This document shows, in pieces, positions 1 to 64,000 of a stretch of DNA of 64,000 bases. This DNA is from a virus. Position 1 is the first letter of the stretch. Every line of letters begins with the position of its first letter. The DNA is taken from positions 1-64,000 of the IMG/VR virus record IMGVR_UViG_3300047470_000295; one strand, given 5' to 3'. The notes beneath the pieces were generated by a model. That model did not search any database. It had not been told where the DNA came from and saw only the letters and a program-made list of their open reading frames with translations. The translations under genes and the position numbers were made by a program.

Positions 1-644
1 CCTCGATGCCGGACTGGTTCACCGCCATGCAGGCGGTGGTCGACCAGTACGCGCAGACGTCGGCGGCGTTGGGTGCCGAGTTCTACGACGCCCAACGGGA
101 GGCGGCACGCGTCGCCAGCACGTTCACCGTGCCGGTCGTGGACCCGCCGTCACCGGAGCAGACCGAGGCGAGCCTGCGATGGGCCGCCAAGGATGTCTGG
201 GACCGTGACCCGGGCACGGCGACCGAGGCGCAGCTCCAGCCGGTCGAGATCCGTCTGGATCAGGCGGAGAAGAAGGCTGAGGCGGTCGCCCAGAAGCTGG
301 TCGCGGATACCGGGCGGTCAACGGTTCTGGGCGCGGTGCGTCGAGACGCGCAGGCGACAGCGTGGGCACGGTCTGCGGCGCTCGGAGCGTGCGCGTTCTG
401 CAAGCTACTGGCGGCCCGCGGGTCGGTGTACGCGCAGGACACGGCTGGTTTCCGGGCGCATGACGGTTGCCATTGCGGCGTCATCCCGGTCTTCCGAGGG
501 CAGAAGTTCGAGCCCTCCCCGCAGGCTTCCGAGTGGGCGCGGTCGTACGAGGAGTACGCCGCTGGCCATTCGGGGAGTCAACTGGCTCGCTTCCGGCGGG
601 CGCTGGCGGAGCACGACTCGAATCCGCTCCCCGGTTCTTTCTGA
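1..644 (+). CDS. phage head morphogenesis protein, MuF/SPP1 gp7-like, C-terminal part (5' end cut by window edge)
   Basis: Frame is open to base 1. C-terminal Cys/His motif CAFC...HDGCHCGVIPV. Lies directly upstream of the scaffold and capsid genes. Confidence 0.55.
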   Translation, partial: SMPDWFTAMQAVVDQYAQTSAALGAEFYDAQREAARVASTFTVPVVDPPSPEQTEASLRWAAKDVWDRDPGTATEAQLQPVEIRLDQAEKKAEAVAQKLVADTGRSTVLGAVRRDAQATAWARSAALGACAFCKLLAARGSVYAQDTAGFRAHDGCHCGVIPVFRGQKFEPSPQASEWARSYEEYAAGHSGSQLARFRRALAEHDSNPLPGSF

Positions 645-707
645 TCGACGAGGTCGCCCTGGTGGCGGCCTTTCTCATTTCCACAGCCCCTGGAGGGCCG
701 ATTCGTC

Positions 708-1361
708 ATGCCTGAAGAGACCGAGCAGAGCAGCGAGCAGCAGGAGTCCGGGACCGAGGAGACCGTCGAGGAGACGGCCACTGCGGAACAGGACGGTACC
801 GAGCAGCAGGACGACGCCCAGGAGGCGGACGCCGGCGGCGAGGAGAAGCCGTTCGACCGGAAGAAGTTCGAAGCAGCGCTGCGCAAGAAGAACAGCGAGG
901 CCGAGAACCTCCGCAAGCGGCTCAAGGAGCAGGAGCCACTGCTGGCCGAACTCAAGAAGCGCAAGGAAGCGGACCTGTCCGAGTCCGAGCGCCTCACCGA
1001 GCAGCTCACGGCAGCGCAGGAGCAGATCGCCAAGACCCGGCAGCGGCTGGTCCGCAGCCAGGTGCAGGCCCTCGCTGGCACCGCAACAGACGGTCGGGCG
1101 GCGTTCGCCGATCCCGCCGACGCGTTCGGTGAGCTCGACCTCGACTCGTACATCGACTCTGACGGCGACATCGACGAGGCGGCCATCGAGGCCGACCTTC
1201 AGGCGCTTTTGGAGCGCAAGCCGCACTGGGCGAAGACCCAGCCCCCGGAGGGCCCGCGGCGTCCTGCGCCGGACCGCACTCAGGCGTCCGGCGCCAACAA
1301 GACACGCCCCCTCACCCCCGAAGACGAGTTCTCCGGGTGGCTCAAGTCGCAGCTCACGTAG
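708..1361 (+). CDS. capsid scaffolding protein
   Basis: 217 aa, very acidic N-terminus (E/D/Q rich) and coiled-coil-like KK/EE middle. Immediately precedes the major capsid gene. Confidence 0.65.
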   Translation: MPEETEQSSEQQESGTEETVEETATAEQDGTEQQDDAQEADAGGEEKPFDRKKFEAALRKKNSEAENLRKRLKEQEPLLAELKKRKEADLSESERLTEQLTAAQEQIAKTRQRLVRSQVQALAGTATDGRAAFADPADAFGELDLDSYIDSDGDIDEAAIEADLQALLERKPHWAKTQPPEGPRRPAPDRTQASGANKTRPLTPEDEFSGWLKSQLT

Positions 1362-1380
1362 CTGCTGAAAGCGAGAAGTC

Positions 1381-2340
1381 ATGGTGGCCACGGCCCCCCT
1401 CAAGCTGTCCGATGTCAACGCCTCACTCCTGCCGCGCACCATCACGGCGCCGATCTTCGAGAAGAGTGTCGAGCAGTCCGCGGTGATGACGCTGGCCCGT
1501 CCGGCGCCGCTCGCGATCGACGCGACCACGTCGGTGCCGATCCCGATGGACGTGCCGCAGGCCGACTGGGTCGGCCAGGCGCAGAAGAAGCCGCTGAGCT
1601 CGTCTTCGGTCGGCATCAAGCAGATGACGGCGAAGAAGCTCGCGGTGCTCATCCCGGTCGCCGAAGAGGTCGCCATGACCAACGCGGGAGGCCTGTACAC
1701 GCAGCTCCAGCGTGACCTGCCGACCGCGTTCGCCCGCGCCTTCGACCACGCGGCGATCCACGGCCTGACCATGAAGGGCGCGGCCGGCCCGTTCTCCGAC
1801 TACCTGGCGATGACCACGAACTCGGTGGTTCTCGGCACGTCCTCGCAGAGCACGGGCGGGATCTGGGCCGACCTGGTCAAGGGCATGGAGAAGGTGATCG
1901 ACGACGACTTCGACTACACGGGGACCGTCGCCGACCACCGCCTGAAGCCGAAGCTGCTGTTGGCGACCGACACCACCGGGCGCCCGATCCTGGTCGACAC
2001 GCAGACCCCGGGCACGAACATGGCGTCCGCCGGCACCCTGATCGGTGAGCCGCTCGCCTACTCGCGTTCGGTGTCGGGCAAGCAGCGCCGCCAGTCGACC
2101 AGCTCGGACTCCGGGCTGCGGGCGATCGGCGGCGACTGGTCGCAGGCGGCCTACGGCGTCGGCATGGACATCACCGTGCGGATCTCGAAGGAGGCCACGT
2201 ACATCGACGAGGACGGCGGCGTCCACTCGGCGTTCCAGGAGAACCTGGTGCTGATCCTCGCGGAGGCCTACTACGGCTACGTGCAGGGCGACGCGTCCGC
2301 GTTCGTGAAGTACACCGGCACCCCGGCCTACGGGTCGTGA
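1381..2340 (+). CDS. major capsid protein (HK97-fold type by position and size)
   Basis: 319 aa ORF 20 nt after the scaffold gene with strong coding frame. C-terminus ends in TGTPAYGS. Confidence 0.75.
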   Translation: MVATAPLKLSDVNASLLPRTITAPIFEKSVEQSAVMTLARPAPLAIDATTSVPIPMDVPQADWVGQAQKKPLSSSSVGIKQMTAKKLAVLIPVAEEVAMTNAGGLYTQLQRDLPTAFARAFDHAAIHGLTMKGAAGPFSDYLAMTTNSVVLGTSSQSTGGIWADLVKGMEKVIDDDFDYTGTVADHRLKPKLLLATDTTGRPILVDTQTPGTNMASAGTLIGEPLAYSRSVSGKQRRQSTSSDSGLRAIGGDWSQAAYGVGMDITVRISKEATYIDEDGGVHSAFQENLVLILAEAYYGYVQGDASAFVKYTGTPAYGS

Positions 2341-2375
2341 CCGAGGCCCGCGGCGGCGGGAAGAGCGGCCGGGCG

Positions 2376-3362
2376 ATGCAGGTCGTCGCCCGGCTGCACG
2401 CCGCCCCGCCCCGGCACAACGCGGGGGCGGAGTGGATGGCCTGGTCGATGTTCCGTGCTCTCGTCGAGCGCGGGCACGATGTCACGGTGTGGCTGTCCAG
2501 GTACGGCGAGGACCACGAGCCGTATGAGCTGGACGGCGTGAAGGTGATCCCTCTGGAGTCGCGCCTGGACTTCGCTACGGCTGTCCGTCGGGCGAGTGTC
2601 CTGGTGTCGCATCTGGAGAACGTGAAGCCGACGGCGGCTCTGGCCCGCGGGTACGGGAAGCCGTTCGTGGCGATCTGCCACAACACGTTCACGCCGACGT
2701 TCAAGGACATGGCGTCCGGTGGGACCGCGCTGGCGGTGTACAACTCGCAGTGGATGGCGCGGGAAGCGGACGTCTTCTTCGCGGAGTATCCGAAGACGAT
2801 CCGGCCGGAGCAGTCGCTGATCATTCGGCCTCCGGTGTTCGCTGAGGACTATGCGACGAAGCCCGGCGACCGGATCACCCTCATCAACACCAACCCCGAC
2901 AAGGGCGGCGGGCTGTTCCACGACCTCGCCAAGCGCATGCCGGACCGGGAGTTCCTTGCCGTGATGGGCGCCTACGGCGCGCAGACCGACTACTCGGACC
3001 TGCCGAACGTCGAGGTCGTCGAGCAGATGTCCGGGCACGAGATGCGGGAGGCGGTGTACAGCCGCACGAAGGTGCTGCTCATGCCGTCGTTCTACGAGTC
3101 GTGGGGTCGTGCCGGCGTGGAAGCGCTCGCGAGCGGCATCCCCGTTCTCGCGCATCCGACGCCGGGCCTGTGCGAGTCGCTGGCCGAGGGCGGGATTTTC
3201 CTGGAGCGGCAGGATCTCGACGGGTGGGAGGCGGTCCTGCGGAAGCTGGAGACGCCTGCCGAGTACCGGCTGGCGTCGAAGCGGGCGAAGGCTCGCAGCG
3301 CCGAACTGGACCCGACGGCGGAACTGTCCGCCTGGTGCGACGCCGTGGAGGCCCTGGCTTAG
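2376..3362 (+). CDS. glycosyltransferase, GT-B fold, GT4/GT1-like
   Basis: Motif PSFYESWGRAGVEALASGIPV (E-x7-E) near the C-terminus and N-terminal MQVVARLHAAPPRHNAGAEW. An alternative GTG start at 2337 overlaps the capsid stop (GTGA). Confidence 0.7.
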   Translation: MQVVARLHAAPPRHNAGAEWMAWSMFRALVERGHDVTVWLSRYGEDHEPYELDGVKVIPLESRLDFATAVRRASVLVSHLENVKPTAALARGYGKPFVAICHNTFTPTFKDMASGGTALAVYNSQWMAREADVFFAEYPKTIRPEQSLIIRPPVFAEDYATKPGDRITLINTNPDKGGGLFHDLAKRMPDREFLAVMGAYGAQTDYSDLPNVEVVEQMSGHEMREAVYSRTKVLLMPSFYESWGRAGVEALASGIPVLAHPTPGLCESLAEGGIFLERQDLDGWEAVLRKLETPAEYRLASKRAKARSAELDPTAELSAWCDAVEALA

Positions 3363-3371
3363 GAGGACGCT

Positions 3372-3785
3372 GTGGCATTCGTTCCTCCAACCGCCGAACA
3401 GCTCGGCCTCATCCTGGGCCTCGACGAGATCCAGGGCGACCGAGCCGATCTCCTCATCACGACGGCCACATCGCTCTGCCAGACCGTCGTGAAGCCTTTG
3501 CCTGAGGGCGCGGAGGCCGTCGTCCTGTCGGTGGCCGGGCGGGCCTACGTGAATCCGCAGCAGGTCAGTTACGAGACGATCGGCCCGATGTCCGTGCAGC
3601 GCCCGTCCGGTTCGGGCGGCCTGTATCTGACGAAGGCCGACAAGTCTGCGCTGAAGTCGCTGGCCGGCCGGGGTGGCGCGTTCACCGTCGACCCGACTCC
3701 CGCTGCGGCGGATCCTTCCGCGACGTGGCCGCTCGATGATGCCGTGTTCTTGGAGGATTTCGAGGCGGGCTGGGGGTTGCCCTGA
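3372..3785 (+). CDS. head-tail connector/adaptor protein
   Basis: 137 aa, GTG start preceded by AGGAGGA. Position between head and tail genes. Confidence 0.5.
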   Translation: MAFVPPTAEQLGLILGLDEIQGDRADLLITTATSLCQTVVKPLPEGAEAVVLSVAGRAYVNPQQVSYETIGPMSVQRPSGSGGLYLTKADKSALKSLAGRGGAFTVDPTPAAADPSATWPLDDAVFLEDFEAGWGLP

Positions 3786-4147
3786 TGCCTGCCCCGTACC
3801 CCTACGGCGAGACGGTGCGGATCCTGCGCACCGGAGATTCGCCGGGCCGCGGGCCGCGCGGCCAGCCTCTGCCGGGCCTGGACGAGTCCTTCGACCTTGA
3901 AGGCTGCGTCGTCACTCCTCGGGCGGAAACGCCGCAGGTGGGTGGGGATCAGCAGCAGGCCAGGGACACCGTCATCGTCGGCTGGACCGTCTACGCCCCC
4001 GCTGGCAAACCAGTCCGCACCACCGATCAGGTGATGATCCGCGGCGTGAGGTGCGACATCACCGGCGAGCCCGGCGACTGGGGACGCAGCCCGTTCACCG
4101 GAACCCGCGGTGTCATCCAGTTCGCTGCCGACCGCGTCACCGGCTGA
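3785..4147 (+). CDS. head closure / head-tail joining protein
   Basis: 120 aa, ATG overlaps the upstream stop (TGATG). Call rests on position in the connector module. Confidence 0.45.
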   Translation: MPAPYPYGETVRILRTGDSPGRGPRGQPLPGLDESFDLEGCVVTPRAETPQVGGDQQQARDTVIVGWTVYAPAGKPVRTTDQVMIRGVRCDITGEPGDWGRSPFTGTRGVIQFAADRVTG

Positions 4148-4163
4148 CCGAGAGGGAGGCGCC

Positions 4164-4499
4164 GTGCCGGCCAAGTTCAAGATGAAGAAGAAGGGCGTCG
4201 GGCAACTCCTTCGATCGCCGATGATGGAGGCGGAGATGCTCCGCCGCGCCAAGGTCATCGAGGGCGTCGCCGTGGCGACGTCGCCTGTCGACATCGCGGG
4301 CCCGCACCCTGGGCACTACGCCGGATCCTGGGAGACGGACAGTACGTCTCGCGGCGGCCAGCGTCGTGACCGCGCCGTCGGCGTCGTCCGCAATACCGCC
4401 TACTACGCCCGCTGGGTCGAGTACGGCAACGGGCATCCCAACGGCCCCGCACATCACGTGCTGCTACGTGCGGCACTGCAGGGCGGGCGGAACCAGTGA
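4164..4499 (+). CDS. HK97 gp10-like neck/tail component
   Basis: Motif RNTAYYARWVEYGNG is typical of the HK97 gp10 family. GTG at 4164 is preceded by GAGGGAGG, so the track ORF start at 4110 is probably too early. Confidence 0.55.
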   Translation: MPAKFKMKKKGVGQLLRSPMMEAEMLRRAKVIEGVAVATSPVDIAGPHPGHYAGSWETDSTSRGGQRRDRAVGVVRNTAYYARWVEYGNGHPNGPAHHVLLRAALQGGRNQ

Positions 4500-4885
4500 C
4501 CGCACTCGTCGACATCGAGCTGGAGCTCATCACCCGCGGGACGGCCCGGTTCCCGGACGCGGTCGTGCGCGATGAGATCGACAACCGTCTCCTCGGTGAG
4601 CTGCCGACGATCCAGATTGAGCAGATCCCGGGCGGCGGCGACGACGGTCTGCGGCTGGCCCGGCTGATCGTCGACATCAACGTGTATGCCCCTACCAGGG
4701 CTGACGCCATCGCGCTGGCCCGCGAGGTGCACGACTGGGTGACAGGCGAACTGCGCGGCTCCAGCGGCGACTCGATCGCCATCGGCCGAACGGGCTGCCT
4801 GTCGCTGCCTGCAATCCGCCCCTACGAAAATGTTGCACTGCGACGGGTTGGTGCGACCTACGAGATCTACTGTCACCCGTCCTGA
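4496..4885 (+). CDS. tail terminator / tail completion protein (positional call)
   Basis: 129 aa, GTGA overlap with the upstream gene. Last gene before the major tail protein apart from an inserted cassette. Confidence 0.4.
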   Translation: MTALVDIELELITRGTARFPDAVVRDEIDNRLLGELPTIQIEQIPGGGDDGLRLARLIVDINVYAPTRADAIALAREVHDWVTGELRGSSGDSIAIGRTGCLSLPAIRPYENVALRRVGATYEIYCHPS

Positions 4886-5046
4886 TCTGCGATCGCTTCG
4901 ATCGCCTCGTCGTACCAGTCTGGCGGCACCAAGACGGCTGCCCGCCTTCCGTGACGGGTGATCGCGACGTGCTTGCCCTGCCATTGTGTGGCGTTCAAGA
5001 GCTGGGCGAACTGCTCACGCGCCTCTTGGACCTTGTATTCCTCCAT
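4873..5046 (-). CDS. Phd/YefM-like type II antitoxin, orphan (57 aa; below the ORF-track cutoff)
   Basis: Hand translation of the minus strand gives MEEYKVQEAREQFAQLLNATQWQGKHVAITRHGRRAAVLVPPDWYDEAIEAIADQDG. This matches the Phd/YefM N-terminal pattern (R..F..ll....G..v.ItrhGr..AvLvp...Y). Lower-GC patch, and the gene converges on the tail gene end by 13 nt. Confidence 0.55.
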   Translation of the reverse strand: MEEYKVQEAREQFAQLLNATQWQGKHVAITRHGRRAAVLVPPDWYDEAIEAIADQDG

Positions 5047-5073
5047 GTCGGAAGCGTACAGCTCGATCAGACC

Positions 5074-5095
5074 GTAAGGTTAGGTCAAACCTTAC
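5074..5095. promoter_or_regulatory. 8-bp inverted repeat GTAAGGTT-N6-AACCTTAC in the divergent Phd-like/HNH intergenic region (candidate operator)
   Basis: Perfect arms at 5074-5081 and 5088-5095, between the minus-strand ATG at 5046 and the plus-strand ATG at 5109. Confidence 0.4.
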
Positions 5096-5108
5096 AGATC
5101 GGGACGGC

Positions 5109-5678
5109 ATGGAGAAGACTTGCACGAGGTGCGGCGAGACCAAAGAGCGCGGCGACTTCCGTAAAAGGAAGAGCAGTAAGGACGGGCTAGCCACAGAATG
5201 CAGAGCGTGCGCTTGCGCTCGCGACCGTCAGTGGACCCGCGAGAATCAAGACCACCGGAGGGCATACCGTGAGCGCACCAAGAAGGAGCGCAGCGAGTAC
5301 GCCAAGCGGTGGTATTCAGAGAACCCGGGGTACCGGGAGCGGTACTACCGGGAGAACAAGGCCGCCAACTATGAGCGCCGCTATCGGTGGATCGAGCTGA
5401 ACCCCGAGAAGCACCGCGCACTCTCCGCGAAGCGTCGCGCAGCCCTGAGGGCGACTTCGGATCTCGAAGCAGTCGCCGAGTACATGGGGCTCCTACGGGC
5501 AGACCCGTGCGTCTACTGCGGATCTCCGACGAACCACATCGATCACATAGTCCCCCTTGCCAGAGAGGGCGCGCACGAGTGGGGCAATCTCGCCCCTACG
5601 TGCGCCACCTGCAACGCATCGAAGGCGACGCAGGATGTTCTGACCTTCATGCTGCGTCGACTCACTACAGCCACATAA
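5109..5678 (+). CDS. HNH endonuclease
   Basis: C-terminal YCGSPTNHIDHIVPLAREGAHEWGNLAPTCATCNASK (HNH/His-Me finger) and an N-terminal CxxC. ATG at 5109 fits better than the track start at 4986, which overlaps the Phd-like ORF. Confidence 0.8.
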   Translation: MEKTCTRCGETKERGDFRKRKSSKDGLATECRACACARDRQWTRENQDHRRAYRERTKKERSEYAKRWYSENPGYRERYYRENKAANYERRYRWIELNPEKHRALSAKRRAALRATSDLEAVAEYMGLLRADPCVYCGSPTNHIDHIVPLAREGAHEWGNLAPTCATCNASKATQDVLTFMLRRLTTAT

Positions 5679-5766
5679 CTGCCACCCGGTCTCCTGACCG
5701 GATCTGGGCCCGCGCCGGACCCTGTACCCGCCCGTGCGCGGGCTCTTCCATGTCTGGAGACATCTC

Positions 5767-6354
5767 ATGGTCAACATCACCCGCGCCGCGGACCTGGCCC
5801 TGGTCGGAGCGAACGGCGGAGGATGGGTGGCGCCGGTCGGCACCACGGCTCCCGCTTCTCCGCTCATCCAGCCGGCCACCCCCTGGGAGCCGCTGGGCGC
5901 CATCAGCGACGACGGTCTGACCTACGGCTTCGACGAGGACTCTCAGGAGTTCACGCCGTGGGGTCTGACCTCGCCGTTCCGTACCCAGATCACCAAGTCT
6001 GTGAGGACGTTCGGGCTGACGGTGTGGGAGACGTCGCGAACCACTGTGCAGTCGTTGCAGTACCGGCTCGACGCGGAGGCCCTGGAGCCGGACGGTGACG
6101 GCCTCACCAAGTACGCGGAGACTGCCTCGCCCGTCCCGGACCGCCGCGCGTTCTGGTTCCTCGTCATCGACGGCGACGCCTACAAGGGCTTCTACGTCCC
6201 GCAGGGTGAGATCAACGACCGCTCCGACGTGACGTACAAGCAGGACGAGATGTCCGGCTTCGAGTGGACGATCACCACTTACCCGGATGACCAGGGCAAC
6301 ACGGTCTACCACGTCGACAAGATCCCCGCGACGCCCACGTACACGGGCTCCTGA
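5767..6354 (+). CDS. major tail protein
   Basis: 195 aa, ATG at 5767 after GGAGA. Lies immediately upstream of the chaperone pair and tape measure. C-terminus ends in ATPTYTGS. Confidence 0.6.
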   Translation: MVNITRAADLALVGANGGGWVAPVGTTAPASPLIQPATPWEPLGAISDDGLTYGFDEDSQEFTPWGLTSPFRTQITKSVRTFGLTVWETSRTTVQSLQYRLDAEALEPDGDGLTKYAETASPVPDRRAFWFLVIDGDAYKGFYVPQGEINDRSDVTYKQDEMSGFEWTITTYPDDQGNTVYHVDKIPATPTYTGS

Positions 6355-6448
6355 ACGGGTGGGCGGGCCGGTATAGCCAGCCGGCGCGGGCCCGGTCCGC
6401 CCACCTCTGCACACTGCCCGCGCCGTTACAGAAGGAGAGGCCCGCGCC

Positions 6449-6880
6449 ATGGCCACACCTCGCAAGTCGACTGCTAGCAGCAGGAAGCCGCGCACTGCCG
6501 CCCGATCCGCGTCCCGCCCTCCGGTCTCGCGCCGTGACGTCGAGCTCGAAGAGGTCGACGAGCCGGACGTCACCGAGGCCGAGGCTCAGGAGATTGAGGC
6601 CGAAGGGCACTACGTGTCGGCCTCCCTGTGTGGCGAGGAGCTGCGCATCATCCCGCCTGGGGCTTGGCGGCAGTCGTGGCACCGCCTGCTGAACGGCGGT
6701 CAGTTCGATGCGTTCGCCGAGCTGGTCCTTCACCCGGACGATGTTGATGCATATTTCGACATCGACCCAACGAACGACGAGTTCAGCGAGTTCGTCGGCG
6801 ACGCCGCCGAACAGTCCGGTGAGAGCTTGGGGAAATCGCGTGGACCCGCTCCGTCGTCGAGGCGCACGCGGAGGCGGTAG
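6449..6880 (+). CDS. tail assembly chaperone (G-like, short product)
   Basis: 143 aa ORF directly before the tape measure, with the canonical position of the G/GT pair. Confidence 0.7.
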   Translation: MATPRKSTASSRKPRTAARSASRPPVSRRDVELEEVDEPDVTEAEAQEIEAEGHYVSASLCGEELRIIPPGAWRQSWHRLLNGGQFDAFAELVLHPDDVDAYFDIDPTNDEFSEFVGDAAEQSGESLGKSRGPAPSSRRTRRR

Positions 6881-7290
6881 AAGCGGACCTGTTCCGCTAC
6901 TACCAGGGCGTCGACCTCCTCGGCGTCCACCGCGGCACGATGTCTTGGCGCCGCCTGCGGGTCCTGATCCAGCATCTGCCGTCCGAGTCGGCGACCTGGA
7001 CCGCACTCCGTAACAGCCTGTCGGCCGAGGAGCTGGCCGAGCAGTCGGAGAAGGGCGAGCCGGAGAAGGGCCGCTGGTCTCAGAGCGATCACCTTCTGGC
7101 CGTGATCGCGGATCGGGTTGCCCGCCTGGAGTACGTGCTGATCAGCGTCAACACCGAGCAGAAGTCGAAGCGGCCGAGGGCCCCCGAGCCGATCCGCCGG
7201 CCGGGAGCCAAGTCCGTCCAGGCGAAGCAGCAGATGTCGGAGCTGCAGGCCAACACCCTGTTTTCGCTGATCAATGGAGGCGCCGCGTAG
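6449..7290 (+). CDS. tail assembly chaperone, -1 frameshift fusion (GT-like, long product)
   Basis: The -1 frame opens at 6823 (stop at 6820-6822). It reads LGEIAWTRSVVEAHAEAVEADLFRYYQGVDLL... into the 6940..7290 ORF and ends 20 nt before the tape measure start. Confidence 0.6.
6829..6835 (+). promoter_or_regulatory. candidate -1 slippery site GGGGAAA
   Basis: Zero frame reads TTG GGG AAA TCG. This is the only homopolymeric slip site inside the 6823-6880 overlap window. Confidence 0.5.
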
Positions 7291-7309
7291 CGCTGAGGGG
7301 AGGCCCTCA

Positions 7310-10300
7310 GTGCCCGCAATCTCTGTCGGCTCCGTCGAGGTCGACGTTCTGCCTAGTGCCCGGGGGATTCGGGGCCGCCTGCAGGCGGCCCTCGTCCCGC
7401 CGGCCACGCAGGTCGGCGACGAGATTGGCCGCATCATCGGTCAGCGTCTTGCCGCCCAGATCGCGCCGGCCATCCGTGATGGCATCAACAACGGCGCTGC
7501 TGCGGCGAAGCCGGCGGCGACGCGGCAGGGCTCTGAGACTGGTGGCGCTTTCGCACGCTCGCTGCGGGCGAAGCTCACTGAGGCGTTCCGCAGCATGCCC
7601 AAGCTGGACGTCAAGCTTGGCGATACGGGCGTGGACGCCGACCTTGCCCGCCTGAGGGCGAAGCTGGAGTCCCTGTCCGGCAAGACGGTCGGTGTCGACA
7701 TCGACGCGGCGACGGCGCGCGCGCAGGCGGCGGACATCGAGGAGCGGCTGCGTCGTATCGGCGCAGCTCACCCGAACGTCGCGGTGCGGGCCGACACGGC
7801 ACGGGCTATCGCCCAGTTGCAGGCTCTGCAGGCGCAGATCGACGAGGTGTCGGCTGACCCGCTTCGGATCCGCATGGAGACGGACGGTCAACTCGGCACC
7901 CGCCTGCGGGCTGCTGTCGCGCAGGCCGAGGCCTCCCTTCCGAACATCAACATCGGTGCGGACACGACTCCGGCCGAGGTGGAGATCGCTCGCCTTCGGG
8001 CACAGTTGACGTCCCTGCGTGACGCTCGGGTCGGTGTCGACATCGACGCCGACACCGCACTGGCTCGAATCACTGAGATCCAGGCGCGCCTCGCACGCCT
8101 GTCATCGCAGAACGCGAACGTCGGCGTCCGTGTCGATGCCGGGGCGGCTGCCGCCCAGCTGGCCGCATTCCAGGCTGCAGTGAACCGGCTCGACGGCCAG
8201 ACCGCCCGCGTGGACGTCGATACGACGTCTGCCGTGTCCGGCATGCAGGTGCTGATCACGACGGCGATCGCTTTCGGACCGGCCATCATTCCGGCACTGC
8301 CGGTGGTGGCCGCCGGCCTAGGCGCCGTGGCTGCGGCCGGTGTCGCTGCTGCTGCTGGAATCGGCTCGATCGCTCTTGTGGCCGTGCCCGCCTTCAAGGG
8401 CATCGGGTCGGCCCTGACGGCGCAGAAGGCTGCGCAGGATGCGGCGACGAACGCCACCTACAAGGGTGGCCAGGCCTCGTCGCAGGGTGCGTCAAAGGCG
8501 CTGCAACTGGCTGGCGCACAGCAGTCCCTGGCGACCGCTCAGCGCAACGCGGCACGTCAGATCTCTGACGCCGAGCGTGGCGTGAGTGACGCTTCTCGGG
8601 CTGCAGCAAAGGCGAACGCTCAGGCCGCGGCCCAGGTGAAGCAGGCTCGCGTCTCTCTGGCGGACGCGTATGCGGCGGCTGCGGACCGCATGCAGCAGGC
8701 GAACCAGGCGGTCAACCGTGCCGAGCGTGACCTCGCTCAGGCGCAGAAGAGCTCTCGCCAGGCTCAACTGGATCTGACGGCGGCCCGCGCTGAGGCGTCA
8801 CGGCAGCTGCAGGATCTGAACAACCAGCTGAAGGACTCGCAGCTCAGCGAGCGGGACGCCGAGATCGCCTTGAAGGAGGCGACCGCCGCGCGCAACGCGG
8901 TGATGAACAACCCCAACGCGTCCGACCTCGACAAGCAGAAGGCGCTCCTCGCCTACGACCAGGCGGTGCAGCGGCTCAACGAACAACGCCTGGAGACCAA
9001 GCGTCTCCAGGCAGACACGAAGGCCGCGAACAAGGCCGGCGTCGAGGGATCGGCGACGGTCAAGTCAGCGCAGGAGCAGGTCGCAGCAGCGCAGCAGGCG
9101 GTCATCGACAAGACCGCTGACCTGAAGGCTGCGCAGGCTGACGTCACGAAGACGCAGATCGAGAACACCCGGTCGATCGCGGACGCGCAGGCGAAGCTTT
9201 CGGAGGCGCAGAAGAACGTCTCGGAGGCGCAGCGGCAGGGCGCGGAGAACATTGCGCGCGCTCAGGAGCGGGTCGTGCAGGCGCAGCAGTCGGGCGCGGA
9301 CTCGATCGCCTCGGCGCAGCGGCAGATCGCGTCGGCGTCGATGTCGGCGGCCGGTGGGATCGACCAGGCGGCTATCGCTCAGGCCAAGTACCAGGCGGAG
9401 CTGGCGAAGCTCACTCCCGCCGCCCGAGGCACCCTCAACGCGTTCGTCGCGCTGCGGTCGGCGTTCGGCGACTGGTCGAAGTCTCTGCAACCGCAGGTCA
9501 TGCCCATCTTCACGCGGGCGCTGGTGTCGCTGCGGAACACGCTGCCGACCTTGACGCCGTTCGTGAGGGGCGCCGTCACGGCGATCACGGAGTTGCAGGA
9601 CCGGGCCTCGCGGTCGGTGAAGTCGCCGTTCTGGCAGGGCTTCAAGAAGGACTTGCAGGGCAACGTGACGCCCGCGATCGTCGGCCTCGGCGTCGCGATC
9701 GGCCACCTGATCAAGGGCATGGCCGGGATCATCGACGCCTTCCTGCCGCACATGGACAGCATCTCGACGCGGATGCAGCGCATCACCAAGCGGTTCGCCG
9801 ACTGGGGTGCCAACCTCAAGGGCTCGCCCGAGTTCGAGCGGTTCCTGACGTTCGCGTCGGACAAGGCCCCGCTTCTGGGGGATGCGCTCGGCAAGATCGC
9901 GAACGCGTTCCTCCAGGTCGGCGAGGCGCTGTCGCCTCTGTCCGGCCCGCTACTGCAGATCCTCGGCGGGATCGCCAACGCCATCGCGATCGTCGCGGAC
10001 AAGGCGCCGTGGTTCATCCTGTTGATCTACGGGATCGTCGTGGCGATGCGTCTGTGGACGATCGCCCAGTGGGCGTTCAACGCAGCCGCCGCAGCGAACC
10101 CTTACACGCTGATCGTGATCGGGATCCTCGCCCTGATCGCTGCCGTGGTCTACGCCTACAACCGGTTCGGCTGGTTCCGTGCCGGCGTCCAAGCTGTCTG
10201 GGACTGGCTGAAGACGGCATCCCTGTACCTGTGGAACACGGTGCTGAAGCCGGTCTTCACGGCCATCGGCAACGTCGTCGTCTGGCTGTGGACGTACATC

Positions 10301-12244
10301 ATCAAGCCGTACATCGGCTTCATCATCGCGTACTTCAAGGGCGTCGCCAGCGTGGCGATGTGGATCTGGACGAACGCGATCCAGCCTGCCTTCAACTTCA
10401 TCGCGGCGGCGGCGAAGATCCTGTTCACGGCGCTGGTCGTGATCGTCCTTCTCCCGATCATCGCGACGTTCAAGATCCTGGCCGCGACTGGGATGTGGCT
10501 GTGGAACAACGCGATCAAGCCAGCCTTCCAGGGCATCGCCACGGTCGCCCTCTGGCTGTGGAAGAACGTCTTCCAGCCGACGTTCCAGCAGATCGGCGAC
10601 AAGGCCAAGTGGCTCTGGGCGAATGCGATCAAGCCCGCATGGGACGGCATCAAGTCCGGCGCGAAGATCATGTGGGAGAACGTGCTCCGGCCGCTCTTCA
10701 ACGCCTTCGTGCTCGGACTGAAGACCGTCGGCAAGTGGGGCGTCTGGCTGTGGAAGAACGCCCTGAAGCCTGCCTGGGACGGGATTGTCCTCGTCTCCAA
10801 GTACGCCTGGGACAAGGGCATCAAGCCGGTCTTCAACGGCATCAAGACCGCGGTCGGCAAGGTCGCGGACGCATTCAAGATGGCGAAGGACGCCATCAAG
10901 CTCGCCTGGGACAAGATCAAGGGAATCGCGAAGGCGCCCGTCCAGTACGTCGTCGACGTCGTCTACAACAACGGCATCCGCGGCGTCTGGAACAAGGTCG
11001 CCAGCGCGTTCGGGGCACCGAAGCTCGGCAAGTTCAGCTTCGCCTCCGGCGGCATCATGCCTGGCTACACGCCCGGCAAGGACGTCCACAAGTTCGTCTC
11101 GCCCACCGGTGGCGCGCTCGAACTGTCGGGTGGCGAGGCCATCATGCGGCCCGAGTTCACCCGCGCTGTCGGCTCCGGGTTCATCAACACGCTCAACTCG
11201 ATCGCCTCCACCAGGGGTGCGACAGGCGTGAAGTCGGCTCTGGCGCCGGTGTTCGGCGGCAGCGCACCGATGAGCACGGACATGTCCTCGCGGTACGCAA
11301 CCGGCGGCATCGTCCAGAAGTTCGCGGACGGCGGCATCTTCGGGTGGATCAAGTCGGCCGGTTCGGCGCTGAAGGGTGCCGGGTCGGACGCCTGGAACAA
11401 CATCAAGAAGGGTGCCTCCTGGCTGACCGACAGCCTGGAATCGTCAGCGCGGGCGGGCGTCAAGAACGTCGTCAACCCGCTCCTGTCCAAGTTCCCGGGC
11501 ATGGACACCGGGTTCGGCAAGCTGATCCGGAAGATCCCCGACAAGATCATTGACGCCCTGTTCGGTTACAGCAAGAAGGCCGACAGCAAGGGCGCCGGTG
11601 GGATCGGCGGACCACGGATCGCGGCAGGACTGAAGTGGGCGAAGACGCAGGCTGGCCTGCCCTACCAGTGGGCCGGTAACGGCAACCCCTCGTGGGACTG
11701 CTCGGGCTTCATGTCGGCGATCGAGTCCGTCATCCGAGGTCAGAAACCGCACCGCCGGTGGGCGACCGGGGCCTTCAGCGGGAAGACGGCCCCGCCCGGC
11801 TGGGTCTACCACGGCAACAGCCCATTCAAGATCGGCATCACCAACGCCGGCGTCGGCCACACGGCGGGAACGATCGCCAAGACCAACGTCGAATCGAGGG
11901 GCGGTGCTGGTGTCGTTGTGGGCTCCCGGGCCCGCGGCTACAACGACCGCCTGTTCGGCTCGTGGTACGGCTTCAAGCCCGGTACCTACGACGCCGGCGG
12001 CTACATTCCGCCCGGCCTCAACCTCGTCAACAACGGTACGGGCAGGCCCGAACCGGTGTTCACGACGGCGCAGGCCAACGCGCTCACCTCCATGGCGGCG
12101 CGCGGCAGCTCGTCAGGCCCGTCGAGCTTCGAAGGCAACCTCTATCTCGACTCCGGCGAGTGGCTAGGCCGGGTTCGCGGTGAGGCATCGGCCGTCATGC
12201 GGGAGGGCCAAGAGGCCCTGATCCAGGTACTCAACGCGAGCTGA
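7310..12244 (+). CDS. tape measure protein with internal transmembrane/W-repeat region and C-terminal NlpC/P60-like peptidase domain
   Basis: 1644 aa from a GTG after GGGGAGG. Long Ala/Gln coiled-coil N-half, hydrophobic segments, and PYQWAGNGNPSWDCSGF...GHTAG (Cys-His peptidase motif) near 11.62-11.96 kb. Confidence 0.9.
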   Translation: MPAISVGSVEVDVLPSARGIRGRLQAALVPPATQVGDEIGRIIGQRLAAQIAPAIRDGINNGAAAAKPAATRQGSETGGAFARSLRAKLTEAFRSMPKLDVKLGDTGVDADLARLRAKLESLSGKTVGVDIDAATARAQAADIEERLRRIGAAHPNVAVRADTARAIAQLQALQAQIDEVSADPLRIRMETDGQLGTRLRAAVAQAEASLPNINIGADTTPAEVEIARLRAQLTSLRDARVGVDIDADTALARITEIQARLARLSSQNANVGVRVDAGAAAAQLAAFQAAVNRLDGQTARVDVDTTSAVSGMQVLITTAIAFGPAIIPALPVVAAGLGAVAAAGVAAAAGIGSIALVAVPAFKGIGSALTAQKAAQDAATNATYKGGQASSQGASKALQLAGAQQSLATAQRNAARQISDAERGVSDASRAAAKANAQAAAQVKQARVSLADAYAAAADRMQQANQAVNRAERDLAQAQKSSRQAQLDLTAARAEASRQLQDLNNQLKDSQLSERDAEIALKEATAARNAVMNNPNASDLDKQKALLAYDQAVQRLNEQRLETKRLQADTKAANKAGVEGSATVKSAQEQVAAAQQAVIDKTADLKAAQADVTKTQIENTRSIADAQAKLSEAQKNVSEAQRQGAENIARAQERVVQAQQSGADSIASAQRQIASASMSAAGGIDQAAIAQAKYQAELAKLTPAARGTLNAFVALRSAFGDWSKSLQPQVMPIFTRALVSLRNTLPTLTPFVRGAVTAITELQDRASRSVKSPFWQGFKKDLQGNVTPAIVGLGVAIGHLIKGMAGIIDAFLPHMDSISTRMQRITKRFADWGANLKGSPEFERFLTFASDKAPLLGDALGKIANAFLQVGEALSPLSGPLLQILGGIANAIAIVADKAPWFILLIYGIVVAMRLWTIAQWAFNAAAAANPYTLIVIGILALIAAVVYAYNRFGWFRAGVQAVWDWLKTASLYLWNTVLKPVFTAIGNVVVWLWTYIIKPYIGFIIAYFKGVASVAMWIWTNAIQPAFNFIAAAAKILFTALVVIVLLPIIATFKILAATGMWLWNNAIKPAFQGIATVALWLWKNVFQPTFQQIGDKAKWLWANAIKPAWDGIKSGAKIMWENVLRPLFNAFVLGLKTVGKWGVWLWKNALKPAWDGIVLVSKYAWDKGIKPVFNGIKTAVGKVADAFKMAKDAIKLAWDKIKGIAKAPVQYVVDVVYNNGIRGVWNKVASAFGAPKLGKFSFASGGIMPGYTPGKDVHKFVSPTGGALELSGGEAIMRPEFTRAVGSGFINTLNSIASTRGATGVKSALAPVFGGSAPMSTDMSSRYATGGIVQKFADGGIFGWIKSAGSALKGAGSDAWNNIKKGASWLTDSLESSARAGVKNVVNPLLSKFPGMDTGFGKLIRKIPDKIIDALFGYSKKADSKGAGGIGGPRIAAGLKWAKTQAGLPYQWAGNGNPSWDCSGFMSAIESVIRGQKPHRRWATGAFSGKTAPPGWVYHGNSPFKIGITNAGVGHTAGTIAKTNVESRGGAGVVVGSRARGYNDRLFGSWYGFKPGTYDAGGYIPPGLNLVNNGTGRPEPVFTTAQANALTSMAARGSSSGPSSFEGNLYLDSGEWLGRVRGEASAVMREGQEALIQVLNAS
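10195..10925 (+). repeat. tandem protein-level repeats inside the tape measure (about 9 copies of W-[LI]-W-x-N-[AV]-[IL]-[KQ]-P-x-[FW])
   Basis: Copies read directly from the translation: WLWTYIIKPY, WIWTNAIQPAF, WLWNNAIKPAF, WLWKNVFQPTF, WLWANAIKPAW, MWENVLRPLF, WLWKNALKPAW, YAWDKGIKPVF. Confidence 0.7.
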
Positions 12245-12254
12245 GGAGGCCGTC

Positions 12255-14486
12255 TTGGCGATCCCCGGAAACCTCCTCAGCTCGACGACCGAGTCGATCG
12301 ATCCGAACACCTCGGGCTGGACGAGCAAGCTCAACTGCACGATCAGCAAGGGGACGGGCGGGCGTAACGGAGACGGCTGCCTGGTCGTCAAGAGCATCGC
12401 GGCGGGCGAGATCCAGGCCCGCACCGTGTCCTCCTACCCGGTTGTGGGCGGGACCGTCTATCAGGCGTTCTCCGACACGGCCGGGGTGGTCGCCGAGCGC
12501 ATCGGCATCCGCTGGCTGACAGCGGGCGGCACCGAGGTGAGCGTCACCTGGTCGCTCACCACGGCTGCTGCATCATCCGGCTGGCACCGGGTGAGCGTGG
12601 CGGGGGCAGCACCTGCGACAGCAACTCAGGCGCAGGTGCTGCTCTCGTCGACCGAGGTCGGCTCGACGGTCAACCACTACTGGGAGAACGTCTACCTCGG
12701 CCTGCCGATCCGCACGACCGGCAACCTGCTGAACTTCAACACCGAGTCGGCGGAGATCGACGCGACCGGCTGGGCATCCATCACCAACGCCACCATCTCC
12801 CGGCAGGTCCCGGTCGTCTCGTGGGCGGTCGACGCCTACAACGTCGGCGGCCACACCCTCGCCATCGCCGCGACCGCCAACGGCAACGCCTCCGCCCTCG
12901 CGGTGGACCGGCCGACGGTCACACCGGGCACCGAGTACCTGGCCTACGCCTACCTGCAGCCGCCCACCGCAGCGTCGACGACGTGGATCGAACTCCGCTT
13001 CTACGACGGGTCCGGCACGCAGATCGCCGCCCAGAAGTCGACGCTGGCCGCGCCCGGCACCGGCATGTACCGGCAGCGCGCCTCCCTGACTGCGCCGTCG
13101 AACGCGGCGACCTGCTCGGTCGCGGCGGGCGTCGACTCGGCGACCGCCGGGCAGGTTCTCCGCCTGGAGACCGTCGTCGTCACCGCGGCCACGAAGCTCC
13201 AGGCCGGCTCGGTCCTGCCGTATGCCGACACCAGCTTCGAGCAGGGCGTCGCTGGCTGGACGACCACCTCAGGCGTGGCTGTCCTGTCCCGGACGACGCC
13301 GTGGGGTAATGCCTGGTTCGAGGGCGCCTACGCCCTCAACGTGGCGTCGTCCACGGCGACCGCTTCGACGCTGCGCTCGGCGAAGTTCGCCACCCCCGGG
13401 GCGGCGGGCCTCAACTACCGGGTGCAGATCCTCGCGCACGTCGGCGCCGGATCCTGGACCACTGTCGGAATCAGGGTCCGCTGGTACGACGCTGCCAACA
13501 CGGACCTCGGCGCGTCCACAGCCACCCTCTACGCACTCCCGACCAGCAGCTGGTACGCGCTGCCGCACGACGCGACAGCACCGGCGAACGCAACGCAGGC
13601 CGCGATCGAGCTGCTGCCGACAGCGTCCGCCACGTCCAGCGTCATGCACATCGACCAGGTCGTGATGTGGCAGGTGCTGCCGCAGACAGCCGTCCAGGCG
13701 ATCAGCGACAGCGGCTACGTCCAGCTCACCCTGAGGGAACTTCCCCTCGACTGGTACCTCACCGTCAGCCGGATCACCCCCGACGGGGCGCGCGCCCTGG
13801 TCCGGGGCACATCCGGGCTGATCAGCCTCCAGCCCATCACCTCGGACACTCTGGTCATCGAGGACCACGAGGCGCCGATCGGCGTCAGCGTCTACTACCG
13901 CATCGAGATCTACCAGACGCCCAGCTCAGGCGTCTCATCGCGCAGCTCGGGCCGCGTCACCCTGACCCTCGCCGACATCAACGAGGCGTGGCTGAAGGAC
14001 CCGGGCAACCCGCAGCGCAACATGCGGGTCGTGGTGCAGGCTGCACCCGACTGGGAGCAGCCGATCCAGCAGTCCGTGCAGCGCGTGCGGGGCCGGCGCC
14101 GGGCGGTCGTCCTGTCGGGTATCCGCGGCGGCCTGGAAGGCAGCCTCGCCGTCTGGACCCGCTCCGACGAGGAGCGGATCGCGCTCCGAACCCTCCTCAG
14201 CTCCGGCAACACGCTGCTGTGGCAGGCCAATCCGGGCATGGGCGTCGACGACATGTACGTGTCCGTCGCCGGAGTGACCGAGGGCCGCATCGGCGGGCCG
14301 GCGCAAGAGCCGTGGCGGACGTGGACGCTCCCGCTCACCGAGCAGGACATGCCGGTGACGACTGCGGTGAACGGTGCGGCCGGGCGGACCTGGCAGGACG
14401 TCGTCACCGAGTTCGATACCTGCGCGGACCTGCTCGCCGTGTACGCCACCTGCGAAGACCTGCTGCTCGACCGGCGAATGGGGTGA
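12255..14486 (+). CDS. distal tail protein (Dit-like) with three N-terminal carbohydrate-binding-module-like repeats
   Basis: 743 aa directly after the tape measure. Three paralogous ~150-aa segments begin GNLLSSTTESIDPNTSGWTS, GNLLNFNTESAEIDATGWAS and GSVLPYADTSFEQGVAGWTT. The C-terminal ~270 aa is a different domain. Confidence 0.55.
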   Translation: MAIPGNLLSSTTESIDPNTSGWTSKLNCTISKGTGGRNGDGCLVVKSIAAGEIQARTVSSYPVVGGTVYQAFSDTAGVVAERIGIRWLTAGGTEVSVTWSLTTAAASSGWHRVSVAGAAPATATQAQVLLSSTEVGSTVNHYWENVYLGLPIRTTGNLLNFNTESAEIDATGWASITNATISRQVPVVSWAVDAYNVGGHTLAIAATANGNASALAVDRPTVTPGTEYLAYAYLQPPTAASTTWIELRFYDGSGTQIAAQKSTLAAPGTGMYRQRASLTAPSNAATCSVAAGVDSATAGQVLRLETVVVTAATKLQAGSVLPYADTSFEQGVAGWTTTSGVAVLSRTTPWGNAWFEGAYALNVASSTATASTLRSAKFATPGAAGLNYRVQILAHVGAGSWTTVGIRVRWYDAANTDLGASTATLYALPTSSWYALPHDATAPANATQAAIELLPTASATSSVMHIDQVVMWQVLPQTAVQAISDSGYVQLTLRELPLDWYLTVSRITPDGARALVRGTSGLISLQPITSDTLVIEDHEAPIGVSVYYRIEIYQTPSSGVSSRSSGRVTLTLADINEAWLKDPGNPQRNMRVVVQAAPDWEQPIQQSVQRVRGRRRAVVLSGIRGGLEGSLAVWTRSDEERIALRTLLSSGNTLLWQANPGMGVDDMYVSVAGVTEGRIGGPAQEPWRTWTLPLTEQDMPVTTAVNGAAGRTWQDVVTEFDTCADLLAVYATCEDLLLDRRMG

Positions 14487-14489
14487 GCG

Positions 14490-15581
14490 TTGTACCCCGT
14501 CACCGACCGCTTCCTGGCCCGCCTCGCTGAATCCCACCAGGTCGCCACGCGCGTCCAGCTGTTCCTCACGACGGGCCAGGTCGTCGACCTCGACCACACG
14601 GGCGGGTCAGTGACCGTGGACCGCGGGCAGGCGAGCCGACGGACCTGTTCCGTCACCTGCCCCGACCCGGCCCTGATCCCGCGGTCGCCGACGGACCAGC
14701 TCGCCACCTACGGAGCCAGGCTCCGAATCAGCCGCGGCGTCTACTTCGGCGACGGCACCGAAGAACTGGTGCCGCTCGGCCTGTTCCGGCTGGACTCTGT
14801 CGGCGGCGACATCAACGACGGGCCGATCACCCTGACCGGCAAAGACCTGTCGGCGATCATCGCCGACGACAAGTTCACGGCGCCGTTCACGGTGACCGGC
14901 ACGGTCGTCGGCGCCGTTTCCTCGCTGATCCAGCGGAGCATCCCGGACGCGGACATCCTCAGCCTCATCGTCGACGCCCCGATCGGATCCCGGGCGTTCG
15001 ACGTCGAGGCCGATCCGTGGGCTGGGGCGCAGGAGATCGCCGCCTCCGCCGGCGCCGAGGTGTACGCGAACGCCGACGGCGTCTTCGTCATCGCCACCCT
15101 GCCCGAGCTGCTGACGACACCGCCGGTCTGGGCGGTCGAGGCGGCCGAGGGCGGCGTCTACATCTCCGGCAACCGGGCCATGAGCAACGACAACGTCTAC
15201 AACGGCGTCCTCGCCCGCGGGGAGAACACCGCCGACAACATCCCGCCCGTCTCCTACCTGGCCACCGACACCGACGTGAATTCCCCGACGTACTGGGGCG
15301 GTCCGTTCGGTCGGCGGCCGATGTTCTTCAGCTCGTCGACGCTGATGACGCTGGCAGCCTGCACGCAGGCCGCGAACCTGAAACTCGCCCAGTCCAAGGC
15401 CCCGAACGCGTCCGGCGACTTCTCCAGCCTGCCCAACCCGGCGCTGGAGCCGGGCGACGTCCTGCGGGTGATGCACGAGGACGGCACCCGCGAACTCCAC
15501 CAGGTCGCCTCGTTCTCCGTCCCGCTGGATGAGGGCGGCGACTTCCCGATCACGACGATCTCCGCCAAGGAGGACTCGTGA
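14490..15581 (+). CDS. minor tail protein (Tal position; resembles Streptomyces prophage DUF5047-type proteins by recollection)
   Basis: 363 aa with a TTG start 4 nt after the Dit stop. Second gene after the tape measure. Confidence 0.5.
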   Translation: MYPVTDRFLARLAESHQVATRVQLFLTTGQVVDLDHTGGSVTVDRGQASRRTCSVTCPDPALIPRSPTDQLATYGARLRISRGVYFGDGTEELVPLGLFRLDSVGGDINDGPITLTGKDLSAIIADDKFTAPFTVTGTVVGAVSSLIQRSIPDADILSLIVDAPIGSRAFDVEADPWAGAQEIAASAGAEVYANADGVFVIATLPELLTTPPVWAVEAAEGGVYISGNRAMSNDNVYNGVLARGENTADNIPPVSYLATDTDVNSPTYWGGPFGRRPMFFSSSTLMTLAACTQAANLKLAQSKAPNASGDFSSLPNPALEPGDVLRVMHEDGTRELHQVASFSVPLDEGGDFPITTISAKEDS

Positions 15582-16318
15582 CGACGAGCAGCGATCACGC
15601 AATCCGCTCCGCCCTCACCTCGGCCCTGCAAGGCCAGGCGAAACGGGTCGGCGAACAGGCTCCGTCGGTGCGGGGCGCGGACTGGCGCCTCGCCACGGTT
15701 ACCGCGGTCGGCGCCGGCACGGTCACCGCGGACGGCCTCGTCTGGCGCTGCCTGTCTTCCTACGTCAGCCCGACCATCGGGGACGTGGCTGTCGTCAGCC
15801 AGTCCAGCAGCGGCAACCTGATCGCACTGAACCGGCTCGCGACGAGCGCGACCCCCCTGTACACGCCGATCTACCGCTACAAGGCGGCGAACCTCGACCG
15901 CACCACGTCGACCCTCAGCGACGACCCCGACCTGACCGTGCAACTGGACGCAAACGCGGTCTACGAGGTCGAGATGCACCTCCACTACGCGGCCACCGAC
16001 GCGGTCCGCTTCCGCACCGACTGGACTGCACCCTCCGGCGCATCCGGCAACCGCAGCGCCCTCGGCCCCGACCAAGGACAGATCCTGTCCGGCACCTCGT
16101 CGGGCGGCGCCGGACGCTTCGGTGTCCACAACTTCAGCACCGTCTGCATCTACGGCACCCGCGACAGCAACACCAGCCAGTGCGTCGCCATCGAAGAAGC
16201 CACGGTGACCACCACGACGGCCGGCACGTGCGCGCTCCAGTGGGCGCAAGCCACCACCAGCGCAACGTTCACCCGCCTCGCCGCCGGATCGTTCATGCGG
16301 GTCACCCGCATCGGATAG
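15578..16318 (+). CDS. minor tail protein
   Basis: 246 aa, GTGA overlap with the upstream gene, in the tail tip module. Confidence 0.45.
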   Translation: MTTSSDHAIRSALTSALQGQAKRVGEQAPSVRGADWRLATVTAVGAGTVTADGLVWRCLSSYVSPTIGDVAVVSQSSSGNLIALNRLATSATPLYTPIYRYKAANLDRTTSTLSDDPDLTVQLDANAVYEVEMHLHYAATDAVRFRTDWTAPSGASGNRSALGPDQGQILSGTSSGGAGRFGVHNFSTVCIYGTRDSNTSQCVAIEEATVTTTTAGTCALQWAQATTSATFTRLAAGSFMRVTRIG

Positions 16319-16326
16319 GAGACCGC

Positions 16327-16947
16327 ATGTCCACCACCGACGGCTACGGGCAGGGCATCGGTCTCTGGTCGATGACCGACGCCCCGTCGATCCCGGACGC
16401 TATCTCGCTCTTCGCCGCGGGTGTTCTGCCCAGGCTGCGGATGACGTTCGCCTCGGCGTCCGCCCGAGGTGCCACTCTCATCGGATCGTCGGCTCCGGTG
16501 CCCGGCATGATGACGTGGCTGACCGACGTGGGACGCCTCGACGTGTACGACGGCTCGGCCTGGGTCGCCATGTCTGTCGGTACCTCGTCGTGGACGACGA
16601 TCAGCCTCGCCAGCGGGTTCACGCAGAACGGCAACAGCAACGGCAACCTGCAGTACCGCCGGCTGAACATCTCCGGCGAGGACTCTCTGCAGCTGCGCGG
16701 GGCCGTCAATCGGACCTCCTATCCGGCGTCGCCGCCGTCCAGCTACGCCGTGAACGCCACGGCCTTGCCGACCAGCCTCCGCCCGTCAACGCTCCGCACG
16801 GTCGTCGTGCCCTGCTCGGACATCAGCAGCGAGCGCATCACCCTCAAGCTCGACGTGCAGACCGACGGCTACCTGGTGATCTTCGGCATCGGCACTGACG
16901 TGAAGCCGCCGTGGATCGGATTCAACGGCGTCACCGTCTCCCTCTAG
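16327..16947 (+). CDS. minor tail / candidate receptor-binding protein
   Basis: 206 aa from the ATG at 16327 (MSTTDGYGQGIGLW...). The 472-aa track ORF 15529..16947 overlaps the previous gene out of frame upstream of this ATG. Confidence 0.5.
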   Translation: MSTTDGYGQGIGLWSMTDAPSIPDAISLFAAGVLPRLRMTFASASARGATLIGSSAPVPGMMTWLTDVGRLDVYDGSAWVAMSVGTSSWTTISLASGFTQNGNSNGNLQYRRLNISGEDSLQLRGAVNRTSYPASPPSSYAVNATALPTSLRPSTLRTVVVPCSDISSERITLKLDVQTDGYLVIFGIGTDVKPPWIGFNGVTVSL

Positions 16948-17017
16948 CCCCCCCACCGCACTACGCCCGCGCCCACCTCCCGGTAGGGCGCATTTTCATG
17001 CCCTGATTGGGGGTCTC

Positions 17018-18001
17018 ATGGCCAGGACTGGCCCGCAGAAGTACCCGGGAGCGTCGACCGCCTACTGGTACGGCGGCAAGTACCCGGGCTCCGCGATGGA
17101 GTCCAACGTGGTGGTCTGGCACACCACCGAAGGAACGTCTCTTCCCTCGTATAGCGGGGGAGCGGAGGCGCCGAACCTCACCGCGAAGCCCGATTTCGCG
17201 GCGAAGAAGCTCGCTTGGTTCCAGCATTTCGACTTCGACGTATCTGCCCGCGCCCTCGTCAACAAGGCGGGCGGTGTAGAGACGAACACCCTCAACGTGT
17301 GCCAGATCGAGATCGTCGGCACCTGCGACCCGGCCACCCACGCGAAGTGGACGAAGGCCGGCTACTCGCATCTGTACACGCCCGAGCTGCCGGACTGGGC
17401 GATCCGCGACCTCGCCGCCTTCGCCAAGTGGGCCCACGATCAGCACGGCGTCCCACTGGCCAGCAGCGTCACCTTCAAGGCGTACCCGGGCAGCTACGGC
17501 GCCAATGGCGTGAGGATGACGGCCGCCAAGTGGACGGCCTTCACCGGGCACTGCGGTCACCAGCACGTCCCCGAAAACGACCACGGCGACCCGGGCCAGT
17601 TCCCGATGGCCGCCATCCTCACCGCCGCCAAGGGCGGCACCAACCCCGCCCAGGAGGACGACGTGGCCCTGACCACGGAGGACATCAAGAAGATCGCCGC
17701 AGCCTCTGCCGCAGCGACGCTGGGTCTCGACGGGGAGATCACCATCCCGGGCGCGCCAGCGACCAACCCGACCTACACGCTGGCCAGCACCCAGACGGAG
17801 ATCCTCAAGCGGATCGACAAGGTCGCCGCGACCGAGGTCGCACAGACCGCAGCCATCACCGCGCTGGCCAAGCTCGTCGGCTCCGGCGCCGACACCGCGA
17901 CGATCGTCGCCGCCGTCCGCAGCGAGATCCAGACCCAGATCGAGAAGGCCGTCATCAAGGTCGACGTCGACGTCACCGGCACCGCAACGAAGGAGTCCTG
18001 A
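17018..18001 (+). CDS. endolysin, N-acetylmuramoyl-L-alanine amidase (amidase_2/PGRP-like) with coiled C-terminal region
   Basis: Motifs VVWHTTEG and GHCGHQHVPENDHGDPG. First gene after the tail module and followed by membrane proteins. Confidence 0.65.
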   Translation: MARTGPQKYPGASTAYWYGGKYPGSAMESNVVVWHTTEGTSLPSYSGGAEAPNLTAKPDFAAKKLAWFQHFDFDVSARALVNKAGGVETNTLNVCQIEIVGTCDPATHAKWTKAGYSHLYTPELPDWAIRDLAAFAKWAHDQHGVPLASSVTFKAYPGSYGANGVRMTAAKWTAFTGHCGHQHVPENDHGDPGQFPMAAILTAAKGGTNPAQEDDVALTTEDIKKIAAASAAATLGLDGEITIPGAPATNPTYTLASTQTEILKRIDKVAATEVAQTAAITALAKLVGSGADTATIVAAVRSEIQTQIEKAVIKVDVDVTGTATKES

Positions 18002-18003
18002 CC

Positions 18004-18366
18004 ATGCGCATCCTCGGAAGAGAACCGGCCGTCGTCCTGGGCGTCGTGTCCGGCGCCCTGTCCCTCATCGTCACCTTCGGGGCCGGCCTTTCGTCGGAGC
18101 AGGCGGGCGCGATCGTCGCCGTCATCTCCGCCGTGTTCGCGGCGATCACCGCCTGGGTGACCCGGCCGATCGTGCCGTCCGCGTTCACCGGCCTCGTCGC
18201 CGCCGTCATCGCGCTCCTCGCCGCGTTCCACTTCGACGTCGCCCCGGAGACCGTCGGTTCGCTGAACGCCCTCGTCCTCGCACTGCTGGTGTTCATCACC
18301 CGCGGGCAGGTCTCCCCGTCGAAGCCGGACGCACCCGCTACAGCGGGCACGCCGACCGGAGTCTGA
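18004..18366 (+). CDS. holin-like membrane protein
   Basis: 120 aa, ATG 3 nt after the lysin stop, with 3-4 hydrophobic helices (VVLGVVSGALSLIVTFGAGL, AIVAVISAVFAAITAWV, GLVAAVIALLAAF, LVLALLVFI). Confidence 0.55.
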   Translation: MRILGREPAVVLGVVSGALSLIVTFGAGLSSEQAGAIVAVISAVFAAITAWVTRPIVPSAFTGLVAAVIALLAAFHFDVAPETVGSLNALVLALLVFITRGQVSPSKPDAPATAGTPTGV

Positions 18367-18789
18367 ATGCTTGGCCGTGTGGCCCGACTTCTGGGGAGGC
18401 GGGGCGCGTTCCTCGCCTCCTTCGGCGGCCTGTGGGCCCTCTACGGCTTCGGGCAGTTGATGGAGCCGCTGCCCGACACCCACGGCATCCGCACCCTCCT
18501 CCACCTCATGCCGCTCGACGCATGGGCCTGGTGCTGGATCGTCGCGGGCCTCGTCGCCATCACGGCCTCCCCCCTCCCACAGGGCCGTGACTGGTACGGA
18601 TTCCCGGCACTGCTGCTGATCGTTGTGCCGTGGATGTGCTCCTACCTGGTCAGCTGGTGGCCGCTCGGAGACAACCCGAGGGGGTGGGTGACGGCACTGA
18701 TCTGGGCGGTAGCCGCAGTGCCGGTGATGGTGGCCGCTGGCTGGCGAGAGCCACCGCAGCCGAAGAGAGTGAGCGGGGATGAACGCTGA
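18367..18789 (+). CDS. membrane protein (second holin-like / lysis accessory)
   Basis: 140 aa with four hydrophobic segments, adjacent to the lysin-holin pair. Confidence 0.45.
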   Translation: MLGRVARLLGRRGAFLASFGGLWALYGFGQLMEPLPDTHGIRTLLHLMPLDAWAWCWIVAGLVAITASPLPQGRDWYGFPALLLIVVPWMCSYLVSWWPLGDNPRGWVTALIWAVAAVPVMVAAGWREPPQPKRVSGDER

Positions 18790-19141
18790 GACGTGGACCG
18801 CACTGTCGGGAGGCGTGGTCGGAGTCGTATCAGCAGGGGTCACCGCTTGGGGCGCACGCTCCGCGCGGCGCACCAAACGGCAAGAGAGCCGAGACGACTT
18901 CCTCGCCATCACGACCCAGCAGGGCAACGCGATCGAACGACTCGAAGCACGCGTCCAACGGCAGGAGACCGAGGCGGAGAAGCAGCGGCAGCGGATCGGC
19001 GACCAGGACGAAGCCATCGGGTGGCTCCTGTACCGGGTCCGCTCCCTCGTCTCCCACATCAAGAAGGCCGGCATGGAACCCCCGGCGGCAGAGCCGATGT
19101 CGGAGCAGGCGGCCCGCTACATCCGCAACATCGATGCGTGA
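18779..19141 (+). CDS. N-terminally anchored coiled-coil protein (lysis-cassette accessory)
   Basis: One N-terminal TM helix (LSGGVVGVVSAGVTAWG) followed by a charged coiled coil. Confidence 0.4.
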   Translation: MNAETWTALSGGVVGVVSAGVTAWGARSARRTKRQESRDDFLAITTQQGNAIERLEARVQRQETEAEKQRQRIGDQDEAIGWLLYRVRSLVSHIKKAGMEPPAAEPMSEQAARYIRNIDA

Positions 19142-19155
19142 GAACTGGAGTACGG

Positions 19156-19317
19156 ATGCCTCAGCCTGAGCCGATCCCGATGCGGCCACGCCGAGACGAT
19201 GCCGCGGCCGACGCGGACACCCTCGAAGAGATGGGCCGCCTCGACGAACAGCCGACACCGGCGCCGTCGATCAGCCCATTCCTCGAACCCGACTACCCGC
19301 CAGACCAGCCCGCGTGA
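19156..19317 (+). CDS. small hypothetical protein
   Basis: 53 aa, ATG at 19156, acidic/Pro-rich, followed by a strong hairpin. Confidence 0.25.
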   Translation: MPQPEPIPMRPRRDDAAADADTLEEMGRLDEQPTPAPSISPFLEPDYPPDQPA

Positions 19318-19322
19318 ACGAC

Positions 19323-19357
19323 GCCCCCGCTAGCCGCCTTCGGGCGGCGGCGGGGGC
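19323..19357 (+). terminator. intrinsic terminator-like nested hairpin ending the late operon
   Basis: GCCCCCGC-tA-GCCGCC-ttcg-GGCGGC-g-GCGGGGGC followed by GCATTTCTG. Confidence 0.55.
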
Positions 19358-19448
19358 GCATTTCTGTCACTGGGGTCAGCTACGTTGCTGTTCCGCGGCG
19401 CGCCACCTGAAAGACGCTCAGGCGCGCATGATCCAAACGGAAGGCGCC

Positions 19449-19883
19449 ATGAGTAGCTCCGACGGTGACGGCATCGTCACGACCCAGCCGATCCACGACC
19501 TCTACCTCTCACTGCTCCTGACCATGATCGAGAGCGGTGATGCTGTAACCAGCATGTCCATCATGCTGAGCACCACCAGTGGCGTTGTTACGGGCGATCT
19601 CGTGTCCCGAGAAGCCTGGAAGGCTCTCTGGACCGAGACGATCCTCACGAAGGCCAACGCGAGTGCCGGTTCGATGGGCCTCTTCCCCGACACCGTCGAT
19701 CGCCTGATCGAAGAGGTAAGAAGTGAGGATGGTGCCAGTGGCGACTCCGACGACTCCAACCCACACTTCGTGCACCTCAAGGACGCCGTCGTCTTCGTCG
19801 GGAAAGATCGCATCAATCTGCGCTTTTGGCGTGGCCGGCTGGACTCGGTAGTTGGCTGGAGCCTCGGTAAGGTCGACGTCTGA
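19449..19883 (+). CDS. GvpU-like protein (gas vesicle accessory protein GvpU family, by recollection)
   Basis: 144 aa from the ATG at 19449 after GGAAGG, with lower GC. Motifs SIMLSTTSGVVTGDLVSREAW and HFVHLKDAVVFVG...FWRGRLDSVVGWSLGK parallel the Bacillus megaterium GvpU pattern (HFIHLKN...FWRGKIAEVDGFFLGK). Confidence 0.5.
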   Translation: MSSSDGDGIVTTQPIHDLYLSLLLTMIESGDAVTSMSIMLSTTSGVVTGDLVSREAWKALWTETILTKANASAGSMGLFPDTVDRLIEEVRSEDGASGDSDDSNPHFVHLKDAVVFVGKDRINLRFWRGRLDSVVGWSLGKVDV

Positions 19884-19894
19884 TCCGCACGACA

Positions 19895-19938
19895 CCGCCC
19901 CCGTTCCTCTCGCCTCAACGGCGGGGGAGCGGGGGCGG
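19895..19938. terminator. hairpin between convergent genes
   Basis: CCGCCCCCG at 19895-19903 pairs with CGGGGGCGG at 19930-19938. Confidence 0.35.
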
Positions 19939-19948
19939 CTTCGTCGTG

Positions 19949-20269
19949 CTAACGCGTCTCGCGGATCGCCTTCGCGAGGTCGTGGATGGCGGCACTGAAC
20001 GCCAGCAGAGAATACGTCTGAGCCCGCGACAGTGCTGCCGCCTGCTCGGCGGAGCCGTCCTCTCCTGCATAGCTGTCGTCCAGACCGTGCACCGCTCGCG
20101 CCTGCAGCTGCTCGTAGCTTCGCTCCGTCATGCCCACCCCTTCGTCGACTGCCAGAGGCGAGAGTCTGTCGAAGGCGGTGCCGGCTGTCAGTAGGGCGTC
20201 GGGGACGTAGCTATAGGTGACCGTCCAATAATCGATCGATTGTTGGACGGTGGGGTGCCAGGTGGTCAT
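19949..20269 (-). CDS. hypothetical protein
   Basis: 106 aa, lower GC, divergent from the recombinase gene. Its 5' end contains a 30-bp near-palindrome. Confidence 0.45.
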   Translation of the reverse strand: MTTWHPTVQQSIDYWTVTYSYVPDALLTAGTAFDRLSPLAVDEGVGMTERSYEQLQARAVHGLDDSYAGEDGSAEQAAALSRAQTYSLLAFSAAIHDLAKAIRETR

Positions 20270-20306
20270 CCTGCGCGTACCTGGGGGTTCAGGTGTCCAA
20301 AAAGGC

Positions 20307-20357
20307 TGTACAGAAAGTCTTGTTGTCTATCAACTCCCAACTACCCTTTTCTGTACA
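20307..20357. promoter_or_regulatory. 10-bp perfect inverted repeat TGTACAGAAA ... TTTCTGTACA upstream of the serine recombinase (candidate recombinase/res-type site or operator)
   Basis: Arms at 20307-20316 and 20348-20357 with 31 bp between them. The right arm ends 8 nt before the recombinase ATG. Confidence 0.45.
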
Positions 20358-20365
20358 CTGAGTTC

Positions 20366-21043
20366 ATGACCTCAGCCGCCCAGTGGGCAGACGAAGGAGA
20401 CGACGCGCTAGCCGCGTTCCCCGCCAACCTCTCCGGCGTTCAGATCGGATACGCCCGAGTCTCAACGAAGGGGCAGAACCTCGACCGCCAGATCGCCGCG
20501 CTCACCGACTGCGGCTGCGCCAAGATCTTCGCTGACAAGAAGTCCGGGAAGAACGCCGAGCGCGAGGAGCTCTGGAAGGCGCTGGAGTACGCACGCCCGG
20601 GCGACACGATCGTCGTCCCCTCCCTCGACCGCCTCGGCCGCTCCATTCAAGACCTGATCGCGATCGTGGGCGGACTTCGCAAGCGCGGCATCGGCTTCCG
20701 ATCACTCCACGAAGCACTGGACACCACCACGCCGGGCGGCCGGCTCGTCTTTCACGTCTTCGCCGCACTGGCCGAGTTCATCCGGGAGTTGATCGTGCAA
20801 GGCACACACGAGGGCCTTGCCGCGGCCCGCGCCAGGGGGGAACGCCTTGGCCGGCCGCCAGCGATGAACGACGAGCAAGTCCGACACGCGCGAGCGATGC
20901 TGGCCGACCCTGAAGCATCCGTCACTTCGATCGCCAAGCTCCTTGGCGTCTCCCGGATGACGATCTATAAATACGTGCCTGAGCTCTCAGCCGGGCGGGC
21001 CTCTCTCGTGGCAACAGATCACTCGAAGGGGATCGCAAGGTGA
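20366..21043 (+). CDS. small serine recombinase (resolvase/invertase family)
   Basis: 225 aa. GYARVSTKGQNLDRQ catalytic-Ser motif, VVPSLDRLGRS, and a C-terminal HTH (ASVTSIAKLLGVSRMTIYKYV). Confidence 0.85.
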   Translation: MTSAAQWADEGDDALAAFPANLSGVQIGYARVSTKGQNLDRQIAALTDCGCAKIFADKKSGKNAEREELWKALEYARPGDTIVVPSLDRLGRSIQDLIAIVGGLRKRGIGFRSLHEALDTTTPGGRLVFHVFAALAEFIRELIVQGTHEGLAAARARGERLGRPPAMNDEQVRHARAMLADPEASVTSIAKLLGVSRMTIYKYVPELSAGRASLVATDHSKGIAR

Positions 21044-21978
21044 CCGACGCGCAGTCTCTGGCCAAGGAGGCGCTACTGGGTGTGGAGGTGGCGATTCGGC
21101 TCATCGCCGAAGCGGAGGGATGGTCAACTCACCTGTACGGAGGTGTCGCAGGATACGTAGAAGCGGTTTGTAAGGCTGGCCACAAGTTCGAGCGGCGGGC
21201 TGTCGACATCTTGGAAGACGTGGCGAACCCGCACAGGTTGCCGGTCGCTGTTTGTCGGGAGTGTGCCGTACCGGAGTACGCCGAGGCGTCGGCGAGGTCG
21301 CTGCGATCTAGAGCGCAAGCGCAAGGCATAGCCCTGGTGGAGCCGATAGAGGGAGGTTCCGCGACGGCGCTGTGCGTCTGTGGCGGCACGTACACCGTGT
21401 ACGCGCACATATATCCGGGACACCCTCTACTTGAAGATCGTTGCTTCATCTGTAATGTGAGGGCCAAGTCTGAGGAGTTGGACTGGTTCTACCGGCAGCT
21501 CGAAGCGGAAGGCGTGACGACGGACCGTCGGCCGACGAATCAGCATCAGCGCGCCAACATCACGTGTCCGCGCGGACACGAGGATCGCTTGAACGCCCGG
21601 CAGGCGTTCAAGCGTGGCCGCGTCTGTCGCCGCTGTTCGGGCACCGTACACAACACTCCGTTCACCGTGTTCTATGTCGTGCAACACCCAGAGACCTGTG
21701 TGGTGAAGTTCGGAGTATCCCGGGGCAGCGGCGAGAGCCGGCTCCGACAGCACGCCGAAACGGGGTACACGATCAGGCATCTAAAGGTGGCGGATCTGCC
21801 CGGGAGCTTGGCGAAACAGGTCGAGGATCACTGCAAAGCGGCCTTGGCTGCTGCTGGTTGGCGCCCGGTGAAGGGGGCCGAGTGGTTCGAAGGCGCTGCG
21901 CTGGAGTCCGTGATCGCCACGGCCAGCAGAATGTTCACGGGCGCAGGGATAGACGTCCATGCTTCGGTGACCCTCTGA
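21040..21978 (+). CDS. zinc-ribbon-rich protein with C-terminal GIY-YIG/T5orf172-like domain
   Basis: GTGA overlap with the recombinase gene. Several C..C/C..H pairs are followed by FTVFYVVQHPETCVVKFGVSRGSGESRLRQH...GAEWF. Confidence 0.55.
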   Translation: MTDAQSLAKEALLGVEVAIRLIAEAEGWSTHLYGGVAGYVEAVCKAGHKFERRAVDILEDVANPHRLPVAVCRECAVPEYAEASARSLRSRAQAQGIALVEPIEGGSATALCVCGGTYTVYAHIYPGHPLLEDRCFICNVRAKSEELDWFYRQLEAEGVTTDRRPTNQHQRANITCPRGHEDRLNARQAFKRGRVCRRCSGTVHNTPFTVFYVVQHPETCVVKFGVSRGSGESRLRQHAETGYTIRHLKVADLPGSLAKQVEDHCKAALAAAGWRPVKGAEWFEGAALESVIATASRMFTGAGIDVHASVTL

Positions 21979-22000
21979 GCCGTGATCCTCGTCTGAGGAC

Positions 22001-22351
22001 CTACCCCAGTACGCCGAGCGCGCTGTCCGGCCGGCAGTGCGTGCACGCCGGGACCTGCGCGGCGAGGGCCCGCCGGGCGTCGTCCTCGGAGACGCCGACG
22101 CTGCGCTTGCCCGCCATGTGGCAGCCCCCGACGTGGACGGCGACGGGCGGTGTGTGTCCGTCGAGGCCGCGCTCGATGAGCCAGTCGGGCTCCGGGGGCC
22201 GGCGCTGGCGGCCCTGCTCGATCTCGGCTTCCCGCTGCTCGGCCGCGGCGATGGCCTGGTCGAGGCGCTGGACCCATAGCTGGTGCCAGGTCCGCAGGGT
22301 GCGGAGCTGGGGCAGGTCGGTCGGAAGGTCGGCCACTACCTCAGCTTGCAC
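22001..22351 (-). CDS. DUF6233-like protein (recollection of a Streptomyces mobile-element-associated family)
   Basis: C-terminal VHVGGCHMAGKRSVGVSEDDARRALAAQVPACTHCRPDSALG. Start uncertain: GTG at 22351 or ATG at 22393, the latter overlapping the divergent gene. Confidence 0.5.
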   Translation of the reverse strand: MQAEVVADLPTDLPQLRTLRTWHQLWVQRLDQAIAAAEQREAEIEQGRQRRPPEPDWLIERGLDGHTPPVAVHVGGCHMAGKRSVGVSEDDARRALAAQVPACTHCRPDSALGVLG

Positions 22352-22357
22352 GTTAAT

Positions 22358-22373
22358 TCGAACACGCGCTCTA
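22358..22373. promoter_or_regulatory. SOS-box-like site TCGAAC-N4-GCTCTA
   Basis: Perfect left half and 4/6 right half of the actinobacterial LexA box TCGAAC-N4-GTTCGA. Ends 8 nt upstream of the LexA-DBD-like gene. Confidence 0.35.
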
Positions 22374-22381
22374 ATCGGAGT

Positions 22382-22606
22382 ATGGCCAGACACCGGGTCG
22401 AGTACCCCACCGAGATCCAGGAGCAGATCCTCCGCATCATCCGCGCGTCCATCCTCGACCGCGGCGAGGCACCCACCGTCGTCGAGATCGGCGCGGCGGT
22501 CGGCTTGTCCAGCCGCAGCTCAGTGCACTATCAGCTCCGTGAGCTCGCCCGGAAGAACGCCATCACCGTCGAGGCGCGTCGGCCGCGCGGGATCCGGCTG
22601 ACGTAG
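22382..22606 (+). CDS. LexA N-terminal DNA-binding-domain-only protein (no S24 peptidase domain)
   Basis: 74 aa: MARHRVEYPTEIQEQILRIIRASILDRGEAPTVVEIGAAVGLSSRSSVHYQLRELARKNAITVEARRPRGIRLT. This is the typical LexA winged-helix layout, and the ORF stops where the hinge would begin. Confidence 0.6.
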   Translation: MARHRVEYPTEIQEQILRIIRASILDRGEAPTVVEIGAAVGLSSRSSVHYQLRELARKNAITVEARRPRGIRLT

Positions 22607-22803
22607 TGGATGACGAGGGCCGCTACCGGCTCACGCTGACGATGGACGGCACCCGCACGATGCGCGGCTGGTGGGCCGACGAGACCGCGGCGCGCGGGCA
22701 GATCCCCGTCTGGGTGCGGGACTGGGGTGTCGAGGGCGCCGTCATCACCCTCGTCGACACCGCCGACGGCACGGTTATCCACAGCTGGCCCGACGAGACG
22801 TGA
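22606..22803 (+). CDS. hypothetical protein
   Basis: 65 aa; GTG shares one base with the upstream TAG stop. Confidence 0.4.
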   Translation: MDDEGRYRLTLTMDGTRTMRGWWADETAARGQIPVWVRDWGVEGAVITLVDTADGTVIHSWPDET

Positions 22804-22822
22804 GCTCTGCCATCCTGGCCGC

Positions 22823-23125
22823 ATGAGCTTGGACCCGAAGTCTCCGTCGATGGCGCTCTGGCATCGCCTGATCGCTGCTGGCGTGAGCGAGGACGAGGCG
22901 CGGACGCTGATGAACGGCTACGCCCACGAGCTGGCGGGGCAGCAGCGGAACTGGGATGCGGAAGCCGCTGGCTACACGGACCCGCAGATGGCCGTGTATG
23001 CCGTCGCCGATCTGATTGATCCAGAGGTCGACGACGATGGAGCAGATGGGGGTGACGTCGACCTGCCACCCGTCGGCGAGTACCGCATCTCGACGCGCCG
23101 CCCCGTTGTCGGTGGCGGCTCGTAG
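22823..23125 (+). CDS. hypothetical protein
   Basis: 100 aa from the ATG at 22823, acidic C-terminus. Confidence 0.4.
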   Translation: MSLDPKSPSMALWHRLIAAGVSEDEARTLMNGYAHELAGQQRNWDAEAAGYTDPQMAVYAVADLIDPEVDDDGADGGDVDLPPVGEYRISTRRPVVGGGS

Positions 23126-23222
23126 AATCGGGTCATCTATTCGCGCTGCATGGCTGCAAGCGCTCGCCCCGCCCTTGATGGACAGCGCCATCGCGGGCGG
23201 GGCGCTCGACTTTGGAGGGGCC

Positions 23223-23633
23223 GTGGACGACCTAGTGAAGTGGCTCGGCGAACAAGTCGACGACGACTTCGAGGCGGCCCGCCTGGTCCTCGGCATCAAC
23301 CTGATGGTCGCCTATCAGCGCGGGAAGCCCGTGCCGCGCTGGGTGCCGAGCCCGGAAGGCGACGCGGGCATCTGGGATACCGACGGCACGCCCCGCGTGA
23401 GGTTCGTGTGGGCGAAAGAGCGGGACCACATCGTCCGCCACGATCCGGCCCGGGTGCTGCGCGAGATCGAGGCGAAGCGGCAGGCCCTCGCCCACTACGA
23501 GCGGATCCGGCAGCACACTCGCCAGGGCGACGAGGCCTACGTCCTGGCCGAGGGTGCGGTCGCCAAGCAGATCCAGATCATGGCCTCGACCTACGACCAA
23601 CGGCCTGGCTACCTGGAGAAGTGGCGACCATGA
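23223..23633 (+). CDS. DUF6221-like protein (recollection)
   Basis: GTG at 23223 after GGAGGGG. VDDLVKWLGEQVDDDFEAA... and HIVRHDPARVLREIEAKRQAL resemble a family common in Streptomyces prophages. Confidence 0.45.
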   Translation: MDDLVKWLGEQVDDDFEAARLVLGINLMVAYQRGKPVPRWVPSPEGDAGIWDTDGTPRVRFVWAKERDHIVRHDPARVLREIEAKRQALAHYERIRQHTRQGDEAYVLAEGAVAKQIQIMASTYDQRPGYLEKWRP

Positions 23634-23980
23634 CGGATGACCTGCTGGCCCTGATCACCTCCGCCGAGGTTCTGTACGCCACCGCCTGCGGGGTGTTCGG
23701 CTCGCGCCCCTGCGCACCACTCTGGCTGAGCTGGCCCCTGCCGATCTGGAACGCAATCGCTCACGACTGGCGTCGGCCGCCCTCGCCGCCGAAGCGCCCG
23801 GACTACGCGCGCATCGCCCGCCTGGAACGCGAACTCGGCATGGTCGAGCAGGAGCCGGAGCTCCCGATCCGCCACGGCCGCACTGTCTGCCTGGCGAAGG
23901 ACTGCGGCGGCGACACCGTCGAGATTCGCACCTGGCAGGGGGCGGTCGCCACCCGCATCCACCGCTGTGAGGCGTCGTGA
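23630..23980 (+). CDS. hypothetical protein
   Basis: 116 aa, ATGA overlap with the upstream gene. Confidence 0.4.
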   Translation: MTDDLLALITSAEVLYATACGVFGSRPCAPLWLSWPLPIWNAIAHDWRRPPSPPKRPDYARIARLERELGMVEQEPELPIRHGRTVCLAKDCGGDTVEIRTWQGAVATRIHRCEAS

Positions 23981-24366
23981 TGAGCCTGACGATCCGCTTC
24001 ATGGGCGGCCCCGTCGACGGTCGGACGTCGGCGATTCCCGACGCGTCGCCGCCGCCGTTGTACTTCATCCCCCTCGCTCCGTCGGTCGCCGAGCTGATGG
24101 ACGTCTCGCTGGAGCCCAGCCCGATCCGTAAGGCCGAGTACGAGCCGCAGATCGAGGGCGGGCTCTTCCGGCTGGGGGACGACGGCGCCTACCTGTACCG
24201 GCACCGTGCTGTCCCGCTGACGGCAGGGGAGCGGGACGTGTTGGCGCGGAAGCGGGAAGAGTCGCGGGCGGCGGAAGCGCGGAGGGTCGCAGAGCGAGAC
24301 GAGGCGTGGCAGCAGATCCGCAAGGAGCGGCCCGGCTACCCGGAGGACTGGCGCGACCTCTTCTAG
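23977..24366 (+). CDS. hypothetical protein
   Basis: 129 aa, GTGA overlap with the upstream gene. Confidence 0.4.
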   Translation: MMSLTIRFMGGPVDGRTSAIPDASPPPLYFIPLAPSVAELMDVSLEPSPIRKAEYEPQIEGGLFRLGDDGAYLYRHRAVPLTAGERDVLARKREESRAAEARRVAERDEAWQQIRKERPGYPEDWRDLF

Positions 24367-24566
24367 GCTGCCTCGGCCGCCGCATGCCGCACGACCTTCT
24401 TCAGCCCCATCTCGACGTCCAGCCGGGGCAACTGGGCCTGCTCGGCGAACGCGGCGATCCCCTCATGCACAGCCAGCGCCGTGGGAACGGTCAGCTCGCC
24501 TGCCTGAATCTCCGCCCAGGCGGAACGTTCCAGCGCGATCAGGTCGGGGGGAAAGTCGATAGCCAC
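24363..24566 (-). CDS. small hypothetical protein
   Basis: 67 aa from an in-frame GTG (VAIDFPPDLIALERSAWAEIQAGELTV...). The 206-aa track ORF is probably an over-extension. Confidence 0.35.
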   Translation of the reverse strand: MAIDFPPDLIALERSAWAEIQAGELTVPTALAVHEGIAAFAEQAQLPRLDVEMGLKKVVRHAAAEAA

Positions 24567-24632
24567 CGCAGGATCATAGGTCGCCGCCTCAAAGCCCTCA
24601 CATCGGCACCACGAACGACGCACCCTGAAGCC

Positions 24633-24914
24633 ATGACCACAGCCGTAGAGCGCCCGACGATCCGCCTCGTCGACGGCAGGCGCATGCAGTGCAAGGACAT
24701 CCCCGACGAGGCCTTCCTGGAGGCGGTCCGCCGCTGCCCCGGCTCCCCGCTGCTCGGCGCCCGGAACCGGTGGGAAGTCCACGCCGAGCTGGAGGTCACG
24801 GCCGGGAGCCTTCCGGAGAACCTCTTCCTCGCGAAGACCCGCCGGCTCATCGCCCGCGGCCTGATCGACGGCTGCGCCTGCGGATGCCGCGGCGACTTCA
24901 CCCTCACCAAGTAG
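24633..24914 (+). CDS. hypothetical protein
   Basis: 93 aa from the ATG at 24633 (MTTAVERPTIRLVDGRRMQCKD...). Confidence 0.4.
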   Translation: MTTAVERPTIRLVDGRRMQCKDIPDEAFLEAVRRCPGSPLLGARNRWEVHAELEVTAGSLPENLFLAKTRRLIARGLIDGCACGCRGDFTLTK

Positions 24915-25040
24915 CCTGCAAGCGTGGGCGTCCCGTGCGTGGCTGGCCAGCGCGCGCCCGTCCAGGTAGCTGCCTAGCCTCAACGCCAGGGGCGCAGCGG
25001 CGGCCGTCCGACGGCGGGACCCGGACGGCGCTGGATCCCC

Positions 25041-25143
25041 TGTGCCATGCTGAGTACGCGGCTAGCTCAACGTCAGAGCGCCTGCAGCCCGCTCTCAGGG
25101 TGTCGCAGGAGATGCCGGTTCAATTCCGGCACCGCACAAACCA
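25041..25143 (+). ncRNA. tRNA-like element / degenerate tRNA (possible att-associated tRNA remnant)
   Basis: Canonical T arm GCCGG-TTCAATT-CCGGC (25114-25130) and a D-arm-like GCTC-AACGTCA-GAGC. A 5-bp end helix pairs TGTGC with GCACA, followed by ACCA-like AAACCA. No canonical anticodon arm or 7-bp acceptor stem could be folded by hand. Confidence 0.35.
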
Positions 25144-25167
25144 CCCCGCCCCTCGTGGGCGGGGTTT
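25144..25167. terminator. intrinsic terminator
   Basis: CCCCGCCC-ctcgt-GGGCGGGG followed by TTTAT. Lies between the tRNA-like element and a convergent minus-strand gene. Confidence 0.6.
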
Positions 25168-25168
25168 A

Positions 25169-25357
25169 TCACGCCGCTTCGACGATGTCTCCGCGTTCGG
25201 CGGCCGTCGCCACAGTCCACTCATCGCGCAGCACCTCGTACCGCTGCCGTGTCTCCCCGTACAGCCAGCCGCCAGCACCGGCGACCAGGGCGCGGATCTC
25301 CTCATTCACCACGTCGGCAGGCCGCGCGGAACCCGGGAGCGGGGGAGGGGAGGACAT
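25169..25357 (-). CDS. small hypothetical protein
   Basis: 62 aa, downstream of and on the same strand as the GntR-like gene. Confidence 0.4.
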   Translation of the reverse strand: MSSPPPLPGSARPADVVNEEIRALVAGAGGWLYGETRQRYEVLRDEWTVATAAERGDIVEAA

Positions 25358-25390
25358 AGATCAAAGCGTAGCCGCCGGGTGTGACAGCGG

Positions 25391-25654
25391 TCAGCCCTCG
25401 ACGCGAGGCCGGCTGACGAACGATCCCAGGCCGGGCTCCGTGTAGATGAGCCCCTCGTCCCGCAGCCCGCGGTGGACCTTCTGTGCGGTGGCCTGGGCGA
25501 TGCCGAACTCGGTCGCCAGCTGGATCACCGAGGGGACACGAGTGCGCGGCGGGTACGTGCCATCCGCGATCCGTTCCCGGATCACGTCCGCCACCTGCTT
25601 CCACCTGGGCACATCCGCCTCGAATTCGATCACACGGTCAACGTGACACGCCAT
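25391..25654 (-). CDS. short GntR-family winged-helix regulator (DNA-binding domain only)
   Basis: KQVADVIRERIADGTYPPRTRVPSVIQLATEFGIAQATAQKVHRGLRDEGLIYTEPGLGSFV is a typical GntR N-terminal domain. Alternative start at 25678. Confidence 0.6.
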   Translation of the reverse strand: MACHVDRVIEFEADVPRWKQVADVIRERIADGTYPPRTRVPSVIQLATEFGIAQATAQKVHRGLRDEGLIYTEPGLGSFVSRPRVEG

Positions 25655-25689
25655 CCCATGCCACGCGAGATGTCGCATACGTGGTACGC

Positions 25690-25703
25690 CATAGCATGCT
25701 ATG
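25690..25703. promoter_or_regulatory. perfect 14-bp palindrome CATAGCATGCTATG (candidate GntR operator)
   Basis: Located in the divergent region between the GntR-like gene and the 25820 gene. Confidence 0.4.
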
Positions 25704-25819
25704 TCTAAGCTGCTGAAACAGCCCCGCCATGCACGGCCGGGGAACCATCCGGCAAGCGGAGCGTCAACGTGGACGAGCGTAGAGACCCCGAACCCCCCGA
25801 GGGAAGGCGACGTGCGGCC

Positions 25820-25999
25820 ATGGGCGTTGGCAAGCTCACCCCATTACAGGAGGCGTGGAGTCGGTACGTCACCCACTGCCGAGACTGCGCGACCTGTAAG
25901 GACGTCGACGCCGGCCGCTGCTCGACCGCTGAGGGGCTGTGGCGGTCATGGAATCTGCTGGGCGACCACGCTTGCCGGCAGATGCGCCGCGGCGCGTGA
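25820..25999 (+). CDS. small Cys-rich hypothetical protein
   Basis: 59 aa from the ATG at 25820 (MGVGKLTPLQEAWSRYVTHCRDCATCKDVDAGRC...). Confidence 0.35.
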   Translation: MGVGKLTPLQEAWSRYVTHCRDCATCKDVDAGRCSTAEGLWRSWNLLGDHACRQMRRGA

Positions 26000-26193
26000 A
26001 CGCGTACTGAACGGTTGGTCAACTGTCGAGTAAGCGACAGTTAACCGATACCAGTCCAGAAAAGTCCTGGCCAGAGGATGCGCAATCGGTTACGGGCACC
26101 GGCGGTATACGCCAATGTTGCTCAGATAAATGCACCCAACACTCTTGTTTCCGACCCTGTGGACATGGTCTTCTCTTGACGAAGATTCAGCAT

Positions 26194-26430
26194 TCAACGG
26201 AGGAGGTCGGTGACGTGCACGCCGAGGACCCAGGCGATTCGATGCAGGGAGCCGATGCGCGCGTCGGTCTTGCCTGCCTCGATGTCCTGGTAGGCGGAGC
26301 GCGACAGGCCGGCCGCGAGGAAGACACTCTCCTGGGTCATGTTCTCGTGGAGGCGTCGGACGCGGATGCGGTCGCCGATGGCGCGGCGCTCTTGGAGCAG
26401 CCAGCTGTCGTCATCGGGCAGGCGGGGCAC
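26194..26430 (-). CDS. XRE-family HTH regulator
   Basis: 78 aa. GDRIRVRRLHENMTQESVFLAAGLSRSAYQDIEAGKTDARIGSLHRIAWVLGV is a classic Cro/C1-type HTH. Confidence 0.6.
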   Translation of the reverse strand: MPRLPDDDSWLLQERRAIGDRIRVRRLHENMTQESVFLAAGLSRSAYQDIEAGKTDARIGSLHRIAWVLGVHVTDLLR

Positions 26431-26580
26431 GTGACAAACGCTCTGCCGAAGATGATCATAAGTCAGCCCGGTTTACCGGGCAATAATCGATCTTGAAACG
26501 CGCCACTCGGTGGCCCGTAGCCGCAGCCCTCGATCCTGCGCCATGGATTTCGCCGCAGGGGTGGCTGTAGTGTGCAAGAT

Positions 26581-26596
26581 TCGAACGCCCGTTCGC
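26581..26596. promoter_or_regulatory. near-consensus actinobacterial SOS box TCGAAC-GCCC-GTTCGC
   Basis: 11 of 12 positions match TCGAAC-N4-GTTCGA. Lies about 150 bp upstream of the XRE gene on the minus strand, in a lower-GC stretch with no convincing ORF. Confidence 0.4.
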
Positions 26597-26860
26597 TCGA
26601 TCGAGTGAATCAAGGCATCGACCTGCATCCTTCCGGCAAGGAGACAGGTCGAGGGATGCAGACGTGCCGGTGGGCTCACTTCTGGGCGCCCTCCGTTGTG
26701 GTCCATCGGCGCGAGCCCGCCCCCAGTTGCGGCTGGGGGCGGGCGTTCGCATCTTGGGAGACGAACTGGGAGATGATCATGCCGACGCAACCCGGGTGTA
26801 CACCCATAGAACCCGGCGCAACACCGGCCGGAAAGCCCTGAACACGGGGTTAGCGGGCCA

Positions 26861-26971
26861 TCAGCCCAGCGCATGCACCGCGACGCCGCGATCTACACGA
26901 TCTTCGAGGGCACCAGCGAGATCCAGCGTCTGGTGATCGCCCGGACGCTGTCGGGCATGCCGATCCGCTAG
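26861..26971 (+). pseudogene. 3'-terminal fragment (36 codons plus stop) of an acyl-CoA dehydrogenase gene; probable attP/att core region
   Basis: Translation is SAQRMHRDAAIYTIFEGTSEIQRLVIARTLSGMPIR*. IYEGTxEIQRLVIAR is the conserved ACAD C-terminus, and no ACAD-like sequence lies upstream in this frame. Confidence 0.6.
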
Positions 26972-27011
26972 GCGGATCTCGGCAGTAGGACGCGCATAGA
27001 TCGACCGCGAA

Positions 27012-27048
27012 AGAAGACCCCCTTCCGCCGTCCGGAAGGGGGTCTTCT
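27012..27048. terminator. strong intrinsic terminator hairpin (16-bp perfect stem)
   Basis: AGAAGACCCCCTTCCG-ccgtc-CGGAAGGGGGTCTTCT followed by GTTGTG. Lies between the ACAD fragment and the convergent integrase stop. Confidence 0.7.
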
Positions 27049-27066
27049 GTTGTGCCGTCTGGAGGG

Positions 27067-28359
27067 TCAATCCTCGTTTGGGAGACGTTTGGGAGATCGT
27101 TTACGCCTGGGGGCCGTGTGCTCGGGAAAGGGGCCCAACTCGCGGCGGTCCACGACGACCTTCAGCGAGTCCTCCCACAACCTCTGGAGGTACTCAGCGA
27201 TCGCCATCTCCATCGCCAACGTCACGTGCGAGTACGTGCCTTCGACGCCCTGGAGCACATGCCCCATCCGCGCCTCGACAGCAACCCTAGGGTGATTCCC
27301 CTCGTCAAGCCAGACCTTCTGCGAGTGCCGAAGCCCGTGCGGCGTGAGGCCCTCGACGCCCAGGACCGGCGGGACACCGACCCGCGCCTTCGCCCCGCGC
27401 ACAACCCCCCGCGGTGCACGGCCCGACACGATGGGCTGCCACGTCTCCGCGTACCAGTCGCCACCCCGCAGCAGGCGCCCACCCTTGGGGGCGGTGAACA
27501 CCCACTCGCCATCCGGCCGCGAGTCGATCAGCTGTTGCAGGAGTTCCGCCAAGAAGGCGGGAAGGATGAGCCCGCGGCCCGAGTCGTACTTGTTGTCGAT
27601 CTCCGTGAACACGCCACCCACGTACTGACTCTGCTGCACCGAGTGGAGGCGCGGGCCCATGCCGGCGTCCTTCAGTTCCAACTGGTCGCGGTGCACGCCG
27701 GCGAGCTCGCCGATGCGCAGGCCGGTGTACGCGGAGGCCAGGACGATGGCGTACTCGTTGAGACCGCGCATCTGGAGCGCGTTGCGCGCGATGTGGAGTA
27801 CCTGCCGTGGGGTGGCGATGGTCTTCTCGTCCTTCGGCTTCGGCTTGAACTTGCCGCGCCGGCCGCTCTTGCGGGTCGCTACGGGATTGTCGCCGCGCAG
27901 CCGTTCCGCGACGGCGTCATCGAGCATGGTGCGGAAGACGCTCATGACGGCGTCGGCATAGTTCTTCGAGATCCGCTGCCGCAGACCCTTCTCCCAGGTG
28001 GTGATCGCAGTGGGGGATAGATCACCAACGGCCGTCTGGCCCCACTCGGGGAGGATCTGATTCTTCAGCCGCAGCCGGTACTCCTTCTCGCTGAGCGGCC
28101 CGACATCGATGGACTCAAGCCATCGCTCGGACCACTGCCCAACCGTCGTGCGCCCGTCGCGCGGGTTGAAGAACTGCTGCCTGCGAACGTCGACTTCGAG
28201 GCCGTGGGCGTAGTCCTTCGCCGAGCGCAGCGTGTAGAACGGCTGACCGTTCTCATCCTTGGAGACCGATCCCCACTCGCCGTTGGGGAGCTTGTACCGA
28301 CCGCGGTACCGCCACTTACGTGCGCGCTTGTCGTAGCCGCGCTTCTCTGCGTGGGCCAT
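27067..28359 (-). CDS. int: tyrosine integrase
   Basis: 430 aa. C-terminal catalytic region LTPHGLRHSQKVWLDEG...ARMGHVLQGVEGTYSHV (H-x-x-R, H, Y), an upstream Arg in TGLRIGELAG, and an N-terminal SAM-like domain. Confidence 0.9.
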   Translation of the reverse strand: MAHAEKRGYDKRARKWRYRGRYKLPNGEWGSVSKDENGQPFYTLRSAKDYAHGLEVDVRRQQFFNPRDGRTTVGQWSERWLESIDVGPLSEKEYRLRLKNQILPEWGQTAVGDLSPTAITTWEKGLRQRISKNYADAVMSVFRTMLDDAVAERLRGDNPVATRKSGRRGKFKPKPKDEKTIATPRQVLHIARNALQMRGLNEYAIVLASAYTGLRIGELAGVHRDQLELKDAGMGPRLHSVQQSQYVGGVFTEIDNKYDSGRGLILPAFLAELLQQLIDSRPDGEWVFTAPKGGRLLRGGDWYAETWQPIVSGRAPRGVVRGAKARVGVPPVLGVEGLTPHGLRHSQKVWLDEGNHPRVAVEARMGHVLQGVEGTYSHVTLAMEMAIAEYLQRLWEDSLKVVVDRRELGPFPEHTAPRRKRSPKRLPNED

Positions 28360-28385
28360 GAGCTGCCTCAGGGGGGAGTGAGCTG

Positions 28386-28604
28386 TCAGCCGGTGACGGC
28401 GTGGAGTGCTCTGCGGACAGTGGACTCATCGAGTCGACGCCAGCCGTCCTGAACGGAGTTGAGGATCGCCTGCAGAGCGCGGGCGCCCTTCTCCTGGATC
28501 AGACCGTCGTCGACGTACACGTTGAATTGTCCGTCGTCACAGTCCTCGACCCAGACCTGAACGGCGTATGGCATTCCCGGAACTGACAGAACCCGCACTG
28601 ACAT
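28386..28604 (-). CDS. small hypothetical protein between repressor and integrase
   Basis: 72 aa from the ATG at 28604 (MSVRVLSVPGMPYAVQVWVEDCDDGQFNVYVDDG...), on the same strand as the repressor and int. Confidence 0.45.
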   Translation of the reverse strand: MSVRVLSVPGMPYAVQVWVEDCDDGQFNVYVDDGLIQEKGARALQAILNSVQDGWRRLDESTVRRALHAVTG

Positions 28605-28708
28605 AGGTCCCCCAAGACCACTGCGGGCGCCCCCCATTGTGGTTGGCCTATGACATCACACGCACCAGCGTTACAGGGAGGGGACTGCAACAATCTGTGT
28701 GAAGGAAG

Positions 28709-29269
28709 TTACGAGCTGTGCGCGGCCGGCGGTTCGTCGCTCACGTCCACGTCGTCAGGCAGACGGTGCAGCTTGCGCTCGGTGCGCCGCCAGGCGAGCA
28801 GTGCTTCCTGAATCTCGGCGGGGGTCGCGTCGGGCCGGCCGTGAACCACGATGGTCATGCGCGCACCGCCCGTGCCGGGGAGTTGGATCACCTGTGAGTC
28901 GATGAGGGGGTCGTCGCTCTCCAGCTCGTCGACCACTCGCAGCGGCAGCTTCCGCCGGAGTACTTCGTCGGTTCGACGGACGGTCGACGCCGAGGAGCTC
29001 TCGGTCACGAGGGTCGGTTCGCCGCCGGTGAGCACGGTCGGGCCGGATCCTGTCGCCCATCCGAGGTGCGGCTCGATCTTCGCGAGGGTCTGCGGCATCC
29101 GGCTACGCGGTTTGCCGCTCTCAAGGTTCTGGACGCTGCCCTCGCTGACGCCTGCAAGTTCCGCCAGTTGGGGTTGCGTGAGGCCGCGCGCTTCGCGGGC
29201 TGTGCGAATTGCGGTAGCGAGCTTCGCCCACTGCAGGTTGGTCCGGTCCTCCGCCATGCGGCTCATCAT
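28709..29269 (-). CDS. CI-like immunity repressor (XRE HTH with a C-terminal domain of unknown type)
   Basis: HTH REARGLTQPQLAELAGVSEGSVQNLESGK. Divergent from a Cro-like gene, and no obvious S24 peptidase motif. Confidence 0.65.
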   Translation of the reverse strand: MMSRMAEDRTNLQWAKLATAIRTAREARGLTQPQLAELAGVSEGSVQNLESGKPRSRMPQTLAKIEPHLGWATGSGPTVLTGGEPTLVTESSSASTVRRTDEVLRRKLPLRVVDELESDDPLIDSQVIQLPGTGGARMTIVVHGRPDATPAEIQEALLAWRRTERKLHRLPDDVDVSDEPPAAHSS

Positions 29270-29547
29270 GCCGCACGGATAGGCAACACGCACCTAGCGG
29301 ATCCCCTAATTGACCAGGATTGATCGGTCTTAGGGGAGCTTTTTTGTTGCTTCGTTAGCGCCTCGTTGCGCTTGCGCCCCGTGTGCACGCCTACGCGCGC
29401 CGTGTAGCTATGGCCAGCGATCTCGGCCCTCGCGCCAGACGTACACCCAAGGAACACTGATTAACACCCAACGAACCCGGTGCAATCCCTTGCCGTTGTC
29501 GCGTCGTTAGGGCTACGTTGTGTCTCGTGAGACCGAACGGAGCCGCA

Positions 29548-29808
29548 ATGAAGGCCATCCGCGAGGCACGGGGGATCAGCCTTCGCCGGCTCGCGAAAGA
29601 CATCGGCAGAGATCCGGGCTTCCTGTCCCGCGTCGAGGACGACAAGCAGGGAGCAGGACCCGGAACCCTCCACCTCTATGCCAGCTACCTGGACGTGCCT
29701 CTGGCCGCCATTACCCACAAGGAGATACCCCGTGACCAGGAACGACCTGGCTCCCCCCACGGAGACGACGCTGATCCTCCGCCTGACGGAGATCAAGGAA
29801 GCTGTTGA
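29548..29808 (+). CDS. Cro-like XRE HTH protein
   Basis: MKAIREARGISLRRLAKDIGRDPGFLSRVEDDKQ..., ATG after GGAG. Its 3' end overlaps the next ORF by 77 nt, so the real stop or function of the tail is uncertain. Confidence 0.5.
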   Translation: MKAIREARGISLRRLAKDIGRDPGFLSRVEDDKQGAGPGTLHLYASYLDVPLAAITHKEIPRDQERPGSPHGDDADPPPDGDQGSC

Positions 29809-30055
29809 GCGTCTCGCCGCGGCCCCCACTGCCGCCGAGCTGGAACTCACCGCGTTCACGCCGGCCAAGGCCGCCGAGCTCCTCGGCAAGACCGAGAACT
29901 GGGTCATCGAGGCCATCCAGAACGGCCGGATCCCCCACACCTACGTCGGCAAGTCGCCGCGCATGACCGCCGCCCACATCCGCTGGGTTCAGGCGAGCGG
30001 CGAGCGAGTGCCGAACCAGTACGCCAAGCCGCTCGCCGCCAGCGCCGCCGCCTGA
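29732..30055 (+). CDS. excisionase-like HTH (MerR/Xis type) protein
   Basis: GTG after AGGAGA. The motif FTPAKAAELLGKTENWVIEAIQNGRIPHTYVGKSPRMTAAHIRWV is typical of actinophage excisionase/HTH_17 proteins. Confidence 0.55.
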   Translation: MTRNDLAPPTETTLILRLTEIKEAVERLAAAPTAAELELTAFTPAKAAELLGKTENWVIEAIQNGRIPHTYVGKSPRMTAAHIRWVQASGERVPNQYAKPLAASAAA

Positions 30056-30157
30056 CGGCAAAAGCCCCAACCGTCGGAGTGCGATCCGACAGCCGGGGCT
30101 CTGCGGCCCAAGAGCCGCTGATCCACCCCTCACCACTCAGAGAGAAGAGGCAGACCG

Positions 30158-30895
30158 TTGCCTGACATCGTCTCATCCGCCCCCGAAGTCACAGACGACG
30201 ACCGGTTCTGGATCAAGAATCGCGCCGAGTTTCTCGCCCGGAAGAGCACCGTCGCCGACCCGAACGCTTGCGGTACCTGCCGCGGCAACGTGGCTGCCGG
30301 CGAGCCTGTCGAGCATGAAGGCTGTGCACAGCGCGCCACTCTGCTCCACGCACCGGACCACCCGTACTACGAGATCCTCGCCGGCTTCTCCCTGGAGGAG
30401 AACGAGAAGCTCCCGCCCCGCTTCCACGTCCCGGTGTTCGACGACTGCGGCATGCCGAACTCGTGGCTGTGCGCGGTGTGCTGGGAGGAGGGCACGGTCG
30501 TCGGCTGGCCGTGCGCCACCGCCACCAAGTACGGCACCCAGGTCTTCACGTCGCTGCATGCGGCGGAGACGGCGCAGGAGAAGCAGACGGCCGAGTTGGA
30601 GTGGCTGAGGGCAGAGAATGCCCGCCTTCGTCTCGCCTGGCAGTCGGCTCGCGAGCGGGCGCAGTCTCACGGTGAGACCGTCCTCCGGGTCGTCAACGAC
30701 CGCGAGGCGTACCAGGGCTGGCTGAAGCAGGAGCAGACCTACACCCAGCACCTGCAGGCCCGCATCGCCGAGCTCTCAGCGGCTGCCCCCGTGCAGCAGC
30801 ACTACGACAAGGTGCCGGACCCGCTGGACGGATGCCACTGGTGCGCGTGCGGCAACCGCTGGCCCTGCAAGGACGCCCCGGCGGTGACGGCATGA
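30158..30895 (+). CDS. hypothetical protein with Cys clusters and central coiled coil
   Basis: 245 aa, good coding frame. Confidence 0.45.
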   Translation: MPDIVSSAPEVTDDDRFWIKNRAEFLARKSTVADPNACGTCRGNVAAGEPVEHEGCAQRATLLHAPDHPYYEILAGFSLEENEKLPPRFHVPVFDDCGMPNSWLCAVCWEEGTVVGWPCATATKYGTQVFTSLHAAETAQEKQTAELEWLRAENARLRLAWQSARERAQSHGETVLRVVNDREAYQGWLKQEQTYTQHLQARIAELSAAAPVQQHYDKVPDPLDGCHWCACGNRWPCKDAPAVTA

Positions 30896-31038
30896 GCGCC
30901 TGTGGTTGGAACCCCGTCGATGCCACGACGGACTGCGACTGGGACGCCAACTGCCCAGTGCACGGCGCCGAGCCGGACCTGGACACCACGGTCGCCGCGA
31001 TGGGCGCCCTGCCGATGCCGACGGGAGACGCGTCATGA
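30892..31038 (+). CDS. small hypothetical protein
   Basis: 48 aa, ATGA overlap with the upstream gene. Confidence 0.3.
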   Translation: MSACGWNPVDATTDCDWDANCPVHGAEPDLDTTVAAMGALPMPTGDAS

Positions 31039-31346
31039 CCTTCACCCCGAGGGCCTTCCAGACCGTGCCTCCGCGTATCGAGCAGGCGGACGTGCCGCTG
31101 GCGACGCTGCAGCAGCAGGTCGCCGCGATCGTCACCGGCCAGCGCAACGCGCAGCTCCTCGCCGAGGCCGCCGACCGCACCGCATCCCCGTCGGACCGCA
31201 TCGCCTACCAGCTGGACGCCTGGCTGGTCCGGCACCCCAACGCACCGGTCGCGCAGGTCGCCGACTACCCCGCCTGGGCGGCCGAGATGACCGCCCGCGA
31301 GAACGCCAACCGTGAAGCCCGCACCGCCCGCAAGGAGACGCTGTGA
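31035..31346 (+). CDS. hypothetical protein
   Basis: 103 aa, ATGA overlap with the upstream gene. Confidence 0.4.
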   Translation: MTFTPRAFQTVPPRIEQADVPLATLQQQVAAIVTGQRNAQLLAEAADRTASPSDRIAYQLDAWLVRHPNAPVAQVADYPAWAAEMTARENANREARTARKETL

Positions 31347-31561
31347 ACGAGCTCGACATGGATTCCGGCCTGGCCGCGGTCATCGACTACGTGCGTGAAG
31401 TCCACGCCCCGATCTCCCAGGCGATCACCGACGGCGGACCCGTCACCGCCACGGACTGCGCGCTCCTGTCCGGCGCCATCGACGCCCTGCTCGACGCGAT
31501 CGATGCCCGCCTTCCGCAGCCCGCCGCGCAGCCGGCCGTGGCGCTGAAGGCGGTGGCCTGA
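31343..31561 (+). CDS. hypothetical protein
   Basis: 72 aa, GTGA overlap with the upstream gene. Confidence 0.4.
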   Translation: MNELDMDSGLAAVIDYVREVHAPISQAITDGGPVTATDCALLSGAIDALLDAIDARLPQPAAQPAVALKAVA

Positions 31562-31562
31562 C

Positions 31563-31763
31563 ATGGCGGACACGATCGAGGCCCGCCCGCTGGCCGACCT
31601 GGAGATGGACTCGATCCTCGCCGTCGAGGCCGCCTGGCAGCACCGCTCACACGGGCTGAAGCCGTGGACCACCGAGGAGTACCTCAACGAGGTCGCCAAG
31701 GTCCACGCCCGCTACACGGTCCGCCGCGAATGGCTGCGCCGGCACCCGCAGGGGGTGGCGTAG
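31563..31763 (+). CDS. hypothetical protein
   Basis: 66 aa, tightly packed in the early operon. Confidence 0.4.
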   Translation: MADTIEARPLADLEMDSILAVEAAWQHRSHGLKPWTTEEYLNEVAKVHARYTVRREWLRRHPQGVA

Positions 31764-32066
31764 ATGGTGACGCTGTCCGTGACCCGTTCCCGTGTCGCCG
31801 CCGTCCTCCGGGACACCGCGGACCTGCTGGAGGCGGAGGGCTGGGACCCGCGCATAAACCCGGTCGTGTCCGCGATCGACCGGGCCGCCGGCTACGTGCC
31901 GGGCAAGGGCTCCGCGGATGGGGAGCAGACGACGCTCGAAGCGTGGGACGCGCTCGTCACCTACCTCGGCAACCAGCTCGTCGTCCCCTGGGAGAACGAC
32001 CCGAACCGCACGCAGGTACAGGTGCTCCACGCGCTGCGTAGCGCCGCGAAGGCGGTGGCCGCGTGA
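31764..32066 (+). CDS. hypothetical protein
   Basis: 100 aa, starts immediately after the upstream stop. Confidence 0.4.
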   Translation: MVTLSVTRSRVAAVLRDTADLLEAEGWDPRINPVVSAIDRAAGYVPGKGSADGEQTTLEAWDALVTYLGNQLVVPWENDPNRTQVQVLHALRSAAKAVAA

Positions 32067-32302
32067 ACGCCGAACTCTCCCAGGACGCCCTGACGGTCGG
32101 GCTCGTCGACGAGGCGGAGCACCGCCGGGCCGCGGTCCGGGTCGCCGACCAGATCGGCCGCGAGCACCCCGACCCGCGCGACGACCTGATGCCGAAGCTC
32201 GTCGGCCGGGAGCTCGCCCACGACCCGGTCATCGCGGCGGGCGTGCTCAAACTCCTCGACCAGCTCGGCCTCAAGCCGCAGCACATCCGGAGGCGGAAGT
32301 GA
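32063..32302 (+). CDS. hypothetical protein
   Basis: 79 aa, GTGA overlap with the upstream gene. Confidence 0.4.
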   Translation: MNAELSQDALTVGLVDEAEHRRAAVRVADQIGREHPDPRDDLMPKLVGRELAHDPVIAAGVLKLLDQLGLKPQHIRRRK

Positions 32303-32394
32303 CCGGCTGGGCCGTCCTCGCCGCCTACGGATTCCTCGCCTGCTTCGGCACCCGCATCAGCAACCAGATCACCTACAAGGGGGACCAGAAATGA
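32299..32394 (+). CDS. very small membrane peptide
   Basis: 31 aa (VTGWAVLAAYGFLACFGTRISN...), GTGA overlaps on both sides. Confidence 0.25.
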   Translation: MTGWAVLAAYGFLACFGTRISNQITYKGDQK

Positions 32395-32564
32395 CCGAGC
32401 CGATCCGCGTCGACATGGGAGCCGAGGACAACAACTTCGGCGAGAAGCTGATGGAAGCCCTGCTCACCGGCCGACCGCTCGTCATGTTCGAGAGCGGCCG
32501 GCCCGAGCTCGGTGAAGTCGGCATGGGCATGGAGATCACGAACGTCGAGGGCGAGGCGTCGTGA
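32391..32564 (+). CDS. small hypothetical protein (below the track cutoff)
   Basis: 57 aa hand-translated (MTEPIRVDMGAEDNNFGEKLMEALLTGRPLVMFESGRPELGEVGMGMEITNVEGEAS). ATGA and GTGA overlaps link it to both neighbours. Confidence 0.35.
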   Translation: MTEPIRVDMGAEDNNFGEKLMEALLTGRPLVMFESGRPELGEVGMGMEITNVEGEAS

Positions 32565-32920
32565 CTGCCGCTGACGGCAACGAGGTTGCCGAACTCCTCG
32601 CCAAGGCCGAAGCCCACCTGAATCGGGTCGGCCACCACAAGGGCTACCTGTACGACGAGGACCGCGCCGACAACGGCGACGACCTCGCGGAGATCCCCGT
32701 CTGCTCCGTCGGCGCCGTTCTCGCCGCGGCCTACGGGCGGCCCCGCTACCCGTCCCTGTACGCGGAGCGCAGTGACGTCGTCGACGCGGCGATCACTGCT
32801 CTGGCGGCGACGGTCGGCGAGCCGATCCATGTGTGGAACGACGCGAAGGGCCGGCAGAAGCGGCAGGTGCTGAAGGTCTTCCGCGACACCGCGGCCGGCC
32901 TGAAGGCGGTCGCCGTATGA
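32561..32920 (+). CDS. hypothetical protein
   Basis: 119 aa, coding frame in the early operon. Confidence 0.4.
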   Translation: MTAADGNEVAELLAKAEAHLNRVGHHKGYLYDEDRADNGDDLAEIPVCSVGAVLAAAYGRPRYPSLYAERSDVVDAAITALAATVGEPIHVWNDAKGRQKRQVLKVFRDTAAGLKAVAV

Positions 32921-33291
32921 AGCCCCTGCTCCGCGGTACTGGGCTTCGCCGCTACACCCGCAAGCGCCTCGTCCACGACCGGGACGCCGCACGGGCGGAA
33001 GTCCTCCGCCTCGAAGGCGTCATCCGCGGCCTCGACGCGATGGTCCTCGAAGCGAACGCGGAGATCGAGCAGCTGCGGGCGGACGTCGTCGACGTCGGAG
33101 TCGAGCGCCAGCTCCGTGCCGACGCCGTAGCCCACGCCGCGGAGACCGAACGCAAGTACCTGGCGTTGAAGGCGGCCTCGGACAACGAGCACGCCGTCAC
33201 CGTGCCGCCCATGCACCGGCCCGCCGACGACCCGGACGAGACCCCCACACGGCCCGTCCCGCTGTGGAAAGCCGTCCTCGCCGACGCCTGA
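32917..33291 (+). CDS. coiled-coil hypothetical protein
   Basis: 124 aa from the ATG at 32917, ATGA overlap with the upstream gene. Confidence 0.4.
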   Translation: MKPLLRGTGLRRYTRKRLVHDRDAARAEVLRLEGVIRGLDAMVLEANAEIEQLRADVVDVGVERQLRADAVAHAAETERKYLALKAASDNEHAVTVPPMHRPADDPDETPTRPVPLWKAVLADA

Positions 33292-33399
33292 ACTCCCGGC
33301 CGCCCGGCCGGAACAGGTCGGGCGGCCGGCGAAACGCAGAACCCCCGCCGAGGCCTAGTCGACGGGGATCCGAGATCGAGTATCACACGGAGGAATCCC

Positions 33400-33942
33400 A
33401 TGATCGGTGAGACCACCGACTACAAGATGATCGTCCACGGCCAGCAGACGTACACCGTCTCCGGCGCCGTGCAGGCAGCGCCCGGACTGGTCGTTGTCCG
33501 TATGCCCGCCAGCCAGTCGCTGAACAACCCGGCCCGCTGGCGGATCGGCCACCACGGAGGGCTCGCCATCGCCGAGTCCCTGACCCGCGAGAACGCCTTC
33601 AAGGGCGTACAGGTCCTCGTCGACTCCGGCATCGACTGGACGCAGGACACCGACGCGATCAAGGAGACGGTCAGCGACGAGACCGCCCGCGACCTGTACG
33701 CGAAGCTCAGCTACGCGTGGTGCGAAGCGCCCGGCACCCACTACATGCCCGGCGACGTCACCACCAACGGCACGTACACGGACGCCGACATCGAAGCCGC
33801 CGCCGCCGACTACAAGGACGACGGCCTCAACGGCTTCGAGATCTTGAACGCGATGACGCACGCCGTGCCGTGGATGGGCCTCGACACGAACGACTTCAAC
33901 GAAGCCCACAGCCGCATCGTGACCGCGGCAGGAGCCGAGTAG
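33400..33942 (+). CDS. hypothetical protein
   Basis: 180 aa, ATG after GGAGGA. Confidence 0.5.
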   Translation: MIGETTDYKMIVHGQQTYTVSGAVQAAPGLVVVRMPASQSLNNPARWRIGHHGGLAIAESLTRENAFKGVQVLVDSGIDWTQDTDAIKETVSDETARDLYAKLSYAWCEAPGTHYMPGDVTTNGTYTDADIEAAAADYKDDGLNGFEILNAMTHAVPWMGLDTNDFNEAHSRIVTAAGAE

Positions 33943-34094
33943 TGGCCCGCTTCCTGGCCGGCCTGATCTTGGGGGTCGTCTCGTCGGGCATCGCCTGGCT
34001 GATCACCCACAACCTCGGCTGGACGGCCGTCGCCGGGGCCACGGTCTTCGTCCTCGTCTGGCTCGGCGAGTTCATCCTCGACGACCTCATCTGA
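33942..34094 (+). CDS. small membrane protein
   Basis: 50 aa with two hydrophobic helices; GTG shares one base with the upstream TAG stop. Confidence 0.3.
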   Translation: MARFLAGLILGVVSSGIAWLITHNLGWTAVAGATVFVLVWLGEFILDDLI

Positions 34095-34220
34095 TCCACA
34101 ACTCCACAGTCCGGCGCGTCGAGCCCCCCCAGCTCCGCGCCACCCAGGGCCAGCTCCCCGAAGCACCCCCCCCCGCCCGGGGAGCTGGCCCCCAACCACT
34201 GCACCCATTTGGAGAACACC

Positions 34221-34631
34221 GTGAACACCGACAGTCCCACCATCCCGCCGGACGTCGCGGCGCACGTCCTGTTCCACTACGGCCGCGACGGCGGCTACCA
34301 GGCCGGTTCCTTCACCACCGCGCTCCTCACCGCGATGGGTACCGCCGACCCGTCCAACCTCGACCGGCTCGCTGCCGGCTTCCCTGCCTACGTCGCCGCG
34401 GTGACCGCCATCCAGTACGACCCGGACGGCGTCGAGCGGCTGCAGGCCATCGTCCGGGGCGAGGTGATCTCCAAGGAGTCTGCGGATCCTCAGTGCCCCG
34501 AGGCCCTGTTCAACCCGGACACCGGCGCCCTGCTCCGCTGCGTCCAGCGTGACCGCCACGACTGGCACCAGACCCCTGCCGGTACCGAGTGGCGCCTCCC
34601 CGCCGACTCCTCGACGAAGGCCCCGTGGTGA
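34221..34631 (+). CDS. hypothetical protein
   Basis: 136 aa from a GTG after GGAGAA. Confidence 0.4.
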   Translation: MNTDSPTIPPDVAAHVLFHYGRDGGYQAGSFTTALLTAMGTADPSNLDRLAAGFPAYVAAVTAIQYDPDGVERLQAIVRGEVISKESADPQCPEALFNPDTGALLRCVQRDRHDWHQTPAGTEWRLPADSSTKAPW

Positions 34632-34732
34632 GCCCCCTCGCCTGCCGCATCTGCCGCGGCACCGACGGCCCGTTCACCGCCGACGGCCGCTGCGAAGACT
34701 GCGCCGACACCCAGACCGAGGACTGCGAATGA
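34628..34732 (+). CDS. small Cys-rich peptide
   Basis: 34 aa (VSPLACRICRGTDGPFTADGRCEDCADTQTEDCE), overlaps on both sides. Confidence 0.25.
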   Translation: MSPLACRICRGTDGPFTADGRCEDCADTQTEDCE

Positions 34733-35583
34733 CCACCACCGTCGAAGCCCCGCAGATCATCGACGGCCTCCCGGCCGAGACCTACCACGCGGACCGCACG
34801 TCGATCTCCTCGTCCGGCCTGCGCGCGCTCCTCAACCCGGGCTGCCCCGCCCAGTTCAAGTACGACCGCGACCACCCGCAGCCCCACAAGAAGGAGTTCG
34901 ACCTCGGACACGCCGCCCACCTCCTCGTCCTGGGGGAGGGGCCGGAACTGGAGGTCATCGACTTCCCGGACTGGCGGAAGAAGGACGCCCAGATCCAACG
35001 CGACGAGGCCTACCTCGCAGACAAGATCCCGCTGCTCACCAAAGACCACGACATGGTCCAGGCCATGGCCGAGGCCATCCGCCAGCACCCCGTGGCGGGC
35101 CCGCTGTTCACCCCGGGCACGGGTCTCGCCGAACAGTCCCTCTTCTGGACCGACCCGCGCACCGGCGTCCGCTGCCGGTGCCGGCCGGACTGGATGCCAC
35201 ACCGCGGCGACGGCCGGCTCGTCGTCGTCGACTACAAGACCGCCAAGGCCATCGACGAGGCAGCGCTTCAGCGGGCCGTCTACGAGCGCGGCTACCACGC
35301 ACAGGCCGCCCACTACCTCGACGGCGTCAAAGCCCTCGGCCTCCACGGAGACCAAGAACCCGCGTTCGTCTTCGTCTTCCAGGCCAAGACCGCGCCCTAT
35401 CTGGTGCACCTCGTCGAACTCGACTTCCCCGCACTGGCGTTGGGCGCCGCCCGCAACGAACGCGCCCTGCGCACCTACGCCGAGTGCGAGCGCACCGGCG
35501 TCTGGCACGGCTTCAACGACCGCATCACCTACCTGCCTCTGCCCCCGTGGGCGGAGAAGCGCGACCAAGAGGAGTACCTGTGA
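34729..35583 (+). CDS. PD-(D/E)XK exonuclease (RecB/Cas4-like, RecE-analogous partner of the annealing protein)
   Basis: 284 aa. RPDWM...LVVVDYKTAK...YHAQAAHY matches the D...(D/E)xK...QxxxY layout. Confidence 0.6.
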   Translation: MTTTVEAPQIIDGLPAETYHADRTSISSSGLRALLNPGCPAQFKYDRDHPQPHKKEFDLGHAAHLLVLGEGPELEVIDFPDWRKKDAQIQRDEAYLADKIPLLTKDHDMVQAMAEAIRQHPVAGPLFTPGTGLAEQSLFWTDPRTGVRCRCRPDWMPHRGDGRLVVVDYKTAKAIDEAALQRAVYERGYHAQAAHYLDGVKALGLHGDQEPAFVFVFQAKTAPYLVHLVELDFPALALGAARNERALRTYAECERTGVWHGFNDRITYLPLPPWAEKRDQEEYL

Positions 35584-36410
35584 ACCAGCCCGTCCACCTC
35601 CCGTCCAACAACACGCCGCAGCGCATCGGCCAGGGCACCGCAGTCGAGCAGTCCCGCGCCGCCGCCGAAGTCCAGGCCGCGGTCATCGTCGCCCAGCAGT
35701 GCCCCCGCAACATTCAGTCCGCAGTCGCCGAGATGCGCGAATCCTGCAAGCAGCAGGGCCTCGCCGAGCGCGCCTTCTTCCGCTACTCCCGCGGCGGCCA
35801 GACCATCACCGGCGCCTCCGTGCACCTGGCCCGCGAACTGGCCCGCGTCTGGGGCAACGTGCAGTACGGGCTCGTCGAGATGCGCCGCGACGACGACTAC
35901 GGCCAGTCCGAGATGCAGGCCTTCGCCTGGGACGTGCAGACCAACTCCCGCAACTCCTCGACGTTCATCGTGCCGCACCGCCGCGACACGAAGAACGGAC
36001 CCAAGCAGCTGACCGACATGCGGGACATCTATGAGACGAACGCCAACAATGGCGCCCGCCGAGTCCGTGAGGCGATCTTCGCGATCCTCCCGCCGTGGTT
36101 CGTCGAAGAGGCCAAGGATCTGTGCAACCAGACGCTGCGGGATGGCGGCGGTAAGCCCCTCGCTCAGCGTGTCGCAGACGCGATCAAGACCTTCGAGGGC
36201 ATCGGCATCACCGTCGACCGGATCGAGAACCGGTTCGACCGGTCGTCCGACAAGTGGACCGAGCACGACGTCGTCCAGCTCGGCGTGATCTTCAAGTCGA
36301 TCCAGCGCGGCGAGGTCACGGCCGAGGACGAGTTCCCGGCACCCCGCGTATCCGCCGACGAACTGACCGGCGGCAAGACCGACAAGCCGGCCACCACTCC
36401 CGCCCCGTAG
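35580..36410 (+). CDS. ssDNA-annealing recombinase (SSAP; exact superfamily not determined)
   Basis: 276 aa, GTGA overlap with the exonuclease gene. Central ITGASVHLARELARVWGNVQYG motif, and position typical of RecT/Red-beta-type partners. Confidence 0.5.
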   Translation: MNQPVHLPSNNTPQRIGQGTAVEQSRAAAEVQAAVIVAQQCPRNIQSAVAEMRESCKQQGLAERAFFRYSRGGQTITGASVHLARELARVWGNVQYGLVEMRRDDDYGQSEMQAFAWDVQTNSRNSSTFIVPHRRDTKNGPKQLTDMRDIYETNANNGARRVREAIFAILPPWFVEEAKDLCNQTLRDGGGKPLAQRVADAIKTFEGIGITVDRIENRFDRSSDKWTEHDVVQLGVIFKSIQRGEVTAEDEFPAPRVSADELTGGKTDKPATTPAP

Positions 36411-36483
36411 CCCATCACCTAAGTCCGGGGTCCCGCCCGCCGAAATCAGGCGGGGCCCCGGCACCAGCCAAGGAGACCACGCT

Positions 36484-36879
36484 ATGCGAGCACTGACCAT
36501 CCGCCAGCCGTGGGCGGGCGCGATCGCCCACCAGACGAAGCGGGTCGAGAACCGCACCTGGAAACTCCCCGCCAAGCACGAAGGCGCGCGCATCCTCATC
36601 CACGCCGGAGCCCAGCCCGACAAGTGGGCGGTCGTCTACGGCGAACACCTCGACGTGTACAGCGCGATCGTCGCCGTCGCCACCGTGACCGGCTGCCACT
36701 ACTCCCAAGACGGCCGCTGCTGCGGCCCGTGGGGTCAGGAGAACGTCTACCACTGGACCCTCACCGACGTCGTCGCCCTGCCCGAGCCGGTTCCCGCGAA
36801 GGGTGCGCTCGGCTTCTGGACGCCTCAGCCCGAGACCCTCGCCGGCGTCCAGGCACAGCTGACGGGAGTCGCGTCATGA
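36484..36879 (+). CDS. ASCH domain protein
   Basis: MRALTIRQPWAGAIAHQTKRVENRTW is the classic ASCH N-terminus. Confidence 0.6.
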   Translation: MRALTIRQPWAGAIAHQTKRVENRTWKLPAKHEGARILIHAGAQPDKWAVVYGEHLDVYSAIVAVATVTGCHYSQDGRCCGPWGQENVYHWTLTDVVALPEPVPAKGALGFWTPQPETLAGVQAQLTGVAS

Positions 36880-37265
36880 CCCGCCGCCAGTCCGTCGCCG
36901 AGCGCCTCGCGTCCATAGAGAAGGACGCCCTCCTCGCCGACATCGCCAAGCACTCCGAGTGGGACAAGTTCCTCGTCGAGCAGGCCGTCCTGCACTTCGG
37001 GAGCAAGCAGAAGACCTTCTCGTGCAACGACGTTCGAGGAGTCCTGCCCGAGCTCGGGAAGGGCTTCCTGGGCGCGGCCATCAACTCGCTGCGCTCCGCG
37101 AACGTCATCGCCCACACCGGCCAGTACGTGCCGTCCACCAGCGAAGCCACCCACGGGCACCCCATCGCCATGTGGGAGCTGACCGCGAAGGGCCGCGGCA
37201 TCATCGCCGCCCGCAAGACGGCCCTCCGTATCGCCGCCGGCATCGCTGAGCGGAGGGCCGCCTGA
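36876..37265 (+). CDS. hypothetical protein
   Basis: 129 aa, ATGA overlap with the upstream gene. Confidence 0.4.
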   Translation: MTRRQSVAERLASIEKDALLADIAKHSEWDKFLVEQAVLHFGSKQKTFSCNDVRGVLPELGKGFLGAAINSLRSANVIAHTGQYVPSTSEATHGHPIAMWELTAKGRGIIAARKTALRIAAGIAERRAA

Positions 37266-38068
37266 TGGAGGCCTACTACGAGGACGCCACCGTCCAGCTG
37301 TACCTCGGCGACATGCGGGAGATCCTCCCCGCGCTCGGCGTCACCGCCGACCTGATCGTCGCCGACCCGCCCTACGGCGAGACGTCCCACGGCTGGGACC
37401 GCTGGCCCGACGGATGGCTCGACGTCGCCGCCCGGCACGCCCAGTCGATGTGGTGCTTCGGCTCGATGCGCATGTTCATGCGACGGGCCACCGAGTTCGG
37501 TACCGCCAACTGGCAGCTCTCCCAGGACGTCATCGGCCACGACGAGGACAGCCCCGTCCACGGCGACGTCAACGTCGTCTGGGAGAAGCACAACGGCAGC
37601 GGCTTCGCCCGCGACCGCTTCCGCCGCGTCCACGAACACGTCCTGCACTGGTACCGCGGACCGTGGGCCGGCGTACACCAGGACGTGCCGCGCGTCCCCT
37701 ACAGCGGGCCGAACAAGTCGGCACACGGAAGCGCCAACCGGACCGCCCACACCGGGGCCGTCGGAGCCAGCTCCTACATCGACAACGGCACACGCCTCAT
37801 GCGATCCGTGATCAAAGCGGCGGCCGTGCGCGGCCAGAAGCGGCACCCCGACGAGAAGCCCCTCCCGATCCTCGACCCGCTCATCCGCTACGGCTGCCCA
37901 CCCGGAGGGCTGGTCATCGACCCCTTCGCCGGATCTAGCAGCACCCTCGAAGCCGCAGCAGCCGCCGGAATGCGCGCCATCGGCATCGAAGGCCGCGAGG
38001 ACTACTGCGAAGCCTCCGCACTCCGACTGGCCAACATGCCGCTCCTCTTCGGCGGAGGTGCCGCATGA
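37265..38068 (+). CDS. DNA methyltransferase, N6-adenine/N4-cytosine type (beta class), orphan
   Basis: IVADPPYGE catalytic motif near the N-terminus and VIDPFAGSSSTLEAA AdoMet motif near the C-terminus. No adjacent restriction gene. Confidence 0.8.
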   Translation: MEAYYEDATVQLYLGDMREILPALGVTADLIVADPPYGETSHGWDRWPDGWLDVAARHAQSMWCFGSMRMFMRRATEFGTANWQLSQDVIGHDEDSPVHGDVNVVWEKHNGSGFARDRFRRVHEHVLHWYRGPWAGVHQDVPRVPYSGPNKSAHGSANRTAHTGAVGASSYIDNGTRLMRSVIKAAAVRGQKRHPDEKPLPILDPLIRYGCPPGGLVIDPFAGSSSTLEAAAAAGMRAIGIEGREDYCEASALRLANMPLLFGGGAA

Positions 38069-38343
38069 CCGCCGCCTTCGCCGTGCTCGCCCCGGTCGGT
38101 TCCTGGCTCCTCGACCACGAGTGGATCTTGCAGGCCGCGTTCTGGCTGCTCCTCGCCGCCATCTTCGGCCTCCTGCTCTTGGTCGCCTACGGCATCGTCC
38201 GCGCCGGCCGGCGTGCAGGACACGCCATCGCCATCCGCTGGCACGCCCGCGAGTTGGCCCGGTGGGCCGAGGGCTACGCCAACCACCCCGGCGTCCGCCA
38301 AGCCACCGACTACCTCAACCAGCCCCGGAAGGAGACACCGTGA
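38065..38343 (+). CDS. membrane protein
   Basis: 92 aa with two hydrophobic helices, ATGA overlap with the upstream gene. Confidence 0.4.
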   Translation: MTAAFAVLAPVGSWLLDHEWILQAAFWLLLAAIFGLLLLVAYGIVRAGRRAGHAIAIRWHARELARWAEGYANHPGVRQATDYLNQPRKETP

Positions 38344-39176
38344 CCACCCACACCCCGTCCCGCGCCTGCTACCAGCGCGGGTGCCGAACCGCCGACTGCG
38401 TGGCGATCAACTACCGGTACGAGAAGGGCGTCAGCTACGACGTCTCCTGCGGACGGCGCCGGCAGATCGACTCCCAGCAGGTCCGCCTCCACATCGAACG
38501 GCTCCTCGCGCACGGCTGGTCGCGGCTCCGCATCGCCCAGACCGCCAGCATCTCCCCGTCGACCGTGTACGGCCTCGCCGCCGGGCAGCGGGAAGTCCGC
38601 AGGCACATCGCCCTCGCCATCCTCTCCATCCCCGTCGGACCGCCCCGGATCACCGTCGACGCGACCGGCGCCACCCGCCGCATCCAGGCCCTCGTCGCCA
38701 TCGGCCACACCATGGAGACCATCGCCGGCCTCGCCCACTTCGGGCACGCCCGGGTCGAGCAACTTGCCGCCGGCACCACCGAAACCATTGACGCCGCCAC
38801 CGCCGACACCATCACGGCCGTCTACCGGCAACTCCTGCCGAAGCCGGGCTCCAGCCGACTCGCCAAGGCCTACGCCCGGAAACGGGGCTGGCACGGCCCG
38901 CTCGCCTGGGACGACATCGACGACCCGGCTTGCCGACCTGACGACAACGGCGCGTACAACCCGGCCGACAAGTACCGGCGCGACCCGGACCGCATCCGGG
39001 AGATCGAGCACCTCTACCTCCTCGGAGAGTCCGTGCCCTCGATCGCCAAGCAGCTCGGCGGCAACGAGAAGTACATCAGCGACCAGCTCACCGAGATCAT
39101 CCGCAAGCGCGCTGAACGGGCTGAAGCCGAACGCCTCGCCGCACGCCGAACGGCCACCCAGCAGCTCGCCGCCTAG
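38340..39176 (+). CDS. multi-HTH DNA-binding protein
   Basis: 278 aa from the GTG at 38340. Repeated HTH-like segments (WSRLRIAQTASISPSTVYGLA, ESVPSIAKQLGGNEKYISDQL). Confidence 0.45.
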   Translation: MTTHTPSRACYQRGCRTADCVAINYRYEKGVSYDVSCGRRRQIDSQQVRLHIERLLAHGWSRLRIAQTASISPSTVYGLAAGQREVRRHIALAILSIPVGPPRITVDATGATRRIQALVAIGHTMETIAGLAHFGHARVEQLAAGTTETIDAATADTITAVYRQLLPKPGSSRLAKAYARKRGWHGPLAWDDIDDPACRPDDNGAYNPADKYRRDPDRIREIEHLYLLGESVPSIAKQLGGNEKYISDQLTEIIRKRAERAEAERLAARRTATQQLAA

Positions 39177-39201
39177 CCCCGATCGAGAGGAGTGCGCAGC
39201 C

Positions 39202-40383
39202 GTGCTGAACAACCAGATCGTCATCACGGATCGCAACGTCTGTCCTGGCGCCGTGCGCAACGGCGCGGGTGCTGTCGACGCGAACGAGCTGACCAGCGAC
39301 GAGTGGACGCGGCTGCGCGAGCGGAACGTGAACTCGCCGAAGGCCAGGCTCGTTCAGTGCGCCAAGTGCTGGGAGCTGTACCGCGAGGTCCAGTGGCTGA
39401 GGACGTACAGCACTAGCCGCGGCACCCGCGTAGTCAGCCATCAGCCCGGGGAGTCTCGTCCGGACCACGCCTACGAGCCCATCGAGACGGAAGAGCACCG
39501 GGCGTTCAACGACCGCGCCTTCCTGATCGGTGACGCCGAGGGCTACAACCCGCGCCGGGAGGCGTGGGCGTCGAACATGAAGACCCGCGCCGACGTTCTG
39601 CTCACCGGCACGCTCACGATCGCCTACGAGCACCAGCACTCCCCGTTCAGCTCCACAGGCCGGTACAGCGCCCCCGAGAGGACGCGTCTCGCCGCTGCCG
39701 TCGGGCGCACCGCGATGTGGCACTCCACCAGCGACAAGGTCCGCGGCCAGGTACCGATCCTGCGCACCGATGGCGGGCTGCCGCCGAAGGTGATCGCGAA
39801 CCCCAACTACCGGCACGAGTTCCGAGGCGGCATCTACCGCATAGAGGTCTACACCTGCACTGTCCGGAACGGCTTCGAGTGCCCGAACGGCAAGTTCAGC
39901 GGATGCGGCAAGCCGCACGCTCGCGGCCAGGTCACGGCCGGCCAGTTGGATGACGTGCTGCGCGGCGCCCCAGTCGGCGCGTACATGCCGGTGATGGACG
40001 CGCAGGTGCTCCGGGCGCCGCGGTTCTTCTGGACGGACATGGCGTCCTACGGCCAGTACCTCGCGTACATAGCCAGCCCGGCCGCTCCGCTGGGCGCCGG
40101 TTCCCGGGGGCCCAGCGAGCTGACCCGGAAGGGCGGACGCGTGGGTCATTCGCGCGCCAAGGAGGCCCAGCTCGAAGCGATGCGCGCTGAGGCCGTCGAC
40201 CTGGCTACGCCGCCGCGGGAAGCCGGCCCGGCCTCGCATCTCGTCGCTCCTGCCATTCCGCGCACGGTGCCCGGGGTGTGCGACACGGGCCGACCGAAGT
40301 GCGGCGGCCCTGCGCGCTTCTACCCGGCCGGATGGCGCTGCGACGACCACCGGCCCACGACGCCCTGGCGCTCGGCCAGCTGA
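39202..40383 (+). CDS. CoiA-like / PD-(D/E)XK-type nuclease-domain protein
   Basis: 393 aa from the GTG at 39202. EEHRAFNDRAF...TRADVLLTGTLTIAYEHQHSPFS...ERTRL resembles the H..K...E...R.D....iE.Q.S...eR pattern of CoiA-type nucleases. Confidence 0.4.
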   Translation: MLNNQIVITDRNVCPGAVRNGAGAVDANELTSDEWTRLRERNVNSPKARLVQCAKCWELYREVQWLRTYSTSRGTRVVSHQPGESRPDHAYEPIETEEHRAFNDRAFLIGDAEGYNPRREAWASNMKTRADVLLTGTLTIAYEHQHSPFSSTGRYSAPERTRLAAAVGRTAMWHSTSDKVRGQVPILRTDGGLPPKVIANPNYRHEFRGGIYRIEVYTCTVRNGFECPNGKFSGCGKPHARGQVTAGQLDDVLRGAPVGAYMPVMDAQVLRAPRFFWTDMASYGQYLAYIASPAAPLGAGSRGPSELTRKGGRVGHSRAKEAQLEAMRAEAVDLATPPREAGPASHLVAPAIPRTVPGVCDTGRPKCGGPARFYPAGWRCDDHRPTTPWRSAS

Positions 40384-40437
40384 CACGACGAAGGCCCCGC
40401 CATAGCGGGGCCGCTGAGAGGAGGGGACGTGGAGCAG

Positions 40438-40647
40438 CTAGGACTTCGCGGCGGGCGCGATCTTCGCGACCCACTCGCGGGTGAAACCGGTGAGCTTCGC
40501 CATGTGGGAGGGGCCTTTGCCGCCGGCGCGTCCTTCGACCAGCAGTGCGCGCAGCTCTGCGTCGGCGTCGTTGAACGCCTTCTCGGCGCGGGTCCGCTTC
40601 TTCGCGGCGGCCTGAATCCTCTCGTCCAGCTCGTCCATGTTGCACAT
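40438..40647 (-). CDS. small antisense-oriented regulator-like protein (coiled coil plus C-terminal HTH-like segment)
   Basis: 69 aa. It is the only minus-strand gene within a 20-kb plus-strand run and is divergent from the replication module. Confidence 0.45.
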   Translation of the reverse strand: MCNMDELDERIQAAAKKRTRAEKAFNDADAELRALLVEGRAGGKGPSHMAKLTGFTREWVAKIAPAAKS

Positions 40648-40658
40648 AGTGACACGAC

Positions 40659-40720
40659 TTCGCGTGATCGCGCTACGCGACCGCGACTATCGCTCGCGAA
40701 TGCCGACCGCGAACGCTATT
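40659..40720. repeat. iteron-like direct repeats CGACCGCGA (x2, 26 bp apart, each followed by CTAT) in a CGCG-rich block
   Basis: Copies at 40678-40686 and 40704-12, about 100-140 bp upstream of the replication initiator gene. Confidence 0.35.
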
Positions 40721-40819
40721 CTCATATCTGGAGTCGAGAGATCGCAGAACGAGGGCCTCCCTGAGGCCTGGTTCCGTGCGCCTGAAAACCCTCCAGAACT
40801 CTCCGAAGGACACCTACTC

Positions 40820-41887
40820 ATGGCCCGTGGACACGGTCGGATTCTCACCAGCATCTGGGAGGACCCCGACTTTCTCGCGCTCGACGAGAGGGAGCAGCGT
40901 CTCTACCTGTTCCTCATCTCGCAGCCGAACCTCAACCACGCCGGCCTGCTCGACCTGACGCTGCGGCGCTGGTCTCGCAAGGCCCGCGGGCTCACTTCTG
41001 CCGAACTGGAGAAGCTGCTCCAGCGCCTGGAAGAGGCCCACTTCGTCGTCATGGATGACGACACTGAGGAACTCCTCATCCGCTCCTTCGTCCGCAATGA
41101 CGGCGTCTGGCGCATGCCGAAGGTCATGGGGGCCGCCGTCTCGGGCGCCCTGGAGATCTCCTCGCCTCGCCTCCAGGCCGCCCTGCTCGCCGAGATGGAC
41201 CGGATCCCGCTGGACGAACTCAGCGACGAGCCCACCAAGTACAAGGGGCAGGACGGCCCCTCCATCCGACAGCAAGTCGTCATCCACATCAGCACCCTCC
41301 GCAAGGCGTTCGGCACCCCCGACCCCGACCCGTCCCGAAGGGATTCGGGAATCCCCTCCGAAGCCCCCTCGGGAACCCCCTCCGATACCCCTTCGCAGCC
41401 CCCTGCCGAAGGGGGTCCGAAAGGCTCTACGCGCGGGCGCGGGCGCGCGCCACACGCGCATTCCCCTGCCCCTGCCCCTACCCCTGCCCCTGCCCCTGCC
41501 CCGAACCCCGTGGTGGTTGAGGTGGGGGAGGAGGCCTCAGGTAGTAGCGAGCCGGGCTCCTCGTCGCCTGACGGCGACGCCCCCATCGACCTCGACGGCT
41601 TCGCACTCACCGACTCGATGCGCCGCTGGGCCCTCGACACCTTCGGCCCCGGACTCGACATCGACTACGAGACCGCACAGTTCGTCGACCACTTCCGCGC
41701 CCAGAACGTCCGCCGCCCCAACTGGCCCGCCGAATGGCAGAAGTGGATCCGCCGCTCCGCCAAGTACGCATCCGAGCGCGCCAACCGCCCGCAGCTGCGC
41801 TCCGTCGCAGGCACCGGGTCCCGCGCCGACACCCACACCGCCGACGACTACACGAACTCGAAAGTCGAGGACCTGTTCGCATCATGA
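40820..41887 (+). CDS. replication initiator / replisome organizer (DnaD-like N-terminus)
   Basis: 355 aa. N-terminal ILTSIWEDPDFLALDEREQRLYLFLISQPNLNHAGLLDL, a Pro/Ala low-complexity linker, and followed by helicase loader and DnaB. Confidence 0.5.
   Translation: MARGHGRILTSIWEDPDFLALDEREQRLYLFLISQPNLNHAGLLDLTLRRWSRKARGLTSAELEKLLQRLEEAHFVVMDDDTEELLIRSFVRNDGVWRMPKVMGAAVSGALEISSPRLQAALLAEMDRIPLDELSDEPTKYKGQDGPSIRQQVVIHISTLRKAFGTPDPDPSRRDSGIPSEAPSGTPSDTPSQPPAEGGPKGSTRGRGRAPHAHSPAPAPTPAPAPAPNPVVVEVGEEASGSSEPGSSSPDGDAPIDLDGFALTDSMRRWALDTFGPGLDIDYETAQFVDHFRAQNVRRPNWPAEWQKWIRRSAKYASERANRPQLRSVAGTGSRADTHTADDYTNSKVEDLFAS
41463..41502 (+). repeat. hexanucleotide tandem repeat (CCCCTG/CCCCTA) x6 encoding a PAPAPTPAPAPAP linker
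   Basis: Read directly at 41463-41498 inside the initiator gene. Confidence 0.8.
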
Positions 41888-42465
41888 CCACCACCGAGCA
41901 CGACGCCTGGCGGGCCGAGGCCCGAGCCGAAGCCGTCGCCAACCGCCTCCAGACCTTCCTCGACCGCCGGCCCGCCGCCTTCAACGAGCCCGGCACCCTG
42001 CGGCGCGATGTCCACGCCTGGATGGACGGCTACCTCGACGGCCGCCACGGATCGCTCATCCTCACCGGCGAGATCGGCACCACGAAGACGTGGCACCTGT
42101 GGAAGCTCAACGAGACCCTCATCCGCCGCGGCTGGCGCGGTCTGTTCCGCATCGCCACCACCTACGACGTCAAGGTCGCCACCGACCGGCCCGTCGACCA
42201 CGAGGCCCTCACCAGGTGGCGCGAGGCCGACCTGTACGCCATCGACGACCTCGGCGCCCGCGCCGTCAACGACTGGACGGCCGACGCCATCAGCGAGCTC
42301 ATCGACAGCCGCTGGCAGAACCGCCGGCCGACGGTCATCGCCACGAACCTGACCACCGCCGAACTCCGCAACGTCCTCGGCGACCGCGCCGCCTCCCGCA
42401 TCGGTGACGGCGCCACCGTGGCCCGCTTCACCGGAGACGACCGCAGGAAAGGCGGCACTCAGTGA
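41884..42465 (+). CDS. DnaC/IstB-like AAA+ helicase loader
   Basis: 193 aa. Walker A LILTGEIGTTKT, Walker B LYAIDDLG, and ATGA overlap with the upstream gene. Confidence 0.6.
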   Translation: MTTTEHDAWRAEARAEAVANRLQTFLDRRPAAFNEPGTLRRDVHAWMDGYLDGRHGSLILTGEIGTTKTWHLWKLNETLIRRGWRGLFRIATTYDVKVATDRPVDHEALTRWREADLYAIDDLGARAVNDWTADAISELIDSRWQNRRPTVIATNLTTAELRNVLGDRAASRIGDGATVARFTGDDRRKGGTQ

Positions 42466-43820
42466 CCCACGACGACTTCGAGGCCGAGCAGCGCGACACG
42501 CTCCCCCCGCACGACCTGGACGCCGAGATGGCCACCCTCGCCGCGATGCTCCTGTCGCGTGACGCGATCGCCGACGTCACCGAGATCATCAAGAACCCGG
42601 CCGACTTCTACCGGCCCGCCCACCAGACGATCTTCAGCGCGATCGTGGCCCGCTACCTCGACGGCACGCCCGTCGACCCGATCGTCCTCGCCGACGACCT
42701 CGCCAAGACCGGCGACGTCACCCGAGTCGGCGGCGCCGCCTACCTGCACCACCTCGTCCAGCAGGTCCCGAGCGCTTCCACCGGCGAGTACTACGCCGGG
42801 ATCGTCCGCGAGAAGGCCGTCCTGCGGAACCTCCAGTCGGCGTGCAACCGCACCCTCCACGTCATCGCCGACGGCACCGCCGAGACCGGCGAACTCCTCG
42901 ACGACCTGCGCGCCGAAGTCGACGGCATCGTCGACGACACCGCCCACGGCGACGAGGACACCCTCATCGGCGCCGACGGCGAAGACTTCCTGGAGCAGCT
43001 GGAGCACCTGCAGAAGAACGGGCCGGCCCGCGGCGTGAAGACCGGGTTCACGGACTTCGACACCCTCACCAACGGCCTGCAGCCCGGCCAGCTCATCGTC
43101 ATCGCGGCCCGGCCCGCGATCGGCAAGTCGACACTCGGCACCGACATCGTCCGCCACGCGACGATCGTCGAAGGCCTCCCGGCGGTGTTCTTCAGCCTGG
43201 AGATGTCCCGCACCGAACTGAAGATGAAGATCGCCTCCGCTCAGGCCCGCGTCGCCCTGCACCACCTGCAGAGCCAGAACGGCATGACCGACGACGACTG
43301 GACGCGCCTCGCCAAGGCCTGGCCGATGATCAACGCGGCGCCCCTCGACATCGTCGACGACGCCGGCCTGACCCTGACGAAGATCCGCTCGCACTGCCGC
43401 CGCATCAAGCGCAAGCGGGACCTGCGCCTCGTCGTCATCGACTACCTCCAGCTCATGGAGGGCGAGATGACCGGCCGCAGCGAGAACCGTCAGCAGGAAG
43501 TCGCGAAGATCAGCCGCAGCCTGAAGAAGCTCGCCGCCGAACTCCAGGTCCCCGTGATCGCCATGTCGCAGCTCAACCGCGGCGCCGAACAGCGCACCGA
43601 CAAGAAGCCCCTGCTGTCCGACCTGCGCGAGTCCGGAGCGATCGAGCAGGACGCCAACATGGTGATCCTTCTGCACCGCGAGGACGCATACGACCGCGAA
43701 AGCCCCCGCGCCGGCGAGGCCGACTTCATCGTCGCCAAGAACCGCGGCGGCCCCACCGCGACGATCACGACCGCGTTCCAGGGCCACTACAGCCGCTTCG
43801 TCGACATGGCGCAGACATGA
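42462..43820 (+). CDS. dnaB: replicative DNA helicase DnaB
   Basis: 452 aa. PPHDLDAEMATLAAML N-terminus, Walker A AARPAIGKST, VVIDYLQLM, QVPVIAMSQLNR and IVAKNRGGPT. Confidence 0.9.
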   Translation: MTHDDFEAEQRDTLPPHDLDAEMATLAAMLLSRDAIADVTEIIKNPADFYRPAHQTIFSAIVARYLDGTPVDPIVLADDLAKTGDVTRVGGAAYLHHLVQQVPSASTGEYYAGIVREKAVLRNLQSACNRTLHVIADGTAETGELLDDLRAEVDGIVDDTAHGDEDTLIGADGEDFLEQLEHLQKNGPARGVKTGFTDFDTLTNGLQPGQLIVIAARPAIGKSTLGTDIVRHATIVEGLPAVFFSLEMSRTELKMKIASAQARVALHHLQSQNGMTDDDWTRLAKAWPMINAAPLDIVDDAGLTLTKIRSHCRRIKRKRDLRLVVIDYLQLMEGEMTGRSENRQQEVAKISRSLKKLAAELQVPVIAMSQLNRGAEQRTDKKPLLSDLRESGAIEQDANMVILLHREDAYDRESPRAGEADFIVAKNRGGPTATITTAFQGHYSRFVDMAQT

Positions 43821-44011
43821 CCGACTCCTGCCCCAGCTGCTGCCGCCGCGGCATAGCGGCGGCCGCCGAGAAGCGCCGCGGCGACGCGATCGTCCACGGC
43901 TACCAGTGCCCTGGTTGCGGACACCGCTGGGCCACCAGCCGACTCCTGTCGGCCTACTCCGAAGTCCACCGCGCCGCCGAGCGCCGCCGCCAGCAGGGAG
44001 AAGCCGCATGA
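43817..44011 (+). CDS. small zinc-ribbon protein
   Basis: 64 aa with CPSCC...CPGC. Confidence 0.4.
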   Translation: MTDSCPSCCRRGIAAAAEKRRGDAIVHGYQCPGCGHRWATSRLLSAYSEVHRAAERRRQQGEAA

Positions 44012-45603
44012 CGTACCGCCACGATGACGAACTCACGCTGATGGACTGGTTCTGCGGGGCCGGCGGATCCTCCCAGGGCGTCCACGCTGTGCCTGGCGTG
44101 CGGGTCGAGCGGGCCGCGAACCACTGGAAGCTCGCCATCGAGTCCCACGCCGCGAACTTCCCCACCACCAGCCACTACCAGGGCGACATCCGCAAAGCGC
44201 CCGTCTGGGACTGGCCCGTCACCGACATCTTCTGGGCCTCGCCGGAGTGCACGAACTGGTCCGTGGCCAAGGGCAAGAAGCGGGACTTCACCAACGCGAT
44301 GCAGGGCAGTCTCCTCGACCTGCTTGCCGCGCAGGATGAGGACGATGAGCCGTCTGCGGAGGAAGAGTCCCGGGCGTTGATGGAGGAAGTGCCGCTGTAC
44401 CTGCGCGGCGTCCAGGAGCGCGGCGGCCTCGTCAAGGCGGGGATCGTCGAGAACGTCACCGACGTCCGCGCCTGGGATCAGTGGGACCGCTGGATCGGCG
44501 AGATCCACAAGCTCGGCTACCGGACGCGGATCATCGCCCTGAACTCGATGCACGCGAACCCGCGCACCGTTCACGCGGCGCCGCAGTCCCGCGACCGGCT
44601 GTACGTCGGCTACTGGCACGAGAGCCTGGGCCGGACCCCGGACTGGGACAAGTGGCTGCGCCCGCGCGCCTGGTGCTCCGGCTGCGACGCCTACGTGCAG
44701 GCCATGCAAGTCTTCAAGACTCCGGGCCGCGACATGGGCCGCTACCGCAGCCAGTACGTCTACCGGTGCCCGAACACCCGCTGCCGCTACCAGATCGTCG
44801 AGCCGGAAGCGCTGCCCGCCGCCGCGGCGATCGACTGGGCCATCCCCGGGCAGCGCATCGGCGACCGGGCCAAGCCCCTCGCCGACAAGACCCTCGCCCG
44901 CATCGAAGCCGGACTGAAGAAGTTCGCCCGCCCGGTACCGATGATGGTCCCCGCGGGTGGAACGTGGCGGGAGGCGGCCGTCTCGGTCGGCGAGCCGATG
45001 CCGGCGCGGACCACCCGCGAGAACGACGCGCTGATGGTGCCGCCGCTGATGGTCCCGGTCGAGGGCCGCGACGGAAAGAGCGCCGCGTCCGCGCACAACC
45101 CGCTGCGCGCCATGACGACCCGCAACGAGACCGGACTCGCCTGGCTGCCGTTCATCGCCGAACTCCGCGGCGGCGGATCCATCGCCCGTTCCGTGTCCGA
45201 GTCCCTCGCCACCGTCACCGCGTCGGGCAACCACCACGGTCTCGTCGCCCCGGCCGGCACGTCCGAGCACATGCTGATCCCGTACTACGGCAACGGCGCC
45301 CCGCGATCCGTGAGCGACCCGATCGGCGCGCTCACCACCCGCGACCGGTACGCCCTCATCCGCGGCGAAGTCGACATCGACGACGTCCTGTTCCGGATGC
45401 TCGAACCCCACGAGATCGGCCGGGCGATGAGCTTCGCCGACGAGTACGTGGTCCTCGGCAACAAGCGGGAGAAGGTCCGCCAGTACGGCAACGCCGTCAC
45501 CCCGAACGCCGCCGAAATCCTCGTCTGCGCCCTCGTCGAAGCCGTCACCGGCGTCGAACTCTCCCGCCACGAGGACACGCCCACTGCCGCACTAGCCGCC
45601 TGA
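44008..45603 (+). CDS. DNA (cytosine-5)-methyltransferase, orphan, with acidic insert and long Cys-containing target-recognition region
   Basis: 531 aa. Motif I DWFCGAGGSSQG, motif IV SPECTNWS, motif VI VENV, QSRDR and motif X QYGNAV. No adjacent endonuclease. Confidence 0.85.
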   Translation: MTYRHDDELTLMDWFCGAGGSSQGVHAVPGVRVERAANHWKLAIESHAANFPTTSHYQGDIRKAPVWDWPVTDIFWASPECTNWSVAKGKKRDFTNAMQGSLLDLLAAQDEDDEPSAEEESRALMEEVPLYLRGVQERGGLVKAGIVENVTDVRAWDQWDRWIGEIHKLGYRTRIIALNSMHANPRTVHAAPQSRDRLYVGYWHESLGRTPDWDKWLRPRAWCSGCDAYVQAMQVFKTPGRDMGRYRSQYVYRCPNTRCRYQIVEPEALPAAAAIDWAIPGQRIGDRAKPLADKTLARIEAGLKKFARPVPMMVPAGGTWREAAVSVGEPMPARTTRENDALMVPPLMVPVEGRDGKSAASAHNPLRAMTTRNETGLAWLPFIAELRGGGSIARSVSESLATVTASGNHHGLVAPAGTSEHMLIPYYGNGAPRSVSDPIGALTTRDRYALIRGEVDIDDVLFRMLEPHEIGRAMSFADEYVVLGNKREKVRQYGNAVTPNAAEILVCALVEAVTGVELSRHEDTPTAALAA

Positions 45604-45686
45604 CCTGCCCGAATACCCGCAGGAGGGACCGGTTGATGCCGGAACCCGGCGCGGGAAACCCGAGAAACCCACCGGAAGGACACGAA

Positions 45687-45965
45687 ATGACCGACTACCG
45701 CGTGGAGTTCGGCCCGGACTGGCCCGTCCCGCCGATCACCGTCGACTTCACCGACCGGGGTGCCGCGATCAATGCGGTGACCGAGCACGCACTCCCGCAC
45801 CTGCGGACAGCGCTCGCCGAGAAGGGTCGCCCCGAACTCGCCGACTGCTTCTTCCGCACCGACCGCGAGCTCACCGAGGGCTCGTTCATGTGGATCAACC
45901 TCGCCGAAGGAGTCAGCGCCCTGTTCTGCCCGGCTCGCCTGACCGCCGAGGGGGCGCAGCGATGA
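45687..45965 (+). CDS. hypothetical protein
   Basis: 92 aa from the ATG at 45687. Confidence 0.4.
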   Translation: MTDYRVEFGPDWPVPPITVDFTDRGAAINAVTEHALPHLRTALAEKGRPELADCFFRTDRELTEGSFMWINLAEGVSALFCPARLTAEGAQR

Positions 45966-46249
45966 CCGCACAGACCGAGACCGCGCGCCTGACCGACGAG
46001 CTCCGAGCCGCCGCCGAAGGACTGCGCGACCTCGCCCGAGACGAGATCGCCCGCTCCGACGACCCGCTGACCGTGTTCCGCAACCTGTATGCCGCCGTTG
46101 ACGCGCTTCGTGACGCGTGGCCTGCCCTATCCGAGGCTGCCGGGTTCGAGGACTTCTTCGATCGGGCCGACATCCCGTTCGTCGACACCATCCCGCAGGC
46201 ACTCAAGGCGGCAGCTGACGGGCTGTGGGCCGCGCAAGACGCGATCTGA
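45962..46249 (+). CDS. hypothetical protein
   Basis: 95 aa, ATGA overlap with the upstream gene. Confidence 0.4.
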   Translation: MTAQTETARLTDELRAAAEGLRDLARDEIARSDDPLTVFRNLYAAVDALRDAWPALSEAAGFEDFFDRADIPFVDTIPQALKAAADGLWAAQDAI

Positions 46250-46341
46250 CCGCCCACCCCGTGATCTCCCGCAGCCCGGCCGCCCCTGCACCAATCAGGG
46301 GCGGCCGGCCCTCCGATTCTCTCGCACCCCTGGAGCAACCA

Positions 46342-47334
46342 ATGACCGACGATCTGCCCGCCCGCCTCGAAGCCGCCCTCACGGAACGCTTCACCGAACT
46401 CGGCAACCCATTCTCCGCGATGCGCCGCCACGAGCAGGGCCCTGACGGCTGGCCCGCCTCGCACCCGGTGGGCCCGCACCAGGTAGCCGAGGTGCTGCGC
46501 GAGCTGATCGGTCGGACGGCGGTGGACGGGCCGCGTCTGCCGAACCACACGGTCAACGAGGAAGAGACGCCGGACGCCTGTCACCCCGACGAGTCCATCG
46601 CTGGGTTGCGGCGGCCCGCCCCCCGCGACCGCCACCGCTCCGCCTGGAAGGCACTCACTCCCCAGCAGCAGGCCGCCTACCTTGCCCAGCTCGACAACGA
46701 CAAGGCGCAGCAGAAGCCATGCGCCGAGTGTGATCACCCCAAGGCCGTACACAGCGAGGGTGAGGATCCCGTCAGCCCTGGCCGATGCACGACCTGCCCA
46801 GACAGCGGCGAGGAATGGCACGACTACCAGGCCGCCGAGGCGTCCGCGCCCGCCGACCGCTGCCCGCACGGCTGCAACGTCAGCGTCTGCCCCTGCCTCG
46901 AATGCGAGGCCGAGCAGTCTGCCGCCAACTGGGCCGCGATCCTCCAGCAGGAGGCCGACCGGATCCGCGCCCACTGCCCGGACCACCTCGACAGCGACAG
47001 CCAGCCCGGCTCGTGGATGGTCTGCCACTGCGACGTCGCCGACGACATGCTGCGCCGCCTGGCCGACGCCGCGTCCGGTCCAGGCCGGGCGGACGGCGAG
47101 ACACAGCAGGACGAGACGCCGCGGCCGTGCGTGTGCAGCCACCCGGCCGACGAGCACAGCGTCTACGGCTGCACCGAGGGCTGCGGCTGCGAGTGGATGC
47201 CCAAGCGGCGTCCGGCGATGGACCCGGTCCACATCCTCGGCATCGGATCCGACGAAGACTGCTCGGCGCTGCGTGCCGCTCTCCTCGGTCGCCAGCAGCC
47301 CGCCGCCGTGTCCCAGCCCGGCAAGGAGGCCTGA
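46342..47334 (+). CDS. Cys/His-rich hypothetical protein
   Basis: 330 aa with many CxxC/CxC/HxxC clusters (CAECDHP, CTTCPDSGEEWH, CPHGCNVSVCPCLEC, CHCD, CVCSHPADEH, CTEGCGCEW). Confidence 0.5.
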   Translation: MTDDLPARLEAALTERFTELGNPFSAMRRHEQGPDGWPASHPVGPHQVAEVLRELIGRTAVDGPRLPNHTVNEEETPDACHPDESIAGLRRPAPRDRHRSAWKALTPQQQAAYLAQLDNDKAQQKPCAECDHPKAVHSEGEDPVSPGRCTTCPDSGEEWHDYQAAEASAPADRCPHGCNVSVCPCLECEAEQSAANWAAILQQEADRIRAHCPDHLDSDSQPGSWMVCHCDVADDMLRRLADAASGPGRADGETQQDETPRPCVCSHPADEHSVYGCTEGCGCEWMPKRRPAMDPVHILGIGSDEDCSALRAALLGRQQPAAVSQPGKEA

Positions 47335-47336
47335 CC

Positions 47337-47711
47337 GTGGGTGTCGACTTCTCGCACACGACGGCCCAGTGGGCGTACATCGGCTTCGGTCACTTCCGTC
47401 GGGCCCTGGCACTGTTTGAGGGCATCGACCTCGACGCCATGGCTGGCTTCGGCGGCGACCGGGATTGGTCCACCGTCCACACAGAACTCGCCCCGCTGCT
47501 CGACCACTCGGACTGTGACGGCGAACTAACGCCAGCCCAGTGCCGCCAAGTCGCGCCCCGATTGCGCCAGTTGGTCAACGAACTCTGGCCCGCCGACCGG
47601 GCCGTCTGGGCGATCGACCCTGGGGCCCACCTCAACCGGACAAACGGCCTCGCTCTCGCCGACGGCATGGATGCCGCAGCCGAGACGGGTGAACCGCTCC
47701 AGTTCCGCTGA
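47337..47711 (+). CDS. hypothetical protein
   Basis: 124 aa from the GTG at 47337. Confidence 0.4.
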   Translation: MGVDFSHTTAQWAYIGFGHFRRALALFEGIDLDAMAGFGGDRDWSTVHTELAPLLDHSDCDGELTPAQCRQVAPRLRQLVNELWPADRAVWAIDPGAHLNRTNGLALADGMDAAAETGEPLQFR

Positions 47712-47777
47712 CCCGCCCCGCCGCCCCCGCGTCGTGGGGGCGGCACCCGCACCGCACCACCGCACCTGGAGGAACCC

Positions 47778-47996
47778 GTGACCGTCAACATGCAGGCCAT
47801 CCTCATCGGCCTCTTCTCCGTCAAGCACACCCCCGAGCAGGCCGAGCACGCGGCGAACGAAGTCCTCAGTCAGCACGCCCATGAACTCGCCAAGCAGCAG
47901 CGGGCCTTCGCCGAGGCAGAGGAAGGCGAGCCGGGCTGCTGGCACGACGGGGCTCACGCGATGGCCAACCTCATCGACCCGCAGGCGAAGCGATGA
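47778..47996 (+). CDS. hypothetical protein
   Basis: 72 aa. Confidence 0.35.
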   Translation: MTVNMQAILIGLFSVKHTPEQAEHAANEVLSQHAHELAKQQRAFAEAEEGEPGCWHDGAHAMANLIDPQAKR

Positions 47997-48166
47997 CCGC
48001 CCCGCAGACGCCGGTGTACCTGGACCCGGAGATCGCCGAGATCCTCACCCGCTGCTACCGCGGTGAGCGCAAGCGGGCCGTCATCGCCCGCGCGGTCCGC
48101 ATGCTCGCCACCGCCGACGGCCACCTCGCGCCGAACGGGCGGATCAAGCGCGGGAGGCCGGCGTGA
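47993..48166 (+). CDS. small ribbon-helix-helix-like protein (below the track cutoff)
   Basis: 57 aa hand-translated: MTAPQTPVYLDPEIAEILTRCYRGERKRAVIARAVRMLATADGHLAPNGRIKRGRPA. Overlaps on both sides. Confidence 0.35.
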   Translation: MTAPQTPVYLDPEIAEILTRCYRGERKRAVIARAVRMLATADGHLAPNGRIKRGRPA

Positions 48167-48579
48167 GCCTGCTGTCCGACGTCGAGTTGAAGGTTCTGCG
48201 CGGCACGGCCAATGGCGAGACCTACGCCGAAACGGCCAGCCGGATCTTCATCACCGAGAAGTCCGTGTCGAACGTGGCCACCCGCGTCATGCGGAAGCTC
48301 GACGCCAAGTCCATGCCGCACGCCGTGCACCTCGCCTACCAGGCCGGCCTGTTCCGCCGTGAACGCCACGGCGACCACGCCGGGTTCGCCGCGCACCGCT
48401 ACCGGGACGAGGAGCCATGCGAGGCGTGCTGGGCGGGAGAGCGGGCGTACAGGGCCGAGCAGCGGCAGAAGAGGCGCCAGGAGCCCGCCAGCGGCCATCA
48501 GGGCGCCCCGGAGGCCGCGCGCAGCGGTCGGGACGTCCGAGGCGCTACGAGGGCGGCAGAGGGGCGTACAGCGGCGTGA
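48163..48579 (+). CDS. LuxR/GerE-type HTH regulator with basic Cys-containing tail
   Basis: LSDVELKVLRGTANGETYAETASRIFITEKSVSNVATRVMRKLDA is a classic GerE HTH. Confidence 0.6.
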   Translation: MSLLSDVELKVLRGTANGETYAETASRIFITEKSVSNVATRVMRKLDAKSMPHAVHLAYQAGLFRRERHGDHAGFAAHRYRDEEPCEACWAGERAYRAEQRQKRRQEPASGHQGAPEAARSGRDVRGATRAAEGRTAA

Positions 48580-48680
48580 CAGGCGGCCATGAGAGCGCCC
48601 AGCAGCAGGACGGACCACCCGACCCCCACCCCCAGGCCGAAAGGCCGTCAGAAGCCAACCCAGCCCCCAAGGAGGCAGCA

Positions 48681-48920
48681 ATGGCCACGTACACGCCCCG
48701 CACCATCACCACCACCCGCCGCGAATGGGCCGTCCCCGCCAACAAGCCCTACGGCGCAGCAGCCGCCGAGATCGGCAAAGCCTGGGCCGTCGCCGAACGC
48801 GCCTACCGCGAACAGCACGACCTCGACAAAGACGCCTTCCTCCCCGACAACGCGCTCGTCTTCACCCCCGGCGACGACGAGATCGTCATCAGCTTCACCA
48901 TCGAGGCGGAGGCGGCATGA
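48681..48920 (+). CDS. hypothetical protein
   Basis: 79 aa from the ATG at 48681. Confidence 0.4.
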   Translation: MATYTPRTITTTRREWAVPANKPYGAAAAEIGKAWAVAERAYREQHDLDKDAFLPDNALVFTPGDDEIVISFTIEAEAA

Positions 48921-49522
48921 CCGACCAGCCCGAACCCGAAGACACCTGCCGAACCGTCGAGATCGGCGGGGAGACGATCCGCGTCCGCGGCGCCGCCGAG
49001 CTCACCGACGAAGGCCGTGAAGCGCTCGCCGAGGTTGTCGGTGCAGCCCGCCGAAAGTTGGCCGCCGAACCGCCGCGCGTCCGCCAGCAGTTGCAAGCCG
49101 TCGCCTTTAACGCTGTCCTTCCCGCGCTGGAGAAGCACGGCGAATGGCTGCGGCTCACCGCCCGCCGCACCATCGCCAACGCCGTCCTGGAAGCCATCGA
49201 AGGCCAGCTGGACATCGGAGAGGCGGAGGCCTGGTGCAAGACCTGCCGCCGCGTCTGGGGCGGACCCCGGCACCGGTGCGAATCGGATGCCGAGCAGGCC
49301 CTCGCCCGGGTCGTCGCCGCACTCCCGCCGTACAGCCTGCCGACCCACGGCGACCGCAGCGAAGGCGTGCAGATGGGCTGGGACCTCGCCCGTCAGACCG
49401 TCCTCGACGCCATCGAACAGTCAGCAGCGCCCGAACAGGCCGACGGCGGGCCGACCGTCGCCGAATGCCGCGACGCAGACCGCGTCCACGGGAACGACGA
49501 ACACGCCGAGGAGCAGTCGTGA
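48917..49522 (+). CDS. hypothetical protein
   Basis: 201 aa, ATGA overlap with the upstream gene. Confidence 0.4.
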   Translation: MTDQPEPEDTCRTVEIGGETIRVRGAAELTDEGREALAEVVGAARRKLAAEPPRVRQQLQAVAFNAVLPALEKHGEWLRLTARRTIANAVLEAIEGQLDIGEAEAWCKTCRRVWGGPRHRCESDAEQALARVVAALPPYSLPTHGDRSEGVQMGWDLARQTVLDAIEQSAAPEQADGGPTVAECRDADRVHGNDEHAEEQS

Positions 49523-49962
49523 CCGCAGCCCGATTCGCCGTCGCCTACGCAGCCCTGACCGCCGCCCACGAAGTCGGCGATCACTGGGTGCAGACAGACC
49601 GGCTGGCCATGGCCAAGGGGAAGGCGGCCGGCGCCCTGGCCTGCGCCGAACACGTCGCCACGTACACCGCCACGCAGGCCGTCGCCCTCGCCGTCGTCCA
49701 GCGCGCCACCGGGATGCGCCTGTCCTGGCGCCGCGCCGCCCTCGGCCTCGCCGTGTCCGCGGCCACGCACTACGTCGCCGACCGGCAAGGCGGCCACTGG
49801 CGCGACGAGCAGCCCCGCGGCGTGGTCCGCCTCGCCGCAGCCACCGGGCACGCCGGCTGGTTGCAGCGGGACCCGAACGCGGGCTACCTGATGGATCAGG
49901 CCTGGCACAAGGGATGGATCTTCGTGGCCGCGCTCGTGGCAGCTGGAGGGGAGCAGGCGTGA
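49519..49962 (+). CDS. DUF3307-like membrane protein
   Basis: AHEVGDHWVQTDRLAMAKGK motif (H..GD...Q), 147 aa. Confidence 0.5.
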   Translation: MTAARFAVAYAALTAAHEVGDHWVQTDRLAMAKGKAAGALACAEHVATYTATQAVALAVVQRATGMRLSWRRAALGLAVSAATHYVADRQGGHWRDEQPRGVVRLAAATGHAGWLQRDPNAGYLMDQAWHKGWIFVAALVAAGGEQA

Positions 49963-50111
49963 CCAGCGCCGACGACATCCTCGACCGGATAGGACCGTCA
50001 TCGAATCCGGGGGATCATGAGACGTTCACTCCGGAGATCGACCGCAGCCTCGCGGCCCGCCTGGACGACGAAGAGGTAGTCATGTCGGGCCCCGTCCTAG
50101 ACGGGTGGTGA
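49959..50111 (+). CDS. small hypothetical protein (last gene of the plus-strand early run)
   Basis: 50 aa, GTGA overlap with the upstream gene. Confidence 0.3.
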   Translation: MTSADDILDRIGPSSNPGDHETFTPEIDRSLAARLDDEEVVMSGPVLDGW

Positions 50112-50370
50112 CCGGCCCGCCTGGCAGTCGAAGTACGGGCCAGCCCGACGGAGACGGTGAACGCCCGCCTACTCCTCTGGGGGCGTCGGCTTCTCGTTGA
50201 GCGGCAGGCCGAGAGCCGTGTTGATCGCCTGCCGCCGCTTCGAGACCTCGCCAGGCTTGCGCGGCGGCACGGTCCGCTCCGCTCGAATCGCTGCGAACGA
50301 GGGCGGTTCCAATTCATCCTCAGGGGCCATGCCGGAACAACGGCTCCCACCAGCTGGCAGTCACGCAGAT

Positions 50371-50397
50371 GCCCCGTCCGGGTGGCCCGGACGGGGC
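50371..50397. terminator. strong hairpin terminator (12-bp perfect stem)
   Basis: GCCCCGTCCGGG-tgg-CCCGGACGGGGC, 13 nt downstream of the 223-aa minus-strand gene. Confidence 0.65.
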
Positions 50398-50409
50398 GTT
50401 GCTTCGGAC

Positions 50410-51081
50410 CTAGGCCTTCTCGGTGGTGCGGTGCTGCGAGATGAAATAGTCGACCGTCGCCGGGTCTCTCCGCATTGCGGCCAGCAGCTGCTTCTTTCGG
50501 AACTGCTCCCGGCCAGTCTCCAGGATCTTTTCGTAGCCGTCGCGGGCTTGAACGATCCGCTCGACGGCCAGGAATTCGATGACGTCTTCCAGGCATGGGC
50601 GGAACCGTTTGCCGCCGACCGGGAAGTGAAGCGCCGCGAGGGAGCGGCCCGTGTCCGTCTTCGGGTCGTTCAGTGACTCGAAGAACCCTGACGACGCCTC
50701 GACTTGCAGGTGGGCGTCCGGGTAGCCGTCAGCCTTGTCCCGCTCGTAGTCGTAGTGGAACAGGCCGTGCTTGGCGTCCTTCGACCCGAACACGCCGACG
50801 AACGACTTGTGGACCATGAGATGTTCGCGCTCGATGTCGAGGCGTAGCTGGAAGCTGACGTCCATCCATAGCTCAACCTTCGGCGCCCGCGGCTTCAACT
50901 GAAAGCGTTCCGCTGTCAGTAACCGTTTATCGAGCAGGTGTCCAAGCATGAAAAGGCGGTCGTCACCCACCTGGAGTGCGACCGCCTTTATTTGCACGTG
51001 ACTGGCGATGGTGCCGTTCAGGAGAGCCTGGATCTCCTTGGTGAATCTGATCGTCTGATTGAGGAGCTTGTCAGAGATCAA
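50410..51081 (-). CDS. 223-aa protein of unknown function (lower-GC cassette, downstream gene)
   Basis: Uninterrupted ORF in a visibly AT-richer segment with a TTG start. No motif recognised apart from the conspicuous LFHYDYERDKADGYPDAHLQVE. Confidence 0.6.
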   Translation of the reverse strand: MISDKLLNQTIRFTKEIQALLNGTIASHVQIKAVALQVGDDRLFMLGHLLDKRLLTAERFQLKPRAPKVELWMDVSFQLRLDIEREHLMVHKSFVGVFGSKDAKHGLFHYDYERDKADGYPDAHLQVEASSGFFESLNDPKTDTGRSLAALHFPVGGKRFRPCLEDVIEFLAVERIVQARDGYEKILETGREQFRKKQLLAAMRRDPATVDYFISQHRTTEKA

Positions 51082-51280
51082 GTGCGCCGCCGATGGACAC
51101 CCACAGTGATTGCGCCTGGGCCGAGGTGAACTCCCGCCGGCGGGCCATGTCGCGTAGCTGCGCGTAGGTCAGGCCGAGCCGGTCGAGGGCCGCGTAAGCA
51201 GCCTCCCGGAACTCTTCCTGCGTGACTTCGGTGATGACGTCGTCGTCGTGGTCAGCGTGTCGCTGTTCCTGAATGGTCAT
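51071..51280 (-). CDS. 69-aa protein of unknown function (lower-GC cassette, upstream gene)
   Basis: MTIQEQRHADHDDDVITEVTQEEFREAAYAALDRLGLTYAQLRDMARRREFTSAQAQSLWVSIGGALDL. ATG after GGGGGGTAGGGG, and the 3' end overlaps the 223-aa gene by 11 nt. Confidence 0.5.
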   Translation of the reverse strand: MTIQEQRHADHDDDVITEVTQEEFREAAYAALDRLGLTYAQLRDMARRREFTSAQAQSLWVSIGGALDL

Positions 51281-51344
51281 CCGAATCGCCCCTACCCCCC
51301 AGTAGCTTCTCGATGACAGTAGTGTCCCCCAAGGGTCTGACACT

Positions 51345-51358
51345 GTGACCCGGGTCAC
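51345..51358. promoter_or_regulatory. perfect 14-bp palindrome GTGACCCGGGTCAC upstream of the cassette
   Basis: Lies 65 nt upstream of the 69-aa gene start, flanked by GACAC...GTGTC. Confidence 0.4.
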
Positions 51359-51517
51359 CACCCGGTGTCCAGCCAAACGACACCACTGTCGAATTCTTCC
51401 CACTTGCGCGTGATCTGTACGCCCGCAGTTGCCGTCATGTACGGATCCTGACTAGCCAGCGTTCGAGCATGACGACGCCCCCGCCCCGGTGAACCAGGAC
51501 GAGGGCGCAGCGCACCG

Positions 51518-51841
51518 TCAGAACTGACCCGTGCAGGCGAGGCAGACCCGCGACGACTCCCACGCTGCTCGCTGCTGCTCCGCGTAGGCCGTCGCCTTGT
51601 AGACGAGTGCACCCCAGCCCAGACCGCCGGCCGCGATCAGCAGGCCGAGGAGGACGGCGCCGTTCGCGGCGGCCACGATGCCGACCACCAGCGCACCCAG
51701 CGCCCCGAGCGCGCCACCCTTCGCCGCGGCGGGCGGCGCGTACTTCGCCTTCAAATCCGAGTCCGACGGCAACGACCGCCAATAGTGCGGAAGATCAGCC
51801 ACGTTCGGCGACCCGCACTTCGGCGACGGACACACGATCAT
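51518..51841 (-). CDS. zinc-ribbon membrane protein
   Basis: 107 aa. N-terminal CPSPKCGSPN, a Gly/Ala-rich double TM segment, and C-terminal CLACTGQF. Confidence 0.45.
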   Translation of the reverse strand: MIVCPSPKCGSPNVADLPHYWRSLPSDSDLKAKYAPPAAAKGGALGALGALVVGIVAAANGAVLLGLLIAAGGLGWGALVYKATAYAEQQRAAWESSRVCLACTGQF

Positions 51842-52043
51842 GCTCAACCCCCAGTCGACACAGCCCTGTTCGCCGACAGTCCGGCCGCAGCTTGGGCGCC
51901 ACAAGGCCTACCGACCGGTGTGTGAGCGGGGCCACAACCCAAACGCCGCGAGCGCCCCACCTGCATCAGGCGAGACGCTCGCGTAGCGAAACGACTACAG
52001 AACAGCCAGGTCAGACGACTGGCCTTAAGGCGCGCCCCTTCGC

Positions 52044-52538
52044 CTAGTCGTTCTGGTGTCGCAGCGCCCGGCTGATCGTTGACTGCTCGACGTCGAGCAG
52101 CCGCGCCACGGCGGACTGGCTGCCGACGATGTCGACCATCTTCTGCAGCTCGCGCGCCCGCGTTCCGGCGTAAGCGAGGACTTCGGCCTGCGCCTTGTCC
52201 ATCGCCGCCGTGCAGCGCTGGACGTCGACCATCGCGTTGTAGAACCGTCGGTGCTGGTCGGCCGGCACCTTCGCCCACACGGCCTCTTCGATCCGGATCC
52301 GCTCCATGCGCTTGCGCACCAGGCGCGTCATTTCCGGGTTGTCGTCGATGCGGGCGAGGGGGCCATCCACCTCGCCCGAGGCGATGAGTGCGGGGTCCCA
52401 CTCGAAGCTGTCGGGCTTCTCCAGGATCTCGAAGTCTTCGAGCAGCAAGGCGCCGCCACTGCCCGGCGTGCTGGGCTCGACGACGATGTAGGTGGTGCCG
52501 CTCTCGCTGCGGTATCGCTCGCCGATCTCGCTGAACAT
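52044..52538 (-). CDS. hypothetical protein with C-terminal HTH
   Basis: 164 aa from the ATG at 52538, with C-terminal GSQSAVARLLDVEQSTISRALRHQ. Confidence 0.45.
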   Translation of the reverse strand: MFSEIGERYRSESGTTYIVVEPSTPGSGGALLLEDFEILEKPDSFEWDPALIASGEVDGPLARIDDNPEMTRLVRKRMERIRIEEAVWAKVPADQHRRFYNAMVDVQRCTAAMDKAQAEVLAYAGTRARELQKMVDIVGSQSAVARLLDVEQSTISRALRHQND

Positions 52539-52576
52539 GACGCCCCCGTTGGTCCGTGGTGCTCCGACGCCAGTAA

Positions 52577-52619
52577 CTATGCACCCCTGCATAGACCTTG
52601 TCAATGCAGGGGTGCATAG
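52577..52619. promoter_or_regulatory. perfect 16-bp inverted repeat CTATGCACCCCTGCAT-N11-ATGCAGGGGTGCATAG
   Basis: Read directly. Lies between the stop of the 52631 gene and the start of the 52538 gene. Confidence 0.55.
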
Positions 52620-52630
52620 AGTCGAAAGAG

Positions 52631-52948
52631 CTACAGCGTCGCCAGGTCAGAGACCCGGTACGGCGCGGGCAGTGGAGGCATCGGCACACCCAGCGCGTTA
52701 CCCAGCAGGGCGCGGGCCACACAGTCCCGCTCCAGGGCCGGCTGGCCAGGTCGCATCGCCAGCAGCAGCCGGCCAGCCTCCTGGTGCGCGTACCCGGTGA
52801 AGCCGCGTTCCGTGATCGACGACTCCACCAGCTCCACGTCCAGGTCGGCCAGCAGCTGGGGGAGCGGGGTGTCGAGCAGGTCGGCTGTCGTGACGGACGC
52901 CGCACGCTTTGGGACGGGACGCTCGGGGGTGCAGGTTGCTACAGTCAT
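52631..52948 (-). CDS. hypothetical protein
   Basis: 105 aa from the ATG at 52948 after GTGAGGA. Confidence 0.4.
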   Translation of the reverse strand: MTVATCTPERPVPKRAASVTTADLLDTPLPQLLADLDVELVESSITERGFTGYAHQEAGRLLLAMRPGQPALERDCVARALLGNALGVPMPPLPAPYRVSDLATL

Positions 52949-53229
52949 GGACGTAGTCCTCACTTTGACGAGGCGGATTACAGACTGGCGAGTGGCAACT
53001 CGCTGGTTGAACTGGCCCGGTGTTAGCGCACCGGGCCGTTCGCGTTTCTGGTCACAGCCTGCCGCATGACTCAACGGCGGCATCTTCATCGAGCAACGCA
53101 TCCAGGGATGCGCTGGGGTGGGGTTGACCTGCGTAAAGGCCGAGGTCAATGCGCGCGCGCAAGTAAGTCGATCGAGTGAACACGTGAATTGACGCCTCTG
53201 TGTAGGCCCTACGAACGGCTGAAACTCGA

Positions 53230-53655
53230 TCAGTGCGGCAGCGCGTCGTCGAGGTACTCCTGCACCGGTCCGAAAAGCCCGTAGGGCACGTAGTCGGCGA
53301 TCTCCGCGTGCGTGATCCAGGCGACCGCGTCGAGCTCCTCGTCGTCTGCGACTCGGGCCTCGCCGCCGACCAGGCGGACCGCGACGTAGTGCATCGGCAC
53401 CTTCGACTTCGGGTGCACCCGGTCGCCGAGCACCTTCACCGACTCGACCTTCAGGCCGGTCTCCTCGTCGACCTCGCGGACCGCGGCCTGCTCCGGTGAC
53501 TCGCCGGCCTCGATCGCGCCGCCCGGGAACACCCAGGAGATCTCACCCTCGGCGGCCCTGCGGCGCGCCATGAGCACCTTGCCCTGGTCGACGATGATCG
53601 CGACCGACACCGGCGGCTTCTCGATCTTCTGCTCGGCAGTCGTCTCGGTCGTCAT
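53230..53655 (-). CDS. Nudix hydrolase
   Basis: 141 aa. Nudix box GGAIEAGESPEQAAVREVDEETGL (GX5EX7REUXEEXGU). Confidence 0.8.
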   Translation of the reverse strand: MTTETTAEQKIEKPPVSVAIIVDQGKVLMARRRAAEGEISWVFPGGAIEAGESPEQAAVREVDEETGLKVESVKVLGDRVHPKSKVPMHYVAVRLVGGEARVADDEELDAVAWITHAEIADYVPYGLFGPVQEYLDDALPH

Positions 53656-54350
53656 ACGGTGGCCTCCAAGGCTTCCAGGATCGGCGGATAGATGCGGTCG
53701 CGGGGGATGTAGCGGGACAGCTCCTCTATCGGAGCCCAAGCCACGTCGGCGTTCTCGGAAGCGTCCCCGTTCACCGCTTCGCCTCGCACGTAGTCGCAGA
53801 TGAAGTAGTCGCAGTAAGCGCGCGTAACCGGATGAAGCCGTTCACCCAAGTGCTCGCGGACCATGCAGTGCACGCCCGTCTCGTCCAGGGTTTCCCTGAC
53901 AGCGACCTTCGGAGCGGACCCGCCCGGCTTCACGATCCCCGCCGGGAACTGCCACGTCATGTCGTCGCCGTCCTGCCTGCACACGAGGAGGACATCACCG
54001 TCGCGGCGCACGACCGCAATGGCCACCCGCAGCGCCTGCGCCTGCATCTGCTGAGCGTGGGCGCGCACGTAGTGGATGAACAGCCTGCGCACCGCATCAC
54101 CTGCCTTTCCGTTGTAGGCCGCGTTGAGAATCCGGCGCGTTTCCAACTTCGGGACCATGTCGGGCGCCTGATGCCAGGCGGCGACCGTCCGGACCGACAC
54201 TCCGAGGCGCGCAGCGAACTCTTCCTGCGTGTCCTCGAAGGCGTCCTGGAGCCAGCAAGCGTGCCGGCCGGTCCACTGGGTGACGTCCACTATCGGCTCC
54301 CTGGCCGCTTCCGTGGGGGTGGTTGCGGCGAACCTGCAGAGTGCCTGCAC
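53652..54350 (-). CDS. HTH-Nudix fusion protein
   Basis: 232 aa. N-terminal HTH (TQEEFAARLGVSVRTVAAWHQ) and C-terminal Nudix box PAGIVKPGGSAPKVAVRETLDETGV. ATGA overlap with the downstream Nudix gene. Confidence 0.7.
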   Translation of the reverse strand: MQALCRFAATTPTEAAREPIVDVTQWTGRHACWLQDAFEDTQEEFAARLGVSVRTVAAWHQAPDMVPKLETRRILNAAYNGKAGDAVRRLFIHYVRAHAQQMQAQALRVAIAVVRRDGDVLLVCRQDGDDMTWQFPAGIVKPGGSAPKVAVRETLDETGVHCMVREHLGERLHPVTRAYCDYFICDYVRGEAVNGDASENADVAWAPIEELSRYIPRDRIYPPILEALEATV

Positions 54351-54437
54351 GCCCGCTGCATGATCACTGCATGCTGCTGCAGAGGGACTTCATGGCCTGA
54401 GGTCGCGCGTGCGCGTTGACTCGACCACATGGATAAG

Positions 54438-54692
54438 TCACTCGCCTTTGCCGAACTGGAAAGCGCGCTGGTACGAGACGCCTCCCATGATTTCCCCGAT
54501 CTCTTTCCACGTCTTCTTCTCGTCCTTCAGCCCCAGGGCGATCTCCTGGCGCTGCCGCCGACGGAAGAGCTCCAGTTCCTCGTCGAGGTGCTTGGCCAGT
54601 TCGATGAAGGCGGCCCATCGCTCGGTGAGGTTCTCGACCGCGCGCAGGTGTTCGTCGAAGGGTGCGAAAGGAGCGTCGTGGGAGTCGGCCAT
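54438..54692 (-). CDS. small regulator-like protein (coiled coil plus C-terminal HTH-like segment)
   Basis: 84 aa ending KTWKEIGEIMGGVSYQRAFQFGK. Divergent from the plus-strand transfer-module run. Confidence 0.4.
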   Translation of the reverse strand: MADSHDAPFAPFDEHLRAVENLTERWAAFIELAKHLDEELELFRRRQRQEIALGLKDEKKTWKEIGEIMGGVSYQRAFQFGKGE

Positions 54693-54949
54693 GACGTGAG
54701 AGTACGGGCGATCCGACGCTCACTCAAGATGCGTCTTGAGAAGTTCAGTTGGGAGCTTGACTCGCCTCGACTGGCCCTCTACGGTCGTACCAAGTCCTCA
54801 AGGCGCCACCTTGAGAACGGCATCGCCGTCCACTCTCACCGGACCTGGTCCGCGGACGGCAGCGCCCCACAAATGAAGACGGGCCGGACACCGCGACTCT
54901 CACCTCGCAGGCCGGCCCTCACCACGAGGAATCTCTGAAGGGTCCCCTC

Positions 54950-55396
54950 ATGGCTACGCAGATCGTACAGAACCGTGCGGGCGCAGCGCGCCCCACCTCC
55001 CCGCTTCCCATGGCGGCGGCGCAGGCGATGCACCGCATCGAGTACGCCCTGGCCGCCCCGCAGCGCGAGCTGGCCGCCAAGGTCGGCGCCGCGCTCGGCT
55101 TCCGGGGCGGATGTCAGCCCCGCGAGGACCTCGGCGAGACGGCGACCCGCCACATCGTCTGGTCGCAGGTCGAGCTGAACGACGTCTTCGAGCGGGTCGG
55201 CGGCACCGTCACCGCCCGCCGGGTGGAGCGTCGCACCTCCGACAGCTCGTCCACCTGGACAGCCACCGAGCTCACCCTCACCGTGAACCTGCCGGACATC
55301 GGCGCCGTCCAGGTCGCCACCGACCTGGAAGAGGAGTCGGAGGTCTACCCCACGGACCTGCCCGTCGTCCGTGCCGCCCGCGCGGTGACGGCATGA
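54950..55396 (+). CDS. hypothetical protein
   Basis: 148 aa, first gene of the plus-strand run. Confidence 0.4.
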   Translation: MATQIVQNRAGAARPTSPLPMAAAQAMHRIEYALAAPQRELAAKVGAALGFRGGCQPREDLGETATRHIVWSQVELNDVFERVGGTVTARRVERRTSDSSSTWTATELTLTVNLPDIGAVQVATDLEEESEVYPTDLPVVRAARAVTA

Positions 55397-55623
55397 GCGC
55401 CCCGGCCGAGGTCGACACCGCCTCCGTCATCGCCGAGCACCGCCGCGTCGAGCGGGTCGTGTCCGGCATGAAGGTCGGCGACACGGCGGTCATCAACGGG
55501 TCCGCGGTTACGGCGGTCAGCCTGACCGAAGCCCTGGTCCTCTCCCGGGCGGAGGCGATGTCGGCGGCCGACCGCCTGGCGCACGACTTCGCCTCCTATG
55601 TCCGGCCGAAGGCGGGTGCGTGA
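55393..55623 (+). CDS. hypothetical protein
   Basis: 76 aa, ATGA overlap with the upstream gene. Confidence 0.35.
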   Translation: MSAPAEVDTASVIAEHRRVERVVSGMKVGDTAVINGSAVTAVSLTEALVLSRAEAMSAADRLAHDFASYVRPKAGA

Positions 55624-55967
55624 TGGCCTCCTCCGTGTCGAACGTGACGAAGCTGCGTTGGCAGCGGGATGCGCATCGTGCCCTCGGGCCCTTGCTGCAG
55701 GTGAACGGTCTCCCGGTCGTCACGTGGACAATCGCCATCTCGGGCGCTCTGGTCGGTGACGTCGATTCGTTGACGTCGACACCGTCCGAGATGCGGGAAG
55801 CGTTCGCCGCCTGGGTCCGACAGTTGGACGCCAAGGCTGCTCCGGAGCGTGTCGACGGCAGTGGCGGCACCCACCTGTACGCCTCGTTCAAGGTCGCCGA
55901 CGGGCCTGACGTCGGCGGGGCGATCCGCGCCACGATCTACCCGCCGTTCGAAGAGGACGGTGCGTGA
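55620..55967 (+). CDS. hypothetical protein
   Basis: 115 aa, GTGA overlap with the upstream gene. Confidence 0.4.
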   Translation: MMASSVSNVTKLRWQRDAHRALGPLLQVNGLPVVTWTIAISGALVGDVDSLTSTPSEMREAFAAWVRQLDAKAAPERVDGSGGTHLYASFKVADGPDVGGAIRATIYPPFEEDGA

Positions 55968-56125
55968 TGGCCGCCGAGACCCTGGACAGCTTCCCCGCCG
56001 GCGGCCCCCGCGGCTCTTGGCCCGCCGAGCAGAAGGCGGCCGAGCTCCGCAAGGCCGGCCAGGAGGTCGAGGTCGTCATGGACCTGGACTCCGACCGCTT
56101 CCTCGTCGTGGCAGGCCGACGGTGA
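55967..56125 (+). CDS. small hypothetical protein
   Basis: 52 aa hand-translated, start overlaps the upstream stop. Confidence 0.3.
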   Translation: MAAETLDSFPAGGPRGSWPAEQKAAELRKAGQEVEVVMDLDSDRFLVVAGRR

Positions 56126-56310
56126 ACCCCGCCGACTACGAGCGGATGATGCGCCGCCTCCACGAGGTCAACGAGCGCAGCAAGAACCCCACCCGCTAAC
56201 CCCCCGAACGGCCGCGTCGGCGGAGAAATCCATCCCCCGGCACCCGTCAGCGCGGCTCACCACCCCGCACCACCCTTCCTCTTCCATTGATCCACGTGAA
56301 AGGCACCCCC

Positions 56311-56550
56311 ATGTCTGTTCTGACCCTCGTCCCGGCCGCCAACGACCCGTTCGACGGCGCTGAGGCCGACCTGCGAGCCCGCTACGTGGCCGCCTACCTC
56401 GCCGACAACCGGTCCGGTGACGTGATCGCCCGCGACTGGACGCTCTACGAGATCGAGATGTACGACGCGGCGAACCCCGGCCAGCCGCCGCTCATGGACG
56501 AGATCGACAGCCTCGACTACCCGGCCGCCGACTACCCGGAAGCCGCCTGA
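56311..56550 (+). CDS. hypothetical acidic protein
   Basis: 79 aa from the ATG at 56311. Confidence 0.35.
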   Translation: MSVLTLVPAANDPFDGAEADLRARYVAAYLADNRSGDVIARDWTLYEIEMYDAANPGQPPLMDEIDSLDYPAADYPEAA

Positions 56551-56744
56551 TGTTCCGCCGTCGCCCGGCCGTCGAGGTTCTCGACGAGCACTTCCACTGC
56601 CCGAGCTGCGGGCCGCTCGTCTTCGGTCAGACCCGAGCGATCTGCGGGGAGATCATCACGCCGCCCATCGTCGGCGACGGCCCCACCCGCAAGTGCCCGC
56701 CCTGTAAGGCATCCGTCCGAACACACAAGAAGGAGACCCACTGA
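56550..56744 (+). CDS. small zinc-ribbon protein
   Basis: 64 aa with CPSCG...CPPC. Confidence 0.35.
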   Translation: MFRRRPAVEVLDEHFHCPSCGPLVFGQTRAICGEIITPPIVGDGPTRKCPPCKASVRTHKKETH

Positions 56745-56932
56745 TGGGCGTCTTCCGCCGCACCGCCGAGCCGACCGGCTACCGCCCCACCGAAGCCGAG
56801 GTCGCCAACGCCGCCGCCCAGCTGAACGCCGGCAGCCAGCATGCCGCCTACGACCTGGCCGCTCACTCAGGTGACCGGCAGCAGGAGACCGCGTTGCGAA
56901 TCCTCGGCCACAGCATCCAGGACCCCGAGTAG
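56744..56932 (+). CDS. small hypothetical protein
   Basis: 62 aa, start overlaps the upstream stop. Confidence 0.35.
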   Translation: MGVFRRTAEPTGYRPTEAEVANAAAQLNAGSQHAAYDLAAHSGDRQQETALRILGHSIQDPE

Positions 56933-57023
56933 CTGACCGGCTGCCCTCGGCCCGCGACGCCGCGCGCGGGCCATGGAGAACTGGCGCAGTGAACCCCCAC
57001 CCCATCTGACCTGTGAGGTCGTC

Positions 57024-57230
57024 ATGTTCCGGATCATCGCCTGGGCGTTGCTCGCCCTGTACCTGCTGATCGTCGGCCTGTGGCCGGCCGCCGCCGCCCC
57101 GGTCGGGCTCGCGTTCGCCGGCCTCGGCGTTCTCCTGGCCGCGATCCCGCTGCCCGCGGTCATCGCCATCGGCGCCGTCATCGCCTGGGAGCTGCGGCAC
57201 CGCTCCAACTCCAAGCCCGCCACCGCCTGA
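57024..57230 (+). CDS. small membrane protein
   Basis: 68 aa with two hydrophobic helices. Confidence 0.4.
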   Translation: MFRIIAWALLALYLLIVGLWPAAAAPVGLAFAGLGVLLAAIPLPAVIAIGAVIAWELRHRSNSKPATA

Positions 57231-57259
57231 CCACCCGCTGATCGCTGAAGGGAGCGGTT

Positions 57260-58519
57260 GTGACTGCCATGTCCGTCGAGAAGAAGGTCAACGGCACTCC
57301 GATGGCCTCGCCCGAGCCGCGGTTCGACCCGCGCGCGCTGGCCGAGGCGGAGGCGATCCGTACCCGAGCCGCCGCCGAAGCCGAAGCCGCCCGAATCAAA
57401 GCCGCCGGTGAAGCCGAGGCCGAGAAGATCAAGGCCGCTGAGGAGGCTCGCAAGCAGAAGATCCTCAACGACAAGGCCGAGTCGCGGGCCCGCGAGGAAG
57501 AGGCGGCGCGGGCGGCCCGCATCGCGGAGTCGAACAGCAAGCGCCAAGAGGCCGAACGCGCCCAGGAGAAGCAGGACCGGGAGGCGCTACAGGCGCAGGA
57601 GGACGAGGCGAAGCTCGCCGAAGAGATCGCCGCCGCCGACGAGAAGTGGCGGGCCTACGCGATCCGCTTCGCGATCGTCTGCGGCATCGTCTCCCTGCCC
57701 GTCCAGATGAGCTTCTTCTGGAACCCGAAGGCGCCCTGGATGGCCGCCGCCCCGATCATGCTCGAAGGCGCCGCGTGGGTCGTCCACCGCGGGGCCCGTG
57801 CGGCGGCTGTCAGTAAGCGGCCCGTCTGGCACTACCGGACGATCGTCTGGCTCCTCGCCCTGATCGCCGCCGGCGTGAACCTCTACCACGGCCTCCACTC
57901 GTTCGACCCGGGCACGGCCATCGCGACCGCGTTCGCATCGATCGCCGGCCCAGGCGTCTGGGACCTCCACGAGCACGGCCGGCTCCGCAAGCGCGACGGG
58001 GCGCTCACCCGCAAGGAGCGCCGGGCGGCCGAGCGCGCCGCCAAGGCCGAGGCCCAACGGCTGGCCGCCGAGCAGCAGAAGAAGGCGGCCGACGAGGGGG
58101 CCGCACGCAAGGCGGCCGAGGCCGCGGCGGCGAAGCTCGCCGCGGACCGCGAGGTGATGTTCCCGAAGGTGTGGCAGCACGCCGTGAAGCTCGCCGCCGA
58201 CCTTGGCCAGACGACTGTCACCAACGCGATCTGGGCCCAGGCCAAGTTCGACGTCGAAGGCGCCAAGCCGGGCGAATCCGCCGACGTCATCCGCATGCGC
58301 AACGCCGCCGAAGCGAGGGTCGCCGCAGCCCGCGAGAAGCGCCCCGTAAACGGATCATCACAGCAGGTCGCATCGCAAGTGCTCGGTCCCAAGCAGAAGC
58401 GCGTCTACAACCCGCCCGCACGCCCCGGAAAGCGCCGCAAGGGCGACGTGAAGTTCACGTCCGCTGCACGCCGCCAGGCGTCCATTGCCGCCAAGCAGAC
58501 CGCCGGAAAGAAGGACTGA
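57260..58519 (+). CDS. DUF2637-like membrane protein with AEAEA/KAAE-rich coiled-coil arms
   Basis: 419 aa. Central 3-4 TM block (FAIVCGIVSLPVQMSFFW, MAAAPIMLEGAAWVV, IVWLLALIAAGVNLY). By recollection this family sits directly upstream of the FtsK-like gene in Streptomyces plasmids and AICEs. Confidence 0.5.
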   Translation: MTAMSVEKKVNGTPMASPEPRFDPRALAEAEAIRTRAAAEAEAARIKAAGEAEAEKIKAAEEARKQKILNDKAESRAREEEAARAARIAESNSKRQEAERAQEKQDREALQAQEDEAKLAEEIAAADEKWRAYAIRFAIVCGIVSLPVQMSFFWNPKAPWMAAAPIMLEGAAWVVHRGARAAAVSKRPVWHYRTIVWLLALIAAGVNLYHGLHSFDPGTAIATAFASIAGPGVWDLHEHGRLRKRDGALTRKERRAAERAAKAEAQRLAAEQQKKAADEGAARKAAEAAAAKLAADREVMFPKVWQHAVKLAADLGQTTVTNAIWAQAKFDVEGAKPGESADVIRMRNAAEARVAAAREKRPVNGSSQQVASQVLGPKQKRVYNPPARPGKRRKGDVKFTSAARRQASIAAKQTAGKKD

Positions 58520-58521
58520 GG

Positions 58522-60627
58522 ATGGCCACCCCGCTGACCGACGAGCGTGCCCCGCTGACCCTCGTCAAGGACACCCCCGAGACGGTCGACCCGGCCGCGG
58601 CGTGGGTCGTGGAGAAGCGGCCCCGCCCCGCCTGGATGATGTCCGGGCAGCAGCTGCGGCAGTGGGCTGTCTACGCCCGCGACAACGCGCTCGACTTCGC
58701 CACCCACCACGCCACCCACTCGCCCTACTACCTCGGCTGGTCGGTGCGCGGCTACCGCCGGCTCTGCCTCCGCTGGTGGCAGGCCCGGCACGACGACTAC
58801 CGGCAGCAGATCGCCACCGCCAAGCTCATGCTCCGCCAGGCCAAGGAGATGCCGCGAGGCACCGCGCGTGCCGCCGAAGAGTCGAAGGCCCGCGCCCTGC
58901 TCGAAGTTCGGCGCACCGAGTTCAAGGCGCACAAGCGGCGCCACTGGATCCGCACCGGCATCAGCGGACTGCTCGTCGTCGGTGGCGCGTCCGCCGTCGC
59001 AGCCCTCGGCAGCTGGTGGATGCAGCTCCTCCTCGTCCTCGCCGTCGTGTTCGCCGGCGCCTACCACGGCCGACCCGAAGAGCGGGCTGTCGCCGCTGCG
59101 CAGGCGCCGACCCGGACGTCGCACCTGGGGGAGGAGACCATGCGGCGCGTCCTCGTCGAGGCCGGCGTCGTCCCCGAGAAGCGGGCCGCCGAGATCCGCG
59201 GCGTCGGCCTGCCCCACACGGAGGGCCCTGGCATCGCCTTCGCCGTCGACCTGCCGTCCGGCATGCCGGCCACGATCGCGCTCGCCAAGAAGAAGGAGAT
59301 CGCCTCAGCTCTCGCCGTCCACAGCGACTGGCTCGACCTCGGCGTGGGCCGCGGCGCAGGCAGCAGCGAATCCCGGCTGGAGATCTGGGTCTCCCGGGAA
59401 GACCCCTTCGCCAGCGCCCACGTCTCCCCGCTCATCGGACACAAGGGCAAGCTCGACCTGTGGAACGACGGCGCCCCGCTCGCCTTCGGGAAGCGCGGGA
59501 ACACCGTCCTTGTCCGCGTGCGCGACACGATGATGCTCGTCGGCGGCGCCACCCGCCGCGGAAAAGGCGTCTTCCTCGCCAACCTCAACCTCGGCGCATG
59601 CAAGGACGTGCGGGTCAACCTGCGGCTCTTCGACGGCAAGGCCTCCGGTGAGCACAACGCCTTCTCTGGGCTGCTCTCCACGTTCGTCAAGAAGAACCCC
59701 GAGCGGCTCACCCTGTTCCTGCGGGCCGTCCTTGAAGACCTCGACCGGCGCAGCGACTTCCTCGACGAGCGCGGCAAGGCCAAGCTGACCGAAGACCTGA
59801 TCGAGGAGATCGGCGGCATCGAGCTCATCGACATCGACGAGTTGGCCACCTACACGGCCAAGGGCACCAGCCCCTACGTCGACGAGATCGTCGAGAGCCT
59901 CGCCCAGATCGGTGCCGTCGGTGCCGGTCTCGGGGTCCTCCTTGTCGCAGCAACGCAGGTCCCGGAAGTCGACGTCGTCCGCGGCCGGCTCCGCCAGAAC
60001 CTGATCTCCCGCGCCGCCATGAACACCGAGTCGCCCAACGCCTCCAACACGATCCTCGGCGACGGCATGGCCGGTCAGGGCTACGACGCGTCGGTGATCC
60101 CGCTCGATCAGCCCGGTCGGTTCTGGTTCAAGTCGCCCGACCTCGGCACGGTGTCGCTTCGCTCGTTCTTCATCGACGACGACGACAAGGCGCCGATCAT
60201 CGCCGATGCCTACGAACTCCGGAAGGCCGCGGGCCGGCTTCCCGGACAGTGGCACGACCCGATCGAGGAGAAGCTCGCCGCCTGGACCGGCGTCTCCTCG
60301 GCCGCCGGCGGGGAGCGCGGCAACGGCCGGATCGTCCGCGTCACCCTGCTGGAGCGGCTGGAGATCCTTGCCAAGCAGACAGGCCGCGGCAACGTCACGA
60401 ACGCCGAGGTGTTCGCCGCACTCGCCACCACCGATCCGGCCAAGTACGGACAGCAGGACGGCGAAACGGGCCACGGCTGGTCGATCCGCGTCGGCAAGAT
60501 CCTGAAGGACGAACTCGACCGCCTCGGCGTCGACATCGAGGCAAAGAAGGTCGCCGGCCCGGACGGGCAACGGACGTCGGGCTACCTGCTCGCAGACGTC
60601 ACTGCCGCCCGAAATGTCCGCAACTGA
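58522..60627 (+). CDS. traB: FtsK/SpoIIIE-family DNA translocase, TraB/TraSA-like
   Basis: 701 aa. N-terminal TM pair (ISGLLVVGGASAVAALGSWWMQLLLVLAVVFAGAY), P-loop-like VGGATRRGKGVF (the final residue is G, not S/T) and Walker B IELIDIDE. DUF2637-like gene upstream and Spd-like genes downstream. Confidence 0.65.
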   Translation: MATPLTDERAPLTLVKDTPETVDPAAAWVVEKRPRPAWMMSGQQLRQWAVYARDNALDFATHHATHSPYYLGWSVRGYRRLCLRWWQARHDDYRQQIATAKLMLRQAKEMPRGTARAAEESKARALLEVRRTEFKAHKRRHWIRTGISGLLVVGGASAVAALGSWWMQLLLVLAVVFAGAYHGRPEERAVAAAQAPTRTSHLGEETMRRVLVEAGVVPEKRAAEIRGVGLPHTEGPGIAFAVDLPSGMPATIALAKKKEIASALAVHSDWLDLGVGRGAGSSESRLEIWVSREDPFASAHVSPLIGHKGKLDLWNDGAPLAFGKRGNTVLVRVRDTMMLVGGATRRGKGVFLANLNLGACKDVRVNLRLFDGKASGEHNAFSGLLSTFVKKNPERLTLFLRAVLEDLDRRSDFLDERGKAKLTEDLIEEIGGIELIDIDELATYTAKGTSPYVDEIVESLAQIGAVGAGLGVLLVAATQVPEVDVVRGRLRQNLISRAAMNTESPNASNTILGDGMAGQGYDASVIPLDQPGRFWFKSPDLGTVSLRSFFIDDDDKAPIIADAYELRKAAGRLPGQWHDPIEEKLAAWTGVSSAAGGERGNGRIVRVTLLERLEILAKQTGRGNVTNAEVFAALATTDPAKYGQQDGETGHGWSIRVGKILKDELDRLGVDIEAKKVAGPDGQRTSGYLLADVTAARNVRN

Positions 60628-60734
60628 CATCGGACAGGCACCGGACCGGGGGCGAAAGAACCGCAGGTCGCGCACCTGACAGGCATCGGACGCCCACAGA
60701 TAGTTCGCGAGCAGTGGGCCCCCACTGTCCGATG
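60628..60734. promoter_or_regulatory. candidate clt (cis-acting transfer locus): three copies of the 8-mer CATCGGAC (two direct, one inverted) plus CCGGAC motifs
   Basis: CATCGGAC at 60628-60635 and 60684-60691, GTCCGATG at 60727-60734, starting 1 nt after the traB-like stop. Confidence 0.4.
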
Positions 60735-60814
60735 CCCGTCCGGTTCCCCACCTGCAGGTTTCCATCCACTGCCCGCTTCTTGTCCGGTCGAAATGCGAGA
60801 AAGGTCCCGGCCCG

Positions 60815-61420
60815 ATGCTCACCCTCAAGATCCAGCAGATGGCTGTCAACGGGCACCCCTACCTGTGCCCCGACTGCGCTTCCCAGGCGTTCACCCTCGA
60901 CGGCCAGGGCTTCATCGACGCCTTCCCCGTCTGGGGCAACTGCTGGAACGGGCACAGCTGGGAAGACCCGCTCATCACCATCGCCCACCTCAAGCAGATC
61001 GACGAAGCCCGCACCGGCCGGCAGCGCGCCGAAGACGACGACACCTTCGAGATCGTCATCGGCGGCGTCCTGCTCGCCGGGATCCTGCACCCCGAACTCA
61101 CCCTCGACGACCTGAAGACGGAGGCTCGCGTCCTATGGAAGCGGGGCCTCAAGCCGACCCTCCGACGCAAGAAGCGGGCCGCTCTCCGCGCCGTGAAGAA
61201 GCCCGTCGCCAACGCGGTCGCCGCCGCCCAAGCCGCCGCGATCGGCGCCGCCTGGGGCCTCCAAGCCGGCGGCCACCAGCCCGACCCCAACTACACGCCC
61301 GAACCCGTCAACGCCTGCCCCGCCTGCACCGGCACCGGCGGCCACGACATCGAAAGCCGCATCCACCAGACCACCCGCATCCGCTGCTCCGTGTGCACCG
61401 GCACCGGCGAAATCGACTAG
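60815..61420 (+). CDS. hypothetical protein with N-terminal zinc ribbon and C-terminal DnaJ-type CxxCxGxG zinc finger
   Basis: 201 aa. CPDCAS...CWNGH, then CPACTGTGGH...CSVCTGTGEI. Confidence 0.45.
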   Translation: MLTLKIQQMAVNGHPYLCPDCASQAFTLDGQGFIDAFPVWGNCWNGHSWEDPLITIAHLKQIDEARTGRQRAEDDDTFEIVIGGVLLAGILHPELTLDDLKTEARVLWKRGLKPTLRRKKRAALRAVKKPVANAVAAAQAAAIGAAWGLQAGGHQPDPNYTPEPVNACPACTGTGGHDIESRIHQTTRIRCSVCTGTGEID

Positions 61421-61435
61421 GAGACCAGGAAATCC

Positions 61436-61621
61436 ATGGAGCGCTACCACTCCCTCTACTTCGTCTCGATCATCGGCCCCGCCATCTTGGGCCTGATCGC
61501 CCTCGCCCTGATCGCTCTCCCCGGCGAACCGAGCACCGCTCGAATGCTCATCGGGCTCGCGGTCTACCTCGCCGTCGTAATCGGCGGTGGCGCAGTCATG
61601 ACTCGACGCCTCGACCGATAG
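61436..61621 (+). CDS. small membrane protein (Spd-like position)
   Basis: 61 aa with two TM helices. Confidence 0.4.
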   Translation: MERYHSLYFVSIIGPAILGLIALALIALPGEPSTARMLIGLAVYLAVVIGGGAVMTRRLDR

Positions 61622-61662
61622 CAGCCACCCCCAACACGCAACTCACCTAAGGAGACCCCACC

Positions 61663-62154
61663 GTGACTGTCCTGCCCGAGCCGACGCCCACCGCCCCCGC
61701 GGCCGGGCAGGCCACCAACCCGCTGACCGACGCCGTCATCACGGCCGCCGTCGACCACGCCATCCATCAAGCCCGCCAGACCGGAACCGCACCCAAGGTC
61801 GTCATCGGCAACGCGCAACCCGTCCCGCAGCCCGACTCGCGGATCGCACCCCAGTGGGCCGTCGGCGTGGCCATCGCGTCCATCGGAGTCGGCGCTGGCT
61901 CGACCGGCCTCGGCTGCGCCGCTTGGCTTGCATGCAAGGGGCTCTCCCTCGTCAGCGTCCCCGGGCTCGAACGCTTCGCCCTCATCGTCATCGCACCCTT
62001 CGTCGGCGCCGCCATGCTCGTCACCGCCGTCGGCGTCGCAATCAGCAGGGCCCGAGCCGCGGCCACCACCATCCACAACCACGGCCCCGTCGACCAGCGC
62101 ACCCTCCACGCGACCAGCAAGGGCGTGTGGGTCAAGAACCACAACGAGCAGTGA
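61663..62154 (+). CDS. polytopic membrane protein (SpdB-like position)
   Basis: 163 aa with a Pro/Ala-rich N-terminus and three hydrophobic segments. Confidence 0.45.
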   Translation: MTVLPEPTPTAPAAGQATNPLTDAVITAAVDHAIHQARQTGTAPKVVIGNAQPVPQPDSRIAPQWAVGVAIASIGVGAGSTGLGCAAWLACKGLSLVSVPGLERFALIVIAPFVGAAMLVTAVGVAISRARAAATTIHNHGPVDQRTLHATSKGVWVKNHNEQ

Positions 62155-62168
62155 CAGAGAGGACCCCG

Positions 62169-62354
62169 ATGAGAAGGAAGACCTACCACTTCAAGGCTGC
62201 AGTCAGCGACGGCAAGCACCACGACGGCGAATGCGAAGGCATCGTCGAAGCCTCCAACGAGACGTCAGCCCGACGCGCCATCGCCGACCAAGTCGTGCAG
62301 GACGGGCGCAAGAACAAGCGTCACTGGACCGCAACCCATATCGAACTGAACTGA
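62169..62354 (+). CDS. small hypothetical protein
   Basis: 61 aa from the ATG at 62169. Confidence 0.35.
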   Translation: MRRKTYHFKAAVSDGKHHDGECEGIVEASNETSARRAIADQVVQDGRKNKRHWTATHIELN

Positions 62355-62368
62355 AGGAGACCACCAGC

Positions 62369-62584
62369 ATGTGTTCTGACGGACCCACCACCAGCTACGG
62401 CTACGAGCTGTCCCCCGGCGACGAGGCCGACCCCGGCGACATCCCCGTCTGCTGCTACGAGCCCATGTCCGGCGTGACGACCGAAGAAGGCGACATCGAC
62501 TACACGTGCGGCGACTGCGGCACCGTCCTAGAGATCAGCCGGAGCGGCGTCGTCGGGGACATCCGCGAAAAGGATGCCGCCTGA
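62369..62584 (+). CDS. small Cys-containing acidic protein
   Basis: 71 aa from the ATG at 62369 after GGAGA. Confidence 0.35.
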   Translation: MCSDGPTTSYGYELSPGDEADPGDIPVCCYEPMSGVTTEEGDIDYTCGDCGTVLEISRSGVVGDIREKDAA

Positions 62585-62635
62585 TGGAGGGACACGCTGA
62601 CTGCTCCTGCAACTGCTGAACTAGCCAGACACGGA

Positions 62636-62675
62636 AGGGCCCCGACCGGGATCATCTCCGGCCGGGGCCTTCGTC
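62636..62675 (+). terminator. hairpin terminator, copy 1 of a duplicated element
   Basis: GGGCCCCGACCGG-loop-CCGGCCGGGGCCTTCGTC. Confidence 0.5.
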
Positions 62676-62762
62676 TGTGAATGGTCACAAGACTGACACT
62701 CCGGCCCAGAGGGTGTACGAGCAGGCGCATGATGCCTCCTCGGACTCGCACCAGGGGGCGTC

Positions 62763-63248
62763 ATGTTCTTCAAGCAGGACCCGGAGAAGGCCGCGCAGAA
62801 GGCCGCCGAGAAAGCGGAGAAGCAGCGGATCCGCGAGGAGGCTGCGGACCAGAAGGCCGCCGATAAGGCGGCACTCAAGGCGTGGCGGGAAGCCCACCCG
62901 GCCGAGCGCACGATGAACACGGCCGCGACGATGAGAACGTGGCCGTCATCGAAGATGGGCGTCACTAACCTGGGGCCGATCAAAGGCGGGTCCGCAGAGT
63001 TCGTCAACGCGGGCGCCCACAAGGGCTGGACAGCTACCCGTCTCATCGCAGGAGCGGCAACGATGGGCACCTCGGCTATGGCGACCGGCCGGAAGAACAA
63101 GGGAGCCGCGGTCATCAACGTGACCTTCGGGAACGGGGCCGCCCAGACGTTCAACGTCAGCCCCGAGAGCCAGACCCTCAGTGCAGCCAACCGCTACGTC
63201 AACGCCTTCAACGCCCTCGCTGCGCAGCTGGCACAGGAGGACGAGTAG
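62763..63248 (+). CDS. hypothetical protein (Lys/Ala-rich N-terminus)
   Basis: 161 aa, bracketed by two near-identical hairpins. Confidence 0.45.
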   Translation: MFFKQDPEKAAQKAAEKAEKQRIREEAADQKAADKAALKAWREAHPAERTMNTAATMRTWPSSKMGVTNLGPIKGGSAEFVNAGAHKGWTATRLIAGAATMGTSAMATGRKNKGAAVINVTFGNGAAQTFNVSPESQTLSAANRYVNAFNALAAQLAQEDE

Positions 63249-63266
63249 CCGCTAACTGGAAACTAC

Positions 63267-63300
63267 GGGGCCCCGACCGTCCTCGGCCGGGGCCTTCGTC
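63267..63300. terminator. hairpin terminator, copy 2 of the duplicated element
   Basis: GGGGCCCCGACCG-tcct-CGGCCGGGGCCTTCGTC. Shares 12 and 17 identical nt with copy 1. Confidence 0.5.
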
Positions 63301-63310
63301 GTGCGGTGGG

Positions 63311-63544
63311 TCAGACGTGTCGCCGGTCTTGAAGCACGAGCGCGATCGCGACACCGGCTGCCGCCGCCGGAAGAACCGCGACCACGGCCACCCAGCCGAG
63401 CCACGAGTCTGGGCCGATGAGTAGGGCGGCGATGGCGCAGGCGGCGGCGGGGACGATCAGGCCGAGCCAGAATCGGCGCTTCATCTGGCGCTCGCTGGCC
63501 TCGCGTTCAAGGCGTGCGCGTTCGGCGGGGCGGTACTGGCTCAT
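63311..63544 (-). CDS. small membrane protein
   Basis: 77 aa from the ATG at 63544 with two TM helices. Confidence 0.4.
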   Translation of the reverse strand: MSQYRPAERARLEREASERQMKRRFWLGLIVPAAACAIAALLIGPDSWLGWVAVVAVLPAAAAGVAIALVLQDRRHV

Positions 63545-63762
63545 CCGCTCTTCTCCTCGCTGCTCGCTGGTCGTTCTGATTCTCCACCAGTCACAGCAAA
63601 GGCCTTCGTCTTGCGGGGGACAGCACGAGCCACCCAGTGCCGGCCGGCCGCGTCGGTGGGGTCCGTGGCGACCTCGGCGTCCATGCGCTCGCAGATCCGC
63701 GCCAACTCCCGTTTGCAGGCGGCTTCGGTTCGCGCCCGGACCATGTAGACGACGTCGCTCAT
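63541..63762 (-). CDS. small hypothetical protein
   Basis: 73 aa, ATGA overlap with the downstream membrane gene. Confidence 0.4.
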   Translation of the reverse strand: MSDVVYMVRARTEAACKRELARICERMDAEVATDPTDAAGRHWVARAVPRKTKAFAVTGGESERPASSEEKSG

Positions 63763-63918
63763 GACGGCAGTGTGGCGGCTCGTCGGCGGCCGTGGGCGGG
63801 TTCACGGGAAGTGACCGTGCACGTCGATAACTGTGCCATTGGCCCAGCGTGTCAACCCCACAGTGCACAATTGGCCTAAGCGTCACTGCTTCCCCGTACC
63901 ACCGCCGAGGAGCCAGCC

Positions 63919-64000
63919 GTGCACGACCACCCCACCCCGAAGCCCTGCCCCGGCCCCTGCAACAACGCCTGGCGACGAGCCGAAGCCGTCCTCGCCGAAG
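63919..64000 (+). CDS. start of an unidentified gene (3' end beyond the window)
   Basis: GTG after GAGGAG. Reads VHDHPTPKPCPGPCNNAWRRAEAVLAE... Confidence 0.3.
   Translation, partial: MHDHPTPKPCPGPCNNAWRRAEAVLAE

Follow-up and report, generated by a model that had tools for sequence, protein, structure and literature searches.

A two-gene cassette lies between two tail genes in the tail operon of a Streptomyces prophage. We analysed it within a window of 64,000 nucleotides (IMG/VR record IMGVR_UViG_3300047470_000295, positions 1 to 64,000). The left flank is the tail terminator gene (4496..4885, plus strand; phrog_123 at 4e-12) and the right flank is the gene for the major tail or tube protein (5767..6354, plus strand; PF25681 at 8.7e-18, phrog_117 at 1.9e-38). 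The cassette itself occupies positions 4886-5678 and is a compact mobile unit of approximately 800 bp. A minus-strand gene (4873..5046) encodes a 57-aa protein with a Phd/YefM fold, and a divergent plus-strand gene (5109..5678) encodes a free-standing HNH endonuclease of 189 aa. The 62 bp between the two genes (5047-5108) contain a perfect 8-bp inverted repeat with arms at 5074-5081 and 5088-5095. GC content is 0.615 in 4886-5678, compared with 0.688 and 0.681 in the 2-kb flanks. A preliminary description of this DNA had named the small ORF with its Phd/YefM signature, the HNH gene with the correct end coordinate, the 62-bp region with its repeat and the lower GC content, and all of these hold. 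It was mistaken in calling the small ORF unannotated, since the ORF is called in the public assembly and NCBI lists its homologues as 'type II toxin-antitoxin system Phd/YefM family antitoxin'.

Insertion site and spread of the cassette

The gap between the terminator and major tail genes is 881 bp in the window. We compared this junction with 150 loci of related phages and prophages, fetched by homology to the major tail protein. The site is empty in 147 of them, with a gap of 67-94 bp; only two carry the Phd and HNH genes, and one carries a different insert. The cassette is thus a true insertion, as had been proposed from the window, but the inserted DNA measures approximately 800 bp and not 880 bp, because the empty-site relatives retain their short gap. 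Isolated phages gave no comparable locus: a megablast search with positions 4000-6600 returned zero matches, a distant blastn search returned a 140-nt piece of the major tail gene in Gordonia phages as its sole match, and tblastn with the 57-aa protein against 50,697 phage records returned zero matches. Prophage and metagenome loci were therefore used for the comparison. Some relatives carry reverse-strand DUF4429 morons at neighbouring junctions, and in one of them (L075) such a gene lies at the same junction.

The left junction (4871..4885, plus strand) is the retained copy of the target, TGTCACCCG---TCCTGA, as defined by 12 empty-site sequences, the empty-site consensus and the alignment of 10 cassettes. 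The cassette starts directly past the terminator stop codon, and the insertion has altered the C-terminus of the terminator protein, which reads ...YCHPS* compared with ...FCHPVS* in empty-site phages. The right junction (5679..5701, plus strand) repeats the terminator 3' end as a non-coding duplicate, CTGCCACCCGGTCTCCTGACCGG. It is identical to the empty-site sequence and includes the palindrome CCGGTC-TCCT-GACCGG. This element is near-invariant in approximately 145 empty sites, third codon positions included; occupied sites have it interrupted or changed at their left junction. The nuclease probably had this sequence as its ancestral target. The remaining positions up to the major tail gene (5702..5766, plus strand) are the ancestral terminator-to-major-tail spacer, with a GC hairpin (5708-5715/5736-5743) and a T-rich run. 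Junction comparison and cassette alignment place this spacer in empty and occupied alleles alike.

The HNH protein matches PF01844 with 44.5 bits (cutoff 21.4) and phrog_1035 at 2.6e-27. It has an N-terminal CxxC...CxxC arrangement and a C-terminal HNH domain, and the DH...N...CxxCN motif and both CxxC pairs are kept in 10 of 10 cassettes. Two HNH types occur among the cassettes, only 33-36% identical to each other, and the dN/dS within a type is 0.10-0.26. Homologues from isolated phages reach no more than 35% identity and bear the annotation HNH endonuclease or endonuclease VII. Judged from its sequence, the gene is intact, and its nuclease domain belongs to a family of homing endonucleases.

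We found twelve distinct Phd+HNH cassettes, scattered over different phage backbones and each inserted at this site, so that the polymorphism comprises 147 empty sites, 12 distinct occupied sites and the one site with a different insert. The occupied locus L050 is 82% identical to the window in Phd and 77% in HNH, with 67% in the terminator and 73% in the major tail protein. For L004 and L005, the corresponding values are 76% for Phd, 36% for HNH, 77-78% for the terminator and 88% for the major tail protein. The closest backbones are empty, for example L011, whose major tail protein is 92% identical. Cassette and backbone histories thus disagree, which points to horizontal spread as judged by pairwise identities rather than by a formal tree. 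The two genes always occur together and at the same site, and thus move as a unit, as had been suggested earlier. Synonymous divergence between cassettes is near saturation, so the spread may be ancient, and mosaic recombination could partly explain the patchy distribution instead of active homing.

The Phd-fold protein

The 57-aa protein matches PF02604 (PhdYeFM_antitox) with 41.9 bits (gathering cutoff 29.8, E 8.4e-11) and phrog_375 'Phd-like antitoxin' at 5e-8. The PF02604 match is significant and bears out the signature seen in the preliminary description; it shows the fold, not antitoxin activity, and spans only profile positions 1-51 of 74. In a PDB sequence search with a deeper family profile, residues 1-51 of P1 Phd were aligned with an E-value of 1.6e-10; the shallow profile had given one weak match, RelB (E 0.004). 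Similarity to Escherichia coli YefM is negligible (24% identity, E = 4).

We modelled the protein with AF2. A run with a shallow alignment of 21 sequences gave a pLDDT of 72 and a pTM of 0.33, and its Foldseek results were meaningless; the run was repeated with 106 sequences and gave a pLDDT of 96.3. The predicted secondary structure (E2-5, H6-11, H13-23, E27-31, E34-39, H42-56) has the order strand, helices, two strands and helix, which is that of the Phd/YefM N-terminal fold. The best Foldseek matches of the model are 4zlx, 4zm2 and 3hs2, with TM-scores of 0.73-0.88 and an rmsd of 1.4-1.7 Å; over 4zlx, 4zm2, 3hs2, 2a6q and 9g12, the rmsd is 1.2-2.1 Å. The model superimposes with an rmsd of 1.4 Å on 4zlx, the N-terminal DNA-binding domain of Phd, and the Phd-operator complexes 4zm2 and 4zm0 are among the closest structures. 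It also overlays 3hs2, a laboratory construct described as 'PHD truncated to residue 57', with TM-scores of 0.85/0.86.

Antitoxins of the Phd/YefM family bind palindromic operators through their N-terminal domain and the toxin through their C-terminal half (PMC1802561; PMC13034048). The cassette protein stops 6-8 residues past the equivalent of Phd residue 51, and the C-terminal toxin-binding segment is missing. It is therefore only one half of a Phd antitoxin, the N-terminal dimerisation and DNA-binding domain, and corresponds in nature to the 3hs2 construct as a 'Phd 1-57'.

The gene is real and under purifying selection, with a dN/dS of 0.06-0.27 and synonymous divergence close to saturation. 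Constraint is strong in codons 1-49 (pN 0.08, pS 0.58), whereas the tail beyond codon 49, the last approximately eight residues, is neutral (pN 0.52, pS 0.57). Homologues are 54-59 aa long, and 18 columns are invariant in 21 of them. The wider family comprises 556 cluster representatives at E <= 0.001; among the best 149 of these, 55 are also no longer than 66 aa.

A cognate toxin gene does not lie downstream. In 12 of 12 cassettes, the Phd gene converges on the tail terminator gene and abuts or overlaps it, and no toxin gene stands beside it in any of them, in line with the earlier statement that none can follow the ORF in the window. We also searched ten ORFs at 20-29 kb for toxin families and found none; these ORFs encode a resolvase, an integrase, HTH and GntR regulators, DUF6221 and DUF6233. 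A search of the window for a second Phd-like gene was likewise negative.

Intergenic palindrome and predicted Phd promoter

The inverted repeat forms the palindrome GTAAGGTT-N6-AACCTTAC (5074..5095), a putative operator that reaches into the -35 region of the predicted Phd promoter and leaves 13 nt up to the HNH start codon. There is a single match to GTAAGGT-N4-10-ACCTTAC in the 64 kb, with an expectation of 0 from 100 shuffles, and TAAGGT or ACCTTA has only one further occurrence in the window. In the alignment of 10 cassettes, the palindrome is nearly invariant and is the best-conserved non-coding stretch. It is confined to cassette-bearing loci (16 of 194).

A -10 hexamer, TACGCT in the minus-strand reading, is predicted from conservation at 5053..5058, 6 nt upstream of the Phd ATG. 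The form TAnnnT is found at this fixed distance in 10 of 10 cassettes and also in five Phd-like loci that are more distant, and a hexamer so close to the ATG predicts a leaderless mRNA. A sigma-70 consensus scan of positions 4700-5900 found no promoter, and we therefore base the promoter calls on comparative conservation and on the -10 form usual in actinobacteria. The motif CCTTACAG occupies the -35 position of this conserved, predicted leaderless promoter. The complete architecture, (A/T)CCTTACAG-N13-TAnnnT-N6-ATG, is common to the cassettes and to the distant Phd-like genes, which lie in unrelated contexts. These distant genes, on other Streptomyces mobile elements, have 5-6 copies of CCTTACAG upstream, in arrays. 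At the loci examined, the motif reaches a density of 12.1 per kb upstream of Phd-like genes compared with 0.19 per kb elsewhere, a 63-fold difference.

Two other roles for these elements should be considered. At its -35 position, CCTTACAG could serve a particular sigma factor as a promoter element and not be an operator. An RNA hairpin within the HNH leader is another conceivable role of the palindrome. The RNA fold of the intergenic region is not unusual (z = -1.5), and the palindrome arms are conserved in sequence among the 10 cassettes, without compensatory changes; both observations disfavour an RNA role. Covariation cannot separate the operator and RNA readings, since the arms are near-invariant.

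Models for the function of the cassette

The conserved DNA motif at the promoter of the Phd gene itself points to a transcriptional repressor. As judged from sequence comparison, the small protein is most likely the cassette's own repressor rather than a weapon against host toxins. The best model is a homing-type HNH cassette that carries its own Phd-fold repressor, and we hold it with moderate confidence. According to this model, the HNH protein would cut the conserved empty-site CACCCGGTCTCCTGACCGG in related phages, and repair would copy the cassette in. The Phd-fold gene would be transcribed divergently from its own leaderless promoter, and a dimer of its product would most likely bind the conserved intergenic palindrome CTGTAAGGT-N-ACCTTACAG. 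Since the motif sits at the -35 position, bound Phd would repress its own promoter. Any HNH transcription that initiates in the intergenic region would likewise be repressed, given a -10-like hexamer, TAAGGT, in the left arm at 28 nt before the HNH start codon. In the lysogen, the nuclease would thus be silent; it would be made by late-operon read-through in lytic growth or in a newly infected, repressor-free cell. One point against this model is that a repressor bound within the late operon could impede the transcription of tail genes further downstream.

The pairing of the two genes is also informative. Phd is 72-82% identical across cassettes that span both HNH types and does not cluster by HNH type. 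A stable Phd beside swapped nucleases fits a conserved protein-DNA interaction and not a protein-protein interaction.

We considered four other explanations for the small gene. The preliminary description had taken it as a toxin-less antitoxin against host Doc/YoeB-type toxins, and several features favour a protein that neutralises Doc-, YoeB- or RelE-type toxins released by abortive-infection toxin-antitoxin systems: its Phd/YefM fold is genuine, it stands without a toxin gene in 12 of 12 loci, and it has its own predicted promoter on the strand opposite the late operon. There are also precedents, such as the anti-DarTG1 gene of T4-like phages, an antitoxin-family gene carried on a phage without its toxin (PMC11825919). 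Such orphan antitoxins retain neutralising activity, whereas the cassette protein ends at approximately the equivalent of Phd residue 51-57 and lacks the C-terminal region through which the family contacts its toxins (PMC1802561; PMC13034048). In addition, the few residues beyond codon 49 evolve neutrally, the low similarity to YefM makes mixed dimers with canonical antitoxins unlikely, and the conserved feature associated with the gene is a DNA motif. We therefore regard the counter-defence claim as not upheld and this role as quite improbable. An unconventional pair, in which the HNH protein is a DNA-damaging toxin and the Phd-fold protein its direct inhibitor in a prophage addiction or superinfection-exclusion module, is hardly more probable. 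Strict co-inheritance in 12 of 12 cassettes and purifying selection on both genes would suit it, and a nuclease is a plausible toxin, but the genes are divergent and form no operon, and a Phd protein this stable beside such dissimilar nucleases speaks against a co-evolving interface. With 49 residues, the constrained core also leaves no free surface like that of known neutralising tails, close relatives of this Phd occur without HNH, and the HNH family is widespread without Phd. The cassette does not show the co-transcription and co-evolving protein-protein interface expected of a type II toxin-antitoxin pair with HNH as the toxin, given the divergent genes and a Phd that does not track the HNH type.

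The Phd gene might instead be cargo whose real targets lie elsewhere, in host genes or mobile elements with CCTTACAG sites such as Streptomyces conjugative elements, and which HNH merely mobilises. A reverse-strand gene with its own predicted promoter inside a late operon is typical of morons, DUF4429 morons lie nearby in relatives and once at the same site, the distant Phd-like genes with CCTTACAG arrays sit in conjugative-element-like loci, and homing endonuclease genes are known to co-mobilise their neighbours (PMC10055350; PMC2988022). Nevertheless, the cassette's own palindrome is the sole copy in the window, TAAGGT/ACCTTA appears just once more, and the window's conjugative-element-like region has no CCTTACAG array. 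The cargo explanation is compatible with autoregulation and adds targets that were not observed; we consider it unlikely. The least probable explanation, to which we give almost no weight, is that the small ORF is a functionless chance ORF or the decaying remnant of a phd-toxin operon. It is short, the C-terminal half of the family profile is missing, and spurious ORFs are common in high-GC DNA; against this stand the low dN/dS at near-saturated synonymous divergence, the maintained length and invariant columns, the conserved promoter geometry and the many equally short members of the wider family. The selection analysis effectively refutes a pseudogene remnant.

The proposed logic, an operator-bound protein that limits the expression of a nuclease, is also that of the controller (C) proteins of restriction-modification systems. 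These are helix-turn-helix proteins with an additional activating role in transcription, whereas the predicted regulator of the cassette has an antitoxin-type Phd fold. I-TevI autorepression likewise holds down a selfish nuclease by a protein at an operator that overlaps the promoter (PMC2988022); there the nuclease itself is the repressor, whereas the cassette would use a separate, predicted Phd-fold regulator. With free-standing phage HNH homing genes (the T4 mob genes and the actinobacteriophage 'HNH endonuclease/endonuclease VII' genes of phrog_1035), the cassette shares its position between conserved genes, a fixed site that is occupied in some relatives and empty in others, an intact HNH domain, a highly conserved target and a GC content below that of the host phage (PMC2988022). 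It differs from them in a divergent second gene, whose conservation exceeds that of the nuclease, and in the duplicated target copy that bounds it; cleavage and homing here are inferred from sequence.

With the Phd (phage P1)/YefM antitoxins of PF02604, the cassette protein shares the N-terminal fold; the palindrome at its own predicted promoter, as a putative operator, would also resemble the YefM and Phd operators (PMC1802561). Unlike them, it has neither the C-terminal toxin-neutralising segment nor a toxin gene; its gene is monocistronic with a predicted leaderless transcript, lies in a nuclease cassette within a phage tail operon, and has CCTTACAG half-sites rather than the TGTACA/GTAC cores of Phd/YefM operators. 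Lysogeny-expressed morons in late operons are similarly reverse-strand genes with their own promoter between structural genes, whereas the Phd gene is coupled with a nuclease gene and, within the cassette, with a putative operator.

A broader version of the repressor model is more speculative, and we think it rather doubtful, more so than the cargo explanation. It describes a self-regulating selfish element of nuclease and repressor that acts by zygotic induction: held off by the Phd-fold repressor in the lysogen, HNH would fire in a repressor-free cell or once late transcription overrode the promoter of the repressor, and would cut empty-site resident prophages and co-infecting phages, thereby spreading the cassette and disabling competitors. 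The Phd subfamily and its CCTTACAG operators would also be a shared regulatory currency of Streptomyces phages and conjugative elements, with cross-silencing between elements.

Annotation pipelines give the label "Phd/YefM family antitoxin" to a protein without the toxin-binding tail, and surveys of toxin-antitoxin and counter-defence systems would be misled if they counted such genes among orphan antitoxins or candidates for anti-defence. The conserved 18-nt target and the operator motif are concrete, testable DNA sites. If the model of a cassette with its own repressor is true, a homing-endonuclease cassette brings along a dedicated repressor, with the regulator as its more conserved part and nucleases swapped around it. 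To our knowledge, such an arrangement has not been described so far. It would provide a simple system for how selfish nucleases stay harmless in lysogens.

Two genes inserted in the tail operon

The window has an overall GC content of 0.68, and a siphovirus-type structural operon occupies positions 1 to about 19,000. Its genes are ordered capsid, family-4 glycosyltransferase, head-tail connector genes, tail terminator (4496-4885), major tail protein (5767-6354), two genes in the position of tail assembly chaperones (6449-6880 and 6940-7290) and tape measure (7274-12244). The interval from the terminator to the major tail gene contains a 57-aa Phd/YefM-fold ORF on the minus strand (4873-5046) and a 189-aa HNH endonuclease gene on the plus strand (5109-5678; PF01844, 44.5 bits; phrog_1035, 2.6e-27). 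The small ORF matches Pfam PhdYeFM_antitox with 41.9 bits against a curated threshold of 29.8, covering only profile positions 1-51 of 74. The 62-bp spacer between the genes contains a perfect inverted repeat, GTAAGGTT-N6-AACCTTAC (5074-5095), and the GC content of the cassette is 0.615, compared with 0.68-0.69 in its flanks. The gene matches, the spacer repeat and the GC content therefore confirm that the preliminary description recorded these features accurately.

We fetched 150 loci via homology to the major tail protein (70 species-representative genomes and 80 viral contigs) and used tblastn to place the terminator, Phd, HNH and major tail genes of each; every related locus is from Streptomyces. 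In 147 of the 150, just 67-94 bp separate the terminator from the major tail gene, with the empty-site sequence ...TTCTGCCACCCGGTCTCCTGACCGG..., and two loci carry Phd and HNH in a gap of about 900-950 bp. The last one, L075, holds a different insert at the same junction, a DUF4429+SHOCT gene (3419-3886, minus strand), and the junction is therefore an insertion hotspot. Reverse-strand DUF4429 morons are also found between head-tail genes of other relatives (6930-7250 in L004/L005, 3497-3823 in L010).

The left junction in the window reads TACTGTCACCCG---TCCTGA, with cassette DNA directly after it. Directly beyond the HNH stop codon, positions 5679-5701 hold a second, complete copy of the terminator 3' end, CTGCCACCCGGTCTCCTGACCGG. 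The cassette is thus flanked by this duplicated end, and the terminator C-terminus is only slightly altered. The cassette is genuinely inserted, at one exact and conserved position.

An 18-nt element, CA(C/T)CCGGT(C/T)TCCTGACCG or CA(C/T)CCGGTCTCCTGACCG, spans the terminator stop codon (5683-5701 in the window) and includes the palindrome CCGGTC-TCCT-GACCGG. Across about 145 empty sites it is near-invariant, third codon and synonymous positions included, while the terminator proteins drop to about 40% identity. Such a sequence would be expected as the target of a homing endonuclease; it is probably a DNA or RNA element that regulates expression of the tail genes. Just before the major tail gene, it is followed by a conserved GC hairpin and then a T-rich run (window 5708-5750); in empty-site loci, the element and these features lie at about 3900-3990.

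Two further features of the operon deserve mention. The glycosyltransferase gene (2337-3362, plus strand), between the capsid and head-tail connector genes, occurs in every related prophage examined, and virion proteins may be its glycosylation substrates. The tape measure gene shows a GC dip of about 1 kb to about 0.62 (window 10000-11000). In L006, a cassette-bearing relative, the tape measure gene (1-3672, minus strand) matches Pfam profiles of an intein splicing domain and, weakly, of a LAGLIDADG endonuclease; these matches mark a second selfish nuclease element within that tail operon.

Fold, recurrence and mobility

A profile derived from an alignment of 106 family members retrieves P1 Phd (E 1.6e-10, matched over Phd residues 1-51) together with M. 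tuberculosis RelB1, Rv2865 and VapB46 and E. coli YefM. The AlphaFold model based on the same alignment has a pLDDT of 96.3 and a pTM of 0.76. Its top Foldseek matches are 4zlx, 'N-terminal DNA binding domain of the antitoxin Phd' (rmsd 1.4 Å), operator-bound Phd (4zm2 and 4zm0) and 3hs2, 'PHD truncated to residue 57' (TM 0.85/0.86). Members of the Phd/YefM family recognise palindromic operators through the N-terminal domain and engage the toxin through the C-terminal half (PMC1802561). In E. faecalis Phd-Doc, Doc binding maps to residues 52-79, and residues 1-55 suffice for binding to a single palindrome; the N-terminal domain of that protein differs in fold (PMC13034048). The window protein stops at the point from which a toxin-binding half would extend, and as modelled it comprises a Phd-type DNA-binding domain and no more.

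The wider Phd-like family comprises 556 cluster representatives at E ≤ 0.001, and 55 of the best 149 of these are no longer than 66 aa. Many members are tandem duplications with two Phd domains in a chain of 110-150 aa, and others have long, unrelated C-terminal extensions (P0022, P0023, P0026, P0028, P0032, P0038 and others). These forms suggest diversified DNA-binding proteins of actinobacterial mobile elements.

Homologues of the 57-aa protein form 21 clusters, mostly of 54-59 aa and all from Streptomyces. Traced back to their contigs, they yield 12 distinct cassettes, all in the order terminator, reverse-strand Phd, HNH, major tail; the two genes are always paired and always at this site, across differing backbones. 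Cassette relationships are out of step with the backbone. Compared with the window, occupied locus L050 is 82% identical in Phd, 77% in HNH, 67% in the terminator and 73% in the major tail protein; the values for L004/L005 are 76%, 36%, 77-78% and 88%; and L011, an empty site lacking both Phd and HNH, reaches 80% and 92% in the two flanking proteins. These comparisons show a two-gene insertion with a mobile appearance. In a collection of 50,697 isolated-phage records, we found no carrier of this Phd; the HNH relatives there are distant, with identities of 35% or less and annotations of either HNH endonuclease or endonuclease VII.

The spacer palindrome and predicted regulation

The inverted-repeat pattern occurs once in the window, where none is expected by chance. 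The best-conserved non-coding stretch in an alignment of 10 cassettes is CTGTAAGGT-N-ACCTTACAG, a pattern present in 16 of 194 loci, all 16 of them cassette loci. Read along the coding strand of Phd, all cassettes share (A/T)CCTTACAG-N13-TAnnnT-N6-ATG; the hexamer itself differs (TACGCT, TACGAT, TATGCT, TAAGAT), with the T-A...T pattern and the 6-nt spacing to ATG kept. This matches the expected form of an actinobacterial leaderless promoter. The palindrome lies at the -35 region of this conserved predicted promoter of Phd and stops 13 nt short of the HNH start codon. Its left arm contains TAAGGT, itself a TAnnnT hexamer, 28 nt upstream of that codon in every cassette.

The same architecture is also seen ahead of more distant Phd-like genes (45-67% identical), whose surroundings are unrelated and lack an HNH; one group of these has 5-6 copies of CCTTAC(A/G), in both orientations, in the upstream 130 bp. 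Over all non-redundant loci, the density of CCTTAC/GTAAGG is 12.1 per kb within 160 nt upstream of Phd-like genes versus 0.19 per kb elsewhere, a ratio that is not a probability, since the compared loci are mutually related. The motif recurs in at least three otherwise non-homologous contexts.

The array-bearing loci share genes with the 55-64 kb region of the window, a second mobile element (about 55000-64000; e.g. 58171-60627, 60815-61420 and 61663-62154) that looks like a Streptomyces-type conjugative element because it encodes an FtsK/SpoIIIE-type protein. In related elements (L166-L170, L174, L181, L182), a distant Phd-like gene is preceded by 5-6 CCTTACAG repeats; neither such a gene nor the repeats were found in the window copy. 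A lower-GC patch (0.63-0.65) at 19000-29300 contains a serine resolvase gene (20240-21043). Genes for DUF6221 and DUF6233 proteins, for HTH and GntR regulators and for a tyrosine integrase (27067-28359) lie nearby, and a scan of ten ORFs in this region revealed no toxin family.

The feature is best described as a predicted homing-type HNH cassette with its own Phd-fold repressor. A Phd-fold dimer would bind the palindrome and repress its own promoter as well as any rightward transcription starting in the spacer, which would keep the nuclease off in the lysogen. During lytic growth, late transcription must cross the cassette before it arrives at the tail genes, which would transcribe HNH and, by collision, dampen the convergent phd promoter. 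The nuclease would then cleave relatives with an empty site, and their repair would bring in a copy of the cassette. However, CCTTACAG might be a promoter element instead of an operator. Restriction-modification controller proteins are one of the closest functional analogies to the predicted repression. Autorepression by I-TevI is another (PMC2988022). The cassette differs from both in that its predicted regulator is a separate protein with an antitoxin-type fold.

Selection and alternative roles

We compared codons in 10 distinct cassettes with both flanks available. Phd has a dN/dS of 0.06-0.27; codons 1-49 have a mean pN of 0.08 versus a pS of 0.58, and from codon 50 to the end the values are neutral (0.52 versus 0.57). 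Within HNH types, dN/dS is 0.10-0.26. Both genes are thus functional, with constraint in Phd limited to the core, and this analysis excludes the 57-aa ORF as a non-functional remnant. HNH falls into two types, of 189 aa and 201-203 aa, which share only 33-36% identity. Phd keeps 72-82% identity across the cassettes, without grouping according to HNH type. Of the two genes, it is thus the regulator-like one that is better conserved, and nucleases have been swapped around it.

The preliminary description had proposed an orphan antitoxin directed against host Doc/YoeB-type toxins. Counter-defence antitoxins are a valid concept for other families (PMC11825919), but here the toxin-binding tail is missing, the residual end is unconstrained, similarity to canonical YefM is negligible and the gene is associated with a DNA motif, all of which disfavour this role. 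A toxin-antitoxin pair formed by HNH and Phd is likewise disfavoured, by the divergent orientation of the genes and the lack of co-evolution between the proteins. Phd may instead be a moron with targets elsewhere, although within the 64 kb of the window only the cassette itself contains such a site. What stands of the earlier proposal is the insertion (short gaps in 147 of 150 loci and duplicated borders), the Phd fold (Pfam score above threshold and Foldseek matches to Phd structures), the orphan status and the mobile unit (both genes at one site in 12 distinct cassettes on various backbones); the antitoxin function does not.

The predicted repressor-nuclease cassette combines known kinds of element in a new form, and it cautions against taking 'Phd/YefM antitoxin' annotations as real antitoxins.

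Follow-up and report, generated by a model that had tools for sequence, protein, structure and literature searches.

A mobile two-gene cassette of Actinomycetota prophages and plasmids, a candidate toxin-antitoxin-type module

The window, the 64,000-nt stretch of IMGVR_UViG_3300047470_000295 analyzed here, carries on its minus strand a small gene of 69 aa that overlaps a large gene of 223 aa by 11 nt (Table 1), and the ORF coordinates confirm this pair as described by an earlier sequence-only reading. The TTG of the large gene is its sole in-frame start past the upstream stop, and frame-specific GC patterns back minus-strand coding for both genes. Purifying selection acts on both: dN/dS against relatives is 0.06–0.18 over the two genes and 0.06–0.16 for the 69-aa gene, a large-gene value of 1.11 for one locus (L011) having been dropped as an artefact of ungapped alignment.

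Table 1. Features of the two-gene cassette and its flanks, in window coordinates
Feature	Position	Strand	Remark
Conserved upstream control region (promoter, operator, 5' leader)	51281-51467	-	Homology ends ~51467; conserved blocks in alignments A4, A7
-35-like hexamer TGGACA, putative	51366-51371	-	Conservation only
14-bp perfect palindrome GTGACCCGGGTCAC, candidate operator in putative promoter spacer	51345-51358	.	
Inverted repeat AGTGTC-N12-GACACT, second candidate operator or 5'-leader element	51321-51344	.	Conserved
G-rich ribosome-binding region GGGGGGTAGGGG upstream of ATG	51289-51300	-	GGGGG run invariant
Small gene, 69 aa	51071-51280	-	ORF, ATG start
11-nt overlap TTGATCTCTGA, large-gene start to small-gene stop; translational coupling site	51071-51081	-	
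Large gene, 223 aa	50410-51081	-	ORF, TTG start
Terminator-like hairpin, 12-bp perfect GC-rich stem	50371-50397	-	13 nt past stop codon

The GC content of the cassette is 61.8%; same-size windows average 68.4% (sd 2.5), which puts the cassette at z = -2.7, and only 7/1263 of them are as low. The lower GC noted earlier thus holds, and it recurs in every related locus compared: in 60/60, the AT content of the cassette exceeds that of the flanks, by an average of 7 points. Nucleotide homology to close relatives is limited to ~50404–51467 of the window and ends at the cassette edges. These homology breakpoints, together with the shared AT-richness, support the earlier view of a self-contained, horizontally acquired unit. 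The cassette is a discrete, horizontally mobile unit whose upstream control region moves along with both genes.

Both genes are kept in ~77/80 related loci, which range from Streptomyces to Acidimicrobiia within Actinomycetota, with the 69-aa gene or its homologue directly preceding the larger one, the small-upstream/large-downstream order that had been pointed out. The divergence of the small and large proteins co-varies across loci; the large family is paired with one and the same small family throughout, and no partner swapping was seen in the related loci. An identical 11-nt TTG-start overlap is present in 30 Streptomyces loci, and overlaps of 8–23 nt are found in most other genera (60 loci analyzed). 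The large-gene start is TTG in ~43/59 loci, and a TTG/GTG start is conserved. The genes are translationally coupled through this conserved overlap with its weak TTG start, and the retention of both among relatives supports the coupling first suggested by the overlap. The large gene is intact in ~76/80 loci, and there is accordingly no sign of frequent toxin inactivation; its decay is represented by two frameshifted copies, one remnant, and one promoterless solo copy.

The carriers are diverse. Mycobacterium abscessus prophages carry the cassette beside the integrase; in MabE1 prophages the homologous genes 78 and 77, annotated only as hypothetical proteins, have the integrase on one side and the lysis genes on the other and run against them in transcription, and the sibling prophage prophiGD04-1 has unrelated genes in the same integrase-proximal slot. 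No expression data were found for the MabE1 pair. Plasmids of Rhodococcus and Curtobacterium and 14 IMG/VR contigs also carry the cassette, so that its distribution is patchy and horizontally mobile, as for toxin-antitoxin (TA) systems, and includes both plasmids and prophages. The sequence-only reading had suggested a position of the kind taken by prophage morons. The MabE1 slot, with different cargo in a sibling prophage, supports this, as do the upstream region, the hairpin, the GC dip, and the homology breakpoints. That reading also placed the cassette at an early-region boundary. A phage-like early operon does lie on one side, but a conjugative-plasmid-type module lies on the other, the two modules being convergent, and the site is not simply a prophage boundary. 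No neighbor family is common to more than 9/81 loci. The immediate neighbors (144 genes at 72 loci) are mostly metabolic or transport proteins, and the defence-model matches among them are few (one type IV restriction enzyme, one type IIG restriction-modification enzyme, one LmuA, helicase-type). As raw counts, these show no defence-island enrichment. In several Streptomyces genomes the cassette adjoins core cytochrome c biogenesis genes, and in some lineages of Acidimicrobiia it is retained in synteny on the chromosome.

Conservation alone suggests a cassette promoter in the upstream region. CTGGACA is kept in most clade-1 loci, and the -35-like hexamer within it lies 18 nt upstream of a -10-like CACAGT (51342–51347); a scan for consensus sigma-70 promoters called none upstream of the cassette. 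The 14-bp palindrome reported earlier is indeed present, but it is not unusual in itself, as the window holds eight perfect 14-bp palindromes and shuffled sequences hold 9.0 ± 2.5. GTGACCCGGGTCAC gains weight because of its position and because its symmetry is partly kept in relatives, where it takes the form GTGRCC-NN-GGYCAC with 4–6 of 6 arm matches in 9/11 loci; in one of them (L007) it is again perfect after both arms have changed. Just downstream of it, the AGTGTC-N12-GACACT repeat is better conserved, its TGTCAG and ACACT cores being invariant in 20 loci that represent divergent clades of Streptomyces. Between the arms of the repeat, the 12 nt vary and their complementarity is not kept, which favors a DNA site over an RNA stem, and we rejected an RNA hairpin on this ground. 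An Rfam search of 49500–52500 gave no match. The GGGGG run of the ribosome-binding region is invariant in 20 aligned loci, 6–15 nt ahead of the small-gene start codon.

The 12-bp-stem hairpin seen downstream by the first reading is confirmed: its arms (50371–50382 and 50386–50397) pair perfectly around a 3-nt loop, at about -31 kcal/mol, with no T tract. Hairpins of this kind are far above chance in the window (six observed, 0.13 expected). Most close relatives also have a strong hairpin after the stop codon, but a non-homologous one.

The 223-aa protein is mildly basic (pI 8.6) and soluble, and its family, which comprises 277 close clusters and 975 representatives at 50% identity, has a median pI of 8.2–8.5; no membrane segment was found in either protein family. 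The AlphaFold model of the large protein is confident (pLDDT 86, pTM 0.84) and predicts a helix followed by a six-strand meander. At least 95% conserved, in full-length numbering, are R114, Y120, H124, H152, P154, G156, R159, R161, E165, D166, E174, R191, Q198, and A201. The segment LFHYDYERDKADGYPDAHLQVE, which had been singled out as striking before any relatives were compared, is the best-conserved stretch of the family. H124 is present in 246/248 members, followed by a hydrophobic residue at position 125 and by Q (213 members) or H (34 members) at position 126. A largely mutually exclusive His occupies the cross-strand positions 109 and 126, the combinations H/Q, R/H, and H/H occurring in 200, 22, and 5 of 248 members. 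The conserved core of R114, Y120, H124-x-Q/H126, H152, R159, R161, E165, and D166 suggests an enzyme. In carrying a His-hydrophobic-His/Gln on a β-strand the protein resembles the His triads of HUH endonucleases and relaxases, and this HUH-like motif with His, Asp, and Glu on the neighboring strand suggests a metal or acid-base center.

No known family accounts for this core. The 223-aa protein has no match in Pfam, PHROGs, NCBIfam, or PDB sequences, 42 diverse members scanned against family databases gave none, and neither cassette protein matches any defence profile of PADLOC-DB v2.0.0 at E ≤ 1. The PDB sequence and profile matches are noise (juvenile hormone binding protein, E 0.13; TTHA1606, E 2; a capsid protein, E 0.25), and Foldseek of the model against PDB and BFVD gave no match at E < 0.001 and no TM above 0.28. 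The family, profile, and fold searches thus agree with the sequence-only reading, which had recognized no known motif in the protein, and they matched it to no housekeeping or structural phage family. Candidate motifs were also set aside one by one: for the ligase/capping KxDG, K116, D118, and G119 vary across the wider family; for the HEPN Rx4-6H, R146 varies and sits in a loop; for the 2-oxoglutarate oxygenase HxD...H triad, H109 is not invariant and there is no double-stranded β-helix; for the HIT HxHxH, the third His is not conserved; and for both the JAMM HxHx7Sx2D and the PD-(D/E)xK nuclease motif, the residues are unconserved across the wider family or misfit in spacing or fold.

The 69-aa protein is acidic (pI 4.6; family median 4.4). 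Its model (pLDDT 72) has a disordered acidic N-terminus and a three-helix bundle (helices 21–35, 39–48, and 53–66), and Trp60 is invariant. A helix-turn-helix-like geometry is possible in this model. The protein is a candidate neutralizing, antitoxin-like partner. It has no match in Pfam, PHROGs, PADLOC, NCBIfam, or PDB sequences, 26 diverse family members scanned against family databases likewise gave none, and Foldseek against PDB found nothing at E < 0.001; a profile match in the PDB, to the RNA polymerase alpha-CTD (E = 0.06), is noise. No DNA-binding fold was recognizable by Pfam, PDB, or Foldseek.

The explanation that we favor, tentatively, is that the cassette may be a self-contained mobile TA-type module, carried as a moron on Actinomycetota prophages, plasmids, and conjugative elements; its architecture is what suggests a TA or abortive-infection function. 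Several lines of evidence point this way: the overlap architecture, the conservation of the pair, the purifying selection, and the acidic/basic charge polarity; the mobility, the prophage and plasmid carriers, the control elements, and the occasional decay of the large gene; and the enzyme-like core, with its invariant His, Arg, Glu, and Asp and the 109/126 His swap. The 223-aa protein would be an enzyme with its active site on a β-hairpin (H109/D111 opposite H124/Q126) and an adjacent loop-helix holding H152, R159, R161, E165, and D166, and its substrate would most likely be phosphate-bearing, for example a nucleic acid or nucleotide. The acidic three-helix protein would bind and silence this enzyme, being made in excess because translation of the large gene is coupled and begins at a weak start codon, and it, or the complex, would repress the promoter through the dyad-symmetric sites at 51321–51358. 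Depletion of the small protein through phage infection, element loss, or stress would then free the enzyme to arrest growth, with abortive infection or stabilization of the carrier element as the outcome.

Type II TA systems of the RelBE and ParDE type offer the closest parallel: a small gene for an acidic protein lies upstream of, and overlaps, a larger gene for a basic one, the unit has its own predicted promoter region with dyad repeats and a terminator, and it is patchy on prophages, plasmids, and chromosomes with a GC content below its surroundings. The cassette differs in that its proteins fall outside known toxin and antitoxin families by sequence or fold, its 223-aa partner exceeds most classical toxins in size and belongs to no recognized toxin superfamily (RelE/ParE, MazF, VapC, HipA, Doc, GNAT, zeta, RES, nucleotidyltransferases, and others), its small protein shows no recognizable DNA-binding domain of the RHH, HTH, AbrB, or Phd type, and it shows no partner swapping. 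The TA-type reading is weakened by this lack of relatives, in sequence or in fold, among known toxins, antitoxins, and defence proteins, and by a small protein that is acidic overall without a recognizable DNA-binding domain. It is weakened also by the absence of partner swapping and of defence-neighbor enrichment, by a large gene that is nearly always intact, and by a promoter that rests on conservation and a palindrome that alone is not unusual.

Some of the same observations would be expected if the cassette were a non-toxic accessory moron, in which the large protein is an enzyme, one that for instance modifies or hydrolyzes a nucleotide, nucleic acid, or small molecule, and the small protein serves it as obligate subunit, chaperone, or specificity factor. 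Host or element would benefit through superinfection exclusion, counter-defence, or a metabolic tweak, without self-toxicity or neutralization. Strict one-to-one co-evolution with partners never swapped, the nearly constant integrity of the large gene, the mostly metabolic or transport neighbors, the cytochrome c biogenesis genes beside it in several Streptomyces genomes, and the syntenic chromosomal locus of some Acidimicrobiia all favor such a role. The conserved overlap with its weak start, by which the large protein is made only as the small one is translated, fits neutralization better, however, as do the charge polarity, the upstream dyad sites, and the presence on prophages and plasmids, although overlap, polarity, dyad sites, and carriers are all compatible with a two-subunit enzyme as well. 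We regard this alternative as rather unlikely, though as the likeliest of the rivals.

That the pair regulates transfer, excision, replication, or lysogeny of its carrier, for example as an anti-repressor with a partner or as a DNA-binding complex, seems improbable. The window and five related loci (L003, L004, L011, L026, and L038) place it near conjugative-plasmid-type genes (NUDIX proteins, an FtsK/SpoIIIE-like protein, and a small membrane protein), the conserved R191, Q198, and R204 in the C-terminal helices of the large protein could contact DNA, and the small protein weakly resembles the helix-hairpin-helix of the alpha-CTD. But that last match is not significant, at most loci no mobile-element gene directly adjoins the cassette, the carrier types are unrelated, and the conserved His/Glu/Asp cluster with its His swap looks catalytic rather than DNA-binding. 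Least probable is an HUH-type ssDNA endonuclease (Rep, relaxase, or transposase-like) that, aided by a small accessory protein, would mobilize the cassette or its carrier: H124-U-Q/H126 on a β-strand, preceded by H-x-D-x-E, is reminiscent of motif III of relaxases and of the HUQ variant of Rep motif 2, but the resemblance stays at the level of the motif, with no Y-motif or conserved Tyr at the HUH position (only Y120, four residues upstream of the motif), a different predicted topology (a helix and six-strand meander), no Rep, relaxase, or TnpA among the Foldseek PDB matches (TM at most 0.26), and no terminal repeats or origin-like hairpins flanking the cassette beyond the terminator.

Returning to the TA-type module, it is conceivable, if somewhat doubtful, that the pair founds an undescribed, Actinomycetota-restricted TA or abortive-infection family, made up of a new-fold His-cluster enzyme (H124, H109 or H126, and H152, with Arg/Glu/Asp partners) and a new acidic three-helix antitoxin; the enzyme fold, as modeled, would be unrelated to any solved structure or predicted viral protein. 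TA and anti-phage systems have been little explored in Actinomycetota. We found no experiment or publication on the cassette family, and its motif strings were not found in the papers searched. The family is sizeable: it has ~1000 representatives at 50% identity, is carried by prophages, plasmids, and conjugative-type elements, and is wholly without annotation. Should the large protein prove to be a toxin or defence effector, the TA and anti-phage repertoire would gain an enzyme of new fold and chemistry, and a recurrent cargo gene pair of Streptomyces and M. abscessus prophages would be explained. The conserved residues are precise mutational targets, so this hypothesis is directly testable.

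Two described systems bear comparison. Geb, an anti-phage protein of Streptomyces, acts as a lone protein of 150 aa and has no Pfam domains (bioRxiv 10.1101/2025.01.08.631966). Like Geb, the large protein is an orphan globular Actinomycetota protein whose conserved His and Asp suggest an enzyme, and it was found by context rather than homology; unlike the one-gene Geb, the cassette is a two-gene unit, and its motifs were not found in the supplementary text of that report, so that there is no evidence of relatedness. In M. abscessus prophages, polymorphic toxin-immunity cassettes and recognized TA systems have been described as the cargo (PMC8092301). The homologues in the MabE1 slot resemble such lysogen-expressed morons and att- or integrase-proximal cargo of actinobacteriophages in position, and differ from them in being annotated only as hypothetical proteins.

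The two overlapping minus-strand ORFs proposed at 50371–51360 in the sequence-only reading are genuine genes, and they belong together. Their 11-nt overlap carries the junction TTGATCTCTGA, frame-specific GC backs minus-strand coding of both frames, and pairwise comparisons with relatives give dN/dS values of 0.06–0.18 for both. Among clusters at 90% identity, 277 are related to the large protein; those listed with a name are hypothetical proteins some 220 aa long. Profile searching across 1.84 billion representatives recovered 975 members of the family, of which 730 had E ≤ 1e-10. Scanning species-representative genomes yielded 152 confirmed loci. Our locus counts rest on 80 of these, whose hosts are Streptomyces, Actinoplanes, Micromonospora, Frankia, Sphaerimonospora, Blastococcus, Herbidospora, and many Acidimicrobiia MAGs. 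The co-occurrence of both genes in other genomes, on which the idea of a functional cassette had been staked, is conserved: a small-protein homologue lies directly upstream of the large gene in about 77 of the 80 loci, and small and large identities drop in parallel, from 93%/86% in the related locus L001 to about 28%/33% in L055.

The pair also travels as a unit. Its GC content is 61.8%, whereas windows of equal size average 68.4% (sd 2.5) and just 7 of 1263 are as low, which upholds the lower GC first noticed; flanks are less AT-rich than the cassette in 60/60 loci (mean gap, 7 points). Nucleotide homology to the ten closest relatives (75%–86% protein identity) is limited to about 50404–51467, a span comprising both genes and about 190 nt upstream, beyond which the flanks are unrelated. 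The most widely shared neighbor family reaches at most 9 of 81 loci. Transporters and metabolic enzymes make up most of the 144 immediate neighbors, and matches to defence models are limited to a handful, giving no sign of defence-island enrichment. Carriers include 14 IMG/VR viral contigs, two Curtobacterium plasmids, and a Rhodococcus megaplasmid, where the family lies near integrases and transposases. In the Mycobacterium abscessus prophages prophi102-2 and prophiGD54-1, the pair consists of gene 78 (78 aa) and gene 77 (232 aa), between the integrase and holin/lysin genes. Among MabE1 prophages, the slot between lysis genes and integrase holds the cassette in both of these (record L081, MW584173, 1636–2580), and in the sibling prophiGD04-1 (L098, MW584209, 3918–5878) it is filled by unrelated genes, with the annotations RNA demethylase, oxidoreductase, and hypothetical protein; the slot is a variable cargo locus. 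The paper on these prophages (PMC8092301) lists the carriers and does not single out the pair's genes, and our literature search found no publication on the family. In four Streptomyces loci (L019, L020, L021, and L027; about 4000–7650), the cassette lies directly downstream of core cytochrome c biogenesis genes (DsbD_TM, ResB, CcsA-like), and is therefore able to settle in conserved chromosomal regions too.

In the window, the region to the left of the cassette is phage-like, with a tape-measure protein, an endolysin, a PD-(D/E)xK exonuclease, methylases, a LuxR-type regulator, and a putative DnaB-type helicase assigned from reading its translation alone; its rightward early/replication operon finishes near 50111. 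Genes run in the order structural, lysis, integrase, repressor, early, with integrase and repressor in mid-region (27067–29293, between 1–19000 and 29500–50111). A packaged phage genome is ordered in this way, whereas a prophage opened at its attachment site is not; the window contains no tRNA gene. To the right, leftward genes encode a small membrane/zinc-ribbon protein, an HTH protein, two NUDIX proteins (the second with a weak HTH_3 match as well), and an FtsK/SpoIIIE-like protein with homologues on 45 Streptomyces/Kitasatospora plasmids and none among 50,697 phage records. The membrane/zinc-ribbon-like protein has no Pfam match, and its homologues adjoin the cassette on the same side in the related locus L004, and on the other side and the opposite strand in L011. 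The NUDIX region is common to the window, L004/L086, L087, and L088, and some right-hand genes are shared by L003, L004, L011, L026, and L038. The window looks composite, a phage-like part (1–50111) followed by a conjugative-plasmid-type part (51500–64000), and because the IMG/VR contigs L085 and L087 are collinear with it on both sides of the cassette, it may be a recurrent phage and conjugative-element hybrid. Given these two sets of genes and the collinear contigs, the cassette occupies a cargo site flanked by two convergent modules within a composite element: of the moron-type location suggested for it at the early-region boundary, the cargo position stands, but the site is not a simple prophage end.

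Features of the cassette and its surroundings in the window
Feature	Position	Strand	Description
Tyrosine integrase	27067-28359		left part of window
HTH repressor	28709-29293		left part of window
53-aa ORF	50169-50330	minus	beyond cassette hairpin, in gap ahead of convergent operon; weak coding signal
Hairpin	50371-50397		perfect 12-bp stem, 3-nt loop, about -31 kcal/mol, 13 nt past stop codon
Large gene	50410-51081	minus	223 aa; TTG start, first possible after upstream in-frame stop
Small gene	51071-51280	minus	69 aa; ATG start
Inverted repeat AGTGTC-N12-GACACT	51321-51344		better conserved than palindrome
-10-like CACAGT	51342-51347	minus	
Palindrome GTGACCCGGGTCAC	51345-51358		14 bp, perfect
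Spacer	between -35-like and -10-like	minus	18 nt; contains palindrome
-35-like hexamer TGGACA	51366-51371	minus	part of a CTGGACA conserved in the alignment
Membrane/zinc-ribbon-like protein	51518-51904	minus	128 aa; Cys-rich N-terminal segment, hydrophobic C-terminal half; just upstream of cassette
NUDIX-domain genes, tandem pair	53230-53739, 53652-54350	minus	listed ORFs overlap about 90 nt
FtsK/SpoIIIE-like protein	58171-60627	leftward	

The same 11-nt overlap and TTG start recur in 30 Streptomyces loci, and most other genera have overlaps of 8–23 nt; the large gene starts with TTG in about 43 of 59 cases and with GTG in 8. Since this rare, weak start codon sits within the end of the upstream gene, the arrangement points to translational coupling of large-protein to small-protein synthesis. 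The small protein's conserved C-terminal Ile-Gly-Gly is encoded by ATCGGCGGC (51085–51093), 4–12 nt upstream of the TTG, which may double as a Shine-Dalgarno-like element of the large gene and so be under dual constraint.

Upstream elements were read from alignments of related loci, 5' to 3' on the minus strand. The perfect palindrome seen earlier exists, but alone it is not beyond chance, because the window holds eight perfect 14-bp palindromes versus 9.0 ± 2.5 in shuffles. Relatives retain the form GTGRCC-NN-GGYCAC, with at least 4/6 arm matches in 9 of 11 loci, and in L007 both arms have changed and the palindrome is perfect again. Within the inverted repeat, 20 loci drawn from divergent clades all share the TGTCAG and ACACT cores unchanged; the inner 12 nt vary and complementarity is lost, which favours a candidate protein-binding DNA site over an RNA stem. 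A G-run ahead of the small-gene ATG is also invariant. A consensus promoter scan called no promoter in the upstream region and Rfam gave no match there, so autoregulation is only plausible. The predicted downstream hairpin holds up: perfect 12-bp-stem hairpins match six times in the window versus 0.13 expected. The cassette's hairpin has no T tract. The other five of the six matches, at four distinct sites (21586, 26715, 27015–27016, and 46277), are probably terminators at module boundaries, for instance around the integrase. Most close relatives have their own strong downstream hairpin of unrelated sequence, and a best 40-nt folding energy of -20 kcal/mol or lower is seen downstream in 42% of loci versus 20% of control segments (p = 9e-4). 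Homology ends at the large-gene stop codon, so conservation of the cassette does not extend to the 53-aa ORF.

With a pI of 8.6 (family median 8.2–8.5), the large protein is mildly basic; it contains no membrane segment. AlphaFold models it confidently (pLDDT 86, pTM 0.84): a helix at the N-terminus, an antiparallel sheet of six strands, and a long loop are joined by three helices at the C-terminus. That no known motif was recognizable in it agrees with our searches: Pfam, PHROGs, PADLOC, NCBIfam, and PDB sequences gave no match, and Foldseek found no neighbor in PDB or BFVD (best TM 0.28, none at E < 0.001). With the TTG start as residue 1 of the full 223-aa product, R114, Y120, H124, H152, P154, G156, R159, R161, E165, D166, E174, R191, Q198, and A201 are at least 95% conserved in 248 family members. 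Judged by strand register, positions 109 and 126 would oppose each other across the predicted β5–β6 hairpin. Histidine occupies one or the other in a mutually exclusive manner (H/Q 200, R/H 22, R/Q 12, H/H 5 of 248; Fisher p = 3e-22, in a test that ignores phylogeny), which looks like a ligand or catalytic His moved to the neighboring strand. Given this apparent migration, the 109/126 face and the H152-P-x-G-G-x-R-x-R-P-x-x-E-D loop-helix look like a putative active site in the model. This set of residues (His, Tyr, three Arg, Glu/Asp) would suit phosphoryl transfer on a nucleic acid or nucleotide by a metal-dependent or acid-base enzyme. At pI 4.6 (family median 4.4), the small protein is acidic. 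Its Trp60 is invariant, and its predicted structure (pLDDT 72) has three helices after a disordered acidic N-terminus. It has no match in Pfam, PHROGs, PADLOC, NCBIfam, or PDB sequences, and its model has no Foldseek neighbor in PDB.

The original description is largely accurate and the finding real: the cassette is a new protein-family pair with familiar operon logic and a putative function. Its best-supported reading, held tentatively, is that of a moron-borne module of the toxin-antitoxin type. The large protein would be an enzyme kept inactive by its small acidic partner, the module would include coupled translation and probable autoregulation, and infection or loss of the element would release the enzyme. 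The architecture, strict conservation, mobility, charge polarity, enzyme-like core, and moron positions speak for this reading; against it, the pair lacks known homology, a recognizable DNA-binding domain, and defence-island enrichment, and no partner swapping was seen. Should the toxin-antitoxin reading hold, these would be new protein families within a known operon kind. A non-toxic two-subunit accessory enzyme is a less likely candidate. A regulatory pair of the carrier element is doubtful. The H-U-Q/H motif of the large protein recalls HUH endonucleases, but the protein lacks their Y-motif and fold, and an HUH-type nuclease is very improbable.

Irregular copies are few among the relatives. 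The large gene is frameshifted in two loci (L017 and L071) and reduced to a remnant in another (L070), and L029 holds a 5'-truncated large gene on its own, with neither promoter nor small gene. Two divergent copies of the cassette occur per genome in several Acidimicrobiia MAGs: CAXXMX010000010.1 (L049, L065), JAPONU01 (L056, L057), and JAPPDX01 (L054, L058).
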